From positions 60,001 through 92,000 of the forward strand of contig CAKQHZ010000002.1 of the NCBI GenBank assembly GCA_934246625.1: a stretch of 32,000 nucleotides of DNA, given 5' to 3'. Numbering within the stretch: the first letter of the stretch is position 1; each line of letters opens with the position of its first letter. Source of the DNA: an uncultured Alphaproteobacteria bacterium. GTDB taxonomy: Bacteria; Pseudomonadota; Alphaproteobacteria; Rs-D84; CACZYB01. The notes under the pieces are model-generated. The model did not search any database. It had not been told where the DNA came from and worked only from the letters and a program-made list of their open reading frames with translations. Positions 1 through 32,000 of this stretch are shown here, piece by piece. The translations under genes and the position numbers were made by a program.

Positions 1-1949
1 TTGTTATCACAGAATATGCAGATAAAAAAATGACCGAAGGAGCAGATCGAGTTGATGCGTATGCAGAAGCATCTGACCGTATGGCAATTCCAGTTATTTC
101 ATCAACACTTACAACATTGGTTGCATTCGCACCACTTATTTTCTGGCCTGGAATTATTGGTGAATTCTTAAAATACTTACCTATTTCTGTTATCTGTATT
201 TTATCAGCTTCACTTATAGTTGCACTTATCTTTATTCCTATATTCGGAGCCATATTCGGCAAAGCTGGTGCAATGAAAGAAGAAGAAAAAACTCAAGTTC
301 TTGCAAGTGAAAATGGAGAATATGAAAAATTAAAGGGCTATATGAAATTCTACTACAGAATTTTACACTTTGCATTGGAAAGACCATGGAAAGTCCTTGG
401 CGTAATAATGATAACTTTGTTCTTATCATTCTATACCTATGCAAAATTTGGTGTTGGTGTAGAATTCTTCCCTGAATCAGAACCTGACTTCATCAACATA
501 AATGTTCACGCACGTGGAAATCTATCCATTGATGAAAAAAGTAAATTCGTAAAACAAGTAGAAGATTTGGTTTCTGAACTTCCATACTTTGTGAACGTTT
601 ATTCTCGAACTGGTGCAAAATCACATAACGCATCAGAAGACGTTATCGGATATATCCAAGTTGAACTTCTTGATTGGCAAGAACGTCCTCGTGCATCTTA
701 CATCATTGAAAAACTTGATGAAAAACTTGCAAATATTTCTGGTGCGATTATTGAAATTTTAAAGGAAGATAAGGGTCCTGTCACAGGAAAACCTATCGAA
801 ATTGAAATTTCCTCAAACGAAGATAACCAAGAATTATTAAATAATGGTTATAAATATATGAAAACTGCGATGAATCAAATTGGTGGATTTATCAATATTG
901 AAGATACTCTCCCTCTTCCTGGTATTCAATGGGAAATGAAAATTAACAAAGCCCAAGCTGCAAAGTTTGGTGTGAATATATCTTCTATTGGAAGTATCGT
1001 TCAAATGATGACTCGCGGAACAAAAGTTTCAAGTTATATGCCAGCCGACAGCGATGAAGAAATCGACATACTTGTTCGTTTTCCAAAGGCTTTCCGTGCA
1101 CTTAATATGATTGATAACCTTTACGTTGTTGCTGGAACAAACAGTTCTGTTCCACTATCAACCTTTGTAAACATAGTTCCTGCACCAAAAGTAAATATGA
1201 TTCAAAGAATAAATGGTAAAAGAATTTTGAAAATTTCTGCTGATGTAGAAGAAGGAGCTTATGCTGCTGAAAAAATTTCTGCATTAAAGAAATATGAAAA
1301 ACAAAACCCTGCACCAGAAAAAATTCAAATCAAATTTGCTGGTCAAGACGAAGACAGCAAAGAAAGTATGAACTTCGTTATCAAAGCATTTAGTGCTGCA
1401 ATATTCTTAATGTTATTCATATTGCTTACACAATTTAACAGCTTCTATGATACATTTATGGTATTGTTCTCAATCTTACTTTCAACAATTGGTATCTTGT
1501 TGGGACTTGTTATAACAAGAGATACATTCTCTATCGTTATGACTGGACTTGCAATCGTATCACTTGCTGGTATCGTTGTTAACAATAACATTGTGTTAAT
1601 CGATGCTTATAACGAAATAAAACACAAAGTAAGCGACCCATTTGATGCATTGATAAGAACTGGACTTCAAAGAATTCGTCCTGTTTATCTTACAACAATC
1701 ACAACTATGTTGGGACTTGTTCCAATGGCATTAAAACTTAACATCGACTTTATAAATGCAAACATAACCATTGGTTCACCATCTATGGATATGTGGGCTG
1801 CATTCTCAAAGTCAGTTATCTTTGGATTGGGTTTTGCAACAATTTTAACCTTAGTTGTAACTCCTTGTATGATTTTAATAGGAGTAAGATTACGTGCAAA
1901 GGTAAAAAATTGGTGGCACAATAAATTTAAAAAAGATATAGAAGTATAA
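1..1949 (+). CDS. RND-family (AcrB/HAE1-like) efflux transporter permease, C-terminal ~640 aa; the 5' end lies upstream of the window
   Basis: The frame is open from nt 3 (..VITEYADKK then MTEG..), so the Met at 30 is internal. The translation shows large periplasmic loops alternating with clustered TM helices (AIPVISSTLTTLVAFAPLIFWPG, VMTGLAIVSLAGIVVNNNIVLIDAY, RIRPVYLTTITTMLGLVPMAL), typical of the second half of AcrB-type pumps. Confidence 0.85.
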   Translation, partial: VITEYADKKMTEGADRVDAYAEASDRMAIPVISSTLTTLVAFAPLIFWPGIIGEFLKYLPISVICILSASLIVALIFIPIFGAIFGKAGAMKEEEKTQVLASENGEYEKLKGYMKFYYRILHFALERPWKVLGVIMITLFLSFYTYAKFGVGVEFFPESEPDFININVHARGNLSIDEKSKFVKQVEDLVSELPYFVNVYSRTGAKSHNASEDVIGYIQVELLDWQERPRASYIIEKLDEKLANISGAIIEILKEDKGPVTGKPIEIEISSNEDNQELLNNGYKYMKTAMNQIGGFINIEDTLPLPGIQWEMKINKAQAAKFGVNISSIGSIVQMMTRGTKVSSYMPADSDEEIDILVRFPKAFRALNMIDNLYVVAGTNSSVPLSTFVNIVPAPKVNMIQRINGKRILKISADVEEGAYAAEKISALKKYEKQNPAPEKIQIKFAGQDEDSKESMNFVIKAFSAAIFLMLFILLTQFNSFYDTFMVLFSILLSTIGILLGLVITRDTFSIVMTGLAIVSLAGIVVNNNIVLIDAYNEIKHKVSDPFDALIRTGLQRIRPVYLTTITTMLGLVPMALKLNIDFINANITIGSPSMDMWAAFSKSVIFGLGFATILTLVVTPCMILIGVRLRAKVKNWWHNKFKKDIEV

Positions 1950-1953
1950 AAGA

Positions 1954-1979
1954 AGCCCCAAAACGGGGCTTTTTTTTTA
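1954..1979 (+). terminator. Rho-independent terminator after the RND gene
   Basis: Stem agcccc (1954-1959) pairs with ggggct (1965-1970), loop aaaac, followed by a T9 run. It sits between convergent genes. Confidence 0.8.
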
Positions 1980-2231
1980 TTATTTAGAATTAGCAGAAAT
2001 ATGTAAAAGCTGTTTTACCAACTCAATTTTTTGTTGTTTTTCAAATTCTTTTTCTGCCTTAATTTGTTGAGTTTTTGCATAATCTTCCGGATTTACCATT
2101 TTTTTAGATGAGAAAAACCCAGCCATTGACAATCCCAATATTGTTCCAAGACTTATTCCAACAACTGCTGTTAAAAATTCAACAAATTTATCTTTATCAT
2201 CATCTTTTTTATGTGTATACACTTTTTTCAT
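1980..2231 (-). CDS. small membrane protein, hypothetical (one TM helix plus a charged coiled tail; possibly YtxH-like)
   Basis: 83-aa ORF with one hydrophobic helix (FLTAVVGISLGTILGLSMAGFF) followed by a Lys/Glu/Gln-rich tail. No family motif identified with confidence. Confidence 0.5.
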   Translation of the reverse strand: MKKVYTHKKDDDKDKFVEFLTAVVGISLGTILGLSMAGFFSSKKMVNPEDYAKTQQIKAEKEFEKQQKIELVKQLLHISANSK

Positions 2232-2347
2232 AATAAAACTCCATATTTAAAAAATATGTATTATATCACAACTTTGATAAAAATAAAAGAACCAAGAAAA
2301 GAAATTTTTCCTATACAGCACTCCATTTTACACATTAACTTTTCCTC

Positions 2348-2376
2348 TTGACTTTAAAATAAAATAATGCTAATTT
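2348..2376 (+). promoter_or_regulatory. candidate sigma70-type promoter for the rpsP operon
   Basis: TTGACT (2348-2353), 17-nt spacer, TAATTT (2371-2376), about 130 nt upstream of the rpsP ATG. The -10 is weak in an AT-rich background. Confidence 0.3.
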
Positions 2377-2505
2377 TATAAGGATTTCCCGATAGTTAAA
2401 TAAGAATGGGAGAATACGGTAAATGGTGAGTTTTCACTCTTTATCGATTTTTTGTTTAACTAAGAACTTGATTTTACAAACCAAAAGACAACGAAAGGAA
2501 TAAAT

Positions 2506-2961
2506 ATGTCTGTAAAAATAAGATTATCAAGAAAAGGTTCAAAAAAACGTCCTTTTAATCATATAGTAGTAGCAAATAGCCGTGCTCCTCGTGATGGTGA
2601 TTTCATTGAAAAAGTTGGAACATACAATCCAATGCTTCCAAAGGAAGATCCAAAACGTGTAACACTTGTTGTTGACAGAATTAAATACTGGTTATCTATC
2701 GGTGCTCAACCATCAGATAAAGTTTCAAGATTTTTAAGCGAAGCTGGTATCCTTGGTAAATATGTTATCAATGATAAACAAACTAAAAAACCTCTTCCAA
2801 AAGCAAAAGCTCAAGAAAGATTAAAAGCTCAAGAAGAAAAAAGAAAAGCTGAAGAAGAAGCAAGAAAACAAGCTGAAGCAGAAGCACAAGCAAAATTCGA
2901 AGCTGACAACAAACCAGCTGAAGAAACAGCTCCTGCAACAGAAGAAACTCCTGCTGCTTAA
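2506..2961 (+). CDS. rpsP: 30S ribosomal protein S16 (bS16) with a long Ala/Glu/Lys-rich C-terminal tail
   Basis: [47 protein letters not shown] is the bS16 core. SD gaaagga precedes the ATG. The canonical rpsP-rimM-trmD-rplS order follows. Confidence 0.97.
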
Positions 2962-2987
2962 CATAATACAATAGCAAAAAGGTAAAA

Positions 2988-3497
2988 ATGACAATATCAG
3001 ATAAAGTTTTAGTTGGAAAAATCTATGATGCCCACGGCATTCGTGGTTTGGTAAAGATAAAATCTTTTACCACAAATCCTGTATCAATCTGTGATTATTC
3101 TCCATTAACAGATGAACTTGGAAATGAATACAAAATCCAACTTAAAAGCCGTGCAAAATCTGATATTATTATTGTGGCAATAAATGACATTTCAGACAGA
3201 ACTACTGCCGAAACATTAAAGGGTAAAAAACTTTATGCAAAACGTTCATCTATCATTGATAATGAAAAAGATGTGTTGGTATCTGAACTTGAAAATTTCA
3301 AGGTCATTGATACAAACAATTCTTCTGTTGGTAAAGTTTTACAAATTTTAAACTTTGGTGCTGGCGACATTTTGGAAATTGAATTGGACAATGATAAAAA
3401 AACTGCACTCCTTTCAATGAACAAGGACTCTGTCAAAGAAATAAACAAAGAAAAGGAATATATAAAAATTGACTGCGAACACTTGTTGGAAAGTTAA
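2988..3497 (+). CDS. rimM: ribosome maturation factor RimM
   Basis: N-terminal GKIYDAHGIRGLVKIKSFT motif, a PRC-barrel-like C-terminal half, and the position between rpsP and trmD. Confidence 0.9.
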   Translation: MTISDKVLVGKIYDAHGIRGLVKIKSFTTNPVSICDYSPLTDELGNEYKIQLKSRAKSDIIIVAINDISDRTTAETLKGKKLYAKRSSIIDNEKDVLVSELENFKVIDTNNSSVGKVLQILNFGAGDILEIELDNDKKTALLSMNKDSVKEINKEKEYIKIDCEHLLES

Positions 3498-4182
3498 TAT
3501 TTTAACCCTATTCCCAGAAATGTTTGATTGTATGAATCATTCCATTATCAAAAGGGCAATAGACAATAAAATATTAAACTTAAACACAGTAAATATAAGA
3601 GATTTCGCAACTGACAATTATAAAACAGTTGACGATGCTCCTTATGGCGGTGGTGCAGGACAACTTTTAAAACCTGACATACTTGGCTATGCAATAGATA
3701 GTGTTTATTCTCGCGAAAATAAAAAGGGATCAATAATATACCTTTCACCTCGCGGAAAAATTTTCAATCAAGCTATTGCCGAACGCTTAAGTCAAGAGGA
3801 AGAAACAACCTTTATTTGTGGTCATTACGAAGGCATTGACGAACGTGTAATTGAATATTATGAAATAGAAGAAATCAGCCTTGGCGATTTTGTTTTATCT
3901 GGTGGTGAAACTGCTCTATTTCCAATACTTGATGCAACAACCCGTCTTCTTCCAAATGTTTTGGGAAGTGCACATTCCTTAAGTGAAGAAAGTTTTTCTG
4001 AAACATTAAATGGTATGCTTGAATACCCACAATATACCCGCCCTGATGTATGGAAGGACCTATCCGTTCCAGAAATTTTAAAATCAGGACACCATAAAAA
4101 GATTTCAGAGTGGAAAATGGCTAAATCTTTGGAAATAACGAAAAAAAACAGACCTGATTTGCTAAAAAACATTGAAAAATAA
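3469..4182 (+). CDS. trmD: tRNA (guanine37-N1)-methyltransferase TrmD
   Basis: ILTLFPEMF, YGGGAGQLLKP, GHYEGIDERV and LSLGDFVLSGGE motifs. The only start upstream of the conserved N-terminus is TTG at 3469, which overlaps rimM by 29 nt. Confidence 0.93.
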   Translation: MTANTCWKVNILTLFPEMFDCMNHSIIKRAIDNKILNLNTVNIRDFATDNYKTVDDAPYGGGAGQLLKPDILGYAIDSVYSRENKKGSIIYLSPRGKIFNQAIAERLSQEEETTFICGHYEGIDERVIEYYEIEEISLGDFVLSGGETALFPILDATTRLLPNVLGSAHSLSEESFSETLNGMLEYPQYTRPDVWKDLSVPEILKSGHHKKISEWKMAKSLEITKKNRPDLLKNIEK

Positions 4183-4226
4183 AAACAACATTGTATTATT
4201 AAACTTATAACTAGAAAGGTAAAAAA

Positions 4227-4625
4227 ATGAATTTATTAAAACTTATCGAAAAGAAAAATGTTGAAAAATTATCAACACACACAATACCAAACTTCAAAGC
4301 TGGTGATACAGTAAAAGTTCATACAAAAGTTATCGAAGGAAAAAATGAACGTATCCAATTATTTGAAGGTGTATGTATTGCAAGAAAAAATCGTGGTTTA
4401 AGCTCATCTTTCACAGTAAGAAAAATTTCTTTCGGTGAAGGTGTTGAAAAGGTGTTTCCTCTTTACTCACCAAACGTTGCAAAAATCGAAGTTGTAAAAT
4501 ATGGTAAAGTAAGAAGAAGCAAACTTTACTACTTAAGAACTTTATTCGGTAAAAAGGCAAGAATTGCTGAAGATTTAGCAACTACACACAAAGTAAGTGA
4601 AGAAAAATCAGCCGAAGCAAAATAA
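4227..4625 (+). CDS. rplS: 50S ribosomal protein L19 (bL19)
   Basis: [60 protein letters not shown] is the bL19 core. SD aaaggt lies upstream. Confidence 0.97.
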
Positions 4626-4651
4626 CTTTTAAATAAAAAGGGGGTCATAAA

Positions 4652-5176
4652 ATGGTTAAGAAAAACGAAAATGGTTTATCTAAATTTCAAAATAAAATAA
4701 CCAAGGGTTTCATTAACTTTTTTATGACTCTTTCAAAAAACAAAAATCCATTTGAAACAATCGTTGGATTTGCAATATTGTTTATTGCTATATACTTCCT
4801 TATTTGGGGTATTTTATCCGCAAAAACAAACAATATTTCTGGATACAATTTATATACAAATTTCTCATCTATTGGTGGGCTTTCCCGTGGTGCAGATGTT
4901 TCTGTGAACGGAGTAAAGGTTGGTTCTGTGATTGAAACAAAACTAAACCCTATTGATTATACAGTTGATGTAATGATGTCAATCGACAGCAAATATAAAT
5001 TTCCAAAAAATACAACCGCACAAATATCAACTTATGGAATAATTGGTGCAAAATATATAAAACTTGAAATAGGTTCATCAAAGGAACTTATTGAACCAAA
5101 TGGTAAATTACAATCAAAACCATTCAAAACATTAGAAGAAATCATAAGCGATATAATATTCAAAACAAGTAAATAA
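4652..5176 (+). CDS. mlaD: MlaD-family (MCE domain) outer-membrane lipid asymmetry protein
   Basis: N-terminal TM helix (IVGFAILFIAIYFLIWGIL) followed by an MCE-domain pattern (GGLSRGADVSVNGVKVGSV, TYGIIGAKYIKLEIG). SD aaaggggg lies upstream. Confidence 0.8.
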   Translation: MVKKNENGLSKFQNKITKGFINFFMTLSKNKNPFETIVGFAILFIAIYFLIWGILSAKTNNISGYNLYTNFSSIGGLSRGADVSVNGVKVGSVIETKLNPIDYTVDVMMSIDSKYKFPKNTTAQISTYGIIGAKYIKLEIGSSKELIEPNGKLQSKPFKTLEEIISDIIFKTSK

Positions 5177-5178
5177 AG

Positions 5179-5655
5179 ATGACTAAACTAAACTTTAAAT
5201 TGATTTTATGTGTTGCATTTACAATTTTTTCAAATGCAACTTTTGCATTTACAAATATTCCTCAAAACAAGGCAACTATTCGTGCCCTTAACAAACAAAC
5301 TGGTCGCACAAAGGATATTGAAATACCTGTTGGTGAACAAACCATATTTGAAAATATTTTGATTGATATGAAGGCATGCTTCACTCGACCAGAAGATGAA
5401 ACACCTGAAAATTCTTCATTCGTTCAAATTACCGAAATAAATACAGATTTCAAAGAAGAACTTACATCAGTAAAGAAGGGAAATGTAATATTTTCCGGTT
5501 GGATGTTTTCCTCATCTCCAAGTCTTTCTGCAATGGAACACCCAAACTATGATATTTGGCTTTTGGAATGCAGGGACGACCCTCGCTATGCAAAAATAAC
5601 TTTGCCACAAAACATAAACCAAAATTCCAATTCCGAAACAAACGAAATAAATTAG
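5179..5655 (+). CDS. DUF2155 domain protein (periplasmic, signal peptide)
   Basis: Signal peptide, then IRALNKQTGRTKDIEIPVGE and FSGWMFSSSPSLSAMEHPNYDIWLLEC, as I recall for the DUF2155 family that typically follows mlaD in Alphaproteobacteria. Confidence 0.7.
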   Translation: MTKLNFKLILCVAFTIFSNATFAFTNIPQNKATIRALNKQTGRTKDIEIPVGEQTIFENILIDMKACFTRPEDETPENSSFVQITEINTDFKEELTSVKKGNVIFSGWMFSSSPSLSAMEHPNYDIWLLECRDDPRYAKITLPQNINQNSNSETNEIN

Positions 5656-5741
5656 ATATTTTTTAATTTTATCATTGTATTTTTTCTCATAATTCTTTAT
5701 TATTATAAAGATAAAAATTTTTGATAAAAAAAGAGAAAAAA

Positions 5742-6641
5742 ATGGGAAAAAAGAAGAAAAAAGCATCTGAAGAATTCAAAGAAACAATAAAGGCAATATT
5801 TTGGGCTGCAACACTTGCAATAATCATTCGCACTTTTGCAATCGAACCATTTCATATTCCTTCCGATTCAATGATACCAAATTTATTTGTCGGAGACCAT
5901 TTATTCGTATCAAAAATTTCATACGGATATTCCCGCCAATCATTTCCATTTTCTCTTCCTATAATAAAGGACCGTATTTTCTTTACAGAACCAGAAGTTG
6001 GTGATGTAATAGTTTTCAAAAAAATAAAGGGACACCCTGATAATTATATCAAACGACTTATCGGAAAACCAGGTGATAAAATCCAAGTCAAAAATGGCAT
6101 TTTAAACATCAATGGCAAACCTCTTAAACGTGAATATATTGACAAGTTTTTCATTGTAAATCTTCCTTATAATCTAAGGAAATCTGACAGCATCACAATC
6201 ACAACCAAAGATGCTCAAACATTAACAATAATTGATACAAAAAAATTATACCTAAACGGTCGTCCATTAAAAAAGGACCAATATACTATTGCATATAAGG
6301 AAATCCCAAATTTCAAAGGTGAAGCAATCGAACTTAACAAATACAAATACACTCTTCCAAACGGAAAGGAACATTTTGTAATTGAAATAAGTGATTCTGA
6401 ACCAATGGATAACACCCAAGAATATATTGTTCCTAAAAACCACTATTTTATGATGGGTGATAATCGCGATATGTCCGAAGACAGCAGATTTTTGAACGAA
6501 GTCGGATATATTCACCGCCGTGATTTAATCGGACATGCAAACTTAATTTTTTATTCTCATAACAATTCTGTAAACATATTTGAATTTTGGAAATACTTAA
6601 AACCAATCAGATATGAACGACTTTTTAACAAAATAAAATAA
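5742..6641 (+). CDS. lepB: signal peptidase I (S26 family)
   Basis: Catalytic boxes IPSDSMIPNL (Ser), YIKRLIGKPGD (Lys) and GDNRDMSEDSRF. The start is ambiguous: ATG 5742 or in-frame TTG 5721. Confidence 0.93.
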   Translation: MGKKKKKASEEFKETIKAIFWAATLAIIIRTFAIEPFHIPSDSMIPNLFVGDHLFVSKISYGYSRQSFPFSLPIIKDRIFFTEPEVGDVIVFKKIKGHPDNYIKRLIGKPGDKIQVKNGILNINGKPLKREYIDKFFIVNLPYNLRKSDSITITTKDAQTLTIIDTKKLYLNGRPLKKDQYTIAYKEIPNFKGEAIELNKYKYTLPNGKEHFVIEISDSEPMDNTQEYIVPKNHYFMMGDNRDMSEDSRFLNEVGYIHRRDLIGHANLIFYSHNNSVNIFEFWKYLKPIRYERLFNKIK

Positions 6642-6651
6642 GGTAAAGAAA

Positions 6652-7473
6652 ATGATAAAAGAAACAATAGTTGATGATATATATGCCCCAAAACCAGAAA
6701 AAAAACCAAAGAAAACAAAAATAACTTATGATGATTTTTGTGAAATTTTGGATTACCGTTTCAAACGAGTTGTCCTTTTAAAACGTGCTCTTACCCACTC
6801 AAGTTTTTCAAAAAATCGCCTTGAAAACAATCAACGTCTTGAATTTTTAGGCGACCGAGTTTTGGGACTTACTATTGCAACATTATTATATGAAAATTAT
6901 CCACTTGAAGACGAAGGTTCACTCGCAATTCGTCATTCTTCACTTGTATCTGCAAAAACTTTGGCTGGTATTGCTGATAAAATAAGAATTTCCGACCTTC
7001 TTGAACTTTCACCTCAAGAATTAAAAAGAAAAGGTTATAAAAACAAAAATATTCTTGCTGATTCAACCGAAGCTCTTCTTGGGGCAATCTACCTTGACAG
7101 TGGTTTTGAAACTGTATTCAAAATCATAAGCAAACTTTGGGCCGAAAACATCGAAAAATCAAGAACTCCATTAAAGGATTCAAAAACAAAACTCCAAGAA
7201 TACACACAAAAAACTTATGGCACCCACCCTACTTATACATTGATAAGCAAGGACGGCCCTGCTCATGCTCCAACATTCACAATAACAAGCACTATCGGAG
7301 ATATAACCGAAACTGCAAGTGGACCATCAAAGCGTGATGCAGAACAACTTATCGCTGCAAAAATTCTTCAAAAATTAAATCTTCTAAACGACGAAGAATT
7401 AGAAGATTTAAAATTATACGAAGAATCTATGAACAAAGACAAAGAAGAAGAAAAACCATCTATCTTAATCTAG
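6652..7473 (+). CDS. rnc: ribonuclease III
   Basis: RNase III signature NQRLEFLGDRVL, ADSTEALLGAIYLD, and a C-terminal dsRBD (KTKLQEY..GPAHAPTF). The lepB-rnc order is canonical. Confidence 0.95.
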   Translation: MIKETIVDDIYAPKPEKKPKKTKITYDDFCEILDYRFKRVVLLKRALTHSSFSKNRLENNQRLEFLGDRVLGLTIATLLYENYPLEDEGSLAIRHSSLVSAKTLAGIADKIRISDLLELSPQELKRKGYKNKNILADSTEALLGAIYLDSGFETVFKIISKLWAENIEKSRTPLKDSKTKLQEYTQKTYGTHPTYTLISKDGPAHAPTFTITSTIGDITETASGPSKRDAEQLIAAKILQKLNLLNDEELEDLKLYEESMNKDKEEEKPSILI

Positions 7474-7786
7474 TATAAAGATAAAGTTCCAAAACTCGAG
7501 AAAGTCGTTTTGAATTTTCATCATCTTTGTAAGAAAGTTCTGTTTCAAGATAAGAAACTTCACCAAAAGAATATTTATCAAGGAGCTTTTCCAAACTTAC
7601 TCTTAAATTTGCCTTTAAAGCATAGTAAGTTTCAAGCTCCTTTTCCATATCATAAGAGTTGTTTTCAGAAATAGTTTTAACATTAGCATCAATTTTTGAA
7701 AGAAATTCAGAAAGCAAAATTTTTTCCAAAACGAATGCTCTTCTATGAATTAAACTATACCCCTTTAAATTTTCAATTTTATTCAT
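7460..7786 (-). CDS. hypothetical protein (108 aa, helical, cytoplasmic)
   Basis: Clean ORF whose 3' end overlaps rnc by 14 nt. No motif recognised. Confidence 0.45.
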   Translation of the reverse strand: MNKIENLKGYSLIHRRAFVLEKILLSEFLSKIDANVKTISENNSYDMEKELETYYALKANLRVSLEKLLDKYSFGEVSYLETELSYKDDENSKRLSRVLELYLYTRLR

Positions 7787-7880
7787 AATAAATCCTTTCA
7801 GAAAAATAAAGTATTAAAAGAATATACAAAAAAAACACCTATAAAATCAAGGAGAAAATTTACCCACAAAATTTTGAAAT

Positions 7881-8174
7881 TTAATATAAGAATTTTTCTT
7901 CGCGTTTAAGTTTCTTTTTCAAATTGGAATCCAAAATAACTTTAACCTTATATTGACGCAAAGCCTGACTATCTTCATTCATTTCCGTAATATTGACTTC
8001 ATCTACCAAACGCAAAGCCTTTAATACCTTTCTTGGAATATAGGAAAGTTTCACAATTTCATTTTCATCACGAAACAACGCAAGCAACTTTTTCCCATCA
8101 AAAACCATAAATGGATTTAATGGTGAACTTGGTCTTGCCAACATCACAAGCATAAGTTTTCCACTTGCATTCAC
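7881..8174 (-). CDS. hypothetical protein (97 aa from GTG 8174; possibly 109 aa from a non-canonical ATT at 8210)
   Basis: The ORF remains open upstream to 8223. A strong SD AAGGAG (8223-8218, minus strand) lies 7 nt before an in-frame ATT at 8210, whereas GTG 8174 has no SD. Confidence 0.45.
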   Translation of the reverse strand: MNASGKLMLVMLARPSSPLNPFMVFDGKKLLALFRDENEIVKLSYIPRKVLKALRLVDEVNITEMNEDSQALRQYKVKVILDSNLKKKLKREEKFLY

Positions 8175-8329
8175 AATAAAATCAAACGATGGCTCTAAAA
8201 CGACTATAATTTTAATTCTCCTTTATATAAAAAGAATAACATATATTTAAAAGATTTTAAATCGTTTTTTAACTTTATTTTACAACTAAAATCTGCTATG
8301 ATAAATATATAATAAAAAGAGAGGGAAAA

Positions 8330-8860
8330 ATGCCAAGTAATTATTCAGACAGCCCATCAATGGACGAAATTTTAGAACGTATCAAAAGGGCATTATCAGA
8401 CAGAGAAACAAAATCTTCATATTATGAAGAGGAAGAACATTACGAAGTTTCATCTGAATACCCAACAAACAAAAGAAACTCTTCATTATCATTCGAAGAA
8501 ATGAAGGAACTTTCATCATCAAGGGAAATGACAAACAAAATTGTTCAACCTTTGGCAGATGATGACATTTTCATAAAACCAGTCATCACACAAAAAACAA
8601 CCGAAGATGAAATAATAAAACCATTAAAAAAATCTGAAAAACTTAATCAACCAAAAATAAACGATGATGTTTTTGTTCTTACAAAAAGTATGAAAATAAA
8701 TCACAAACTTAACTTTGAAAACGTGGATTTGGATAAACTTTATAAAAACATATCCCTTGAACTTGGTCGAGATTTGGCAATCGCCTATCTGTCCCCAAAA
8801 ATCGAAAGCTGGTTCAAAATCAATATGCCAGATATGATAAAAAAATCACAAAACAAATAA
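8330..8860 (+). CDS. DUF2497 / PopZ-like protein
   Basis: N-terminal SPSMDEILERIKRALSD resembles the PopZ/DUF2497 N-terminal helix (..MEEILASIRRII..). An acidic low-complexity middle and a conserved-looking C-terminal helix region (LSPKIESWFKINMPDMIKK) follow. SD agagggaaaaATG. Confidence 0.55.
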   Translation: MPSNYSDSPSMDEILERIKRALSDRETKSSYYEEEEHYEVSSEYPTNKRNSSLSFEEMKELSSSREMTNKIVQPLADDDIFIKPVITQKTTEDEIIKPLKKSEKLNQPKINDDVFVLTKSMKINHKLNFENVDLDKLYKNISLELGRDLAIAYLSPKIESWFKINMPDMIKKSQNK

Positions 8861-8867
8861 AAATTTA

Positions 8868-8892
8868 CCCCCTTTAAAAGGGGGATTTTTTT
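8868..8892 (+). terminator. Rho-independent terminator between convergent genes
   Basis: Stem ccccctt (8868-8874) pairs with aaggggg (8878-8884), followed by a T7 run. Confidence 0.8.
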
Positions 8893-8894
8893 GA

Positions 8895-10940
8895 TTACTT
8901 CAAACCGCACATACAATTCCTAAATTTAATAGCAGACCTCTTCAACTCTGTAATAGTTGATATTGGGTCAGCCAACTCTGTCCCATCATTTGATGCCCAA
9001 CCAACATACTTTTTCCATTCAGGCAAAGAGGAAGTATCACAATTATTCGGATTTGAAGACATATTTGAAATTATAGTAATAAACTTTTCCGCAACATCTA
9101 ACTCTATTGCCACATTATCAACATACTTAATATTCGGAATACTTGGACATTCCTTTGTAACAGAAGTTGTCGCAACAGAGGACTTTCCTGTGGTTGAAAC
9201 GCCACTACTACTTTTTCTTCCACTACTTGCACCACCACTAGCACAAGCACACTTTTTAATTTGACTCATAACCCCGACAATATCACTTTCACTAGGACAA
9301 GCCCTTCCATTACCAATCTTCTTACACTCATCATAGGCTTTAAACAAACTTATCAACCTTTGCTTTTCATTATTTGTGCAATTTGGTAAAGTATGAGTTT
9401 CCAAAAATGTATCCCACTTTTTCCTTGTTTCATATTTGATGTTAAGGTCTGGCACATCGGCACAATCACCACCACTGCCACCATTACCACCACAAAAAGA
9501 AGCACAATTATTGTATAAATACAATGACGCACCATTTGCATATTGACTTCCAAACTGTGTAAATGATTGTCCGAACACAGAATTGATTCGTCCCAAGGTC
9601 AAAGAAATTTTGTAATCAAAACGACCGGAAGATTCGCCAATACAGAAGAACTCATTACCACCACTGGTAAAACGTTCATACCAATTTCGTGTGCCGAGAT
9701 TCCCACTTGCACAATTTGGGAAAAATACCTTACAAATTCCACCTTTTGTTAAGCTAAAGTTTTGTGATGGCAAAGCACTTGAACAATTTGAAGCCCCACT
9801 TACACCAACAGACGGAGAAGAATAAGGTGATGATGAAGATGGCATTTTCAAATCGGTCAAAGAAACATTATCATCATTATCATTGACCGTAACATTACTT
9901 TTTCCAACGGCTGTCATATCACCAGTTCCAAGCCCCAAATTCAACCCAACGAAATTTGAAAGTTTTGTTTTCACACATTCGCTACTTGTATTGCCTTGTT
10001 CATACCCATACTTACAAACCAATCGGCATTCAGGAGCCCCATCTTCCACAAATTGCCATCTTTCACCACCAACTGGCAAAGGGGAATTAAGGCAGTCCAC
10101 ACTTCTGAACCAATAATTAACAATCTTGTTTGCGGTTGCACGGCCAAGCTCCTCCGCCTGAGCCCTCGCCCTTACATAAGCCAAATTTTCACGATTATCA
10201 AGGTCATAATCATTGACCTTTGTCAAAGAATAATCCTCCTCGCCACAGGCAAGTTCAGCCATTTCCATATATCCAGCCAAAACGCCATCAACAACCTGAC
10301 GCCAATTTTCACGTTTTTTTGTATTTTGCCCAGTCAACAACATATCCATCTGGGCCCCGATATTTGAATCGCCATAATCACCCGCCTTATAAAAACGGTC
10401 CACCATATTTTCATCACGGCTTTGATTATACCCACAAAGAGTTGTCAACTTTGAACGCAAAGAGGCATCAATACTTCCATCAGACGCAATCATTTCCGCC
10501 CAACACTTTTTTGCGGATTCAAGGGCAAGTGAGGCACTTTGACATTCCTTTGTTGACTTTTTCAACGCGGTTTCAATTTTATCCTTTCCCGCAAGCAAAG
10601 AAACAATATAATTATAGGTATAAGCCTTACACCCAGTATTCAAATTCAATTCCTTTATCACGGCACGTGTATCCAAACAATCTTCGACATTAAGTTGTAT
10701 AGTCGAAGCTGACACACTTCCACATTTTGAATACACCCCCTTTTCCAAAGTTTTTTTATCAAAACAATAACGATTAAAACAATAATCAATATTTTCACGA
10801 CATTCTGTTTCAGAAGGGTCCTTTAACTTCACAGAAGAAGTTGTATTTAACGAAGTCCTTTTTTTTGAAGATGTTCTTGCCGCCATAAGGTTCAAAGAGG
10901 CACAAGTCAAACCAATAACAAACACGAAAAATTTTTTCAT
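8895..10940 (-). CDS. large exported cysteine-rich protein D (681 aa), unknown family
   Basis: Signal peptide MKKFFVFVIGLTCASLNLMA|ARTSSKKRTS, then a basic Ser/Thr-rich linker and C-x6-C (ECRENIDYC). I count 31 Cys (30 after the signal peptide). An internal G/S-rich patch is present (CGGNGGSGGDC). No enzymatic or beta-barrel motif recognised. Confidence 0.88.
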   Translation of the reverse strand: MKKFFVFVIGLTCASLNLMAARTSSKKRTSLNTTSSVKLKDPSETECRENIDYCFNRYCFDKKTLEKGVYSKCGSVSASTIQLNVEDCLDTRAVIKELNLNTGCKAYTYNYIVSLLAGKDKIETALKKSTKECQSASLALESAKKCWAEMIASDGSIDASLRSKLTTLCGYNQSRDENMVDRFYKAGDYGDSNIGAQMDMLLTGQNTKKRENWRQVVDGVLAGYMEMAELACGEEDYSLTKVNDYDLDNRENLAYVRARAQAEELGRATANKIVNYWFRSVDCLNSPLPVGGERWQFVEDGAPECRLVCKYGYEQGNTSSECVKTKLSNFVGLNLGLGTGDMTAVGKSNVTVNDNDDNVSLTDLKMPSSSSPYSSPSVGVSGASNCSSALPSQNFSLTKGGICKVFFPNCASGNLGTRNWYERFTSGGNEFFCIGESSGRFDYKISLTLGRINSVFGQSFTQFGSQYANGASLYLYNNCASFCGGNGGSGGDCADVPDLNIKYETRKKWDTFLETHTLPNCTNNEKQRLISLFKAYDECKKIGNGRACPSESDIVGVMSQIKKCACASGGASSGRKSSSGVSTTGKSSVATTSVTKECPSIPNIKYVDNVAIELDVAEKFITIISNMSSNPNNCDTSSLPEWKKYVGWASNDGTELADPISTITELKRSAIKFRNCMCGLK

Positions 10941-11059
10941 TTTCTCTCTCTTTTAAATTAAAATTTCTAAAGTAATTATAAGATATAAAAACGACTTTCT
11001 CAATAAAAAAATAGACATTAAAAAATAACTTGCTATAATCAAAACCAAAGGAGGATAAA

Positions 11060-11500
11060 ATGAAAATTTTAACTGGAACATTATGTGCGTTTTTATTATG
11101 TGGTTGTATCACCCGCGAATACAAATCTGGTATTCCAATACGACAAAGTCAAATAACACAAATAAAAAATGCCACAAGCAAAAAGGACATTTACGAAATT
11201 TTGGGTTCTCCTGCATCAATAAATTTTGTTGGCAATGAAAAATGGTTTTATTACACAGCCGAAGGGGACATATTTGCATTTTTGGATCCAATGTTTTCAA
11301 AATATGAAATACTTTCAATTCAATTTAATGCAAACGATGAAATTGAAAAAATCAAATTAACAAATATAAGTAATAAAAAAATACAGATTAACGAGGATAA
11401 AAAAACACAGCTTCCATCTGCAATCGAATTAAATTTCTTTCAGGAATTATTTGGAAACATTGGAAAATTTAATTCATCTGGTGTTCCAACATCAAATTAA
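11060..11500 (+). CDS. bamE: outer membrane protein assembly factor BamE (SmpA/OmlA lipoprotein)
   Basis: Lipobox LLCGC, then ..KKDIYEILGSPASINFVGNEKWFYY.. and the C-terminal ..FFQELFGNIGKF.. seen in alphaproteobacterial BamE. SD aaggagg lies upstream. Confidence 0.7.
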   Translation: MKILTGTLCAFLLCGCITREYKSGIPIRQSQITQIKNATSKKDIYEILGSPASINFVGNEKWFYYTAEGDIFAFLDPMFSKYEILSIQFNANDEIEKIKLTNISNKKIQINEDKKTQLPSAIELNFFQELFGNIGKFNSSGVPTSN

Positions 11501-11525
11501 AAGGGACAAAATCAATAAATAAAAA

Positions 11526-11558
11526 GGGTGCCGTTTTAAAATTGCACCCCATTTTTCT
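11526..11558. terminator. bidirectional Rho-independent terminator (bamE on + and paralog A on -)
   Basis: Stem gggtgc (11526-11531) pairs with gcaccc (11545-11550). A T-run lies 3' on the plus strand and an A5 run 5' (T5 on the minus strand). Confidence 0.7.
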
Positions 11559-11572
11559 TATTTGAAAAAGTT

Positions 11573-14500
11573 TTAGAATCGATAGATTGACACATCACCA
11601 GGTCCACCACCCCAACCGTAATTCTCACCTACATCACCACAACCACCTCTTCGAATATCATTTGTTCCATGTCTAGAGCCACTTTTTGAACAATCTGAAG
11701 ATTTTTTACCTTCAACATAGTCTAGGTCAGTAGCATTATCACCATTATGACATGACCAATGCATGAACTTTGCTCTAGTATAACTACCTTCAGCACCATT
11801 ACCACCTTCTGATACAATAGAAACTAATTCTGGTATACTAAAACTTGATGAGCCACCTTTACCACCATCACCTGCATCTTTACCTGCCTTAGCTGAACTA
11901 CCACCTTTACCACCAGCACCTACTGTATAGGTAAAGGCTGTATCATTGACAACAATAAATGTTTCATATTTATATTGTCCCCAACCACCATCACCACCAG
12001 ATGTTTGACAACCGAACACACTACCGCCACCGCCACCGCCGGCACCTTGAACAACAACTTTATACACACCTGCGGACAATGTGCCACTTCCGCCTTCCAT
12101 TTTAACCTTTTGTGAATCGGTGTGTTCAAAGCTAAATTCACGAATTTTTGTCTGTATATTCTTCATTGCATTTGATTTATCGAAATCTGGCAAATCAACA
12201 CATGTAAGTTCAGGATATTCCGCATTTGATAATGCATCATAGTTTGCATCACCTGTAATTCCATACGCACTGTTTGGTTTTACATAAACATTACCTGAAG
12301 AATTTGCCTTTACCGTTAATAATTTAAGGGCATTTACAAAATCAAAACCACTAATTGAACTTGAATGATTAACAAAATAATCTGTCATTTGTGAACCAAT
12401 TTCGGAACATTTGTTAAGCACACTGGTTCCATTTGTTTCCATAACTGCACTTTTCATTTTTTCCACATTTGCAAGATATTGTTTATCCTGTTGTGTTTTT
12501 GTGGTATTGGCTTCCATTTCATAATTTGCCTTGTCAATCGCAGTTTGAACCTTTTGTTGTGCTAACTCTGCCTTTGCAGTAATAGTGTTAATTGTTCGGG
12601 TTGCATCATCTTTTTTCAATGCGTTTGCAACATCGGAAATGGTTGTAATATCTTTAACTTTATTTTTAATAATCACAGCCAAAGCATCTTCAAGATAATT
12701 TTTGATTTGTGTATCAAATTTTGCATAGCTTGTATCACGCACAGAAATCAAGTTTGCTTCATACATATCACATGATTTTTTTGCACTCATAAAATCAAGT
12801 TCGGCATAATCGGTATTTGTGTTATATGTTCCATCAGAAGATGGTTCCACATCTGATTTTGGCCAAAAACCTGACAAATAATATCTTTCCAAATCTGCCT
12901 TGTATGTAGCTTTACATGAAGCAAGTAAGGTTTTGTTTTTATTAAATTCACGATAGGTTTGGGCGACAGTTGAACTAACACCGCTTAATGACTTTGTCTT
13001 TCCATCAAAACAATAATTTGAAGCTCTGTTAAACAAAGCACTTGGGAATACCAATCCAGCCCCAAGAGGTGGCACTACGTTAATAGAAAACAAAGAACTA
13101 TCTCTGTTGATACCTAAATCGGTATAAATACTTCTTGCATCTTTTTCCTCTTCTTGTTGAGAGGCAACAAAGCAAGCCTGTGAATTACCACAAGTTGAAT
13201 TTCCCTGACATTTACGGATAAGTTCATTCCATGTTGAACCCGCAGGACATCTTGCACACTTTTTTTGCAAGCTATCATAAGTATCATTGTCTAATGGACA
13301 AGCCTGTGAAGAAGAACTTGTCGTTGAAACAAACTCCGCCGTTGACACATTTGCATCAAAATATTTTTTGTTTTCTGAATCATAAAGTTGGCATGCACCG
13401 ACAGAAGCATTATATTTATATCCATCACTACACTTTGTTGATGTGTTAAGCAAAGATGATATATCAAAAGTTTTAAGTGTTTCCAAACCTAAACCTTCGA
13501 TTCGTTGTTTATAAAGTTCAGAATTTGTGAAATTAACCATCTTAAGTTCACCAGAATCAAGTCGTTTCAATGCCTCCTTATAATATTCCGCAGAAGATGT
13601 TGTTCCAAACACATTTGCAATTTCGGCACGAACCTTTGCATCACCTGTTAAACCATCGGTGTTTGTATCTTCTGATGAAAGGACACAATAATTTGTTTTA
13701 ACACCAATAGCACTTTTAAGTGTGGTATTTCGTAAATCACAATAATAATTATATGCAAAATACAAATCGTTCACATCACGTGCGGAACAATTACTATTTA
13801 CAAAATCTTGATATTCCGAAGAAGTTGCTTGCAAATCTCCTGAATCTTTATAGGTATTTACCAAGACCTTTTCTTTACATAATTTTTGATATGTTTTCCA
13901 ATTATTATCAAAAGTTTTGTTTGCGGATAAAAACGCATTCAAAGTTTTATATTTTTCACAAGTTGCGCAAATTCCTGTTTTTGCCTTTGTATTTAGTGTC
14001 AATGTTGCATCACCAGATTCGGAACAAGTCGCACTTGTCAAATAACTTGAAAATTGGTTGTTTATATATGAATTAATATTGTCCTGAGCAATATTAAAAC
14101 TTGCCAAAGTTGATTCGTTTAACACAGAACGACAACTTGAAACCACCTGCATATTTTGTGGTAATTGGGAATTTGACCTATCATAAAACAAACATCTGAA
14201 AGGTTCCTGTGTATCAAGATAAGCCTGAACCGCTTCATCATCATAAAGATATGTGTATTTATCAATAACATCGTTGATTTGAGAATCCATACATGACACA
14301 AATGCTTCACGACATTTTTGTTCTTCCACCTTTTGAGAAGATGCACTTTCAGAAAGATTTTTACCTATCTTTGATGCCAATGATGATGTTGTTGCGGCAC
14401 GTCTTGTATTTAATCTTGTTTTTGCATTACCACCAGTTGCGGCACGCTTTCTTGAACCTGCTCTTGCAGTTTTTTTAGAAGATGATTTTTTTGCACCAGT

Positions 14501-14635
14501 ATTTGCCTTTCGCACAGATTTTTTTGTTGTTTTTTTAACTTGTGAAAAAGCAATATCAACATATGAAGTAAATGAAATCATTACTGCAATAAAATAAACA
14601 AGAATATGCTTTAACATTTTTTTAATCATTTTCAT
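11573..14635 (-). CDS. large exported cysteine-rich protein, tandem paralog A (1020 aa) with C-terminal glycine-rich domain; function unknown
   Basis: Signal peptide (..FIAVMISFTSYVDIAFS|QVKK), a ~75-aa Lys/Arg/Ser/Ala/Thr linker, and a motif scaffold shared with B and C (CREAFVSCMDSQI, PFRCLFYD, LYFAYNYYCD, LFSINVVPPLGAG, LERYYLSG, SAKKSCDMYE, CVDLPDF). I count 28 Cys. The start ATG overlaps the stop of B (ATGA). Confidence 0.92.
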   Translation of the reverse strand: MKMIKKMLKHILVYFIAVMISFTSYVDIAFSQVKKTTKKSVRKANTGAKKSSSKKTARAGSRKRAATGGNAKTRLNTRRAATTSSLASKIGKNLSESASSQKVEEQKCREAFVSCMDSQINDVIDKYTYLYDDEAVQAYLDTQEPFRCLFYDRSNSQLPQNMQVVSSCRSVLNESTLASFNIAQDNINSYINNQFSSYLTSATCSESGDATLTLNTKAKTGICATCEKYKTLNAFLSANKTFDNNWKTYQKLCKEKVLVNTYKDSGDLQATSSEYQDFVNSNCSARDVNDLYFAYNYYCDLRNTTLKSAIGVKTNYCVLSSEDTNTDGLTGDAKVRAEIANVFGTTSSAEYYKEALKRLDSGELKMVNFTNSELYKQRIEGLGLETLKTFDISSLLNTSTKCSDGYKYNASVGACQLYDSENKKYFDANVSTAEFVSTTSSSSQACPLDNDTYDSLQKKCARCPAGSTWNELIRKCQGNSTCGNSQACFVASQQEEEKDARSIYTDLGINRDSSLFSINVVPPLGAGLVFPSALFNRASNYCFDGKTKSLSGVSSTVAQTYREFNKNKTLLASCKATYKADLERYYLSGFWPKSDVEPSSDGTYNTNTDYAELDFMSAKKSCDMYEANLISVRDTSYAKFDTQIKNYLEDALAVIIKNKVKDITTISDVANALKKDDATRTINTITAKAELAQQKVQTAIDKANYEMEANTTKTQQDKQYLANVEKMKSAVMETNGTSVLNKCSEIGSQMTDYFVNHSSSISGFDFVNALKLLTVKANSSGNVYVKPNSAYGITGDANYDALSNAEYPELTCVDLPDFDKSNAMKNIQTKIREFSFEHTDSQKVKMEGGSGTLSAGVYKVVVQGAGGGGGGSVFGCQTSGGDGGWGQYKYETFIVVNDTAFTYTVGAGGKGGSSAKAGKDAGDGGKGGSSSFSIPELVSIVSEGGNGAEGSYTRAKFMHWSCHNGDNATDLDYVEGKKSSDCSKSGSRHGTNDIRRGGCGDVGENYGWGGGPGDVSIYRF

Positions 14636-16644
14636 TTCCCTTCATTTTCATTTTCTTTTGACACACTTTTATCTGGGAAAGTTTCTTCTAAATGCTTTTT
14701 AACTTGATCCTTTACAGTAGCCCCATAACTTGTTTCCAAATTACCAGGTAAATTAGAAAGGAATGCTAACTTATAACTAAATGTTGGAATATCAACACAA
14801 TAAATTTGATAATATCCAGCAGTCTTACCCTTATCCGCACTTCCATTTGAAATTGCAATATATTTATCATAATTGGAATCTGATGAAGGGATAACATCAC
14901 CTTCACGGTTAATTTTAACTGACTTTGCCTTTAGATTACCAATCCAATTCCAAAATTGAGATTTAACTTCATCTTTTGAAAAGCAAGAAGCTCCACTACT
15001 TCCACAATCAGTATTATAACTATTCAAAATCATAGTAGAACACTTTGTCAATGCTGGTGTAGCATAAGTAGAAGCGAAAGTTGATGCCAATTCCTTTTGT
15101 GAAGATGCCTTTTGCACAGCAACATTTGACAATGTCAAATTATATTCAGATTCGGCCAATGCAGCATCACCCTCAGCCTTTAATTTAGCCATTGCCATTT
15201 CACTTTCAACCTTTGAACGTTCATTTGTAATTTGGTTATCTAACTTTTTCAAATTTGTTTCAGCAGCAGCAAGTGAAGCAGTAGACTTCATCTTCTTTTT
15301 TACCATTTTTGCAAGATTATCTTCAATCCAATTTTGCATTTGGTTATCAAATTCACCATACTTTTTATCACGTGTAGAAATCAAAGCCTGTTCATATAAA
15401 CCACAACTTTCCTTTGCAGAAAAGAAAGCGGATGTAATATCTTCGGTTGTTCCACCTTCTATTTGATTACCATTGTCATCAACCTTTACACCTTCCCATT
15501 TTCCAGACAAATAATATCTTTGAAGGTTATCTTTTAAAGATATACAATTATTTGAATTAAATTGAGCAATTTGTTTATTTCGCGTGCGAATTGCTTCCTT
15601 TTGTGCAGTTGTTCCAACAACTTCAGAAGCCTCCGTCTTTAAACAATTATTTGAAGCTGTATTAAATTGAGCACTTGCCAAATAAGCATTTGCCCCAATC
15701 GGTGGCACAACATTAATAGAAAATAATTCCGTTTCATCCTCTAAATTTAATTGATTAAAAATTTCTGAACCAATTTTACCGTTAATAACATAAGAATCTT
15801 CATTTTCCAAATCAAGTTGGTTAATAAAATTTTTATAAATAGTAGAACTTTCAAGGTTAATCATTTGAAGTCCATCATTACTCATACGTTTCAAAACTTC
15901 ATTATAATAAGCAACACTATACTTTGTTGCAAAATTTGAACCTGCAGACAAATCGCATTGATTTATCTTTCTTCCAATATTGTTTTTTAATTTACGTTGA
16001 ATATCACAAAAATAATTATATGAATTATAAAGTTCATTCACACCACGTTGAGTATAACAACTTTCTTCTGTGATACCAATACAAGTTTTTTTATCATCAT
16101 TTAAAGCAGACGTATTTGATTTTAAAACATTTGAATTTGGGTCATAAAATACACATCTGAAAGGTTGACCAGTTTCAAGTGCAAGCTCCACAGATTCATC
16201 ATCACTTAAAAAAGAATACTTTGAAAGAGTGCTTGAAATTTGATTATCCATACAATCCACATAAAGATTGATACAAGTTTGTTCTGATGCAGTTGTATTA
16301 TCATTTAACTGATTCATAAATGATAAACTTTTACCAATAGTTGTTCTTACAGTTGCGGCACGTCTTGAATTTCTTCTGGAATTTCTAGTTGTTGCGGCAC
16401 GCCTACTATTTTTTCCAGACAAAGTTCTTTTCTTTGATGTTGCCTGTCTTTTTACACCAGCAGAAGATTTTCTTACACCTGAAGATGAGTTTGATTTCTT
16501 TCTGGCGCCACCTGCTTTTCTTACTGTTTTCTTTGCCACCTTTCTAGGTGCAGCACCCACAGGCAAAGAAACTGAAAGCACAGTAATTCCAGAATATAAA
16601 AATACCAACAATGGTATCATAAATTTTTTTAATACTAACTTCAT
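14632..16644 (-). CDS. large exported cysteine-rich protein, tandem paralog B (~670 aa), shortest member; function unknown
   Basis: Signal peptide MKLVLKKFMIPLLVFLYSGITVLSVSLPVGA|APRK, a basic linker with RRAAT repeats, and the same motif scaffold (CINLYVDCMDNQI, PFRCVFYD, LYNSYNYFCD, ELFSINVVPPIGA, LQRYYLSG, SAKESCGLYE, IYCVDIPTF). I count 14 Cys. The start is ATG 16644 or upstream TTG 16656. Confidence 0.9.
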   Translation of the reverse strand: MKLVLKKFMIPLLVFLYSGITVLSVSLPVGAAPRKVAKKTVRKAGGARKKSNSSSGVRKSSAGVKRQATSKKRTLSGKNSRRAATTRNSRRNSRRAATVRTTIGKSLSFMNQLNDNTTASEQTCINLYVDCMDNQISSTLSKYSFLSDDESVELALETGQPFRCVFYDPNSNVLKSNTSALNDDKKTCIGITEESCYTQRGVNELYNSYNYFCDIQRKLKNNIGRKINQCDLSAGSNFATKYSVAYYNEVLKRMSNDGLQMINLESSTIYKNFINQLDLENEDSYVINGKIGSEIFNQLNLEDETELFSINVVPPIGANAYLASAQFNTASNNCLKTEASEVVGTTAQKEAIRTRNKQIAQFNSNNCISLKDNLQRYYLSGKWEGVKVDDNGNQIEGGTTEDITSAFFSAKESCGLYEQALISTRDKKYGEFDNQMQNWIEDNLAKMVKKKMKSTASLAAAETNLKKLDNQITNERSKVESEMAMAKLKAEGDAALAESEYNLTLSNVAVQKASSQKELASTFASTYATPALTKCSTMILNSYNTDCGSSGASCFSKDEVKSQFWNWIGNLKAKSVKINREGDVIPSSDSNYDKYIAISNGSADKGKTAGYYQIYCVDIPTFSYKLAFLSNLPGNLETSYGATVKDQVKKHLEETFPDKSVSKENENEGK

Positions 16645-16712
16645 CTTTCCGTCCAACTATCCATATATTAAAGATATAACAGAAATTACCAAAAGTCAAT
16701 AAGTTATCAACA

Positions 16713-16740
16713 TAAAAAAAGAAGGGTCAAAGCCCTTCTC
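16713..16740 (-). terminator. Rho-independent terminator between paralog C and paralog B
   Basis: On the minus strand, agaaggg pairs with cccttct (16720-16726 / 16733-16739) and is followed by a T7 run (plus-strand A7 at 16714-16720). A TTGACT -35-like hexamer (16699-16694, minus) lies just downstream. Confidence 0.75.
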
Positions 16741-16750
16741 TTAAAATAAA

Positions 16751-19405
16751 TTATTTTTCTTTTCCTTCTTCCTCTTTATTTTCATCCGTCTTTGTGGAAT
16801 TAAGTATATCATCAGCACCAAGGACAACAGCTGTCACATTTTGGTCAAATAATTCCTTACCACGACCCATATAATGACCTTTTAACGCAGGAAGTTCAAT
16901 TGTTTTACTACTTGATTCTTTTACAAGACCTAAGAACTTTTCTGTTTTTGTTCGTTGTGTAACAACACACTTTCCATTTTCAATTCTTTGGTTATCATAT
17001 GAAACTTTTTTACTACCACCAAACATAGAAGAAATGAATCCTATAGCAGCTGGTATTCCACCAAGGACATTACCTCCTGCAATAATAGAAAGCCCAGCCA
17101 AAGCAAAACTACTTTTTACTCTTTCTATTGCAGTATTTGTTTCACTACCATTTGGTTTACCAGCAACACTAACATTTGATTTTTCATTTTCTTCATCGGC
17201 TTGTTTTTGTAAATCTTCCAAAACCTTTATCAATAATTCATTTTTACCAGTGCAAGAATATTCAAGCATACCATCATAAAGAATACTCATTGCATATCTT
17301 GATGGTTCCATAATTGATGTTTTAAAGTATGGAGCATCAACACAATAAATTTCAGTATATCCATCTGGCAAAGCAGAAGATGTTGTGGTTGTATTGCCAT
17401 TTGCGTCCATTGTTGTAACAGTCGCATCTTTTACATCGCCATCACGATTGATATAAATACTTTGAATATTCAAAAGGTTTGAAAGTTCTTCTAACTTCTT
17501 TGGTGATTTAAGGTTCATAAAGAAGTTATCCATACCTTGAATACATTCGGCATAATTTTCACCACAAACTGCACGCATAGAACTCATAACTTTAGGAGTG
17601 CAATAATTTGCAATTTGTCTTGGATATGTATCTGTGTAAAGTTTTGCACGTTCTTTACGTTGAGCGATAAGACTTTTATCAACTTCAAGTTTTTTCATAT
17701 CAAGATTAAGGTTTGCATTAAGAATTGCAATTTCCGCCTCTGATTTTGCATTTGCAATTTCCGCACGCATATTTGCAAGGTTAATTGAAATATCTGCATC
17801 TGCTTGTTGTAAAGATTGGAAAGAAGATGCAATAGTTTTAAGATCTTTTGTCTTTTTCTTAACAAGTTTTGCAACCTCATCCTCAATATAGTTTTTAAGA
17901 TAAGTATCAAAATTTGCATATTGAGTATTACGCACAGAAATCATAGTATTTTCATACATATCACATGATTTTTTTGCACTTAAGAAATCTGATTGAACAA
18001 GAAACATTTGGTCATAAGTCAATTCGTCTTCTGTTGTAATTTCTGTTTTTGGAGCAAGGTTATAAAGTGAAGTTTTATCTTCATCAATACCCTTTTCCTC
18101 TGCTTCTTTAGCTATCTTTGATTCAATAGTTCTGTTTTCACCATTAAAACTACATTTATTTGTTTTTTGGTTATATTCATAAGAAGCTGGACAATAAACC
18201 TTTGCAGTTCCAGCAAGGTAATATCTTTCCAAATCGCTACGAACTTCGGCTTCACCACAATTTGTAAGTATAGAAATATCTGACTTTATAGTTTTTTCAT
18301 CTTCAGTCAAAGTTTTTCCAGCAGGTTTAAACACCTGTGCACCAAAGCAAATATCACTTGCCTTTTGGAAAATACCACTTGCATTTAAACTTCCTGCGCC
18401 AACAGGTGGCACAACATTGATAGAAAATAATTCACTATCAGAAGATGCCAATCCCAAATCTTCCATCAAATCGGAAACTGAATTTGTTTCTGAGCATGTG
18501 CAACCAGCACTTCCTTCTTGACAAGATTTGTTATCACTATCAACACAAGTCTTACTTGTCAAACTCATCATATCCCAATTTTCAAGGTCAAGTTTTGAAA
18601 TTTTATTTTTAAAAAGATTTGTTTGTTCAAAGTTAATAATTTTAAGTTCACCCGCTTGAACACGTCTATTTGCTTCGGCATAGTAAGCAGCAGAATCCTT
18701 TGTCGCAAACACATTATTTTTGCTTTTACCACCATTTGAATATTGTTTTATATTACATTTATTTACTGGCATACCAGCCACACCAACTTCTGATGTATCC
18801 AAATCACAATAATAATTATATGACATATAAAGTTCATTTATATCCTTTTGATTTGAACAAAAGTTATAATTATTAAAGGCATTTTCCTTACCAATTTTAT
18901 TTAATGACAAATCAACCTTTCCACTTGTTGAATTGATAAGGTTATCATTTCTTTTTGACATTTGTTCTTCTGAACAATATTTAGAAGTTGTTGCATCACC
19001 AAACAAATTATCAACATTACTTGAATTATAATAAATACAACGCAATGGGTCATTTGTTTCTTGCATAGCTTGAACACCTTGGTCATCAGCCAAATAGCTA
19101 TAAGATGCAATTATATTATTGATTTGCAAATCCATACATTCTGTATATGCGGAACGACAATCCTTTTTTGCTGAACCACTTGAAGTTGTTCCAGTCGCAA
19201 TAACACCACGACCAGCAGTTCTTCCTGCTTGACGTTTGTTTCCAACACTTCTCACAGACTTTTTAGAAGAGCCACCTCTTGATGCTTGACGTTTTGTTGA
19301 TTTTTTACCAGATGATTTTGAAGTTTTTCTCGCCGCAAATGCAGGCAAAGTAAATTCACCAATAAAAGTAAATAAACTAAGGAAAACTATAAAATTTTTA
19401 AACAT
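16751..19405 (-). CDS. large exported cysteine-rich protein, tandem paralog C (~884 aa) with C-terminal glycine-zipper hydrophobic segment; function unknown
   Basis: SD GGGAGA lies 7 nt before ATG 19405 (the track's TTG 19420 is probably too early). Signal peptide MFKNFIVFLSLFTFIGEFTLPAFA|ARKTSK, a basic linker, and the scaffold motifs (CRSAYTECMDLQI, PLRCIYYN, LYMSYNYYCD, ELFSINVVPPVGA, LERYYLAG, SAKKSCDMYE, IYCVDAPYF). I count 22 Cys. Confidence 0.92.
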   Translation of the reverse strand: MFKNFIVFLSLFTFIGEFTLPAFAARKTSKSSGKKSTKRQASRGGSSKKSVRSVGNKRQAGRTAGRGVIATGTTSSGSAKKDCRSAYTECMDLQINNIIASYSYLADDQGVQAMQETNDPLRCIYYNSSNVDNLFGDATTSKYCSEEQMSKRNDNLINSTSGKVDLSLNKIGKENAFNNYNFCSNQKDINELYMSYNYYCDLDTSEVGVAGMPVNKCNIKQYSNGGKSKNNVFATKDSAAYYAEANRRVQAGELKIINFEQTNLFKNKISKLDLENWDMMSLTSKTCVDSDNKSCQEGSAGCTCSETNSVSDLMEDLGLASSDSELFSINVVPPVGAGSLNASGIFQKASDICFGAQVFKPAGKTLTEDEKTIKSDISILTNCGEAEVRSDLERYYLAGTAKVYCPASYEYNQKTNKCSFNGENRTIESKIAKEAEEKGIDEDKTSLYNLAPKTEITTEDELTYDQMFLVQSDFLSAKKSCDMYENTMISVRNTQYANFDTYLKNYIEDEVAKLVKKKTKDLKTIASSFQSLQQADADISINLANMRAEIANAKSEAEIAILNANLNLDMKKLEVDKSLIAQRKERAKLYTDTYPRQIANYCTPKVMSSMRAVCGENYAECIQGMDNFFMNLKSPKKLEELSNLLNIQSIYINRDGDVKDATVTTMDANGNTTTTSSALPDGYTEIYCVDAPYFKTSIMEPSRYAMSILYDGMLEYSCTGKNELLIKVLEDLQKQADEENEKSNVSVAGKPNGSETNTAIERVKSSFALAGLSIIAGGNVLGGIPAAIGFISSMFGGSKKVSYDNQRIENGKCVVTQRTKTEKFLGLVKESSSKTIELPALKGHYMGRGKELFDQNVTAVVLGADDILNSTKTDENKEEEGKEK

Positions 19406-19552
19406 ATATCCATCTCCCAATTTTCACATAAAATTCTAATATATATTTTTTCTCTTAATTATATTACAATCATTCGAAACAAAAGTAAATAATTTTATTG
19501 ATTTTTCTCATATTTTTTTGTAAAAGATATATGTCAAAATGAAAGGGAGAAA

Positions 19553-21268
19553 ATGAATATATTTATGATTCTTATTATGGCTGTTATGCTAGGAATGTAT
19601 CAATACTTTACTGCAAAAAAGTCATCTGAAGTAACATTAAATAAAGAAGAACGAGCTTTCGAAGTTGAACTTAACTGTCTTAAACAATTTCATGATTATG
19701 GAGCATCACGAAACGAAGCACAACTTACATCTGGTCCAATAAATCCAAATTATACCTGTGCTGGACACGAAAATATAAAAATGTATAAATATTGCCTTAA
19801 TAATAACGTTGAAACACCTTGTTCTGAAACATCAATCACAGAACATTGCGTTGCAACCACTATGGCAAAGGAAAAATTGGATAATTCATTAAAAGCACTC
19901 CTTTTTCAAAAGGGTATTGATGAAATAAAGGCTGGAAATCTAATAAAAGGAAAAAAAATATCAGCACAAAATCACCCTGTATCAACAGTTGCCTCAACAT
20001 CTTTTGGACTTACAACCTGTGTTCCTGCTGAACGTATTTCACAAAATGAAAAACTTGCAAAGGATAATTGTGCAAAGGAAGGTAAATTTGCCACACTTAA
20101 AGCTGATGGTTCTTTTGAATGCACCGATGTGCCAGAAGTTTCCGAATGCACCGCACACGAAGATTCTGTTGTAAATATATCTGGTCGTCAAAATTGCACT
20201 GGTCCTATAAATGGTAAATATTGTTGTGCAAAAATCAATCTTGAAAAAACTGTTTGTGGAAGCGATCCAAACATCAAAGCAACATGGAACGCAAATACTC
20301 GTTTTTATAATTGCACAACTGGTGAAGAAACCTGTAATGTAAAAGATAATGTTATGGACGTTGTTGATGAAAACAATACAAAGAAAGACGAAATAATAAT
20401 CAAAAAAGATTCAACCGATAAATTTTATATTGCAAAATATAATACAACAAAAAAGGCATGGGATTGTATTCCAAATTCACGATTACTTATCGACCTTTGT
20501 AAATCAAAAACATTGGAAAACGAACTTGCATACGTTTCTGTTTCCGACCTTTCTGTTTCAAATGGAAAGCCTGTATGTAAAGGAGCATCAAGCAAAGCGC
20601 CAAGTGCTGTTGAAACTTGTTCTGCTTGTGGTATTCCAACACTTAACAAATCAACAAACCAATGGTATTGCAAATACCCAAATTGGAACACCGAATTAAA
20701 AAATAATCCAACCGCAATGAACAATTACATAAACACCGTCTACAAAGCATCTGGTATAAATAATAAGGGTATTGAAGCCTGCTTTAGAGGCTGTTCTGCA
20801 GATATGATAAACAAATTAAGACAAGGTGTTGTAAATGGACTTTTATGGGGATTAACCTGGAATAACAACTCAAAGCTATTTGAATGCTTTAAATGTGGAG
20901 ATTATTCAAATGAAAATGGTTCTTCTTTCTATAATGGTGCATATATAAACAACCTATGTAAAAATGGAAACTTTTCATCAACTCCAGCATCCGTTTGCAT
21001 AGATAATAAGTATTCCGATGCTACTTGCACAAATTCTGAAATCAACGGAAGATGTGTTATAAAATGTTGTAATGACTTATATCAAAAACGTGGAACAGAT
21101 GGTAAATGTTATACAAAATGGTGCCGAAAAATTCCTGCTGAAATAAATGCAGTTATCAACAAACCACAAGAAAAAGTATGTCCAAAAACACACCCTCGTT
21201 CTATATATAATTCAGTTCAGGATTGTGTATATTGCATAAAAACACCACCTGTATCAACAGATAAATAA
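19553..21268 (+). CDS. exported or membrane-anchored cysteine-rich protein E (571 aa), unknown family
   Basis: SD agggag lies before the ATG. The N-terminus is uncharged and hydrophobic (MNIFMILIMAVMLGMYQYF), a signal sequence or signal anchor. I count 36 Cys (about 6% of residues) spread over the whole length, including CC, CxxC and CxC pairs. It is transcribed divergently from paralog C. Confidence 0.88.
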   Translation: MNIFMILIMAVMLGMYQYFTAKKSSEVTLNKEERAFEVELNCLKQFHDYGASRNEAQLTSGPINPNYTCAGHENIKMYKYCLNNNVETPCSETSITEHCVATTMAKEKLDNSLKALLFQKGIDEIKAGNLIKGKKISAQNHPVSTVASTSFGLTTCVPAERISQNEKLAKDNCAKEGKFATLKADGSFECTDVPEVSECTAHEDSVVNISGRQNCTGPINGKYCCAKINLEKTVCGSDPNIKATWNANTRFYNCTTGEETCNVKDNVMDVVDENNTKKDEIIIKKDSTDKFYIAKYNTTKKAWDCIPNSRLLIDLCKSKTLENELAYVSVSDLSVSNGKPVCKGASSKAPSAVETCSACGIPTLNKSTNQWYCKYPNWNTELKNNPTAMNNYINTVYKASGINNKGIEACFRGCSADMINKLRQGVVNGLLWGLTWNNNSKLFECFKCGDYSNENGSSFYNGAYINNLCKNGNFSSTPASVCIDNKYSDATCTNSEINGRCVIKCCNDLYQKRGTDGKCYTKWCRKIPAEINAVINKPQEKVCPKTHPRSIYNSVQDCVYCIKTPPVSTDK

Positions 21269-21274
21269 AAAACA

Positions 21275-21297
21275 ATCCCTTTGAAAAACAAAGGGAT
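21275..21297. terminator. hairpin terminator between convergent genes E and xer
   Basis: Stem atcccttt (21275-21282) pairs with aaagggat (21290-21297), then ttatttt. An A-rich run lies 5' for the opposite strand. Confidence 0.7.
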
Positions 21298-22218
21298 TTA
21301 TTTTGCATGTGGGTGAGCCCTCTTATACGTTTTTATAACTTCGTTCATATTCAATTTGGTATAAAGCTGTGTTGTTGAAAGTGAGCTATGTCCCAACAAT
21401 TCTTGAATAGTCCGCAAATCAGTTCCATTTAACAATAACTGTGTTGCAAAACTATGTCTTAAACTATGTGGAGTAGTTTCCTTTGGAAGCCCAACATAAT
21501 TTCTTGCCTTTTCAATATCTCGCTCTGCAACTCGAGGAGTAAGTCTTGCCCCTCTGCTTCCACGGAAAATTGGGTCATTCATTCGAAAATCAAATGGTGC
21601 CACCTTTAAATACTCATCAATAACATCTGTTATAATTGGCAACAATGGAACAATTCGTGTTTTATTTCCTTTACCTTTTATAACCAAAACATCAACATTT
21701 TTTATATCTGAAAGGTTAAGATTTAACGCCTCTGAAATACGAAGACCTGCCCCATAAATAAGTGTGAACAAAGCCTTATCACGTTTGGCTTGCCACTTTT
21801 CAAGAATAACCAAATCAAAGCTATCAAGAAGTTTTATTACATCAACCCCATCAACCGCCTTTGACAATCGCTTTGGCACCTTTGGAGATTTTAAAATTTC
21901 TATATTCGAATTCCTTGCAATATCATTTTCATTTACAAATTTAAAAAAATTCTTAATACTTGAAATTGTTCGTGCAATACTGGTTGCACTTAATTCCTTT
22001 TCACAGTCATTTTTAATATGTGCAACAAATCCACGAAATTCAGTAATGGAAATATGCTCCAAATCTTTCTCAGTCAAATTATTTTTATTATATATTTGAT
22101 AAAGATAAGCAATAAATTTATTAAAATCGCGATTGTATCCTTTCACTGTATTTTCCGAAACTCTTCGTTCAGATTTCAAAAAATCCAACCACATATTTTT
22201 TATTTGAATTATATCCAT
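21298..22218 (-). CDS. site-specific tyrosine recombinase, XerC/XerD family
   Basis: N-terminal core-binding region (FLKSERRVSENTVKGYNRDFNKF). Catalytic residues sit in GAGLRISEAL (Arg), PHSLRHSFATQLL (His-x-x-Arg) and LGHSSLSTTQLYTKL (His, Tyr). Confidence 0.88.
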   Translation of the reverse strand: MDIIQIKNMWLDFLKSERRVSENTVKGYNRDFNKFIAYLYQIYNKNNLTEKDLEHISITEFRGFVAHIKNDCEKELSATSIARTISSIKNFFKFVNENDIARNSNIEILKSPKVPKRLSKAVDGVDVIKLLDSFDLVILEKWQAKRDKALFTLIYGAGLRISEALNLNLSDIKNVDVLVIKGKGNKTRIVPLLPIITDVIDEYLKVAPFDFRMNDPIFRGSRGARLTPRVAERDIEKARNYVGLPKETTPHSLRHSFATQLLLNGTDLRTIQELLGHSSLSTTQLYTKLNMNEVIKTYKRAHPHAK

Positions 22219-22290
22219 TTTTATCTTGTATATCAGTTAATTCCTTTTTATAATTATAATACAAACAAAGAAAAAACAAAAGGATAAAAA

Positions 22291-22791
22291 ATGAATTGGG
22301 ACGAATATTTCATTTCCATTGCAGAACAAGTTGCAAAAAAATCAAAGGACCCATCAACAAAAACAGGCTGTGTCATAGTCGATAAAAAATACAGACCTGT
22401 ATCATTCGGATATAATGGTTTTATTTCAGGTTGCAATGAAAACAAAATGACAAATGAACGCCCTATGAAATACTACCTTACAATACACGCAGAAATGAAC
22501 GCTCTTATGTTTGCAAAACGAGATTTGGAAAATTGTATTTTATACACACTATATGCACCATGTGAAAATTGCCTTAAACATATTCTTCAATCAGGAATAA
22601 AAAAAATCATTTACAAAAATCCAGTTGTTCAAAGCAAAGTTTGTGGTGTAAAAAATTCTATGACAACATCAGATACAAATATTGCAATCACAAGAATGCT
22701 TCAATCTCTTCCTGATATAGAATGTAAAAACATAAATGGAAAAAGTTATATCGAAGAAATTTGGAACGATTGCGAAATTCCAGAATTTTAA
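22291..22791 (+). CDS. dCMP deaminase (cytidine/deoxycytidylate deaminase family, ComEB-like)
   Basis: Zinc-binding motifs HAEMNAL and PCENC, and N-terminal WDEYFISIAEQVAKKSKDPSTKTGCVIV, typical of dCMP deaminases. Confidence 0.82.
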   Translation: MNWDEYFISIAEQVAKKSKDPSTKTGCVIVDKKYRPVSFGYNGFISGCNENKMTNERPMKYYLTIHAEMNALMFAKRDLENCILYTLYAPCENCLKHILQSGIKKIIYKNPVVQSKVCGVKNSMTTSDTNIAITRMLQSLPDIECKNINGKSYIEEIWNDCEIPEF

Positions 22792-22793
22792 AA

Positions 22794-23162
22794 TTATTCT
22801 TCTGCTTCATCAGAATCTTTATCATCACTGGCATCATAGTTTTCATCTTCTATTTTACCAGTTTTATAATCATTTTGCCTATTATACAAATCTTGCACAG
22901 AATACACAGGTGTCAACTTATACTTATCCCCACTTTGAGAAACTCCAGTCCTTGCATCACTTAAATCATCATTAAGATAATGTGGAAGTTTAGGCTCCTC
23001 ATCATACTGCACAGGCTTTTGATTAAATTCAACAGTTTCTTCTTTTATCTTTATAACACCTTTTTCATCACGGGCATAGGAAAATCCCTGCAATCTACCA
23101 GGAGCAGAAAAAACATCAATACCATAAACCAAAAACAAAGCTAATAATAAAAATTTTCTCAT
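22794..23162 (-). CDS. small secreted acidic protein, hypothetical
   Basis: Signal peptide MRKFLLLALFLVYGIDVFSA|PG and a highly acidic C-terminus (DENYDASDDKDSDEAEE). No family recognised. Confidence 0.55.
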   Translation of the reverse strand: MRKFLLLALFLVYGIDVFSAPGRLQGFSYARDEKGVIKIKEETVEFNQKPVQYDEEPKLPHYLNDDLSDARTGVSQSGDKYKLTPVYSVQDLYNRQNDYKTGKIEDENYDASDDKDSDEAEE

Positions 23163-23185
23163 ATAAATATACTAACATATTCTTA

Positions 23186-23214
23186 TTGCTTTTTAAATAA
23201 AAAAAAGATATATT
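23186..23214 (+). promoter_or_regulatory. candidate promoter of rnpB
   Basis: TTGCTT (23186-23191), 17-nt spacer, TATATT (23209-23214). The predicted start about 7 nt downstream coincides with the first base of the P1 helix (about 23221). Confidence 0.55.
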
Positions 23215-23220
23215 CTAACA

Positions 23221-23507
23221 CTGGACGGTCAGAGAACTGCTGTATGTTTGGCATATAGAGGAAAGTCCGGACACCACAAGGGAAAGATAATGGGTAATGC
23301 CCATCAGGAGTAATCCGAGGATAAGAGCCACAGAGACGAGCCTGTTAAGTCAGGGTGAAACGCGGCAATCTCTATCTGGTGCAAGACTAAACAGGATAGC
23401 GTTGAGTGCCCTTGGGAGCTATCGGGTAAGTCGCAAAGAGTTATACAGCAATGTATATCCAAGATGAATAGTTCTCTAACACAGAATCCGGCTTATAGAC
23501 TGTCCAT
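23221..23507 (+). ncRNA. rnpB: RNase P RNA, bacterial type A, unusually short (about 287 nt)
   Basis: Universally conserved blocks AGAGGAAAGTCCGGAC (about 23257-23272) and ACACAGAATCCGGCTTATAG (about 23480-23499). P1 pairing is tggacggtc (23222-23230) with gactgtcca (23498-23506). P2 pairing is agagaact with agttctct. GGGTGAAA and CCAAGATGAATAG blocks are also present. Confidence 0.92.
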
Positions 23508-23524
23508 TTTTATAAGGTAAAAAT

Positions 23525-24187
23525 ATGGTATCAATAACAAATAGAACAAAAGTTCGTGTAAAAACCACAAAATACAAAAGTAAATCTTCTGTAAAGTGGC
23601 TTCAACGACAACTAAACGACCCCTTTGTAAAAAAGGCTCATGAACTTGGATATCGTTCACGTGCAACTTTTAAAATCATTGAAATTGATGATAAATTTCA
23701 CCTTTTCAAACATGGCAAAAAAGTTGTCGACATTGGTTCTGCTCCTGGTGGTTGGAGCGATATTGCTGTGCGTCGTGTGGGAAAGGGAAATGTTGCCGCA
23801 ATCGACATTTTGGAAATGAAACCTATTGATGGCGTAAAATTCAAACAAATTGATTTCAATCTTGATGAGGCAAAGGAATTTTTAATTGATGCATTGGACG
23901 GAAAGGCTGATGTCGTAATTTCTGACATTGCCCCAAACACAACTGGCAATCAATCCGTTGACCATTTACAAATTATGGCATTAGTTGAACAAGCCTTTTA
24001 TTTTGCTATTGATGTCCTAAGACAAAACGGAAGTTTCGTTGCAAAGGTTCGTCAAGGTGGCACAGAGGCATCTCTTCTTGCCGAAATGAAAAAACACTTT
24101 TCAAGTGTAAAACACTTCAAACCAAATTCTTCACGAAAGGAAAGTGCAGAAACCTATGTAATTGCACAGGGATTCAAGGGTGAATAA
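23525..24187 (+). CDS. rlmE: 23S rRNA (uridine2552-2'-O)-methyltransferase RlmE (FtsJ)
   Basis: WLQRQLNDPFVKKAHELGYRSRATFKIIEIDDKF, the SAM motif VVDIGSAPGGWS, and DVVISDIAPNTTGN. Confidence 0.93.
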   Translation: MVSITNRTKVRVKTTKYKSKSSVKWLQRQLNDPFVKKAHELGYRSRATFKIIEIDDKFHLFKHGKKVVDIGSAPGGWSDIAVRRVGKGNVAAIDILEMKPIDGVKFKQIDFNLDEAKEFLIDALDGKADVVISDIAPNTTGNQSVDHLQIMALVEQAFYFAIDVLRQNGSFVAKVRQGGTEASLLAEMKKHFSSVKHFKPNSSRKESAETYVIAQGFKGE

Positions 24188-24207
24188 AAATAAAAATTTA
24201 AAAAAAA

Positions 24208-24247
24208 AGCCCCTCTTTTTTTAAGAAGGGCTTTTATTATTTTTTTA
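24208..24247. terminator. bidirectional terminator between rlmE and the convergent OMP gene
   Basis: Imperfect hairpin agccc(c)tctt / aaga(a)gggct flanked by A9 on the 5' side and a T-rich run on the 3' side. Confidence 0.7.
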
Positions 24248-24251
24248 ATGT

Positions 24252-25085
24252 TTAAAATAAATCAGAAATAAAATCATACTTTAACTTGAACATAACCATA
24301 TCTTGTTTATAATCAAGTGATGTAGCAGAATCATCTTTTTCCTTCGCAGTATCCACTTTCAATTTTTTATATTCTAAACCAACGATAAGAGGACTTTCTG
24401 GAACACGATATTCAACACCAACAATAAGTTGTTTTGTTGTTTCATTATCCTTTGAACCACCAGTAATGCCAAATTGTGTTGATTTAATTTTTGAAAAACC
24501 ATAACCATAACCAATATATGGGTCAATATTACCAAGCCCAGGAATTTCAAACAAAACATTTATCATTGTGCTTGTTACATCATTATCTCTTACTTCATTT
24601 GCCTCATATACTAAATCAAAGTTATAAACATTTGAAGGAACCTTTGAACCAGTGCAAGAATTATTATTACACCATTCACCATCTGAACCTGGGAAAACTT
24701 GCATCAAAGCTGATTTTGCTTTAAAAGAAGTTTTTAAATATTCAAGTTCAAATCTGAACGGATTTTTTGGAATTGCCCAACCAACAGCCAATGAATATGT
24801 TTTAGTATCTTCTGTGCCATAAGTCCATTTTTCAGGAAGTCCAGCCTCCCACTGTTTTGCCCAAAGACCATCAGGGGTAGAATTTTCACCACCTGGCCAA
24901 CCATTCAAAACATTAAATCCTGGATAAACACCATTTACTCCTGTATCAGAAGAACTTCCTGACAATGTAGACATAGAAAAGTCAGGGTCAGAATTTGCAA
25001 ATCCTCCACTTACATAAAGTCCCGCCGCATTAGCATTATAAGAGCCAAGCAAAAGCAAAGAACTTAAAATCAAAACCTTTTTCAT
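24252..25085 (-). CDS. outer-membrane beta-barrel protein (OMP_b-brl / Omp25-like class)
   Basis: Signal peptide ..GSYNANA|AGLYVSGGF, alternating amphipathic strands, and a C-terminal beta-signal ..MVMFKLKYDFISDLF ending in Phe. One loop Cys pair (WCNNNSC). Confidence 0.8.
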   Translation of the reverse strand: MKKVLILSSLLLLGSYNANAAGLYVSGGFANSDPDFSMSTLSGSSSDTGVNGVYPGFNVLNGWPGGENSTPDGLWAKQWEAGLPEKWTYGTEDTKTYSLAVGWAIPKNPFRFELEYLKTSFKAKSALMQVFPGSDGEWCNNNSCTGSKVPSNVYNFDLVYEANEVRDNDVTSTMINVLFEIPGLGNIDPYIGYGYGFSKIKSTQFGITGGSKDNETTKQLIVGVEYRVPESPLIVGLEYKKLKVDTAKEKDDSATSLDYKQDMVMFKLKYDFISDLF

Positions 25086-25220
25086 ATATTTTTTTCTCCT
25101 TTTTAAATTATATGGACAATAATAACATCTTTTTTTTGCATTAACAAGTTTTTTTATAATAATTGATTTTTTTTTCTAAATGTAATAGAATACCAAAAAT
25201 AAAAATTAAAAGAGGATATT

Positions 25221-26621
25221 ATGATAAAAACAAGACTTGCTCCATCTCCAACTGGATTTATGCATATCGGAACTGCAAGAACAGCTCTATTTAATTGGTT
25301 ATATGCAAAACATACAAATGGTAAATTCTGCTTAAGAATAGAAGATACTGACCGAAGCCCAGACCGCTATTTTCCAGAAGCCGTTGACATAATTTACAAC
25401 GAACTTAAATGGCTTGGTTTAGAATGGGACGAACTTGTAAAATCACAATACGAACGTTCTCCTCGACACATCGAAGTTGCAAATGAACTTTTAAAAAATG
25501 GTTCCGCATATTATTGTTATTTAACACAACAAGAACTTGAAGTATTAAGAGAAGAATCCCGAAAAACCGGCAAACCAATTCAAAGCCCTTATCGTGATGG
25601 AACAAAATCTGCTCCAGAAGGAGTAAAACCAGTAATAAGACTTAAAATGCCTCACAATGGCACATCAATTTTAAATGATATAGTCCAAGGTGAAATCAAA
25701 GTTGAAAATGACACTATCGAAGATTTGATTCTTGTTCGTTCTGATGGCACCCCAACATACAACCTTTCTGTTGTTGTTGACGATCACGATATGGGAATAA
25801 ATTATGTTATTCGTGGTGCTGACCACATCAACAATACTTTCAAACAAATGCAAATTATAAAGGCTATGGGTTGGGAACTTCCAACATACGGACACGTTCC
25901 ACTTATCCTTGGACCTGATGGTTCAAAAATGTCAAAACGCCACGGTGCGACAACAACCGAAGATTACAGAAAAGGTGGCTATTTACCAAAGGCTTTATTT
26001 AACTATCTTTTAAAACTTGGCTGGTCCCATGGTGATGATGAAATAATAAGCAAAGAAGATGCAATCAAATGGTTTGATGCACACGATATTTTAAAATCAC
26101 CTGCAAAATTCGACCATACAAAATTGACTGCACTTAATGCCTTGTATATAAGAAATACCGATAATAAAGAACTTTTGGAAATGTTAATTCCATTTATGGA
26201 AGAAAAAATTTCAAGACCTCTTTCAGATACAGAAAAGGATTTATTATTAAAGGGTATTCCAGATATGAAGGAACGTTCAAAAACTTTGGTTGAAATGGCA
26301 AATATGGGTATCATTTACATAATAAATGAGAAATCCAATTTCAAACCAGAATTTGATGAAAAATCATTAAAAGTCCTTAACTCTGATAAAAATAAAATCG
26401 CTGATATTATAAAGGATTTTGAAGAACAAGATATAGAATGGACAAAGGACGGAATAAACGATTATTTCAAACAAAAAGCCCAAACCTTTGAAATGAAAAT
26501 GGGTGATATTGTTGCACCTGTTCGTGTTGCAATAACATTTTCAACTGTATCCCCTCCTCTTTTCGAAGCAATGGTAATAATTGGCAAACAAGAAAGTTTA
26601 AGACGTCTTAAAAATATATAG
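25221..26621 (+). CDS. gltX: glutamyl-tRNA synthetase
   Basis: RLAPSPTGFMHIGTARTALFNW (HIGH-type motif), KMSKR, and VVDDHDMGINYVIRGADH. Confidence 0.96.
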   Translation: MIKTRLAPSPTGFMHIGTARTALFNWLYAKHTNGKFCLRIEDTDRSPDRYFPEAVDIIYNELKWLGLEWDELVKSQYERSPRHIEVANELLKNGSAYYCYLTQQELEVLREESRKTGKPIQSPYRDGTKSAPEGVKPVIRLKMPHNGTSILNDIVQGEIKVENDTIEDLILVRSDGTPTYNLSVVVDDHDMGINYVIRGADHINNTFKQMQIIKAMGWELPTYGHVPLILGPDGSKMSKRHGATTTEDYRKGGYLPKALFNYLLKLGWSHGDDEIISKEDAIKWFDAHDILKSPAKFDHTKLTALNALYIRNTDNKELLEMLIPFMEEKISRPLSDTEKDLLLKGIPDMKERSKTLVEMANMGIIYIINEKSNFKPEFDEKSLKVLNSDKNKIADIIKDFEEQDIEWTKDGINDYFKQKAQTFEMKMGDIVAPVRVAITFSTVSPPLFEAMVIIGKQESLRRLKNI

Positions 26622-26638
26622 AATCCAATTAAAACTTA

Positions 26639-26647
26639 TGTTATAAT
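26639..26647 (+). promoter_or_regulatory. extended -10 promoter element (TGtTATAAT)
   Basis: Exact TGnTATAAT match at 26639-26647, 28 nt upstream of the 26675 ATG. It overlaps the 5' arm of the gltX terminator hairpin. Confidence 0.4.
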
Positions 26648-26674
26648 ACTCTCTGTAAAAGGAGAGTATTTTTT
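26646..26674 (+). terminator. Rho-independent terminator of gltX whose 3' arm contains the SD of the next gene
   Basis: Stem atactctc (26646-26653) pairs with gagagtat (26662-26669), 8-nt loop, T6 run (26669-26674) abutting the ATG at 26675. GGAG at 26661-26664 is the only SD for that ORF. Confidence 0.65.
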
Positions 26675-27571
26675 ATGCCAAAAAACAAAAAACATATTTT
26701 TGAAAATGCAAACATTGCAATTCAAAAAATACGAAACAATCGTATTATAAAAGCAATGATTTTATCTGCACTTATCATTTCCAACTCTCCACTTTCTGCT
26801 GAAAATATTGAACAAATTGAATCGACCCCGATTGAAAAATTCACAAACGAAGAATTAAAAATTTCTTGCACCGAAGAAGATATTGAAAATGCCAAATTAT
26901 TAAAAAACATTATTGATGAAATTCAACTTACAAATCAATATGGCGAATATCTTATAAATGAAATTGCAAAAAATAAAACTGAAATAGTCATCACAAAAAC
27001 AAATGGTTCAAATTATTACTATAACAACACCATTTATATAAATTCAGATGACATAAAAAATGCAACTTCAACAAATAAAAAACAATCATTAAAGGAAAGC
27101 ATTGCACACGAAGCCACTCATATGCTTCAAAACAAAGCTGGTATAATGAACGATATTGAAAATCTTCCTCCGTATGAGGCAATATCTCTATATCTTTTAA
27201 CAGAACTTGATGCAACAATAAAATCTTATGTTGCTTGCGATAATTATTATACAACAGATACAGAGCAAAGAATGAATACTATATTTGAATCCATTTCTGA
27301 TGTAATAGGATATGCGATGAATTCTTATATACAAAAGGCGATATATCTTAACACAAACAAAGATTATAATTTCACAAACAAAAATCCAAATGACACCATT
27401 TCAAAATTTAATGAAATAGGTAATTTTCCAAAATTACACCTTGATGGTATAATTGAAAATATTTATAATAAAATTCCAAATGAATACAAAAAACAAATTG
27501 ATAAACTAAATAACGATTATATAACAAAGGGCAACACAATTTTAAATCAAACAAAAGTGGCACAAAAATGA
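26675..27571 (+). CDS. secreted HExxH-motif protein (putative zinc metallopeptidase-like, DUF4157-like motif), hypothetical
   Basis: Signal-like segment IIKAMILSALIISNSPLSA|EN. It has a single HExxH in SIAHEATHMLQNKAG (HExxHxxQ, as I recall for DUF4157-type domains). The stop overlaps the pth start (ATGA). Confidence 0.6.
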   Translation: MPKNKKHIFENANIAIQKIRNNRIIKAMILSALIISNSPLSAENIEQIESTPIEKFTNEELKISCTEEDIENAKLLKNIIDEIQLTNQYGEYLINEIAKNKTEIVITKTNGSNYYYNNTIYINSDDIKNATSTNKKQSLKESIAHEATHMLQNKAGIMNDIENLPPYEAISLYLLTELDATIKSYVACDNYYTTDTEQRMNTIFESISDVIGYAMNSYIQKAIYLNTNKDYNFTNKNPNDTISKFNEIGNFPKLHLDGIIENIYNKIPNEYKKQIDKLNNDYITKGNTILNQTKVAQK

Positions 27572-28128
27572 TAGTAATAGCAGGCTTAGGCAACATTGGT
27601 GAAGAATATTCAAATACAAAACATAATATTGGATTTATGGCTGTTGATAAAATCGCAAACGATTATAACTTTCCAGAATGGAAGGAAAAAAACAAATACC
27701 TTTTTTCAAAACAAAAAATAAATAACGAAGATATAATGCTTGTAAAACCAACAACTTATATGAATTTATCAGGTGAAGCAATACAAGCCATTTCAACAAT
27801 GTATAAAATCAAACCCGACGATTTTATTATCATACACGACGACCTTGATTTAAAAACAGGCATAATTAAAACAAAAATTGGTGGTGGTGCGGGTGGCCAT
27901 AACGGACTTAAAAGTATAGATTCCAAAATTGGAAATAATTACTACAGGATAAGGGTCGGAATTTCCCACCCCCGTGATGTAAATCCAAACATAGATGTTG
28001 CAAGCTACGTCCTTTCAAAATTTTCAAAACCCGATATGGAAAAGATTCAAAATCAACTTGAAAACATATCAAAACACTTTGAAAAAATCATAAAAAAGGA
28101 TTTTTCAAACCTTTCAAATAATAAGTAA
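27568..28128 (+). CDS. pth: peptidyl-tRNA hydrolase
   Basis: MIVIAGLGNIGEEYSNTKHNIGFM, HDDLDL, GGHNGLKSI. Confidence 0.95.
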   Translation: MIVIAGLGNIGEEYSNTKHNIGFMAVDKIANDYNFPEWKEKNKYLFSKQKINNEDIMLVKPTTYMNLSGEAIQAISTMYKIKPDDFIIIHDDLDLKTGIIKTKIGGGAGGHNGLKSIDSKIGNNYYRIRVGISHPRDVNPNIDVASYVLSKFSKPDMEKIQNQLENISKHFEKIIKKDFSNLSNNK

Positions 28129-28202
28129 TTTTTTATAAAAATATACTAGACTTTCAAACAAACCTATAATATAATTTATAGTATATTTTCCTAGGAGAGG
28201 AG

Positions 28203-29570
28203 ATGACAATAAAAATTTTAAAAAATATAGGACTTGTGATAACCACAATTTTTGTGGATTTTTCTGCATACGCACAAACAACAAATATGCAACTTCCTCA
28301 ACAAGTCGGGGTTTACAATCCAAACATAAGAACCCAACAAATGCAACTTCCACAACAGGTTGGTGTTTATGCCCCACAATCACAACAAAATCAAAGGATT
28401 CCTCAACAACAAGGATACAGATATAATGCACCTGTTGTAAATTATAATAAGGCTCCTGTAATCAATAATAACCTATACGAAAATGTAAATGGATATAAAA
28501 CTCCAAATCGTTATACCCTTTCACAACCTGAAGTCATAAAAACTGCATATAATAACAAACAAAAAACATCTGAAGATTATGGCCCAGAATACTATATGGT
28601 ATTAAATTATGGAAAGGCTTTCTTTGATGGAAAGGGATTAACAGGAAGTGTTACTGTATCAAGCCCATTTGACACAGTTTATAATTTTCCATTAAACAAT
28701 ATCGGTAATTCATTAGGGGACGCAAACGACCTTTCAATCGGTTTTGGTGTTATGTCAAACCGAAATTTCAAAGCTGAAATCACTTATAACAGCCTATCAG
28801 GTTTAAAATACGGTGATTATGCAACTGCGACAAACCAATGGTGTTCTGATGAATTTGCTGACGATGGAAGTTTTTATTATGATTGTTCAAAACAATTATC
28901 TGTTGATGGTGGAAAAATAAGCTCTTTTGGTTTCAACCTTAATATGTATTTTACAATAGAAGATTTTATTGGTGGTAAAATCCTTGATGGACTTATTACT
29001 CCATATATCGGTGGTGGTATAGGTATTGCTTTCAATACCATTGATAACTACACAACCTATGATGAAATAGGTAATGGTGAAGCGCCTTTAAACTCATCTG
29101 GTGAACCATATATAAGCAAATCAACTGGTGCTGCTTACACAGCAGAAGAATGTTTAACTGCAACTGATTGTGTCGATAATTTTGGATATTATGATTACGA
29201 TGGCACAATTACCCACTATGGGGCAACATCAAACAATGTAAGTTGGAATATCGAAGCTGGCTTATCATTCGCACTTGATTCAAAAACATTGATTGATGTA
29301 TATTATAAACACAATTACTATGGAAAGGTAAAATCCAAAAACGAAGTATATTCTTCATACAACTCTGTTGATATTTTGGATCCAGTTGATGATAGCAGTG
29401 GCGGAAAAACTTGCACAGAAAATGCTCTTAAGGCAGAATATCTATATAACGAATCAACAGGTTGGTGTGAAAGTGAACCATATTCAACTGAAGCAACAGT
29501 CTACAACGCTGGTGAAAGTGGAACAATTGAAAACAATACAATGGGAGTAAAACTTAGACTTATATTCTAA
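28203..29570 (+). CDS. outer-membrane beta-barrel protein with Q-rich N-terminal repeat, tandem paralog 1
   Basis: Signal peptide ..FVDFSAYA|QTT, a Gln/Pro-rich region with an 18-aa tandem repeat, amphipathic strands, and C-terminal NNTMGVKLRLIF. Three loop Cys pairs. SD aggagagg. Confidence 0.82.
   Translation: MTIKILKNIGLVITTIFVDFSAYAQTTNMQLPQQVGVYNPNIRTQQMQLPQQVGVYAPQSQQNQRIPQQQGYRYNAPVVNYNKAPVINNNLYENVNGYKTPNRYTLSQPEVIKTAYNNKQKTSEDYGPEYYMVLNYGKAFFDGKGLTGSVTVSSPFDTVYNFPLNNIGNSLGDANDLSIGFGVMSNRNFKAEITYNSLSGLKYGDYATATNQWCSDEFADDGSFYYDCSKQLSVDGGKISSFGFNLNMYFTIEDFIGGKILDGLITPYIGGGIGIAFNTIDNYTTYDEIGNGEAPLNSSGEPYISKSTGAAYTAEECLTATDCVDNFGYYDYDGTITHYGATSNNVSWNIEAGLSFALDSKTLIDVYYKHNYYGKVKSKNEVYSSYNSVDILDPVDDSSGGKTCTENALKAEYLYNESTGWCESEPYSTEATVYNAGESGTIENNTMGVKLRLIF
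28287..28370 (+). repeat. in-frame tandem repeat, period 54 nt (MQLPQQVGVY core duplicated)
   Basis: atgcaacttcctcaacaagtcggggtttac (28287-28316) versus atgcaacttccacaacaggttggtgtttat (28341-28370). There are 5 differences and all are synonymous third positions. Confidence 0.9.
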
Positions 29571-29582
29571 GGGAATAAAAAT

Positions 29583-30860
29583 ATGAAAAAACTTTATACA
29601 AACATATTCTATTCAATAACTGCAATTCTTGGATTCGCAAGCACTCCTGCATTATCTCAAACAACTCAAAATGCAAAACCTGTAACAATGAGATATGTTG
29701 GCAACCAACAATACATAGGTCAACAACAACAAATTATTCCTCAACAAAAACAAGTTGCACCAACAATAAATTCTGTATATGCAAAACCAATGCATCGTGT
29801 AAATGAAATTCCATTATACGGTAAAAATAAAAGTATGTATTTTTATAACCAACCTAAAAACGAAGACGGCAAATTTTCTGGCATTGGATTATATTTATTC
29901 GGTTCATTTTCAACTGGTAAAACAACAAAGGGTGTAAATGCCGAAGATTATAACAGCAACTTTTCATATTCAATAGGAAGTGATGGCAACAAAGATATGG
30001 GCGATGCAACTGGCCTTACTTTTGGTTTTGGTCGTTCTATGTCATCAAACTTAAACATCGAATTGATGTATTCAAAATACTCTGGTATGAAATACGGAAA
30101 TGCAATAAAAAACAAAATGCTTACTGATGGCACTAACGACTTTTATCCATCAGACGCAAATGATAATTGCTATGATGAAGAAGGAAATTATCTTTGTTAT
30201 GATAAAACTACCGACAGCTATAAAATAACAAGCGGTGGTGATATAAATTCAGATTTCTTTGGTATTGGTTTTCAATATAAATTTGATGGCTTAACTGGTG
30301 GACTTTTTGGTATGTTAAAACCATACATAGGAGTCCAAGTCGGTTTCGCAATGAATACCCTTGACGATTTCAATGTTTCCGACCCTGATGGTTATAGCGA
30401 GGGTGATGAAATGTATACTTATGCAGAGGATGATGAAAACCAAGAAAATCCTACAGGTCCAAATGAAAATTGCACAGAAGCATCTAAATGTACAATAAAT
30501 GATTATACAGATGGTGATATAACATTTATTGGCGAAACAAATAAAACTTTTGGTTATGGACTTGAACTTGGTTTCACAATCGCACTTGAAAACAATATGG
30601 AAATTGATGTATTTTTCAAACGAAATATGTTTGGAAAGGTAAAAACTTCTGGAAATGCTTTAGCATCATATTATCAAACTGATACATATTTCTATGCTAA
30701 TAATGGAACTTGTTCTAATGGTTTCAGTGAAGATTCAACAGGTTTTGTATGCTTCGCTGAAGCAGATATTGGAACAAAAGATTCACAAGCAACCAATGCA
30801 GTTGAATCAGGTGATTTATATATGAATCAACTTGGAATAAAATTAAAATATATGTTTTAA
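29583..30860 (+). CDS. outer-membrane beta-barrel protein with Q-rich N-terminus, tandem paralog 2
   Basis: Signal peptide ..GFASTPALS|QTT, a Q-rich stretch (GNQQYIGQQQQIIPQQKQ), blocks shared with paralog 1 (SGMKYG, KPYIGVQVGFAMNT, FGKVKTSGN), and C-terminal NQLGIKLKYMF. Three loop Cys pairs. Confidence 0.82.
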   Translation: MKKLYTNIFYSITAILGFASTPALSQTTQNAKPVTMRYVGNQQYIGQQQQIIPQQKQVAPTINSVYAKPMHRVNEIPLYGKNKSMYFYNQPKNEDGKFSGIGLYLFGSFSTGKTTKGVNAEDYNSNFSYSIGSDGNKDMGDATGLTFGFGRSMSSNLNIELMYSKYSGMKYGNAIKNKMLTDGTNDFYPSDANDNCYDEEGNYLCYDKTTDSYKITSGGDINSDFFGIGFQYKFDGLTGGLFGMLKPYIGVQVGFAMNTLDDFNVSDPDGYSEGDEMYTYAEDDENQENPTGPNENCTEASKCTINDYTDGDITFIGETNKTFGYGLELGFTIALENNMEIDVFFKRNMFGKVKTSGNALASYYQTDTYFYANNGTCSNGFSEDSTGFVCFAEADIGTKDSQATNAVESGDLYMNQLGIKLKYMF

Positions 30861-30916
30861 AAAAAATACTTGCTTTTTGAAAAAAGAATCTGTATAATCT
30901 ATCCATATTAAAAAAC

Positions 30917-30993
30917 GCGGGTGTAGCTCAGTTGGCTAGAGCGCAACCTTGCCAAGGTTGAGGTCGTGGGTTCGAGCCCCATTACCCGCTCCA
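30917..30993 (+). tRNA. tRNA-Gly (anticodon GCC), CCA encoded
   Basis: Cloverleaf: acceptor gcgggtg/tacccgc, D arm gctc..gagc, anticodon stem caacc/ggttg with loop ttGCCaa, and T arm gtggg-ttcgagc-cccat. It is very similar to E. coli tRNA-Gly(GCC). Confidence 0.95.
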
Positions 30994-31004
30994 AGTTTCA
31001 AATG

Positions 31005-31033
31005 ACTCAGATTTTTATCTGAGTTATTTTTTT
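31005..31033 (+). terminator. Rho-independent terminator after tRNA-Gly
   Basis: Stem actcagat (31005-31012) pairs with atctgagt (31017-31024), loop tttt, then a T-rich run. Confidence 0.8.
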
Positions 31034-31124
31034 ATCCACAATAACAATATGATTCTTTTTCTATTGCACCATCTTCATTTTTTTAATAAAATATATAAAT
31101 ATCAATAAATAAAAGGAGAATAAA

Positions 31125-31997
31125 ATGGTTAAAAAAGTTCAAACTGGTGATGAATACAAAGTGATGCACGAAACATCTACTGCAAAAAAAATTGCAAACA
31201 TTTTTACTGTGCTTTGGATTCTTGGAATTACTGCTCCTGTATGCTATACAATTTTTACCAAAGCCGATTCAATAAAGGAATTTGTTATTGTAAAAACTGT
31301 ATACGAAGCAAACAAAACTCTTATGAAACAATACACTGACCTTTCAAACAACCTTGTATCAAAAATAAATATCAATAAATATACAAGCAAAATAAAGGTC
31401 CCTGAAATAAAACTTGATAACCTTACAGATAAAACCGAAAAGGTAAATAAAACCGCAAATATGTTATCAAAATTTGGTGTAAAGGAAGCTGGAAAAGTTG
31501 CAGATACTTCATCAAAACTTCAAGCTCAAGTAGACAAGATAAATAAAGAAATAAAAGATTCTGCTCAAAACATTGCAAAAACTCTTGAAGCAGATATTAC
31601 AAAAGCATTAAAAGATGAACTCAATGATTTTGCATCAAATCAAATGCAAAAACAACTTAACCTAAGCCAAACAAATTATAAAAACCTTACATCTGATAAA
31701 TACGGAGTATTAACTGTTTCACAAAGAAACATCACTAATTCTATTTATTCAGAATTTTCAAAATCAAACTTGCCTATGGTAAAAAATGTAATCACATCAA
31801 TAAATACATATTATAAATGGATTTCTCTTGGTATTTTGAGTATCGCATTTATAATTACATTACTCCCTGTATTCATTGCATTCAAGATTGCAAAAATGTT
31901 CACAAAGAATTTCAATAAATGTCCATATTGTGGAAAAGTTTATTTTTCAAAATCTGGGAAATTTGGAATATTAAGTTTCCTTAAATTTTGGAAATAA
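31125..31997 (+). CDS. hypothetical membrane protein (two TM helices flanking a coiled, Lys/Asn-rich domain; C-terminal CPYC)
   Basis: SD aaaggag. TM1 is IANIFTVLWILGITAPVCYTIF and TM2 is WISLGILSIAFIITLLPVFIAFKIA. A CPYCGKVYF motif follows TM2. No family recognised. Confidence 0.6.
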   Translation: MVKKVQTGDEYKVMHETSTAKKIANIFTVLWILGITAPVCYTIFTKADSIKEFVIVKTVYEANKTLMKQYTDLSNNLVSKININKYTSKIKVPEIKLDNLTDKTEKVNKTANMLSKFGVKEAGKVADTSSKLQAQVDKINKEIKDSAQNIAKTLEADITKALKDELNDFASNQMQKQLNLSQTNYKNLTSDKYGVLTVSQRNITNSIYSEFSKSNLPMVKNVITSINTYYKWISLGILSIAFIITLLPVFIAFKIAKMFTKNFNKCPYCGKVYFSKSGKFGILSFLKFWK

Positions 31998-32000
31998 AAA

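Follow-up and report, generated by a model that had tools for sequence, protein, structure and literature searches.

Five cysteine-rich orphan proteins encoded together in an uncultured gut alphaproteobacterium, and their possible role at the cell surface

Introduction

The window analysed here, a stretch of 32,000 nucleotides from an uncultured low-GC gut alphaproteobacterium, contains five large open reading frames (D, A, B, C and E) whose products are rich in cysteine and begin with a hydrophobic segment. Which families do these proteins represent, in which compartment do they reside, and what could a cluster of this kind do for the cell?

Organisation and conservation of the cluster

All five ORFs were confirmed at the coordinates and on the strands proposed originally (Table 1), and bamE, identified with Pfam, is the sole gene interrupting them. 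Upstream TTG codons offer alternative starts for B (at 16656) and C (at 19420). The predicted neighbours lepB, mlaD and the Xer-type recombinase gene are present in the window, alongside rnc, trmD, rimM, rpsP, rplS, a DUF2155 gene and an acrB-type gene; the DUF2497 label given to 8330–8860 was not reproduced, as Pfam yielded no match even at E ≤ 1. The predicted cysteine counts were borne out, with 31 in D (one of them within the signal peptide, leaving 30), 28 in A, 14 in B, 22 in C and 36 in E. Cysteine accounts for 2.1–6.3% of residues in the five proteins, against a pooled 0.8% in the 22 other ORFs of the window. Among those other ORFs, a 166-aa zinc-binding deaminase is an outlier, with 4.8% Cys.

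Table 1. Features of the cluster, given as window positions, protein residues (res) or both.
Feature	Position	Strand	Remarks
Bidirectional terminator-like hairpin, D end of cluster	8868..8884	.	scan
Gene D	8895..10940	-	681 aa ORF
D C-terminal half	8898-9965	-	variable, Cys-rich
D N-domain	res ~40-325; 9966-10823	-	conserved, all-helical, Cys-containing; AF2 pLDDT 80-94
D basic Ser/Thr tail, short	res 21-46	-	sequence
D signal peptide	res 1-20	-	...NLMA↓ARTS; sequence
D EGF-like hairpin	CRLVCKYGYEQGNTSSEC	-	sequence
D–bamE divergent spacer	10941..11059	.	the region's two best sigma-70-like sites, back to back
bamE	11060..11500	+	146 aa; Pfam BamE E 6.7e-6
Gene A	11573..14635	-	1020 aa ORF; ABC-family paralogue
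A Gly-rich C-terminal domain	res 858-1020; 11576..12064	-	Pfam Gly_rich_2
A core	res 108-~835; 12131-14314	-	Cys-containing; LFSINVVPP motif, long helices
A polycationic Ser/Thr tail	res 32-107; 14315-14542	-	net +19
A signal peptide	res 1-31	-	...IAFS↓QVKK; sequence
Gene B	14632..16644	-	670 aa ORF; minimal ABC-family paralogue
B signal peptide, polycationic tail and core	tail res 32-123	-	tail net +24
Terminator-like hairpin, C/B gap	16717..16742	-	consensus scan only
Gene C	16751..19405	-	884 aa ORF; ABC-family paralogue
C polycationic tail	res 25-82	-	net +16
C signal peptide		-	...PAFA↓ARK; sequence
C–E divergent spacer	19406..19552	.	divergent arrangement conserved
Gene E	19553..21268	+	571 aa ORF, 36 Cys
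E N-terminal hydrophobic anchor	MNIFMILIMAVMLGMYQYFTAK; 19553-19618	+	nearly invariant in relatives; no AXA site
Bidirectional terminator-like hairpin, E / Xer-type recombinase gap	21274..21298	.	scan

The genes stay together, with synteny across more than 10 MAGs or contigs. Orthologues of all five, with the same Cys counts and linkage, occur in five related loci, and the set is partly captured in four others. The divergent D/bamE pair is kept in eight loci and is retained wherever D does not lie at a contig end; the divergent pair of E and an ABC gene is kept in nine, and is found even where E is only 26–31% identical. In more distant genomes, no more than one or two ABC paralogues are present. 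The cluster is more aptly seen as a pair of conserved divergent modules (D/bamE and E/C-B-A) that adjoin in this clade.

Protein families and architecture

The proteins represent three unrelated orphan families rather than five independent ones: A, B and C are paralogues (A matches the other two with E 1e-40 to 6e-43), and D and E form one family each. The absence of a recognisable family holds for B, C, D and E. The exception is A, whose residues 858–1012 score 32.9 bits with Pfam Gly_rich_2 (PF21722; cut-off 24.3, E 8.3e-8), the sole curated-family match above cut-off in the cluster. Apart from this one domain, Pfam, NCBIfam, PHROGs and PDB sequence profiles gave no confident match to a characterised family. 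A Foldseek comparison of the AlphaFold models, including the confident model of E, with the PDB and with the viral structures of BFVD returned no match. In an exhaustive HMM search, 61 representatives were found among 1.84 billion proteins; the relatives, all unnamed (the 38 homologues of D included), are confined to MAGs of uncultured Alphaproteobacteria, most of them from the gut. None was found on viral contigs, and the genes have a stable chromosomal context. A–E are orphan proteins, outside known families (Gly_rich_2 excepted) and solved folds.

The Lys/Arg/Ser/Thr-rich stretches noted originally are present. In A–C they form Ser/Thr-rich tails of 58–92 aa with a net charge of +16 to +24 and KRAA-type repeats, and polycationic tails occur in all ABC relatives. 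The AF2 model of the B core is mostly helical (helices over core residues 295–432), with a pLDDT of 59. B has no Gly-rich domain; its stop codon overlaps the start of A (ATGA), and overlap or abutment of the two genes is kept in four related loci. Past the core, the C-terminus of C is divergent and includes a hydrophobic stretch rich in Gly; two C orthologues bear Gly_rich_2 there, as do 5 of 36 distant ABC-family members. In the Gly-rich domain of A, Gly occupies 25 of 35 conserved columns, and strain-variable segments lie between the conserved Gly motifs; the domain is a candidate receptor-binding tip.

Cysteine pairing and export signals

The original argument from even cysteine numbers extends strongly to the relatives: the mature Cys number is even in 92 of 100 (D 37/40, A 8/9, B 12/12, C 17/20, E 18/19), over a range of 12–48 in complete proteins and of 25 to 48 in D relatives. 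The ABC family has 10 invariant cysteines and D about 17, and in E about 32 of the 36 do not vary. In A of strain L016, two substitutions, G918C and W960C, were acquired together. Because cysteines are gained and lost in pairs, these counts indicate, at the level of sequence, disulfide pairing outside the cytoplasm. With even Cys in so many relatives and synteny in more than 10 MAGs or contigs, the pattern is far beyond chance.

A hydrophobic N-terminus is present in all five proteins, as predicted; a cleavable AXA-type site is found in A–D and is missing in E. Signal peptidase I-type sites are conserved in the relatives of A–D, with −3/−1 patterns such as AFS↓Q, VFA↓Q and LNA↓A. The presence of lepB in the window fits export as well. 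The N-terminal segment of E, with invariant residues Y16, Q17, Y18, F19, T20 and K22, looks like an uncleaved signal anchor, being nearly invariant, hydrophobic and devoid of an AXA-type site; E would then be membrane-anchored rather than secreted. Behind the anchor lies a Cys-rich α/β ectodomain (AF2 pLDDT mostly 82–96 over residues ~30–450).

Variation between strains

The five genes are genuine and conserved, and their dN/dS values of 0.16–0.57 (A overall 0.57) indicate purifying selection; in their housekeeping neighbours, dN is 0 between close strains. Substitutions are unevenly placed. Between A and its counterpart in strain L016, 40 of 49 differences fall in residues 872–1004, within the Gly-rich domain, and the tip has a dN of 0.18, a dS of 0.15 and a dN/dS of 1.23; elsewhere in the gene the ratio is 0.10. 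Comparison of D with strain P0023 gave 129 differences in residues 451–681 and three in residues 1–350. In both proteins the N-terminal parts are fixed among close strains, and hypervariability lies in the Gly-rich domain of A and in the C-terminal half of D. The raised dS of the A tip is as much a sign of cassettes exchanged by recombination as of positive selection. Among the roles first suggested, this hypervariability favours adhesion or interaction with a host or partner over a purely internal matrix.

Possible function

The envelope interpretation of the original prediction is supported by the signal-like N-termini, conserved cysteines and lasting linkage. We put at roughly even chances that the cluster is a lineage-specific, disulfide-stabilised cell-envelope/surface or adhesion system of three orphan families, with a mechanism that we infer as follows. 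A, B and C would be exported and assemble via their conserved helical core, B and A probably being translationally coupled. The assembly might be a fibre- or stalk-like adhesin with the Gly-rich domain at its distal end; a heteromeric ABC fibre is conjectural, given the low-confidence model of the core. The basic tails could bind polyanions, serving as an anchor if these belong to the cell's own envelope and as an adhesin if they belong to mucin, glycans or the surfaces of partner cells. E, which would be tethered to the inner membrane and is always encoded divergently from an ABC gene, may be a dedicated partner in the periplasm that helps with assembly, anchoring or export. D may be another surface protein, associated with the outer membrane, whose exposed C-terminal region can be swapped. 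The dense disulfides would presumably give resistance to gut proteases and to mechanical stress.

Dense positive charge directly behind a signal peptide hinders Sec export in E. coli, which is a point against the adhesin reading, and no homology linking any of the five proteins to adhesion was found. The window holds no autotransporter, TPS, T1SS or T2SS genes and no evident outer-membrane translocation route, so the five proteins could remain periplasmic. Members of the order Rs-D84 have genomes below 1 Mb, lack respiration, are presumed to depend on partners and encode many hypothetical membrane-bound proteins proposed to mediate cell–cell interactions (PMC12306168); this lifestyle counts for a surface system if the organism belongs to, or resembles, Rs-D84.

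Comparison with known systems

In the chlamydial protein OmcB (with OmcA/MOMP, COMC), as in A–C, the signal peptide is followed by a basic stretch that leads into a large body rich in Cys, and both come from a Gram-negative, host- or partner-dependent bacterium. The basic stretch of OmcB, with XBBXBX motifs, is a surface-exposed adhesin for heparan-sulfate-like glycans (PMC2229832). However, there is no sequence or profile similarity, and no chlamydial family appears in the Pfam and NCBIfam results; the tails here are far longer, Ser/Thr-rich and contain KRAA-type repeats, the bodies are largely helical according to AF2, three paralogues are joined by two more families, and intermolecular cross-linking is not indicated.

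The C-terminus of A recalls phage gp38-type tip adhesins, which have a polyglycine-II sandwich and in which glycine motifs and hypervariable segments serve receptor choice (PMC12032242): it shares the Gly motifs and strain-variable segments, with a dN/dS of ~1.2, and has weak PHROG matches annotated 'tail fiber assembly' and 'minor tail protein'. Unlike gp38, it is a chromosomal, cellular domain that ends a 1020-aa exported protein and holds 4–6 Cys; tblastn gave no match among 50,697 phage records, and viral contigs hold no relative. The Gly_rich_2 domain, for which A passes the curated threshold, recurs in C orthologues and distant ABC members, but Pfam describes just a 'glycine-rich domain' with no function, and among the five proteins it is present in one, over 15% of the length. 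Short C-P-x-G-x-x-[YFW]-[ND]-x5-C hairpins inserted in A, C and D recall the Cys-rich variant surface proteins of gut protists, such as Giardia VSPs, and EGF- or peritrophin-like disulfide hairpins. In one relative, Pfam CBM_14 is matched over its C-terminal half (profile positions 28–53 of 53; E 1.2e-6), and A itself gives E 0.55. With no CXXC periodicity and only partial-domain similarity, the likeness is one of analogy, not homology.

Alternative explanations

Alternatively, the proteins could build a structural lattice that stays within the envelope, in the periplasm or at the outer membrane, much as in the chlamydial outer membrane complex; its intermolecular disulfides would stiffen a reduced-genome cell and the basic tails would bind peptidoglycan or anionic lipids, with no adhesin role. 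The OmcB architecture is a precedent; the high, conserved Cys content, the membrane-anchored E, the conserved D/bamE linkage, the presence of mlaD, lepB and OMP genes in the window and its lack of outer-membrane secretion machinery all agree with such a lattice. Even Cys parity, however, better fits fully paired, probably intramolecular disulfides than free cross-linking cysteines; a hypervariable A tip with dN/dS above 1 and a hypervariable D C-terminus are unexpected in an internal scaffold, and Gly_rich_2, together with the tail-fibre-like tip, hints at ligand recognition. If the taxon applies, Rs-D84 genomes also retain peptidoglycan and rod-shape genes (PMC12306168). We regard the lattice as rather unlikely.

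That the proteins are secreted effectors or polymorphic-type toxins, with a conserved N-terminal part for delivery and variable C-terminal parts directed at competitor or host cells, would suit the size and signal peptides of these proteins and the layout of A and D. It is nevertheless improbable: Pfam, NCBIfam and PHROGs searches gave no toxin, peptidase or nuclease domain, A and D are followed by no small immunity-type gene (their neighbours being bamE and a PopZ-like gene), a fixed Gly-motif scaffold persists in the variable part of A, as in binding domains, and the context is stably chromosomal, with none on viral contigs. Hardly credible is an arrangement of unexported, membrane-tethered cytoplasmic proteins, with the basic segment inside (positive-inside rule) and metal-binding cysteines. 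The hydrophobic segment of A–C does directly precede a very basic one, and E has Lys/Arg behind its TM segment, no N-terminal charge and several CxxC pairs; but parity maintained in 92 of 100 relatives despite counts of 12–48 is a signature of disulfides and not of metal binding, A–D keep their AXA-type sites, His residues are few and Pfam gives no Zn-ribbon or Fe-S match.

Intergenic elements

The sigma-70-like sites between D and bamE (10975–11003 on the minus strand and 11012–11039 on the plus strand) each have 11 of 12 matches, in a region whose total of such sites is not above shuffle expectation. The adjacency of bamE may reflect merely a shared promoter region.

Gene content of the region

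The window has a low GC content (about 0.29-0.39), and the five cysteine-rich genes D, A, B, C and E are all present within it as originally predicted, with bamE (Pfam BamE) as the sole gene interrupting them (see the table). The predicted cysteine counts were reproduced as well, with 31 in D (one in the signal peptide), 28 in A, 14 in B, 22 in C and 36 in E. Cysteine accounts for 2.1-6.3% of the residues of these proteins versus 0.8% for the pooled 22 other ORFs of the window; the exception among the latter is a 166-aa zinc-binding deaminase (4.8% Cys). The genes around the cluster are housekeeping and envelope genes, comprising an acrB-type gene, rpsP, rimM, trmD, rplS, mlaD, DUF2155, lepB, rnc, a Xer-type recombinase gene, a tadA-like gene, ftsJ, an OMP beta-barrel gene and gltX. 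The label 'DUF2497', previously given to the gene adjoining the cluster, was not reproduced, Pfam returning no match for it even at E ≤ 1; the same gene adjoins the cluster in the related loci L001, L005, L007, L008, L009 and L016. The window also encodes tRNA-Gly and a class A bacterial RNase P RNA (217 bits), whose 291 nt versus the 367 positions of the model indicate a shortened version, as in reduced genomes.

Features of the window (positions and strands refer to the window)
Feature	Position	Strand	Description
Gene adjoining the cluster	8330-8860	+	formerly labelled DUF2497
D	8895-10940	-	ORF
bamE	11060-11500	+	Pfam BamE
A	11573-14635	-	ORF
B	14632-16644	-	ORF; alternative TTG start a few codons upstream
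C	16751-19405	-	ORF; alternative TTG start a few codons upstream
E	19553-21268	+	ORF
RNase P RNA	23221-23511	+	bacterial, class A
298-aa ORF	26675-27571	+	HEATH (HExxH) motif
455-aa orphan ORF	28203-29570	+	first of a tandem pair
425-aa orphan ORF	29583-30860	+	second of a tandem pair
290-aa membrane protein	31125-31997	+	C-terminal CPYCG motif

Protein families and their distribution

Proteins A, B and C form one family of paralogues, the ABC family (BLASTP E values between 1e-40 and 2e-67). Neither D nor E belongs to it, and the two show no relationship with one another, according to BLAST and profile–profile comparison, the latter revealing nothing in common between the three families beyond signal peptides. 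The expectation that no recognisable family would be represented was borne out for B, C, D and E, which are without a match in Pfam and NCBIfam, and failed for the C-terminus of A, the one protein of the five with a Pfam match (residues 858-1012; Gly_rich_2, PF21722; 32.9 bits vs a cut-off of 24.3; E 8.3e-8). Among 36 distant ABC-family members, Pfam found nothing beyond Gly_rich_2 in five and one low-complexity HC2 match. PDB sequence-profile searches with the profiles of the three families gave no match, nor did a search of PDB sequences with the Gly-rich domain of A alone. Neither a sequence-profile nor a fold match to any solved structure was obtained in the PDB, and the structure model of E, a confident one, has no fold match.

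Homologues are few. In an index of 5.8 billion proteins, A has 8, E has 13 and D has 38, none with an assigned name; an exhaustive HMM search of 1.84 billion proteins with a profile of the ABC core, the helical Cys-containing part of the family, gave 61 representatives. Named members are 'hypothetical protein' throughout. All relatives found belong to uncultured Alphaproteobacteria, for the most part MAGs of gut origin, the assemblies being labelled Alphaproteobacteria, Rickettsiales or 'bacterium'.

Searches of all five proteins against PHROGs gave nothing but weak tail-fibre and minor-tail matches to the Gly-rich domain of A (phrog_863, E 3.5e-4; phrog_356, E 2.6e-3). There was no tblastn match to phage genomes, a search in which low-complexity filtering may have hidden the query, and viral contigs contained no relatives. 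Since the GC content of the cluster also agrees with that of its flanks and its chromosomal synteny is stable, a phage origin was rejected.

Gene order in related genomes

All five genes, with identical Cys counts, are found together in L001, L004, L005, L007 and the close strain L016, and incomplete sets are located at the contig ends of L006, L008, L012 and L013. The gene order in most of these loci is unlike that of the window. Two arrangements are constant, namely D divergent from bamE, kept even in the distant L009 and L014, and E divergent from an ABC-family gene, kept even where E is just 26-31% identical (L010 and L017). In the MAG J6J27, a single 588-kb contig carries both D and E, hundreds of genes apart. 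The genes had been thought to form one linked cluster; their co-occurrence and the syntenic pairs agree with this, but the varying order and the separation of D from E show that the 'cluster' consists of two conserved co-occurring modules, D/bamE and E/ABC, which happen to be adjacent in the window's clade. Distant genomes possess one ABC paralogue (L009, L010 and L017) or two (L002).

The stop codon of B overlaps the start codon of A (ATGA), and the conservation of this overlap, or of abutment, argues for co-translation. The spacer between D and bamE holds the region's two best promoter-like sites, placed back to back, and terminator-like hairpins flank the cluster; the consensus scan that located promoters and terminators was, as a whole, no better than chance.

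A link to a type IV pilus or T2SS is unsupported, as the window contains none of those genes. In L002, a relative with 58% GC, such genes occur at a distance of about 3-10 kb, with housekeeping genes between. There (L002 1-6924 and 13829-14408), two ABC-family genes lie a few kb from genes for PilO-like, T2SSE and T2SSF proteins; accA/accD, HU and PAP2 genes stand in between, and a BrnT/BrnA toxin–antitoxin pair follows the ABC-family genes. The protein of 937 aa encoded beside the ABC gene of L011 proved to be UvrA.

Predicted export and disulfide bonding

Signal peptides were judged manually by the n-h-c organisation and the -3/-1 rule. Each of A-D has small residues at -3/-1 (AFS|Q in A, VGA|A in B, AFA|A in C and LMA|A in D), and these positions are conserved in the orthologues (VFA|Q, VSS|Q, LNA|A and others). 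The signal-like N-terminus ascribed to all five proteins is a cleavage-site peptide in A-D, following the Sec/SPase I rule; E departs from this rule and has no AXA site. The hydrophobic N-terminal segment of E is nearly invariant, is accompanied by an invariant YQYFT-K, and is read as a putative signal anchor. A lipoprotein reading was rejected, the lipobox L-[ASTVI]-[GAS]-C being absent; the signal-peptide cysteine of D (GLTC) forms no lipobox and is missing in orthologues. E was also considered as a type IV pilin or pseudopilin and rejected: it starts MNIFMILIMAVMLGMYQYFTAK, without the G|F...E5 pattern, that is, a leader ending in Gly with Glu at +5. A real type IVb (PilS-type) pilin with such a pattern (leader G|RSIVE; Pfam PilS, E 1e-6) is encoded in L014 at 3348-3851 (+); its gene is followed at 4032-6020 (+) by that of a 662-aa orphan with 18 Cys, and the two lie about 4 kb from bamE-D.

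The even number of mature cysteines, proposed earlier as a sign of pairing, was tested in about 100 relatives, with even counts in 37 of 40 D proteins, 8/9 A, 12/12 B, 17/20 C and 18/19 E; several of the odd-count cases are fragments, and counts in complete proteins span 12 to 48. Conservation of cysteine positions in orthologues was confirmed too: the ABC family has ten invariant cysteines, E about 32 and D about 17. In A, the differences G918C and W960C between the window and L016 arise together, taking the Gly-rich domain from 4 to 6 Cys, and look like the gain of one disulfide. Even parity, paired gain and invariance provide strong indirect evidence that the disulfide pairing of the five proteins is complete, and so that they are extracytoplasmic.

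Polycationic tails and variable C-termini

Immediately after the cleavage site, the ABC proteins carry polycationic tails of 76 (A), 92 (B) and 58 (C) residues, with 22, 26 and 17 Lys/Arg, respectively, versus 1-3 Asp/Glu. These tails are Ser/Thr-rich with frequent KRAA(T)-type repeats, occur in all ABC relatives and have a short version in D. A 411-aa orphan encoded in L001 (20897-22132, -) and L007 (22758-23993, -) has the layout of the ABC proteins, in that a tail rich in Lys/Arg/Ser/Thr comes after a signal-like N-terminus, but it has just 4-5 Cys and no Pfam match; the tail may thus be a wider lineage sorting or anchoring device.

Evolutionary rates were compared between the window and L016 (dS about 0.01-0.02). 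In bamE, rnc, mlaD, DUF2155, rplS, trmD, rimM, rpsP and a PopZ-like gene dN = 0, lepB (dN/dS 0.50) being the exception among housekeeping neighbours. The five cluster genes have dN/dS of 0.16-0.57, and are therefore functional yet fast-evolving. In A, 40 of the 49 differences fall in residues 872-1004, in the segments between Gly motifs; the ratio in the Gly-rich domain is 1.23 (dN 0.18, dS 0.15) versus 0.10 in the first 860 residues. Glycine occupies 25 of the 35 conserved columns of this domain, which thus consists of a constant scaffold of glycines and inserts that vary. The domain resembles phage gp38-type adhesins in this alternation of conserved Gly motifs and hypervariable segments; in gp38, glycine-rich motifs build a PGII sandwich and the hypervariable segments select the receptor (PMC12032242). 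In D, 129 differences from strain P0023 lie in residues 451-681 and 3 in residues 1-350, and the C-terminal half contains 12-34 Cys among orthologues with a constant N-domain. Conserved N-terminal and swappable C-terminal parts are expected if the former anchors or assembles the protein and the latter faces outside. Protein C has a Gly-rich hydrophobic stretch at residues ~770-810, SSFALAGLSIIAGGNVLGGIPAAIGFISSMFGG, at the site where its L001 and L007 orthologues bear a Gly_rich_2 domain; this stretch might represent a tip that has degenerated, or else a segment that inserts into a membrane.

Possible function

The reading best supported by anatomy, linkage and rate patterns, with moderate confidence, is a surface or adhesion system that is specific to the lineage and stabilised by disulfides. 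A, B and C would be exported and assembled via their helical cores, and the Gly-rich domain, by analogy with gp38 adhesins, would act as a receptor-binding tip. The polycationic tails may bind polyanions, as does the basic N-terminus of chlamydial OmcB, which binds heparan sulfate (PMC2229832). E may be an inner-membrane-anchored partner of the ABC proteins, and D an outer-membrane-associated protein co-regulated with bamE. The weak points are the lack of an evident outer-membrane export route, the strongly basic early mature region, which in E. coli would be unfavourable to export, and the low confidence of the ABC structure model.

The main rival is an internal lattice of the COMC type, which is less likely; both the hypervariable ends and the even Cys parity speak against it. 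A, B and C share with OmcB/COMC a signal peptide, a basic N-terminal segment and a Cys-rich body, the likeness being weaker in D. Pfam and NCBIfam reveal no OmcB-family homology in any of the five at E ≤ 1. A toxin-type role is unlikely. Pfam and NCBIfam scans matched no domain of the autotransporter, TPS, RTX or known toxin families. The high Cys content might instead reflect metal binding in the cytoplasm, an unlikely reading against which the pairing pattern of the cysteines argues.

A bolder and rather doubtful form of the surface-system reading is that the five proteins constitute one undescribed attachment apparatus with which genome-reduced, non-respiring gut Alphaproteobacteria grip a partner cell or mucus. 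A, B and C would then make up a heteromeric stalk that is locked by disulfides, stands on polycationic feet and ends in a polyglycine tip open to swapping; E would be the inner-membrane base and D a BAM-associated outer-membrane component, every part being built from folds without a solved relative.

The low-GC gut MAG members appear to resemble the Rs-D84 / 'Candidatus Enterousia' group. According to a 2025 study, members of this group have genomes of less than 1 Mb and many hypothetical membrane proteins, do not respire and probably depend on partner cells, although no means of contact with these is known (PMC12306168). The 12.4-kb cluster would exceed 1% of such a genome. Being conserved and yet variable exactly at the expected ligand-contact sites, its proteins are a concrete candidate for partner-contact machinery; if their function proves purely structural, their significance is more modest. 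The clear pairwise gain and loss of Cys in an anaerobe also prompts one to ask how such an organism can make disulfides when it lacks a respiratory quinone pool. Envelope or adhesin proteins that are rich in Cys, basic at the N-terminus and variable at the tip are known as a general kind; the sources searched contained no description of the three families, the E fold or the E/ABC and D/bamE modules, and neither Pfam, NCBIfam nor the PDB contains a relative of the three families.

Other genes of the window

The 298-aa ORF has an N-terminal hydrophobic segment and a weak match, below the cut-off, to the putative metallopeptidase family DUF6782 (E 0.0017). The tandem orphan ORFs encode paralogues with 6 Cys each and no Pfam match. 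Their signal peptides (...AYA|QTT and ...ALS|QTT) precede a Gln/Pro-rich N-terminal region, their C-termini (...LRLIF and ...LKYMF) resemble an OMP beta-signal, and they are probably lineage-specific outer-membrane barrels. The 290-aa membrane protein, with its coiled-coil-like sequence, may belong to the E/ABC module; a 57% identical homologue adjoins E in the distant locus L017 (5119-5991, -), and L004 encodes another (20100-21032, +) within a few kb of A.

Follow-up and report, generated by a model that had tools for sequence, protein, structure and literature searches.

The window analysed here, a 32,000-nt stretch of a contig from an uncultured alphaproteobacterium, encodes three tandem genes, A, B and C, whose products are, as judged from sequence comparison, ancient and non-redundant paralogs of a rare, unannotated protein family. 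On balance, we favour a reading in which these ancient paralogs form a fibre of the cell envelope or surface with variable ligand-binding tips, and in which a 30-nt block identical in A and C mostly reflects a constrained peptide and codon bias.

The gene trio and its family

The three open reading frames (ORFs) of 1020, 674 and 889 aa are all located on the minus strand and occupy positions 11573-19420. In the order of transcription, C comes first, followed by B and then A.

16751-19405, minus strand: gene C, 884 aa from the ATG at 19405 (a TTG ORF reaches 19420)
16717-16742, minus strand: terminator-like hairpin and then a T-run, within the 94-nt gap between C and B
14632-16644, minus strand: gene B, 670 aa from the ATG at 16644 (a TTG ORF reaches 16656)
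11573-14635, minus strand: gene A, 1020 aa, its ATG overlapping the stop codon of B (ATGA)

The ATG codons are the likely true starts of B and C, since they agree with the database proteins P0001 (670 aa, 99% identical to B) and P0013 (884 aa, 100% identical to C). The B-A junction was tight at every locus: the two genes either overlapped by 4-8 nt or lay at most 18 nt apart, and this constant linkage points to coexpression of B and A.

A sequence-only reading of the window had claimed three tandem paralogs with one ordered scaffold of motifs, numbered from the N terminus. Indeed, A, B and C, motifs included, aligned collinearly with MAFFT, with identities to A of 36% and 33%, and BLASTP gave pairwise E values of 2e-40 (A-B), 1e-43 (A-C) and 4e-68 (B-C). 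Motifs 3, 4, 6, 7, 8 and 10 were each found by regular expression once per protein and in identical order, motif 5 was seen in the MAFFT alignment, and the positions given for motifs 3 and 6 yielded the expected peptides to within 1-2 nt. An A-specific insertion after motif 3, put at about 130 aa, is present and measures about 125 aa in the MAFFT alignment.

The trio was found in the identical order, C to B to A, at four other loci in metagenome-assembled genomes (MAGs), L001, L004, L009 and L010. In a phylogenetic tree, A, B and C formed three separate orthologous clades, each with the same species branching, and thus the triplication is older than the species radiation. The family is rare: 81 matches at E ≤ 1e-3 were obtained among 1.84 billion (1.84e9) representative proteins, and 11 loci were found across 185,579 species genomes, most of them labelled as Alphaproteobacteria or Rickettsiales MAGs, one as a Bacteroidales MAG and the rest with generic labels. 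No relative was found in IMG/VR (2.9 million viral contigs), and an alignment-based search of a 5.8-billion-protein index, in which the word prefilter was saturated at 8000 candidates, brought no gain over the single-sequence search. The family is restricted to a small set of low-GC, uncultured Alphaproteobacteria that are known through MAGs alone.

A match to a known domain family would have removed the novelty of the scaffold. The core (head, stalk and C-terminal domain) gave nothing below an E value of 0.01 in Pfam, no match in NCBIfam, PHROGs or PADLOC and 0 matches at E ≤ 1 in a sequence profile search of the PDB. Its predicted fold, compared by Foldseek, had best E values of 1.2 in the PDB (colicin Ia, probability 0.04, non-significant) and 1.1 in BFVD, and thus the novelty stands. 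Literature searches on PF21722/Gly_rich_2, the family of the tip domain described below, and on the MAG accessions found nothing.

Domain architecture and variable tips

All three proteins can be divided into a signal peptide, a basic linker, a Cys-containing head (motifs 3-7), a stalk and a C-terminal domain, to which A and C add further C-terminal sequence.

14540-14635, minus strand: A, predicted signal peptide (residues 1-32; N-terminal hydrophobic segment)
14315-14539, minus strand: A, polybasic disordered linker (residues 33-107; 22 K+R versus 3 D+E; pLDDT <50 at residues 21-91)
12788-14314, minus strand: A, Cys-containing head (motifs 3-7), including A-specific Cys-rich insertions
12407-12787, minus strand: A, predicted stalk helix of 127 residues, from motif 8 (SAKKSC) to the conserved Cys743
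12182-12406, minus strand: A, C-terminal alpha/beta domain, ending in motif 10 (LTCVDLPDF)
11576-12181, minus strand: A, variable tip, with a PF21722 domain at residues 858-1012 (nt 11600-12064)
16552-16644, minus strand: B, predicted signal peptide (N-terminal hydrophobic segment)
16276-16551, minus strand: B, polybasic disordered linker (26 K+R versus 2 D+E; pLDDT <50 at residues 1-112)
15421-16275, minus strand: B, head (motifs 3-7; block-mean pLDDT 72-93 over residues 121-260 and 311-440)
15040-15420, minus strand: B, predicted stalk helix of 127 residues
14779-15039, minus strand: B, C-terminal domain equivalent to that of A
19331-19405, minus strand: C, predicted signal peptide (N-terminal hydrophobic segment)
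19160-19330, minus strand: C, polybasic linker (excess of K+R over D+E)
17981-19159, minus strand: C, head (motifs 3-7)
17600-17980, minus strand: C, predicted stalk helix of 127 residues
17324-17599, minus strand: C, C-terminal domain equivalent to that of A
16754-17323, minus strand: C, clade-specific C-terminal tail with a Gly/Ala-rich hydrophobic segment at about residues 778-797

The signal peptide and the basic low-complexity linker had both been noticed in the sequence, and the linker was recovered along with a putative signal peptide. Every member of the family has an N-terminal hydrophobic segment with small-x-small sites after it; a lipoprotein anchor was rejected, since there is no conserved lipobox Cys. 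The linker has 18-26 K+R versus 1-3 D+E in A, B and C, and throughout the family the disordered tails are 60-90 aa long, polybasic and rich in Ser, Thr and Ala, with repeated (K/R)RAA-type motifs. A basic run directly after a signal peptide can hamper Sec export. From motif 3 onward, the number of Cys residues is even in 20/20 complete members (range, 14-28, with 14 in B), and since the counts are always even, the proteins are probably disulfide bonded outside the cytoplasm.

The stalk, measured from motif 8 to the conserved Cys, is exactly 127 residues long in 18/18 complete members of the A, B and C clades and in L006, and this length is constant despite an identity between paralogs of just 25-28%. 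Its hydrophobic periodicity is about 3.6-3.8, and a conserved Gly/Pro turn is lacking. The segment had been described as heptad-like; in the two AlphaFold models, which are of moderate quality (pLDDT 72 and 69; pTM 0.49 and 0.46), it is a single long helix without interruption (residues 414-530 in B and 618-756 in A). The stalk is thus modelled as a continuous amphipathic helix. A hairpin, prompted by the colicin-like match, was considered as well but was dropped because DSSP assigned one continuous helix in both models and there is no conserved Gly/Pro turn.

Residues 858-1012 of A match PF21722 (Gly_rich_2) with 32.9 bits and an E value of 8.3e-8 (gathering cutoff, 24.3). The domain was also found above the cutoff in the C-type orthologs of L001 and L010; B and C of the window have no PF21722 match. 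B is a minimal scaffold without a tip domain. In C, the tip takes the form of a hydrophobic tail rich in Gly and Ala in the clade of the window and of a Gly-rich domain in other clades. With the tip model of A, in which pLDDT is mixed (<50 at residues 955-1004), Foldseek retrieved 9d93_Qa (E 4.2e-4), 7nx3_A (E 8.5e-4) and 7lrz (E 2.9e-3), all with probabilities of 0.99-1.0. Polyglycine-rich "brush" domains have been described as phage antireceptor domains (PMC13243795).

The tips are also the parts that differ between close strains. About 8 differences separate A of the window from its homolog P0024 over the first 870 aa, and about 41 over the final 150 aa; 71/139 of the sites in A that vary within the species fall in residues 851-1000. 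Between L004 and L009, the dS of A is 0.57 in the tip versus 0.022 elsewhere, and that of C is 0.64 in residues 561-941 versus 0.035; B is 98% identical. The species of the window is represented by tens of contigs (clusters of 60-69 members); in it, B has few variable sites, mostly in the last ~70 residues, and this variation probably stems largely from one divergent cluster member (92.7% identical). From these sequence patterns, the tips of A and C appear to be exchanged as cassettes between close strains.

Receptor-binding tips on long helices with polymorphic C termini are also what would be expected if the proteins were released toxins or bacteriocins of the colicin type, diversified in a bacterial arms race. 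Each protein has a long single helix, the top Foldseek match is colicin Ia, the C termini are variable, and the Gly/Ala-rich hydrophobic segment of C could insert into membranes. However, the colicin match is the non-significant one given above, neither Pfam nor PADLOC revealed a toxin domain, none of the three genes has a small immunity-like gene after it, and no small downstream ORF is conserved across the loci. Moreover, the variable module of A is a Gly-rich domain of a binding type and not an enzyme, and a conserved set of three paralogs in fixed order is atypical of toxin loci. We therefore consider a toxin function improbable.

The neighbourhood of the trio includes two further Cys-rich proteins and a recombinase.

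8895-10940, minus strand: 681-aa protein with a predicted signal peptide, a basic stretch and 30 mature Cys residues; co-occurs with the family
19553-21268, plus strand: 571-aa protein with 36 Cys residues and an N-terminal hydrophobic anchor; divergently oriented, conserved neighbour and candidate partner
21298-22218: tyrosine recombinase gene of the XerC/D type, conserved and syntenic

Cys counts are even in both neighbouring Cys-rich families, too. That these two proteins are diverged paralogs of the trio was rejected on the basis of hhalign probabilities of 4%, 0.4% and 1%. Envelope genes (for BamE and an OMP beta-barrel) are located nearby, and the housekeeping neighbours are rpsP-rimM-trmD-rplS, lepB, rnc, gltX and the RNase P RNA gene. 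A functional link to BamE was set aside, since the BamE gene accompanies that of the 681-aa protein rather than the trio; its adjacency is probably simple synteny.

If the trio were a prophage remnant or derived from phage tail fibre genes, the Gly-rich tip of A, which resembles phage tail tip and fibre proteins, its weak PHROG tail matches (E 3.5e-4 and 2.6e-3, at the C terminus) and the recombinase gene nearby would be accounted for. But no relative was present among the 2.9 million viral contigs, BFVD held no fold match for the core, all members have predicted signal peptides, the neighbours are the housekeeping genes listed above, and the recombinase is itself a conserved, syntenic gene of the XerC/D type. 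A phage origin of the genes is therefore extremely unlikely.

The 30-nt block common to A and C

Positions 12758-12787 in A and 17951-17980 in C, the first 30 nt of each stalk, are identical at 30/30 nt. This perfect block had been reported from the sequence together with 44 of 51 identical nucleotides around motif 8, and very strong constraint or gene conversion between the copies had been suggested. The block is real, and the best 51-nt window has 45/51 identities, one more than had been counted. As for constraint, the suggestion is right for motif 8. The peptide encoded by the block, SAKKSCDMYE, is the most conserved of the family and is written in preferred AT-rich codons, and other genomes keep SAKKSCD[ML]YE in their orthologs of the A and C types. 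Since SAKKSCDMYE itself is present in L004_C, L009_C and L001_A, the amino acid identity at the block is ancestral.

When codons were redrawn at identical residues according to the usage of the three genes themselves, a run of at least 30 nt had a probability of 0.005, and a per-residue empirical estimate also gave 0.005. The block is thus unusual but not overwhelming. A permutation of codon columns gave p < 0.0002, and this value was discounted because the permutation takes no account of how conserved residues cluster. The fairer tests were considered to be the codon-usage null and the comparison across genomes.

If the tandem duplicates were kept alike by ongoing gene conversion, near-identical blocks would be its tracts. 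Apart from the probability of about 0.005 under the codon-usage null, the codons themselves speak for such copying. The first Ser of motif 8 is encoded by AGT only in A and C of the window and by TCN in 12/12 other A- and C-clade orthologs that cover the site, and a change from TCN to AGY takes two substitutions at an invariant Ser; at the second Ser, both genes of the window have TCA. Furthermore, the run of 30 nt is the longest among all within-genome paralog pairs and exceeds the 20-23 nt found for A and C elsewhere. However, the proteins cluster by paralog and not by genome, in deep and separate orthologous clades, the overall nucleotide identity of A and C is only 45%, and the flanks of the block differ at once on both sides. 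Over the motif 8 region (53 codons), A and C are identical at 0.717 within the genome of the window, at 0.686-0.698 across genomes and at 0.73 in L004; since the identity within a genome is about that across genomes, there is no conversion tract beyond the block. In addition, C of the window differs from L004_C at just 3/30 nt of the block, and the peptide is ancestral.

We therefore attribute the 30-nt identity mostly to a conserved peptide and biased codon use and not to copying between the genes. A microconversion of at most 30 nt at the block is possible, but ongoing conversion between the duplicates is quite unlikely. The striking nucleotide identity of A and C thus stems mostly from an invariant peptide and AT-biased codons, and the block does not indicate concerted evolution.

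Proposed function and known systems

In the reading that we favour, the A, B and C chains would assemble in register by means of their equal-length stalks, probably into a hetero-oligomer, and the assembled chains would stand on the cell envelope as a fibre or spike. Its base could be anchored through the polybasic N-terminal tails, either to anionic material of the envelope or to the conserved 571-aa membrane protein of the neighbouring gene. The C-terminal tips of A and C would face outward and bind an external ligand, and recombination that replaces tip cassettes may renew their specificity. Alternatively, the stalks could be constant in length because they act as a ruler in homo-oligomers. 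No outer membrane secretion or anchoring machinery is encoded near the trio, and therefore we only infer exposure at the surface rather than in the periplasm.

A more specific version must be regarded as tentative. Possibly, the trio is the core of an undescribed surface apparatus specific to one clade of host-associated, uncultured Alphaproteobacteria, namely, a hetero-oligomeric, disulfide-stapled fibre with a fixed stalk, maybe together with the 571-aa and 681-aa proteins, in which phage-like polyglycine cassettes are swapped on two of the three chains and thereby change attachment to a host, a protist or other bacteria. In that case, a cellular lineage would have domesticated the recognition module of a phage tail tip on a new fold.

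The same proteins might instead form a periplasmic, disulfide-cross-linked structural layer of the envelope, with the polybasic tail bound to peptidoglycan or membrane lipids, comparable to the cysteine-rich envelope proteins of Chlamydia, e.g., OmcB. A predicted signal peptide in the absence of a nearby outer membrane export device would fit such a layer, as would Cys counts that are even both in the family and in the two Cys-rich families encoded beside it and the presence of BamE and an OMP beta-barrel among the neighbours. However, the tips of A and C are hypervariable in a cassette-like way even between near-identical strains, which would be difficult to account for in a purely internal structural protein, the tip domain is of a kind used in external receptor or ligand binding, and no Pfam match to chlamydial families was obtained. 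We consider a periplasmic layer unlikely.

If the proposed fibre exists, a new protein fold family builds an envelope structure in poorly known Alphaproteobacteria represented by MAGs only. The family would also offer a clear example of a polyglycine receptor-binding domain of the phage type that serves as an exchangeable tip on cellular proteins. Concrete, testable predictions follow from the fixed stalk length of 127 residues, the even numbers of Cys residues and the replacement of tips in cassette-like fashion, and the family could mark strain-level diversity in these uncultured bacteria.

The closest known relatives of the A tip are the polyglycine-rich (brush, Gly_rich_2, PF21722) domains of phages, such as those of the mycobacteriophage Bxb1 tail tip (9d93) and the cyanophage Pam3 fibre (7yfw). 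As in the phage proteins, the last 150-170 aa of A pass the Pfam cutoff (Foldseek probability, 0.9-1.0) and the domain lies at the distal end of an elongated protein, where it is the most strain-variable part. Unlike the phage proteins, A is a predicted Sec-exported, chromosomally encoded protein with an otherwise unmatched scaffold of 700-850 aa; the trio has no phage context, only the tip is related, and B lacks a tip entirely. The glycine-rich domain of ALK/LTK (7nx3, 7lrz and 7nx0; E 8.5e-4 to 1e-2; probability, 0.99-1.0), an extracellular ligand-binding module of eukaryotic receptor kinases, has the fold class in common with the A tip at 14-19% identity and nothing else.

YadA-type trimeric autotransporters are adhesins of Gram-negative bacteria with a coiled-coil stalk. 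By analogy, the trio would resemble them in export, an elongated helical stalk, a binding domain at the far end and strain variability, but no YadA-type beta-barrel anchor, head or stalk domain was detected in A, B or C (Pfam, E ≤ 1). The head and stalk sequences are unrelated, there are three distinct paralogs instead of a homotrimer, and the trio is probably oriented the other way round, its variable tip being C-terminal. In OmcB, a signal peptide precedes a basic N-terminal stretch, which leads into a body rich in Cys, and the trio would be analogous in all three features and in its occurrence in a bacterium with a putative set of disulfide-rich envelope proteins. It differs from OmcB in that no sequence or domain match was seen in a Pfam scan and in its predicted long helix and Gly-rich tip.

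Gene order and age of the three paralogs

The window (GC content, ~32%) is a chromosomal segment of a Gram-negative bacterium with rpsP-rimM-trmD-rplS, an MlaD protein, DUF2155, lepB, rnc, BamE, a XerC/D-type recombinase, a dCMP deaminase, rlmE (FtsJ), an OMP beta-barrel, gltX and two ordinary housekeeping RNAs. Positions 11573-19420 are filled by three large minus-strand open reading frames (ORFs), A, B and C.

Features of the window
8330-8860 (+), 176-aa acidic ORF; weak NCBIfam PopZ_fam match (E 8e-5, 23.9 bits, far under the 125-bit cutoff)
8895-10940 (-), 681-aa protein; signal peptide, short basic stretch, 30 mature Cys
Minus strand, gene A; 1020 aa
13240-13440, Cys-hairpin motif insertion in A (residues ~400-465)
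Minus strand, gene B; 674 aa from TTG, 670 aa from ATG 16644
Minus strand, gene C; 889 aa from TTG, 884 aa from ATG 19405
18070-18190, Cys-hairpin motif insertion in C (residues ~410-450)
19553-21268 (+), 571-aa protein divergent from gene C; N-terminal hydrophobic anchor, 36 Cys
23221-23511 (+), RNase P RNA, bacterial class A (217 bits)
30917-30993 (+), tRNA-Gly(GCC)

The sequence-only reading had described A, B and C as tandem paralogs sharing one ordered motif scaffold. Indeed, the proteins aligned collinearly (MAFFT), BLASTP gave E-values of 2e-40 (A-B), 1e-43 (A-C) and 4e-68 (B-C), and regular expressions for motifs 3, 4, 6, 7, 8 and 10 each matched once per protein in identical order. 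Translation at the positions assigned to the motifs yielded the peptides named for them, and the N-terminal linkers, described as basic, contain 18 to 26 Lys plus Arg versus 1 to 3 acidic residues, with repeats of a (K/R)RAA-type motif. The suspected novelty of the scaffold was upheld as well: head, stalk and C-terminal domain were without a match in Pfam, NCBIfam, PHROGs, PADLOC and a PDB sequence profile search.

Homologs of B and C were used to find contigs with the same gene set, all from metagenome-assembled genomes (MAGs), the majority titled Alphaproteobacteria or Rickettsiales bacterium. At loci L001 (on the same contig as L008), L004, L009 and L010, C-type, B-type and A-type genes are transcribed in that order, with a divergently transcribed protein of ~570 aa upstream of C. 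A neighbor-joining tree of 25 members (543 well-occupied columns) gave clean A, B and C clades, each repeating one species branching; MAGs further away (L006, L011 to L014) carry one copy. The triplication is therefore older than the radiation that produced these species, and each copy has persisted as a gene of its own.

B and A are tightly linked at every locus examined; their overlap is ATGA in the window, 8 nt in L001 and 4 nt in L010, and the gap is at most 18 nt in L004, L007 and L009. C and B lie 94 to 326 nt apart across loci. Since the 94-nt gap of the window holds a terminator-like hairpin with a T-run (16717-16742, minus strand), whereas B overlaps A, C may be transcribed apart from a B-A unit.

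The family is rare and unannotated. Among 1.84 billion cluster representatives, its profile matched only 81 proteins at E ≤ 1e-3, of which 35 reached E ≤ 1e-30, and a scan covering 185,579 species, with a single genome per species, returned 11 loci in about nine MAGs. The matched proteins P0060 and P0073 are distant full-length relatives in which signal peptide and basic repeats are retained and motifs 3 to 8 can still be recognised. Family, 571-like and 681-like genes also occur on two CAZHAL01 contigs (L016 and L017) of a MAG labelled "uncultured Bacteroidales bacterium," which probably reflects misbinning or mislabelling, not a true Bacteroidales occurrence. A phage origin is disfavored by the housekeeping context and the lack of a viral relative, no family members having been found in IMG/VR viral contigs.

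Predicted architecture and cysteine-rich neighbors

The AlphaFold2 model of B (31 aligned sequences; pLDDT 72, pTM 0.49) has disordered residues 1 to 112, confident helical and beta elements over ~120 to 260 and 310 to 440, a continuous helix from 414 to 530, a second helix from 532 to 551 and then an alpha/beta C-terminal domain. The model of A (pLDDT 69) follows the same plan, with added beta-hairpin insertions and a single helix from 618 to 756. Foldseek found no match to the B fold, the best E-values being 1.2 in PDB and 1.1 in BFVD. The core is a new family and, as far as PDB and BFVD tell, possibly a new fold.

From the Ser of motif 8 to the conserved Cys that follows it, the stalk measures exactly 127 residues in L006 and in each of the 18 complete A-, B- and C-clade members, with only 25 to 28% identity between paralogs. 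It has a hydrophobic periodicity of ~3.6 to 3.8 and no conserved Gly or Pro; more distant single-copy members have stalks of 148, 130 and 112 residues.

All 20 complete members have an even Cys count from motif 3 on, ranging from 14 to 28, so that insertions bring cysteines in pairs. The neighboring 571-aa family has 36 Cys in seven of eight members, and the 681-aa family mostly 26 to 30 mature Cys. This parity and these counts point to disulfide bonding outside the cytoplasm. Some paralog-specific insertions carry small repeated Cys-hairpin motifs, C-x2-(G/S)-Y-x-Y-N-x5-6-C; those of A and C resemble extracellular furin/EGF-like mini-repeats, but Pfam gave no significant match (CBM_14, E 0.55; CxC3, E 0.026). 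A similar motif is present in the 681-aa protein.

Orthologs of the 571-aa protein adjoin the C-type gene in L001, L004, L009, L010, L015 and L016 and lie nearby in L011 and L012, with strong purifying selection between L004 and L009 (dN/dS ~0.04). Nothing matched this protein in Pfam, NCBIfam, PHROGs or PADLOC, and hhalign detected no homology to the trio. The 681-aa gene always accompanies BamE and is present with family members at eight further distinct loci (L001, L004, L006, L009, L010, L011, L015 and L016); its product has no known domains and no detectable relation to the trio or the 571-aa protein. Neither a toxin nor an immunity gene was seen, which speaks against the trio being released toxins.

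Variable tips and the shared block at motif 8

In A, only the C-terminal domain was matched by Foldseek (mycobacteriophage Bxb1 tail tip, E 4e-4; also ALK/LTK glycine-rich domains and the cyanophage Pam3 fibre), in agreement with its Pfam match to PF21722. Polyglycine-rich "brush" domains have been discussed as phage antireceptor domains (PMC13243795). The library matches P0069 and P0077 are short secreted proteins (~380 aa) ending in ...VRIYK(L/I)D; as they consist of only the motif-10 domain and a Gly_rich_2 domain, they suggest that the distal module occurs as an independent unit.

Mosaic alleles in near-identical strains (compared with L009)
L004, 10001-12826
L004, 14902-18030

Between L004 and L009, dS is ~0.02 in neighboring genes and most of A, and B is 98% identical, but dS reaches 0.57 (dN 0.38) in the Gly-rich tip of A (residues 891 to 1042) and 0.64 (dN 0.60) in residues 561 to 941 of C. 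Amino acid identity of C drops from ~97% to ~40% around residue 560, mid-stalk; A switches around residue 895, the start of its Gly-rich tip, and also differs in basic linker repeat number. Within the window's own species, A and P0024 have ~8 differences in residues 1 to 870 and ~41 in the final 150 residues. Of the 139 sites in A that vary among 15 cluster members, 71 lie within residues 851 to 1000; variability of C peaks at residues 751 to 850. The ~20-fold jump in synonymous divergence indicates that tip cassettes have been replaced by recombination, point mutation alone being insufficient. A disulfide-linked structural layer in the periplasm would leave this turnover unexplained.

Near-identical nucleotides around motif 8 had been ascribed to strong constraint or gene conversion. 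The 30-nt block is exact (A 12758-12787, C 17951-17980), and the 51-nt stretch is real, with 45 of 51 identities in the best window. Translated, the block reads SAKKSCDMYE, with which motif 8 begins. This peptide is also found in the C proteins of L004 and L009 and the A protein of L001; the amino acid identity is thus ancestral, as constraint would have it, and no product of homogenisation. Because codon usage is strongly AT biased (GAT 0.90, TAT 0.94, GAA 0.91, TGT 0.84), codons are identical at 56 to 62% of identical residues in every paralog pair. With codons redrawn from the genes' own usage, the probability of a longest identical run of at least 30 nt was 0.005, and a per-residue empirical estimate was also 0.005. 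Over the 53 codons of the motif-8 region, A-C nucleotide identity was 0.717 within the window genome, 0.73 within L004 and 0.686 and 0.698 in the two window-L004 combinations, and thus an extended conversion tract was absent there. Duplicates homogenised by conversion are contradicted by these values and by the tree clades. However, the first Ser of motif 8 is AGT in the window copies of A and C alone and TCN in the 12 other A/C-clade orthologs covering the site, and the second is TCA in both. Codons of an invariant Ser rarely change between TCN and AGY, which makes a micro-conversion of at most 30 nt between A and C plausible, though less likely than not. Most of the block identity is explicable without it, and as a sign of gene conversion the identity is mostly explained away.

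A proposed role

We are highly confident of the descriptive account: a conserved modular plan and three distinct paralogs kept in fixed order. A fibre or adhesin mechanism is a tentative proposal, possible but short of probable; description and mechanism together we rate slightly better than even. A, B and C would be exported and disulfide bonded, and their equal-length stalks would allow in-register assembly of the chains, probably into an A/B/C hetero-oligomer, as supported by the coupling of B with A and by B remaining constant. Polybasic tails may anchor the base to anionic components of the envelope or to the conserved 571-aa membrane protein, and an external ligand may be contacted by the C-terminal tips that vary in A and C. 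The trio belongs to a well-defined family in uncultured bacteria, with several sharp, testable regularities. Its general kind, an exported and elongated protein whose binding tip varies, is already familiar.

Follow-up and report, generated by a model that had tools for sequence, protein, structure and literature searches.

Within the 32-kb stretch of DNA that we analysed (the window), three paralogous genes lie together on the minus strand: gene C (16751–19420, 889 aa), encoding a signal peptide, a basic low-complexity region, a Cys-rich helical trunk and a lineage-specific tail; gene B (14632–16656, 674 aa), a trunk without a head; and gene A (11573–14635, 1020 aa), a trunk with a glycine-rich head. 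The A start codon overlaps the B stop codon (ATGA), a tight junction that is conserved across syntenic loci, and the 95-bp gap between C and B holds a terminator-like hairpin (16717–16742, minus strand), suggesting that C forms one transcription unit and B–A another. Divergent from the array is a gene for a 571-aa Cys-rich secreted protein (19553–21268, plus strand), syntenic with it in every genome examined. Two further conserved neighbours are a BamE-like lipoprotein gene (11060–11500, plus strand) and a gene for a 681-aa Cys-rich secreted protein (8895–10940, minus strand), the latter varying among genomes in its placement relative to the array. The order of a divergent 57x-aa Cys-rich gene followed by C, B and A was kept at L001, L003, L004, L005, L010, L012 and L014; the surroundings are housekeeping genes, and a Xer-like recombinase gene is syntenic with them in all genomes. 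Homology of the trunk to the flanking 681-aa and 571-aa Cys-rich proteins was rejected (hhalign probability <1%). A small group of uncultured gut Alphaproteobacteria would share this three-gene array (C, then B–A) as a conserved unit, and the features examined here would be the C-terminal ends of its products.

A, B and C are mutually 33–37% identical, with ~120 invariant columns in the paralog alignment up to a CVDxPxF motif, and this trunk similarity, judged from the alignment, is homology and not chance. Open reading frames and translations agree with an earlier sequence-only reading of this DNA, which had aligned the three paralogs as far as this motif: EYPELTCVDLPDF in the last alpha/beta subdomain of the A trunk (aa 806–818; 12182–12220), GYYQIYCVDIPTF in B (aa 614–626; 14779–14817) and GYTEIYCVDAPYF in C (aa 687–699; 17324–17362), all on the minus strand and all as translated from these positions. 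CVDxPxF as such is kept in the three paralogs; across the wider family its conservation is limited to the Cys and the Phe/Trp, roughly Y-x4-C-x-[DENQ]-x3-[FW], just C...F being family-wide. C498 is nearly invariant in the family alignment. The family is small, with 59 clusters among 1.84 billion protein representatives and only 16 matches in another search for trunk homologs. In a genome scan, the named records with trunk matches were all metagenome bins (MAGs), mostly titled as an Alphaproteobacteria or Rickettsiales bacterium, with two plain ‘bacterium’ and two ‘Bacteroidales’. Searches of Pfam, NCBIfam and PHROGs gave no match to the trunk, making this an unannotated family.

All three proteins have a Sec signal peptide, behind which lies a basic low-complexity segment without a Pfam domain, and all are rich in conserved cysteines. 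The trunk model was mediocre (pLDDT 69, pTM 0.44), with long helices predicted in the monomer, and it is only from these predicted helices that we describe the trunk, provisionally, as a stalk or fibre. No structural match to the trunk fold was found by Foldseek against the PDB (best E 1.1), and the trunk profile matched no PDB sequence. Each protein would then be Sec-exported, with a basic disordered N-terminal segment and a Cys-rich, largely helical stalk ending in a small alpha/beta subdomain that contains CVDxPxF.

Beyond the motif, A continues for 202 aa, B for 48 aa and C for 190 aa. HMMs built for each tail type matched their own type only, so the tails are mutually unrelated, as the sequence-only reading had proposed; its view that the trunk ends at the motif did not hold, the trunk fold running on past it as confident AF2 helices in both B and A. 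The B tail (aa 627–674; 14635–14778, minus strand) comprises two or three confident helices packed on the trunk (AF2 pLDDT ~90 through aa ~664) and then ~10 disordered acidic residues, and this short end is conserved across all B orthologs. Its length of 48 aa had been given correctly, but what had been taken for a polar tail, one variant among three, is the structured and conserved end of the trunk in a headless protein, and not an unconserved disordered linker. B, the best conserved of the three paralogs in strain comparisons, would stop at the terminal alpha/beta subdomain with no head added.

In A, the residues after the motif (aa 819–847; 12095–12181, minus strand) form the last trunk helix (aa 822–833 in the AF2 model) and a low-confidence linker (aa ~836–847), conserved between strains. 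They lead into the glycine-rich head (aa 848–1020; 11576–12094, minus strand), which belongs to Pfam PF21722 and has a phage tail-fibre-tip or ALK-GRD-like fold. The PF21722 match covers aa 858–1012 and scores 32.9 bits (cutoff 24.3; E 8e-8), bearing out the glycine-rich domain described earlier. The AF2 model of the head (pLDDT 82, pTM 0.77) matched, by Foldseek against the PDB, the Bxb1 tail tip 9d93 (9d93_Q; E 4.6e-6, probability 1.0) and the cyanophage Pam3 fibre 7ypx (E 2.6e-4), and also the LTK/ALK glycine-rich domain (E 6e-4 to 1e-3, probability 0.97–0.99; 7nx1, E 6e-4), with TM-scores that were low or modest (0.33–0.41), partly as the query contains two domains. A search of BFVD gave 233 matches to viral proteins, most of them minor tail proteins or proteins with a glycine-rich domain, and an earlier likening of the array to tail fibres is in this respect well founded. 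At the level of sequence, a word-indexed search with the A tail returned only a strain variant and three weak matches, two of them small proteins of PF21722 and the third a PF23091 protein, and no relatives of the A tail were found among PDB sequences.

Our literature search found no paper on PF21722. Polyglycine ‘brush’ domains are regarded as phage anti-receptors (PMC13243795; PMC12227593), and the second source refers to Dunne 2018 for S16 gp38 and to Li 2021 for ALK. Judged by the Foldseek relatives of the A head and by the domains treated in PMC13243795, this fold serves ligand or receptor binding wherever studied. Past its short linker, A would thus end in a polyglycine-rich head of the phage tail-fibre or tail-tip receptor-binding type, the same type that ALK and LTK use for ligand binding.

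Such a head raises the question of whether the array is itself a fibre module domesticated from a phage, a tailocin or a gene-transfer agent. The three proteins would then serve as fibres or decoys for a particle of phage origin whose own genes lie elsewhere, with head diversity tracking the receptors of target cells. The A head fold fits, as do the PHROGs tail families that match A aa 814–1013, weakly, and the mosaic evolution of the heads described below, which is typical of phage receptor-binding proteins. We nevertheless consider this improbable. A, B and C have Sec signal peptides and their trunks lack phage homologs; the neighbourhood holds no phage genes for structure, lysis or an integrase cassette; the PHROGs search gave nothing for the trunk or the neighbouring genes, matching the A head alone; and when 50,697 phage records were searched by tblastn with the A and C tails, neither gave a match.

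Comparison of strains showed that the head is exchanged. In three species, strains that are 99–100% identical in trunk and flanks had A heads only 47–79% identical; L003_A and P0019, for example, share 98.9% identity in the trunk and 47% in the head. Between the window and L011 there were 13–30 differences per 100 nt at 11600–12099, compared with 0–3 along the trunk and in the intergenic DNA downstream. The head gave dS 0.16 and dN 0.18 for this pair and the trunk dS 0.014 and dN 0.005, a rise in dS of ~12-fold at the head boundary in the window’s species; the head dN/dS of ~1.1 is compatible with relaxed constraint and with positive selection. On a background of 99–100% identity, L012 and L005 shared 57–70% nucleotide identity in the A head and 35–60% in the 3′ third of C, with B and the flanks at 98–100%. 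All comparison sequences are metagenome assemblies, in which strain mixtures can yield chimeric contigs, the divergent alleles themselves being real. Aligning A with P0042 and P0072 revealed conserved strands alternating with hypervariable loops in the head, and the differences between strains include many indels. That dS rises 12-fold in the head alone, between flanks that are 100% identical, indicates that imported alleles have been kept in the population.

The A-type breakpoint falls in the linker, ~25–30 aa after the motif (the 3′ end of the aa 819–847 segment), and the C-type breakpoint in the helical stalk, ~180 aa before it, the divergent block between L012 and L005 spanning ~1.2 kb with stalk included. 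Neither coincides with CVDxPxF, which had been proposed as the swap junction. The expected module replacement was seen as sharp-boundary C-terminal replacement between near-identical strains, but the pieces exchanged are divergent alleles of the same fold and not unrelated modules. We propose that recombination would swap heads between strains, with breakpoints in the linker (A) or stalk (C), and that the head loops may evolve under relaxed or diversifying selection while trunks, B and flanking genes stay nearly identical. Variation confined to a C-terminal domain of ligand-binding type could also come from a diversity-generating retroelement, or a comparable mechanism, that hypermutates the head in a targeted way, instead of recombination. 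This we find scarcely credible: in the 32-kb window the head DNA has no template repeat and no ORF contains YxDD (that is, none is reverse-transcriptase-like), the many indels and a synonymous change raised as much as the non-synonymous argue against it, and the C-type divergent block takes in the stalk.

The C tail shows a different kind of turnover. Its post-motif segment and acidic linker (aa 700–769; 17114–17323) are followed by a hydrophobic, glycine-zipper-like segment (aa 770–802; 17015–17113; Kyte–Doolittle mean up to 1.6) and a conserved C-terminal domain of ~85 aa (aa 803–889; 16754–17014) with the pattern VSY.N...G.C...PALK..Y.G.G..LF, all on the minus strand. The sequence-only reading had given C about 190 aa with a glycine zipper; both the length and the segment are there, but the segment, the most strain-variable stretch of C, is not conserved among C orthologs, being absent in P0017 and P0022 and ~60 aa in P0002. 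The C-terminal domain was found on this trunk family only, and searches with the C tail, including the word-indexed search, gave no homolog outside that family and no relatives among PDB sequences. In sister species, the orthologs at the C position have a glycine-rich head where C has the hydrophobic segment and C-terminal domain. In neighbour-joining trees (bootstrap on numpy distances), the C orthogroup (98%) splits into a subclade with the C-terminal domain (91%) and one with the glycine-rich head (100%), so that orthologs in sister subclades carry two different tails and not one tail each. In this lineage, the hydrophobic segment and ~85-aa domain would have replaced in C the glycine-rich head that the C orthologs of sister species keep.

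Constant N-terminal regions, variable C-termini and strain-level replacement at sharp boundaries are also the logic of polymorphic toxins such as CdiA-CT, Rhs and MafB, and the array had earlier been likened to them. In such a system the trunk would be a delivery device and the tails swappable toxins (the C glycine zipper, for instance, a pore former), with immunity encoded elsewhere. The hydrophobic segment in C and a conserved motif close to the junction speak for such a system. Pfam and NCBIfam, however, found no toxin domain, and the A tail has a receptor-binding-type fold. No small same-strand ORF that could encode immunity follows A or C: C is followed by the hairpin and B, A by the opposite-strand BamE-like gene, and what lies downstream in other genomes is a set of conserved genes, housekeeping or unknown, that show no variation. 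The window lacks orphan tail cassettes, HMMs detecting no extra copies in it of the glycine-rich tail, the C-type tail domain or the trunk; beyond the Sec signal peptide there is no dedicated secretion domain, including the T5, T6 and T7 trafficking domains. The hydrophobic segment is missing from P0017 and P0022, the breakpoints lie away from the motif, and the swapped parts are alleles of one fold. A toxin system is on this evidence very improbable. What stands of the polymorphic architecture is a constant exported trunk with alternative C-terminal modules, an arrangement that need not mean toxin.

A more conservative explanation is a disulfide-linked envelope scaffold, periplasmic or associated with the outer membrane, beside BamE, in which head variability reflects only weak constraint on glycine-rich loops and hitch-hiking recombination, and no role in binding. 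It would suit the many conserved cysteines and Sec export, a conserved neighbourhood that includes the BamE-like gene and further secreted proteins rich in Cys, a head dN/dS near 1 and not well above it, and the finding that A, B and C gave no surface-export signal, whether an outer-membrane translocation route, an anchor or a sorting signal. Against it, imported head alleles are kept in the population, an unusual trait in a periplasmic protein whose role is structural only; the pattern is repeated in three species; and the head fold is a ligand- or receptor-binding one wherever studied (PMC13243795). We regard such a scaffold as unlikely. The reading that we favour, with somewhat better than even confidence, is of a surface-binding or adhesin-like system with tail-fibre-like diversification of its heads, and not a toxin; head variation would shift binding specificity, or evade antibodies and phages, as in phage receptor-binding proteins. 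What the data show is the architecture, the homology, the synteny, the fold class of the A head and the replacement between strains; that the proteins are exposed at the surface and work as binding or adhesin-like fibres is our inference from these.

Among cellular fibres, the trimeric autotransporters and other known fibrillar adhesins have a recognisable anchor or translocator, and in A, B and C Pfam and NCBIfam detected none: no YadA-like or autotransporter barrel and no sortase or T9SS signal. Bacillus BclA and trimeric fibres are surface proteins of fibrous form whose stalk bears a globular TNF-like head. Their N-terminal anchoring segment, elongated stalk and C-terminal TNF-like head offer a plausible analogy for A, although the A stalk is predicted to be helical and Cys-rich, unlike the collagen-like BclA stalk. 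With the ALK/LTK glycine-rich (TNF-like plus polyglycine-II) domain, the predicted A head shares a fold-level match and, by analogy, an extracellular, ligand-binding role, but ALK and LTK are animal receptor tyrosine kinase ectodomains, the TM-scores are low and the domain context is wholly different.

With phage polyglycine-rich (‘brush’, PGII) tips (Bxb1 9d93, Pam3 7ypx, mycobacteriophage minor tail proteins and S16 gp38) the A head shares PF21722, a position at the C-terminal end of an elongated protein, glycine-rich conserved segments interspersed with hypervariable loops, and exchange of heads between close relatives. Unlike them, it is carried by a cellular protein that is exported through Sec and whose Cys-rich helical trunk lacks phage homologs, in a conserved chromosomal array beside housekeeping genes with no virion module, and tblastn found no sequence-level similarity to known phages. 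Such heads have been known mainly as phage anti-receptors and as the ligand-binding domain of ALK and LTK; here such a head is found on a scaffold that the cell itself exports by Sec, encoded in a chromosomal array of three genes that uncultured gut Alphaproteobacteria conserve, with allele swapping of the A head that parallels phage receptor-binding proteins. If the proteins are surface fibres, A, B and C would be the lineage’s main strain-variable contact with host, phages and other microbes, would provide a marker for strain tracking in gut metagenomes, and could, as a natural case of head exchange on a fixed stalk, guide the engineering of binding specificity.

The three paralogous stalks possibly form a hetero-oligomer. 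In its fullest version, which we hold to be rather unlikely, they would make up a single hetero-oligomeric cell-surface fibre, a cellular counterpart of the phage tail fibre on a Cys-rich helical scaffold not seen before, in which B is a headless structural chain and A and C present interchangeable heads; populations would maintain a reserve of head alleles, with stand-alone copies on other scaffolds among them, that would recombine at the linker and retarget attachment to host, prey or partner cells. Stand-alone copies do occur. L005 and L012 contain a complete stand-alone secreted glycine-rich gene, not a promoterless cassette, and in L005 this places the module on a different scaffold beside the array, its protein being 59% identical to the neighbouring head and 32–41% identical to all others.

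The window carries three consecutive minus-strand ORFs, C (16751–19420, 889 aa), B (14632–16656, 674 aa) and A (11573–14635, 1020 aa), which together span 11573–19420. As an earlier, sequence-only reading had proposed, these paralogues can be aligned as far as a CVDxPxF motif and are unrelated after it: mutual identity is 33–37% with ~120 invariant alignment columns, the motif coordinates translate to EYPELTCVDLPDF (A), GYYQIYCVDIPTF (B) and GYTEIYCVDAPYF (C), and 202, 48 and 190 aa, respectively, lie beyond. HMMs of the tail types (the tail being what follows the motif, the trunk the shared part) recognized their own type only, so the tails are mutually unrelated. All three proteins begin with a Sec-type signal peptide and then a 60–100-aa Lys/Arg/Ser/Thr-rich segment. 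The start of A overlaps the stop of B (ATGA), and the 95-bp C–B gap holds a terminator-like hairpin. The G+C content of the host bacterium is ~32%, and the remainder of the window is ordinary chromosome (rpsP-rimM-trmD-rplS, MlaD, DUF2155, lepB, rnc, a Xer-like recombinase, cytidine deaminase, ftsJ, gltX and pth). Derivation of this locus from a phage or tailocin was considered and is not supported.

The glycine-rich domain first recognized in the tail of A (the ‘head’) scores above the curated Pfam threshold for PF21722 (Gly_rich_2). An AF2 model of A aa 736–1020 (pLDDT 82, pTM 0.77) has a helix (aa 822–833) directly after the motif, then a low-confidence linker (aa ~836–847) and a separate beta-rich domain. 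Foldseek of the tail model against the PDB bore out the suggested likeness to tail fibres, the best matches being to the mycobacteriophage Bxb1 tail tip (9d93; E 4.6e-6, probability 1.0), the cyanophage Pam3 fibre (7ypx; E 2.6e-4) and LTK/ALK glycine-rich domains (7nx1, 7lrz and others; E 6e-4 to 1e-3). In a viral structure library 233 proteins matched (E ≤ 1e-3), for the most part from tailed phages and giant viruses and annotated as minor tail proteins or ‘glycine-rich domain-containing proteins’. Polyglycine-rich ‘brush’ domains have been described as phage anti-receptors (PMC13243795), and natural polyglycine-II bundles include the S16 tail-fibre adhesin and ALK (PMC12227593). The C tail consists of an acidic linker, a hydrophobic segment and an ~85-aa domain (VSY.N...G.C...PALK..Y.G.G..LF) that is confined to this trunk (P0002, P0017 and P0020 by HMM; P0022, P0039 and P0059 by eye), with no relatives detected elsewhere. 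The hydrophobic segment previously noted in C is real (aa 770–802) but is missing in orthologues P0017 and P0022, and measures ~60 aa in P0002. The tails are structured and conserved as domains.

Only the Cys and Phe/Trp of the motif are kept in the wider family. In an AF2 model of B aa 115–674 (pLDDT 69 overall, ~90 over the final 150 residues), the ‘tail’ of B contains two or three helices predicted with confidence, which argues that the trunk fold runs past the motif; what had been called a 48-aa polar tail has that length but looks like the end of the trunk, disordered only in its last ~10 residues. From the models of B and A around the motif, B is a headless trunk and does not carry a third kind of tail.

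Heads are replaced between strains. A close strain (L010) is 98.97% identical to the window at the nucleotide level over 14.6 kb, and its 26.8-kb contig ends inside the A head (window ~11997), the outcome expected where several alleles of the head are present together in a sample and interrupt assembly. Against a second contig, L011, the window shows 0–3 differences for every 100 nt of the A trunk and of the intergenic region downstream, and 13–30 across 11600–12099 (head); by the Nei–Gojobori method, dS is 0.014 and dN 0.005 for the trunk, and 0.16 and 0.18 for the head (ratio 1.1). This ~12-fold synonymous jump between identical flanks points to alleles imported by recombination rather than to local hypermutation. 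A diversity-generating retroelement was excluded within the window. The A protein of L003 and P0019 are 98.9% identical (aa) in the trunk and 47% in the head. Contigs L012 and L005 share a background of 99–100% nucleotide identity (B gene and flanks, 98–100%), with 57–70% in the A head, 35–60% in the last third of the C gene and 76–80% in a stand-alone glycine-rich gene. In the alignment of A, P0042 and P0072, hypervariable loops and indels lie between strand and glycine segments that are conserved. C-termini are replaced between strains as foreseen, but the parts exchanged share one fold, of which they are divergent alleles. Within the window’s species the C tail is mildly raised (dN 0.020 vs 0.004), chiefly in the hydrophobic segment. 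Variability does not start at the motif, as had been supposed: the A-type breakpoint lies in the linker ~25–30 aa past it, and that of the C-type pair in the helical stalk ~180 aa ahead of it.

Turnover is also seen on a longer time scale. In a neighbour-joining trunk tree (200 bootstraps), all members of the A clade (100%) carry glycine-rich heads and all members of the B clade (100%) short ends, kept in every B orthologue. Two kinds of tail occur within the C-position orthogroup (98%): one subclade (C, P0002 and P0017; 91%) has the hydrophobic segment plus domain, and its sister (P0006, P0009, L003_C and L004_C; 100%) has glycine-rich heads, so the tail is not fixed for each orthologue. Short-ended P0029 groups with glycine-rich P0031 (90.5%). 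L003 and L004 have glycine-rich heads at both A and C positions; the C-position heads, forming a clade of their own, were not recently copied from A. L005 (15931–16632, −) and L012 (19304–19927, −) encode a stand-alone secreted protein of 207–233 aa, on the strand opposite to A and ~1.2 kb downstream of it, joining TNFR/ephrin-receptor-like Cys repeats to a glycine-rich domain; the window has no equivalent. This domain is 59% identical to the adjoining A head and only 32–41% to all others, so the head module has moved between scaffolds. Modules have thus turned over on two time scales, deep in the family and between strains.

The proposed constant exported trunk with exchangeable C-termini accordingly stands, without its toxin flavour: no toxin domains were found in A, B or C with Pfam/NCBIfam, and searches revealed no immunity-like ORFs, no orphan tail cassettes in the window and no dedicated trafficking domain. 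The evidence best fits a reading in which A, and ancestrally C, would carry a receptor-binding head of phage type on a cellular stalk, the head being under diversifying or frequency-dependent pressure, probably because the proteins meet hosts, antibodies, phages or partner cells at the cell surface. This exposure, the oligomeric state and the ligand are what we infer here; the conserved C, B–A order and B–A coupling make an A/B/C hetero-oligomer plausible. Head domain and head-swapping are already known from phages; their occurrence on a Sec-exported chromosomal three-paralogue array appears to be a new combination and, with function as we infer it, offers a lead for gut-microbiome and receptor-binding-protein specialists.

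The trunk family is undescribed and narrowly distributed. The trunk had no match in Pfam, NCBIfam or PHROGs, no relative among PDB sequences and no structural match by Foldseek (best E 1.1). A profile search of a 5.8-billion-protein index found 16 family proteins, and in an exhaustive HMMER scan 59 of 1.84 billion cluster representatives matched, 32 of them at E ≤ 1e-30. Scanning 185,579 species genomes gave eight loci, all in metagenome-assembled genomes, titled ‘Alphaproteobacteria bacterium’/‘Rickettsiales bacterium’ (four), ‘bacterium’ (two Mgla isolates) or belonging to a Bacteroidales-labelled bin (two). In distant members P0031, P0033, P0037 and P0038 the CVDxPxF subdomain is absent and the helical stalk joins straight to the head. 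A sister family (P0053, P0055, P0060, P0061, P0064–P0066, P0069 and P0070) has only the N-terminal trunk part in common (C..Y.NCMD..., FAVNVPPP, YY.G.W, SC..YE) and differs in its C-terminal half, which is long and Cys-rich, and so the trunk itself looks modular.

Seven loci (L001, L003, L004, L005, L010, L012 and L014) share one gene order: a divergent ~570-aa Cys-rich secreted protein, C-position, B, A, with a BamE-like gene and the gene for a ~700-aa Cys-rich protein in the vicinity. In the window these always-associated genes encode Cys-rich secreted proteins of 571 aa (19553–21268, +) and 681 aa (8895–10940, −), neither with a Pfam match, and a BamE-like lipoprotein (11060–11500, +). Comparison by hhalign revealed no relationship of the trunk to the Cys-rich neighbours. 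All three neighbours are invariant between strains, unlike A and C. The 681-aa/BamE block sits on the array’s opposite side in L003, L004 and L012, indicating rearrangement. A ~170-aa acidic protein beginning MPSNYSDSPSMDEIL (window 8330–8860, +; L003, 14706–15218; L005, 15005–15712), lacking Pfam matches, is conserved near the array in several genomes.

The pattern [KR]RAA[TGA] (KRAAT, RRAAT) recurs in the basic low-complexity segment behind the signal peptide of most family members, with two copies in A (14330–14542), two in B (16310–16560) and up to six in some relatives (52 observed family-wide vs 9.5 expected from composition-preserving shuffles); a role in anchoring, processing or modification is possible. 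L012 (10600–10900) and L005 also differ by a 27-aa Lys/Asn-rich insertion (GAKGDKKGKKSTLTIKKNDNNEVNNEDIDFAKS), located N-terminally, in the first half of the C-type trunk. The A-type gene of L011 (3–1604, equivalent to window 11573–13176) is interrupted within its helical-stalk region by an in-frame stop codon (TKT*QDK) and so was called as two ORFs; either the gene is a pseudogene or the stop is a sequencing error on a contig of low coverage (2.8). Elsewhere in the window, adjacent ORFs of 455 aa (28203–29570, +) and 425 aa (29583–30860, +), neither matching Pfam or PHROGs, are mutual paralogues with 27% identity over ~430 aa (E 9e-27).

Follow-up and report, generated by a model that had tools for sequence, protein, structure and literature searches.

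Organization of the locus

Three paralogous genes lie in a single orientation within the 32,000-nucleotide stretch of DNA analyzed here (the window), and the first of them is distinguished by a glycine-rich module at the C terminus of its product. Gene A (11573..14635, minus strand; stop codon at 11573-11575) codes for a predicted exported, cysteine-rich protein of 1020 aa (28 Cys) that bears this module. The start codon of A and the stop codon of paralog B (14632..16656, minus strand; 674 aa) overlap in an ATGA at 14632-14635, and paralog B has the same scaffold as A without the C-terminal module. Paralog C (16751..19420, minus strand; 889 aa) again has this scaffold, followed by a different C-terminal extension with a hydrophobic segment. 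The scaffold shared by A, B, and C retrieved no Pfam match above the cut-off, and its profile found no match among the PDB sequences. The scaffold of A shows dN/dS values of 0.13-0.3 and is therefore under purifying selection.

Protein A begins with a putative Sec-type signal peptide (14543..14635, minus strand; residues 1-31, MKMIKKMLKHILVYFIAVMISFTSYVDIAFS, with Q as the next residue), recognized by reading the sequence; residues 3-30, which lie within it, form a helix in the full-length AF2 model. This is followed by a basic low-complexity region rich in K, R, S, T, and A (14336..14542, minus strand; residues 32-100; pI 12), which is common to all three paralogs and predicted to be disordered. 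Ahead of the C-terminal modules is a long predicted α helix (12368..12784, minus strand; residues 618-756) that is a possible stalk or oligomerization element. The full-length AF2 model is weak overall (pLDDT 59.5, pTM 0.32), with residues 700-800 reaching a pLDDT of about 72-87 and the preceding ones less, and it was used for secondary-structure hints only. Past the stop codon of gene A, we noted by eye a terminator-like hairpin (11521..11549, minus strand) in which GGGTGC, a 12-nt loop, and GCACCC are followed by TTTTTATTT; it offers weak evidence for a terminator and was omitted by the hairpin scan because its loop is longer than 8 nt.

The genes flanking A are housekeeping genes (lepB, rnc, an xerC/D-type recombinase, rlmE, gltX, and BamE), with no phage genes among them, and the synteny around gene A is kept in related metagenome-assembled genomes. 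A prophage context was accordingly rejected, as the neighbors are housekeeping or envelope genes. The presence of BamE and OMP genes near gene A points to a diderm cell.

The glycine-rich domain and its family

The glycine-rich domain occupies 11576..12100 (minus strand), corresponding to residues 846-1020 of protein A. Glycine makes up 25.7% of these last 175 aa versus 3.9% of residues 1-845; the corresponding C-terminal stretches (175 aa) in B and C contain 5.7% and 10.9%, respectively. The sequence quoted for this region in the initial annotation, which had described it as glycine rich, is the exact translation of 11576..12100 on the minus strand. Six main Gly-rich motifs can be recognized (GAGGGGGG, GGDGGWG, GAGGKGG, GDGGKGG, GGNGAEG, and GWGGGPG), in addition to a short GGCGD stretch. 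The first Gly-rich strand, with the GAGGGGGG motif, is encoded at 12021..12046 (minus strand) by ctaccgccaccgccaccgccggcacc, where the G+C count reaches its maximum of 21/26. Within 11573..19420, 26-nt windows with at least 18 G+C were found at 12021-12046 only, which bears out the earlier claim that this is the sole strongly GC-rich patch of the cluster, and the higher GC content of the domain is attributable to its Gly codons.

Profile searches solidly place residues 846-1020 in the Pfam glycine-rich family PF21722 (Gly_rich_2). The domain alone scores 39.3 bits and the whole protein 32.9 bits, both above the gathering cut-off of 24.3, and 23 of the 26 domains from the lineage match the same family. 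As 0 of 10 composition-matched shuffles of the domain gave any Pfam match at E <= 10, the match does not arise from composition alone. No glycine-rich-domain family besides PF21722 was found in a Pfam search of the domain at E <= 1, NCBIfam yielded no match for the domain, and literature searches on PF21722 found nothing. A search of the PDB sequences with the A3 family profile retrieved chain Q of 9d93, annotated as "Tail wing brush, gp33," with an E value of 2.6e-8, for which HMMER gives a large bias term; the domain used as a single sequence against the PDB sequences retrieved nothing relevant. The PHROG tail families match the domain weakly, and two distant PF21722 relatives (P0040 and P0056) sit in siphophage tail modules. 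Thus, the phage tail-fiber-type affinity that had been proposed from the sequence is upheld by the Pfam profile and, as set out below, by structural matches to the tail proteins of phages Bxb1 and Pam3.

The search for further copies of the domain recovered 2 proteins with a word-indexed protein search and 25 with an exhaustive HMMER search. No recorded protein matched protein A of the window by exact sequence. An HMM of the lineage run against all window ORFs of at least 100 aa matched protein A alone, in keeping with the original observation that one of the three paralogs carries the domain. Outside the window, the paralog C orthologs of L001 and L004 have a Gly_rich_2 domain at the C terminus in place of the extension, the C-terminal module varies between paralogs and between species, and the lineage carries the glycine-rich module on several unrelated secreted scaffolds. 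The closest matches of the domain of A belong to its own alphaproteobacterial lineage and not to phages.

This distribution bears on the earlier suggestion that the domain is an acquired binding or effector module. Recent horizontal transfer from a phage, perhaps of an effector or toxin, might be read from its restriction to one of the three paralogs in the window, from the predominantly viral membership of its family, and from the differing C-terminal modules of paralogs and species. We nevertheless regard this as quite improbable: the domain is present at an identical junction in all orthologs of A from related species, even though their scaffolds are only 50-61% identical, which argues against recent acquisition. 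Further, its nearest relatives lie within the same bacterial lineage rather than in phages, the flanking genes are housekeeping genes without phage genes among them, and the Gly codons account for the higher GC content. Nothing supports an enzymatic effector function; neither a catalytic motif nor a match to a toxin family in Pfam or NCBIfam was found. What stands of the suggestion is the binding module, which we infer below.

Predicted fold and structural relatives

Polyglycine-II "brush" domains are a rare and recently recognized fold, documented in the receptor-binding tips of phages and in the ALK/LTK cytokine receptors. The AF2 model of the isolated domain (pLDDT 80.6, pTM 0.79) has nine ordered strands, and the predicted fold is a β-sandwich with Gly-rich hairpins, in which six Gly-rich strands would be arranged as three hairpins. 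Residues 130-158 of the domain have a pLDDT below 50, and DSSP assigns the Gly segments of the model to neither helix nor strand, which agrees with PPII/polyglycine-II dihedrals without being diagnostic of them. The best 25 Foldseek matches in the PDB come exclusively from the Bxb1 tail tip, the TNF-like/glycine-rich (TG) domains of ALK/LTK, and the Pam3 fiber, with probabilities of 0.63-1.0, TMq values of 0.29-0.48, and modest TM-scores (0.34-0.48). A comparable search of BFVD gave 179 matches at E <= 1e-3, mostly phage proteins labeled "glycine-rich domain-containing" or "minor tail." The prediction of the initial annotation was therefore right in expecting an ordered structure with phage tail-tip and fiber matches, to which those with ALK/LTK are to be added, but not in the β-helix or solenoid that it proposed to test for: such a fold is absent from both the AF2 model and its structural matches.

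On the same grounds, we give hardly any credence to the idea of a disordered linker rich in Gly, or of a calcium-binding β-roll of the RTX type, whose Pfam match would reflect composition. The 26% Gly and the large HMMER bias term of the PDB profile match are what such a segment would produce, but none of the 10 shuffles matched any family, the model is confident with its nine strands, and the alleles all keep the hydrophobic strand motifs unchanged. The GG.G.D nonapeptide of RTX proteins is missing, as is a HemolysinCabind match. Both candidates were rejected, with Pfam, the AF2 model, the motif scan, and the shuffles all contrary to them.

The closest of the solved relatives is gp33 of mycobacteriophage Bxb1, the "tail wing brush" (PDB 9D93), which is the best PDB match of the domain both by profile and by fold (E 1.3e-4, probability 1.0). 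The two share an order of motifs that runs from a strand through a G-run, a second strand, VGAGG, an SSF strand, and GG.GG to a final G.V.I strand. They differ in context, Bxb1 gp33 being a virion protein, whereas the domain ends a bacterial protein of 1020 aa that is encoded on the chromosome and starts with a signal peptide. They also differ in extent, the domain being shorter, with a profile match that covers positions 17-149 of 226 and six Gly-rich strands, and with a third loop that is long, Cys containing, and lineage specific. More distantly, gp24 of cyanophage Pam3 (PDB 7YPX/7YFW) gives a fold match with an E value of 6e-3 and a weak profile match, the sequence similarity being marginal. 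Its overall plan resembles that of protein A: a helical shaft leads to a β-sandwich and a Gly-rich head at the distal end, where a hypervariable tip sits on a conserved Gly stem (PMC9608196). Pam3 gp24 differs in being a trimer, in having a four-layer lattice built of 12 Gly-rich motifs, and in requiring the chaperone gp25. The conserved Gly-rich stem of Pam3 gp24 bears a hypervariable distal tip that has been proposed to serve in receptor recognition (PMC9608196).

Outside phages, the TG ectodomain of ALK/LTK (PDB 7LIR, 7NX1, 7LRZ, and 7N00; Foldseek probabilities of 0.98-1.0, TM-scores of 0.34-0.41) is likewise a β-sandwich interleaved with polyglycine strands, and in ALK/LTK it serves ligand binding; these proteins differ in being eukaryotic receptor kinases and in having 14 PPII helices. 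The Bxb1, Pam3, S16, and ALK proteins have all been classed as PPII/polyglycine bundles (PMC13243192; PMC13243795). Counted by sequence, the domain has six Gly-rich strands, whereas the solved structures have 10-14, and by this number it would be a reduced version of the class that combines a TNF-like sandwich with polyglycine-II. A further parallel lies in the T2/S16-type gp38 (PDB 6F45), in which hypervariable segments, swapped by recombination, are set between Gly-rich motifs that stay invariant. This alternation of conserved glycine-rich motifs with hypervariable segments has been described for gp38 (PMC9608196; PMC3157838). Nevertheless, gp38 is a three-layer PGII sandwich on a β-helix rather than a TNF-like sandwich, and 6F45 is absent from the Foldseek matches listed and from the PDB sequence matches. 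We accordingly treat the parallel as an analogy of mechanism and not as demonstrated family membership. The distant relatives P0040 and P0056 are encoded in tail modules, whereas gene A is outside any phage or prophage module.

Allelic variation

Compared with L008 in steps of 200 nt, the window shows 0-5 differences per step throughout nearly all of the 10.4 kb beyond the domain, and one patch in paralog C has 16. Across the domain itself, the counts are 11, 35, and 31. The variable island spans approximately 500 bp (12100-11609) and is sharply bounded at both ends, and about 10 kb outside the variable segments is about 99% identical among conspecific strains. Over 15 conspecific alleles, varying columns make up 58/841 of the scaffold (7%) and 84/180 of the domain (47%; Fisher p = 7e-35).

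The variation is concentrated in three hypervariable segments with 6-8 types each among the 15 alleles, and the hydrophobic β-strand and Gly motifs that frame them are invariant across all 15. Segment 1 (11990..12025, minus strand; domain residues 26-37; 7 types) is the tip between GAGGGGGG and GG.GGWG, and segment 2 (11855..11929, minus strand; domain residues 58-82; 8 types) lies around and between VGAGGKGG and GDGGKGG. Segment 3 (11612..11800, minus strand; domain residues 101-163), between GGNG.EG and GWGGGPG, includes the poorly modeled residues noted above, carries indels as long as 8 aa, and contains 2-4 of the Cys residues of the domain, the total count of which is even (2, 4, or 6) in every allele.

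The dN/dS values of the whole domain are 1.33 and 1.09, versus 0.13 and 0.26 for the scaffold. Averaged over 7 DNA alleles, the variable segments reach 1.16, compared with 0.22 for the framework and 0.21 for the scaffold, with the dN of the variable segments inflated because their boundaries were set after the variation had been seen; the whole-domain dN/dS values and the dS values are unaffected by this choice. The dS in the variable segments is 4-10 times higher than elsewhere, and a dN/dS near 1 with such a high dS is also compatible with relaxed constraint combined with the import of old alleles. Segment types turn up in several combinations among alleles, and on the evidence of these combinations, the alleles are mosaics of shared segment types. 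A strict four-gamete test on the segment types of the 15 alleles was negative, and the allele combinations suggest a recombination breakpoint within segment 3. Alleles are also stable, the exact sequence of one (P0069) being present on at least 24 contigs.

The sharp edges of the island, its length of about 0.5 kb, and its position at the C terminus of a putative binding protein would also suit the target of a diversity-generating retroelement or of another targeted hypermutation system. That the island has such an origin is highly unlikely given the remaining evidence: the 32-kb window holds no template repeat (the best non-self blastn match is 19 nt, E 0.17), no reverse transcriptase was recognized among its ORFs, and synonymous sites have diverged as well. 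All substitution types are present, rather than adenine-specific ones alone, together with codon indels, and identical alleles recur in many samples. The absence of a template repeat from the window, the spectrum, the indels, and the stable alleles led us to reject this candidate.

A more serious alternative, albeit one that we consider rather unlikely, is that the domain is exposed but that its loops diversify as an immunodominant cap or phage receptor, evading host antibodies or phages, while its own function is structural or invariant. Antigenic variation of surface proteins equally predicts a locally high dN/dS, old alleles with a raised dS, and mosaic segments. However, in all solved relatives the surface proposed for binding lies at the loop tips (PMC9608196), and with several unrelated secreted scaffolds in the lineage carrying the module, a portable binding head is a better fit than a passive cap. 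Evasion and ligand specificity do not exclude each other and are mutually compatible.

Proposed role of the domain

On balance, we consider it probable that the glycine-rich domain is the distal ligand-binding head of an envelope fiber, built and evolving like the receptor-binding tip of a phage. We infer its binding role, its surface exposure, and the existence of its ligand. Protein A would be exported by Sec and oxidized in the envelope, a location that rests on the signal peptide, the 28 Cys residues, the even Cys count per allele, and the BamE and OMP neighbors; no route for it across the outer membrane is evident. The long helix would make it an elongated, possibly oligomeric, fiber that holds the C-terminal glycine-rich domain at its distal end. 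There, three loop tips held up by a rigid Gly-rich stem would make up the ligand-binding surface, by analogy with Pam3 gp24 and S16 gp38. Candidate ligands would be glycans or proteins on host or microbial surfaces. Diversifying or balancing selection may preserve many old specificity alleles in the population, and recombination between the conserved Gly motifs may help to maintain them.

Implications

The domain presents a module of the phage "brush" type on a chromosomal bacterial envelope protein, together with an allele series that separates its framework from its variable parts. These alleles amount to a natural mutational map, with an invariant Gly stem and tolerant loop tips, which could guide the engineering of binders based on this scaffold. 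They also offer a bacterial case for comparison when asking if receptor-binding heads pass between phages and cells. For the uncultured alphaproteobacterial lineage, the domain is a candidate determinant of strain specificity, and if its variable segments set ligand specificity, then the locus could serve in metagenomic strain typing.

More broadly, and only as a tentative proposal that we hold with much less assurance than the binding role itself, this bacterial family of envelope fibers with a phage-type polyglycine "brush" head and old, recombining specificity alleles might constitute a strain-level recognition system and an undescribed class of hypervariable adhesins in uncultured low-GC Alphaproteobacteria. 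If so, these bacteria would recognize a host, prey, partner, or kin on a principle shared with the tips of phage tail fibers and with ALK/LTK.

Protein A and its paralogs

Protein A (1020 aa; 11573..14635, minus strand) is encoded alongside two paralogous ORFs on the same strand, B (14632..16656) and C (16751..19420). The three proteins possess a single scaffold that extends to about residue 845 of A, with identities of 33 to 36%. Searches with this scaffold recovered no match above the cut-off in Pfam, no match in NCBIfam, and no relative in the PDB; its relatives are found only in MAGs titled Alphaproteobacteria, Rickettsiales, or "bacterium," where the gene order is conserved. A Sec-type signal peptide at the N terminus of A precedes a strongly basic (pI 12), predicted disordered stretch (residues 32 to 100), and a long helix is predicted at residues 618 to 756, before the C-terminal modules, in what is a weak full-length model (pTM, 0.32). 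The scaffold of A contains 24 cysteines and the C-terminal domain 4; the count in the domain is even in every allele (2, 4, or 6), the pattern expected if they pair as disulfides in an extracytoplasmic location. The start codon of A overlaps the stop codon of B in an ATGA at 14632..14635, which suggests that B and A are translationally coupled, and a terminator-like hairpin lies between C and B (16717..16742).

A glycine-rich domain of a known family

The last 175 residues of A (11576..12100), whose translation is exactly the string quoted in the initial annotation, contain 25.7% glycine versus 3.9% in residues 1 to 845. The initial observations on this region held throughout: the GC-rich string at 12021-12046, encoding GAGGGGGG and described as the only strongly GC-rich patch of the cluster, is the sole 26-nt window in 11573..19420 with at least 18 G+C, and the domain occurs in one of the three paralogs, given that its lineage HMM matched A alone among all window ORFs of at least 100 aa. 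Comparison with Pfam identified PF21722 (Gly_rich_2) at 39.3 bits (E value, 9e-10), above the gathering cut-off of 24.3. Ten composition-matched shuffles of the domain gave no Pfam match at an E value of ≤10; hence, the match is not due to glycine content. PHROG gave weak matches, to families described as "minor tail protein" and "tail fiber assembly." When searched against all PDB sequences, the A3 profile of the domain, comprising 33 sequences, recovered the mycobacteriophage Bxb1 "Tail wing brush, gp33" (9D93; E value, 2.6e-8) and, marginally, the Pam3 fibre.

An AlphaFold2 model of the domain built from the A3 alignment has nine β-strands (pLDDT, 80.6; pTM, 0.79), with low confidence only at domain residues 130 to 158. 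The top 25 Foldseek matches in the PDB are all to the Bxb1 tail tip, the TNF-like/glycine-rich domains of ALK/LTK, or the cyanophage Pam3 fibre; most of the 179 BFVD matches at an E value of ≤1e-3 are phage proteins labelled "glycine-rich domain-containing" or "minor tail" proteins of mycobacteriophages. The published description of this fold class is a TNF-like β-sandwich with loops bundled as polyglycine-II/PPII strands, and the glycine-rich PPII bundles include the Bxb1 gp33 brush domains, the Pam3 fibre, S16 gp38, and ALK/LTK (PMC13243192; PMC13243795). A β-helix or β-solenoid, as initially envisaged, was rejected, since the confident model and its structural matches belong to the TNF-like β-sandwich/polyglycine class. 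The domain is a new member of an already known family, and its proposed kinship with glycine-rich domains of the phage host-recognition type is borne out by PF21722, the PDB profile search, Foldseek, and BFVD.

A sharply bounded hypervariable island

The contig of a near-identical strain (L008) aligns with the window over 10.99 kb at 98.5% identity. Outside the domain there are 0 to 5 differences per 200 nt over almost all of 10.4 kb, the sole exception being 16 differences in 200 nt of C (17163-16964), a small variation hot spot in the hydrophobic Gly/Ala/Ile segment FALAGLSIIAGGNVLGGIPAAIGFISSMFGG of its C-terminal extension; across the domain, the counts are 11, 35, and 31. Adding five more strains gives mean pairwise differences of 10 to 44 per 100 nt from 12100 to 11609, as against 1 to 3 on either side, where the flanks compared take in the BamE gene and the 3' intergenic region. 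Clustering at 90% identity places A in a group of 60 members. Among 15 full-length alleles, 84 of 180 domain columns are variable (mean entropy, 0.585 bit) versus 58 of 841 in the scaffold (0.035 bit; Fisher P = 7e-35).

Variation within the domain falls in three segments between invariant motifs: HVS1, between GVYKVVVQGAGGGGGG and GG.GGWGQYKYETFIVVNDT.FTY; HVS2, between VG.GG.GG and G.GG.GGSSSF.I..LVSI.S.GGNG..G; and the long HVS3, where indels reach 8 aa, after GGNG..G and before GWGGGPGDVSIYRF. This layout places the variable segments between paired glycine-rich strands, the same place as the tips in the Pam3/gp38 architecture.

Selection and recombination

Nei-Gojobori estimates between the window and L008 gave a dN/dS of 1.33 for the whole domain (dN, 0.162; dS, 0.122), with the boundaries of the initial annotation, and 0.13 for the scaffold (dN, 0.0043; dS, 0.033). 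Over the 21 pairs of seven alleles, mean dN/dS was 0.22 in the domain framework, 0.21 in the scaffold, and 1.16 in the variable segments, whose boundaries were set after inspection of the data, inflating dN and leaving the whole-domain and dS values unaffected. Moreover, dS in the domain (11609..12100) is 4- to 10-fold above that of the flanks, even at framework codons for invariant amino acids; the domain alleles thus either predate the genome around them by far or arrived through recombination.

Each variable segment has 6 to 8 types among the 15 alleles, combined in different ways. One allele (P0079) has HVS1, HVS2, and HVS3a, the part of HVS3 before an inferred breakpoint, as in the window and a different HVS3b; HVS3b type b is joined to three different upstream types. 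No strict four-gamete configuration was found among the segment types of these 15 alleles. The presence of one exact allele (P0069) on at least 24 contigs indicates that alleles are stably inherited. A DGR was rejected within the window: there is no template repeat of the domain (best non-self match, 19 nt; E value, 0.17) and no adenine bias, and codon indels are present. The variation fits long-lived alleles maintained and reshuffled by homologous recombination, for which the invariant glycine-motif and strand-coding stretches could supply homology, with diversifying or balancing selection potentially acting on the loop tips. T-even gp38 adhesins reportedly show the same pattern.

Origin of the module and genomic context

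[quoted passage not shown] A second architecture in the lineage comprises small secreted proteins with CxxC-type cysteine-rich repeats followed by the same domain (contig L002, 15949..16650, minus strand; also P0004, P0006, P0010, P0016, and P0018). The orthologs of C in L001 (6993..9440) and L004 (ORF from about 7165) end in a Gly_rich_2 domain, and C of the window and of L002 has a hydrophobic extension in its place, indicating that C-terminal modules are swapped among the paralogs. Distant PF21722 proteins of 229 to 240 aa (P0040 and P0056; L010 8001..8690 and L012 8001..8723) occur in siphophage/prophage tail modules, where a collagen-like fibre gene immediately precedes each of them and an endolysin gene follows. 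Both loci have an Amidase_2 gene; L010 has tape-measure and Dit genes upstream, and L012 has an integrase. The module is thus portable within the lineage, ultimately one that phages have too, and old in A. It had been described as looking acquired, and whether phage or prophage proteins are its best matches had been posed as a check; recent insertion does not agree with the orthologs, and the closest relatives all come from the same lineage.

Gene A has no prophage context; its neighbours are non-phage genes (signal peptidase, RNase III, XerC/D-type recombinase, dCMP deaminase, RlmE, and GltX) together with BamE and an OMP β-barrel, which indicate a diderm cell. The BamE-domain lipoprotein gene (11060..11500, plus strand) is convergent with the 3' end of gene A and occupies the same position in all strain contigs (L016 to L020). 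Envelope proteins are abundant in the window. Two large cysteine-rich proteins flanking the paralog cluster (8895..10940, minus; 19553..21268, plus) have N termini resembling a signal peptide or membrane anchor and no match in Pfam or NCBIfam; they keep the same positions in L001, L002, L008, and L016 and may be part of the same envelope system as A, B, and C. Farther away are a separate OMP β-barrel protein (24252..25085, minus) and tandem paralogs (28203..29570 and 29583..30860, plus) whose N termini contain Gln-rich repeats and whose C termini resemble those of OMPs; the first of these paralogs has no Pfam match.

A probable recognition head

In our proposal, A is an exported, fibre-like protein of the envelope, and the domain at its distal end would serve as a recognition head, in which a rigid β-sandwich and polyglycine stem would present three variable loop tips. 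The analysis shows the assignment to family and fold, the division into framework and variable segments, the signs of selection and recombination, and the extracytoplasmic hallmarks. We infer surface exposure of the domain, oligomerisation via the long helix, and a binding function, and the ligand might be a glycan or a protein on a host or microbial surface. The main alternative is that strains vary the segments to evade antibodies or phages and not to change specificity, and the same anatomy of framework and variable segments is compatible with it. The carriage of a PF21722 domain by a family of envelope proteins encoded on a bacterial chromosome, the swapping of C-terminal modules among its paralogs, and a sharply bounded strain-level hypervariable island mirroring phage receptor-binding tips appear to be previously undescribed in the searchable literature.
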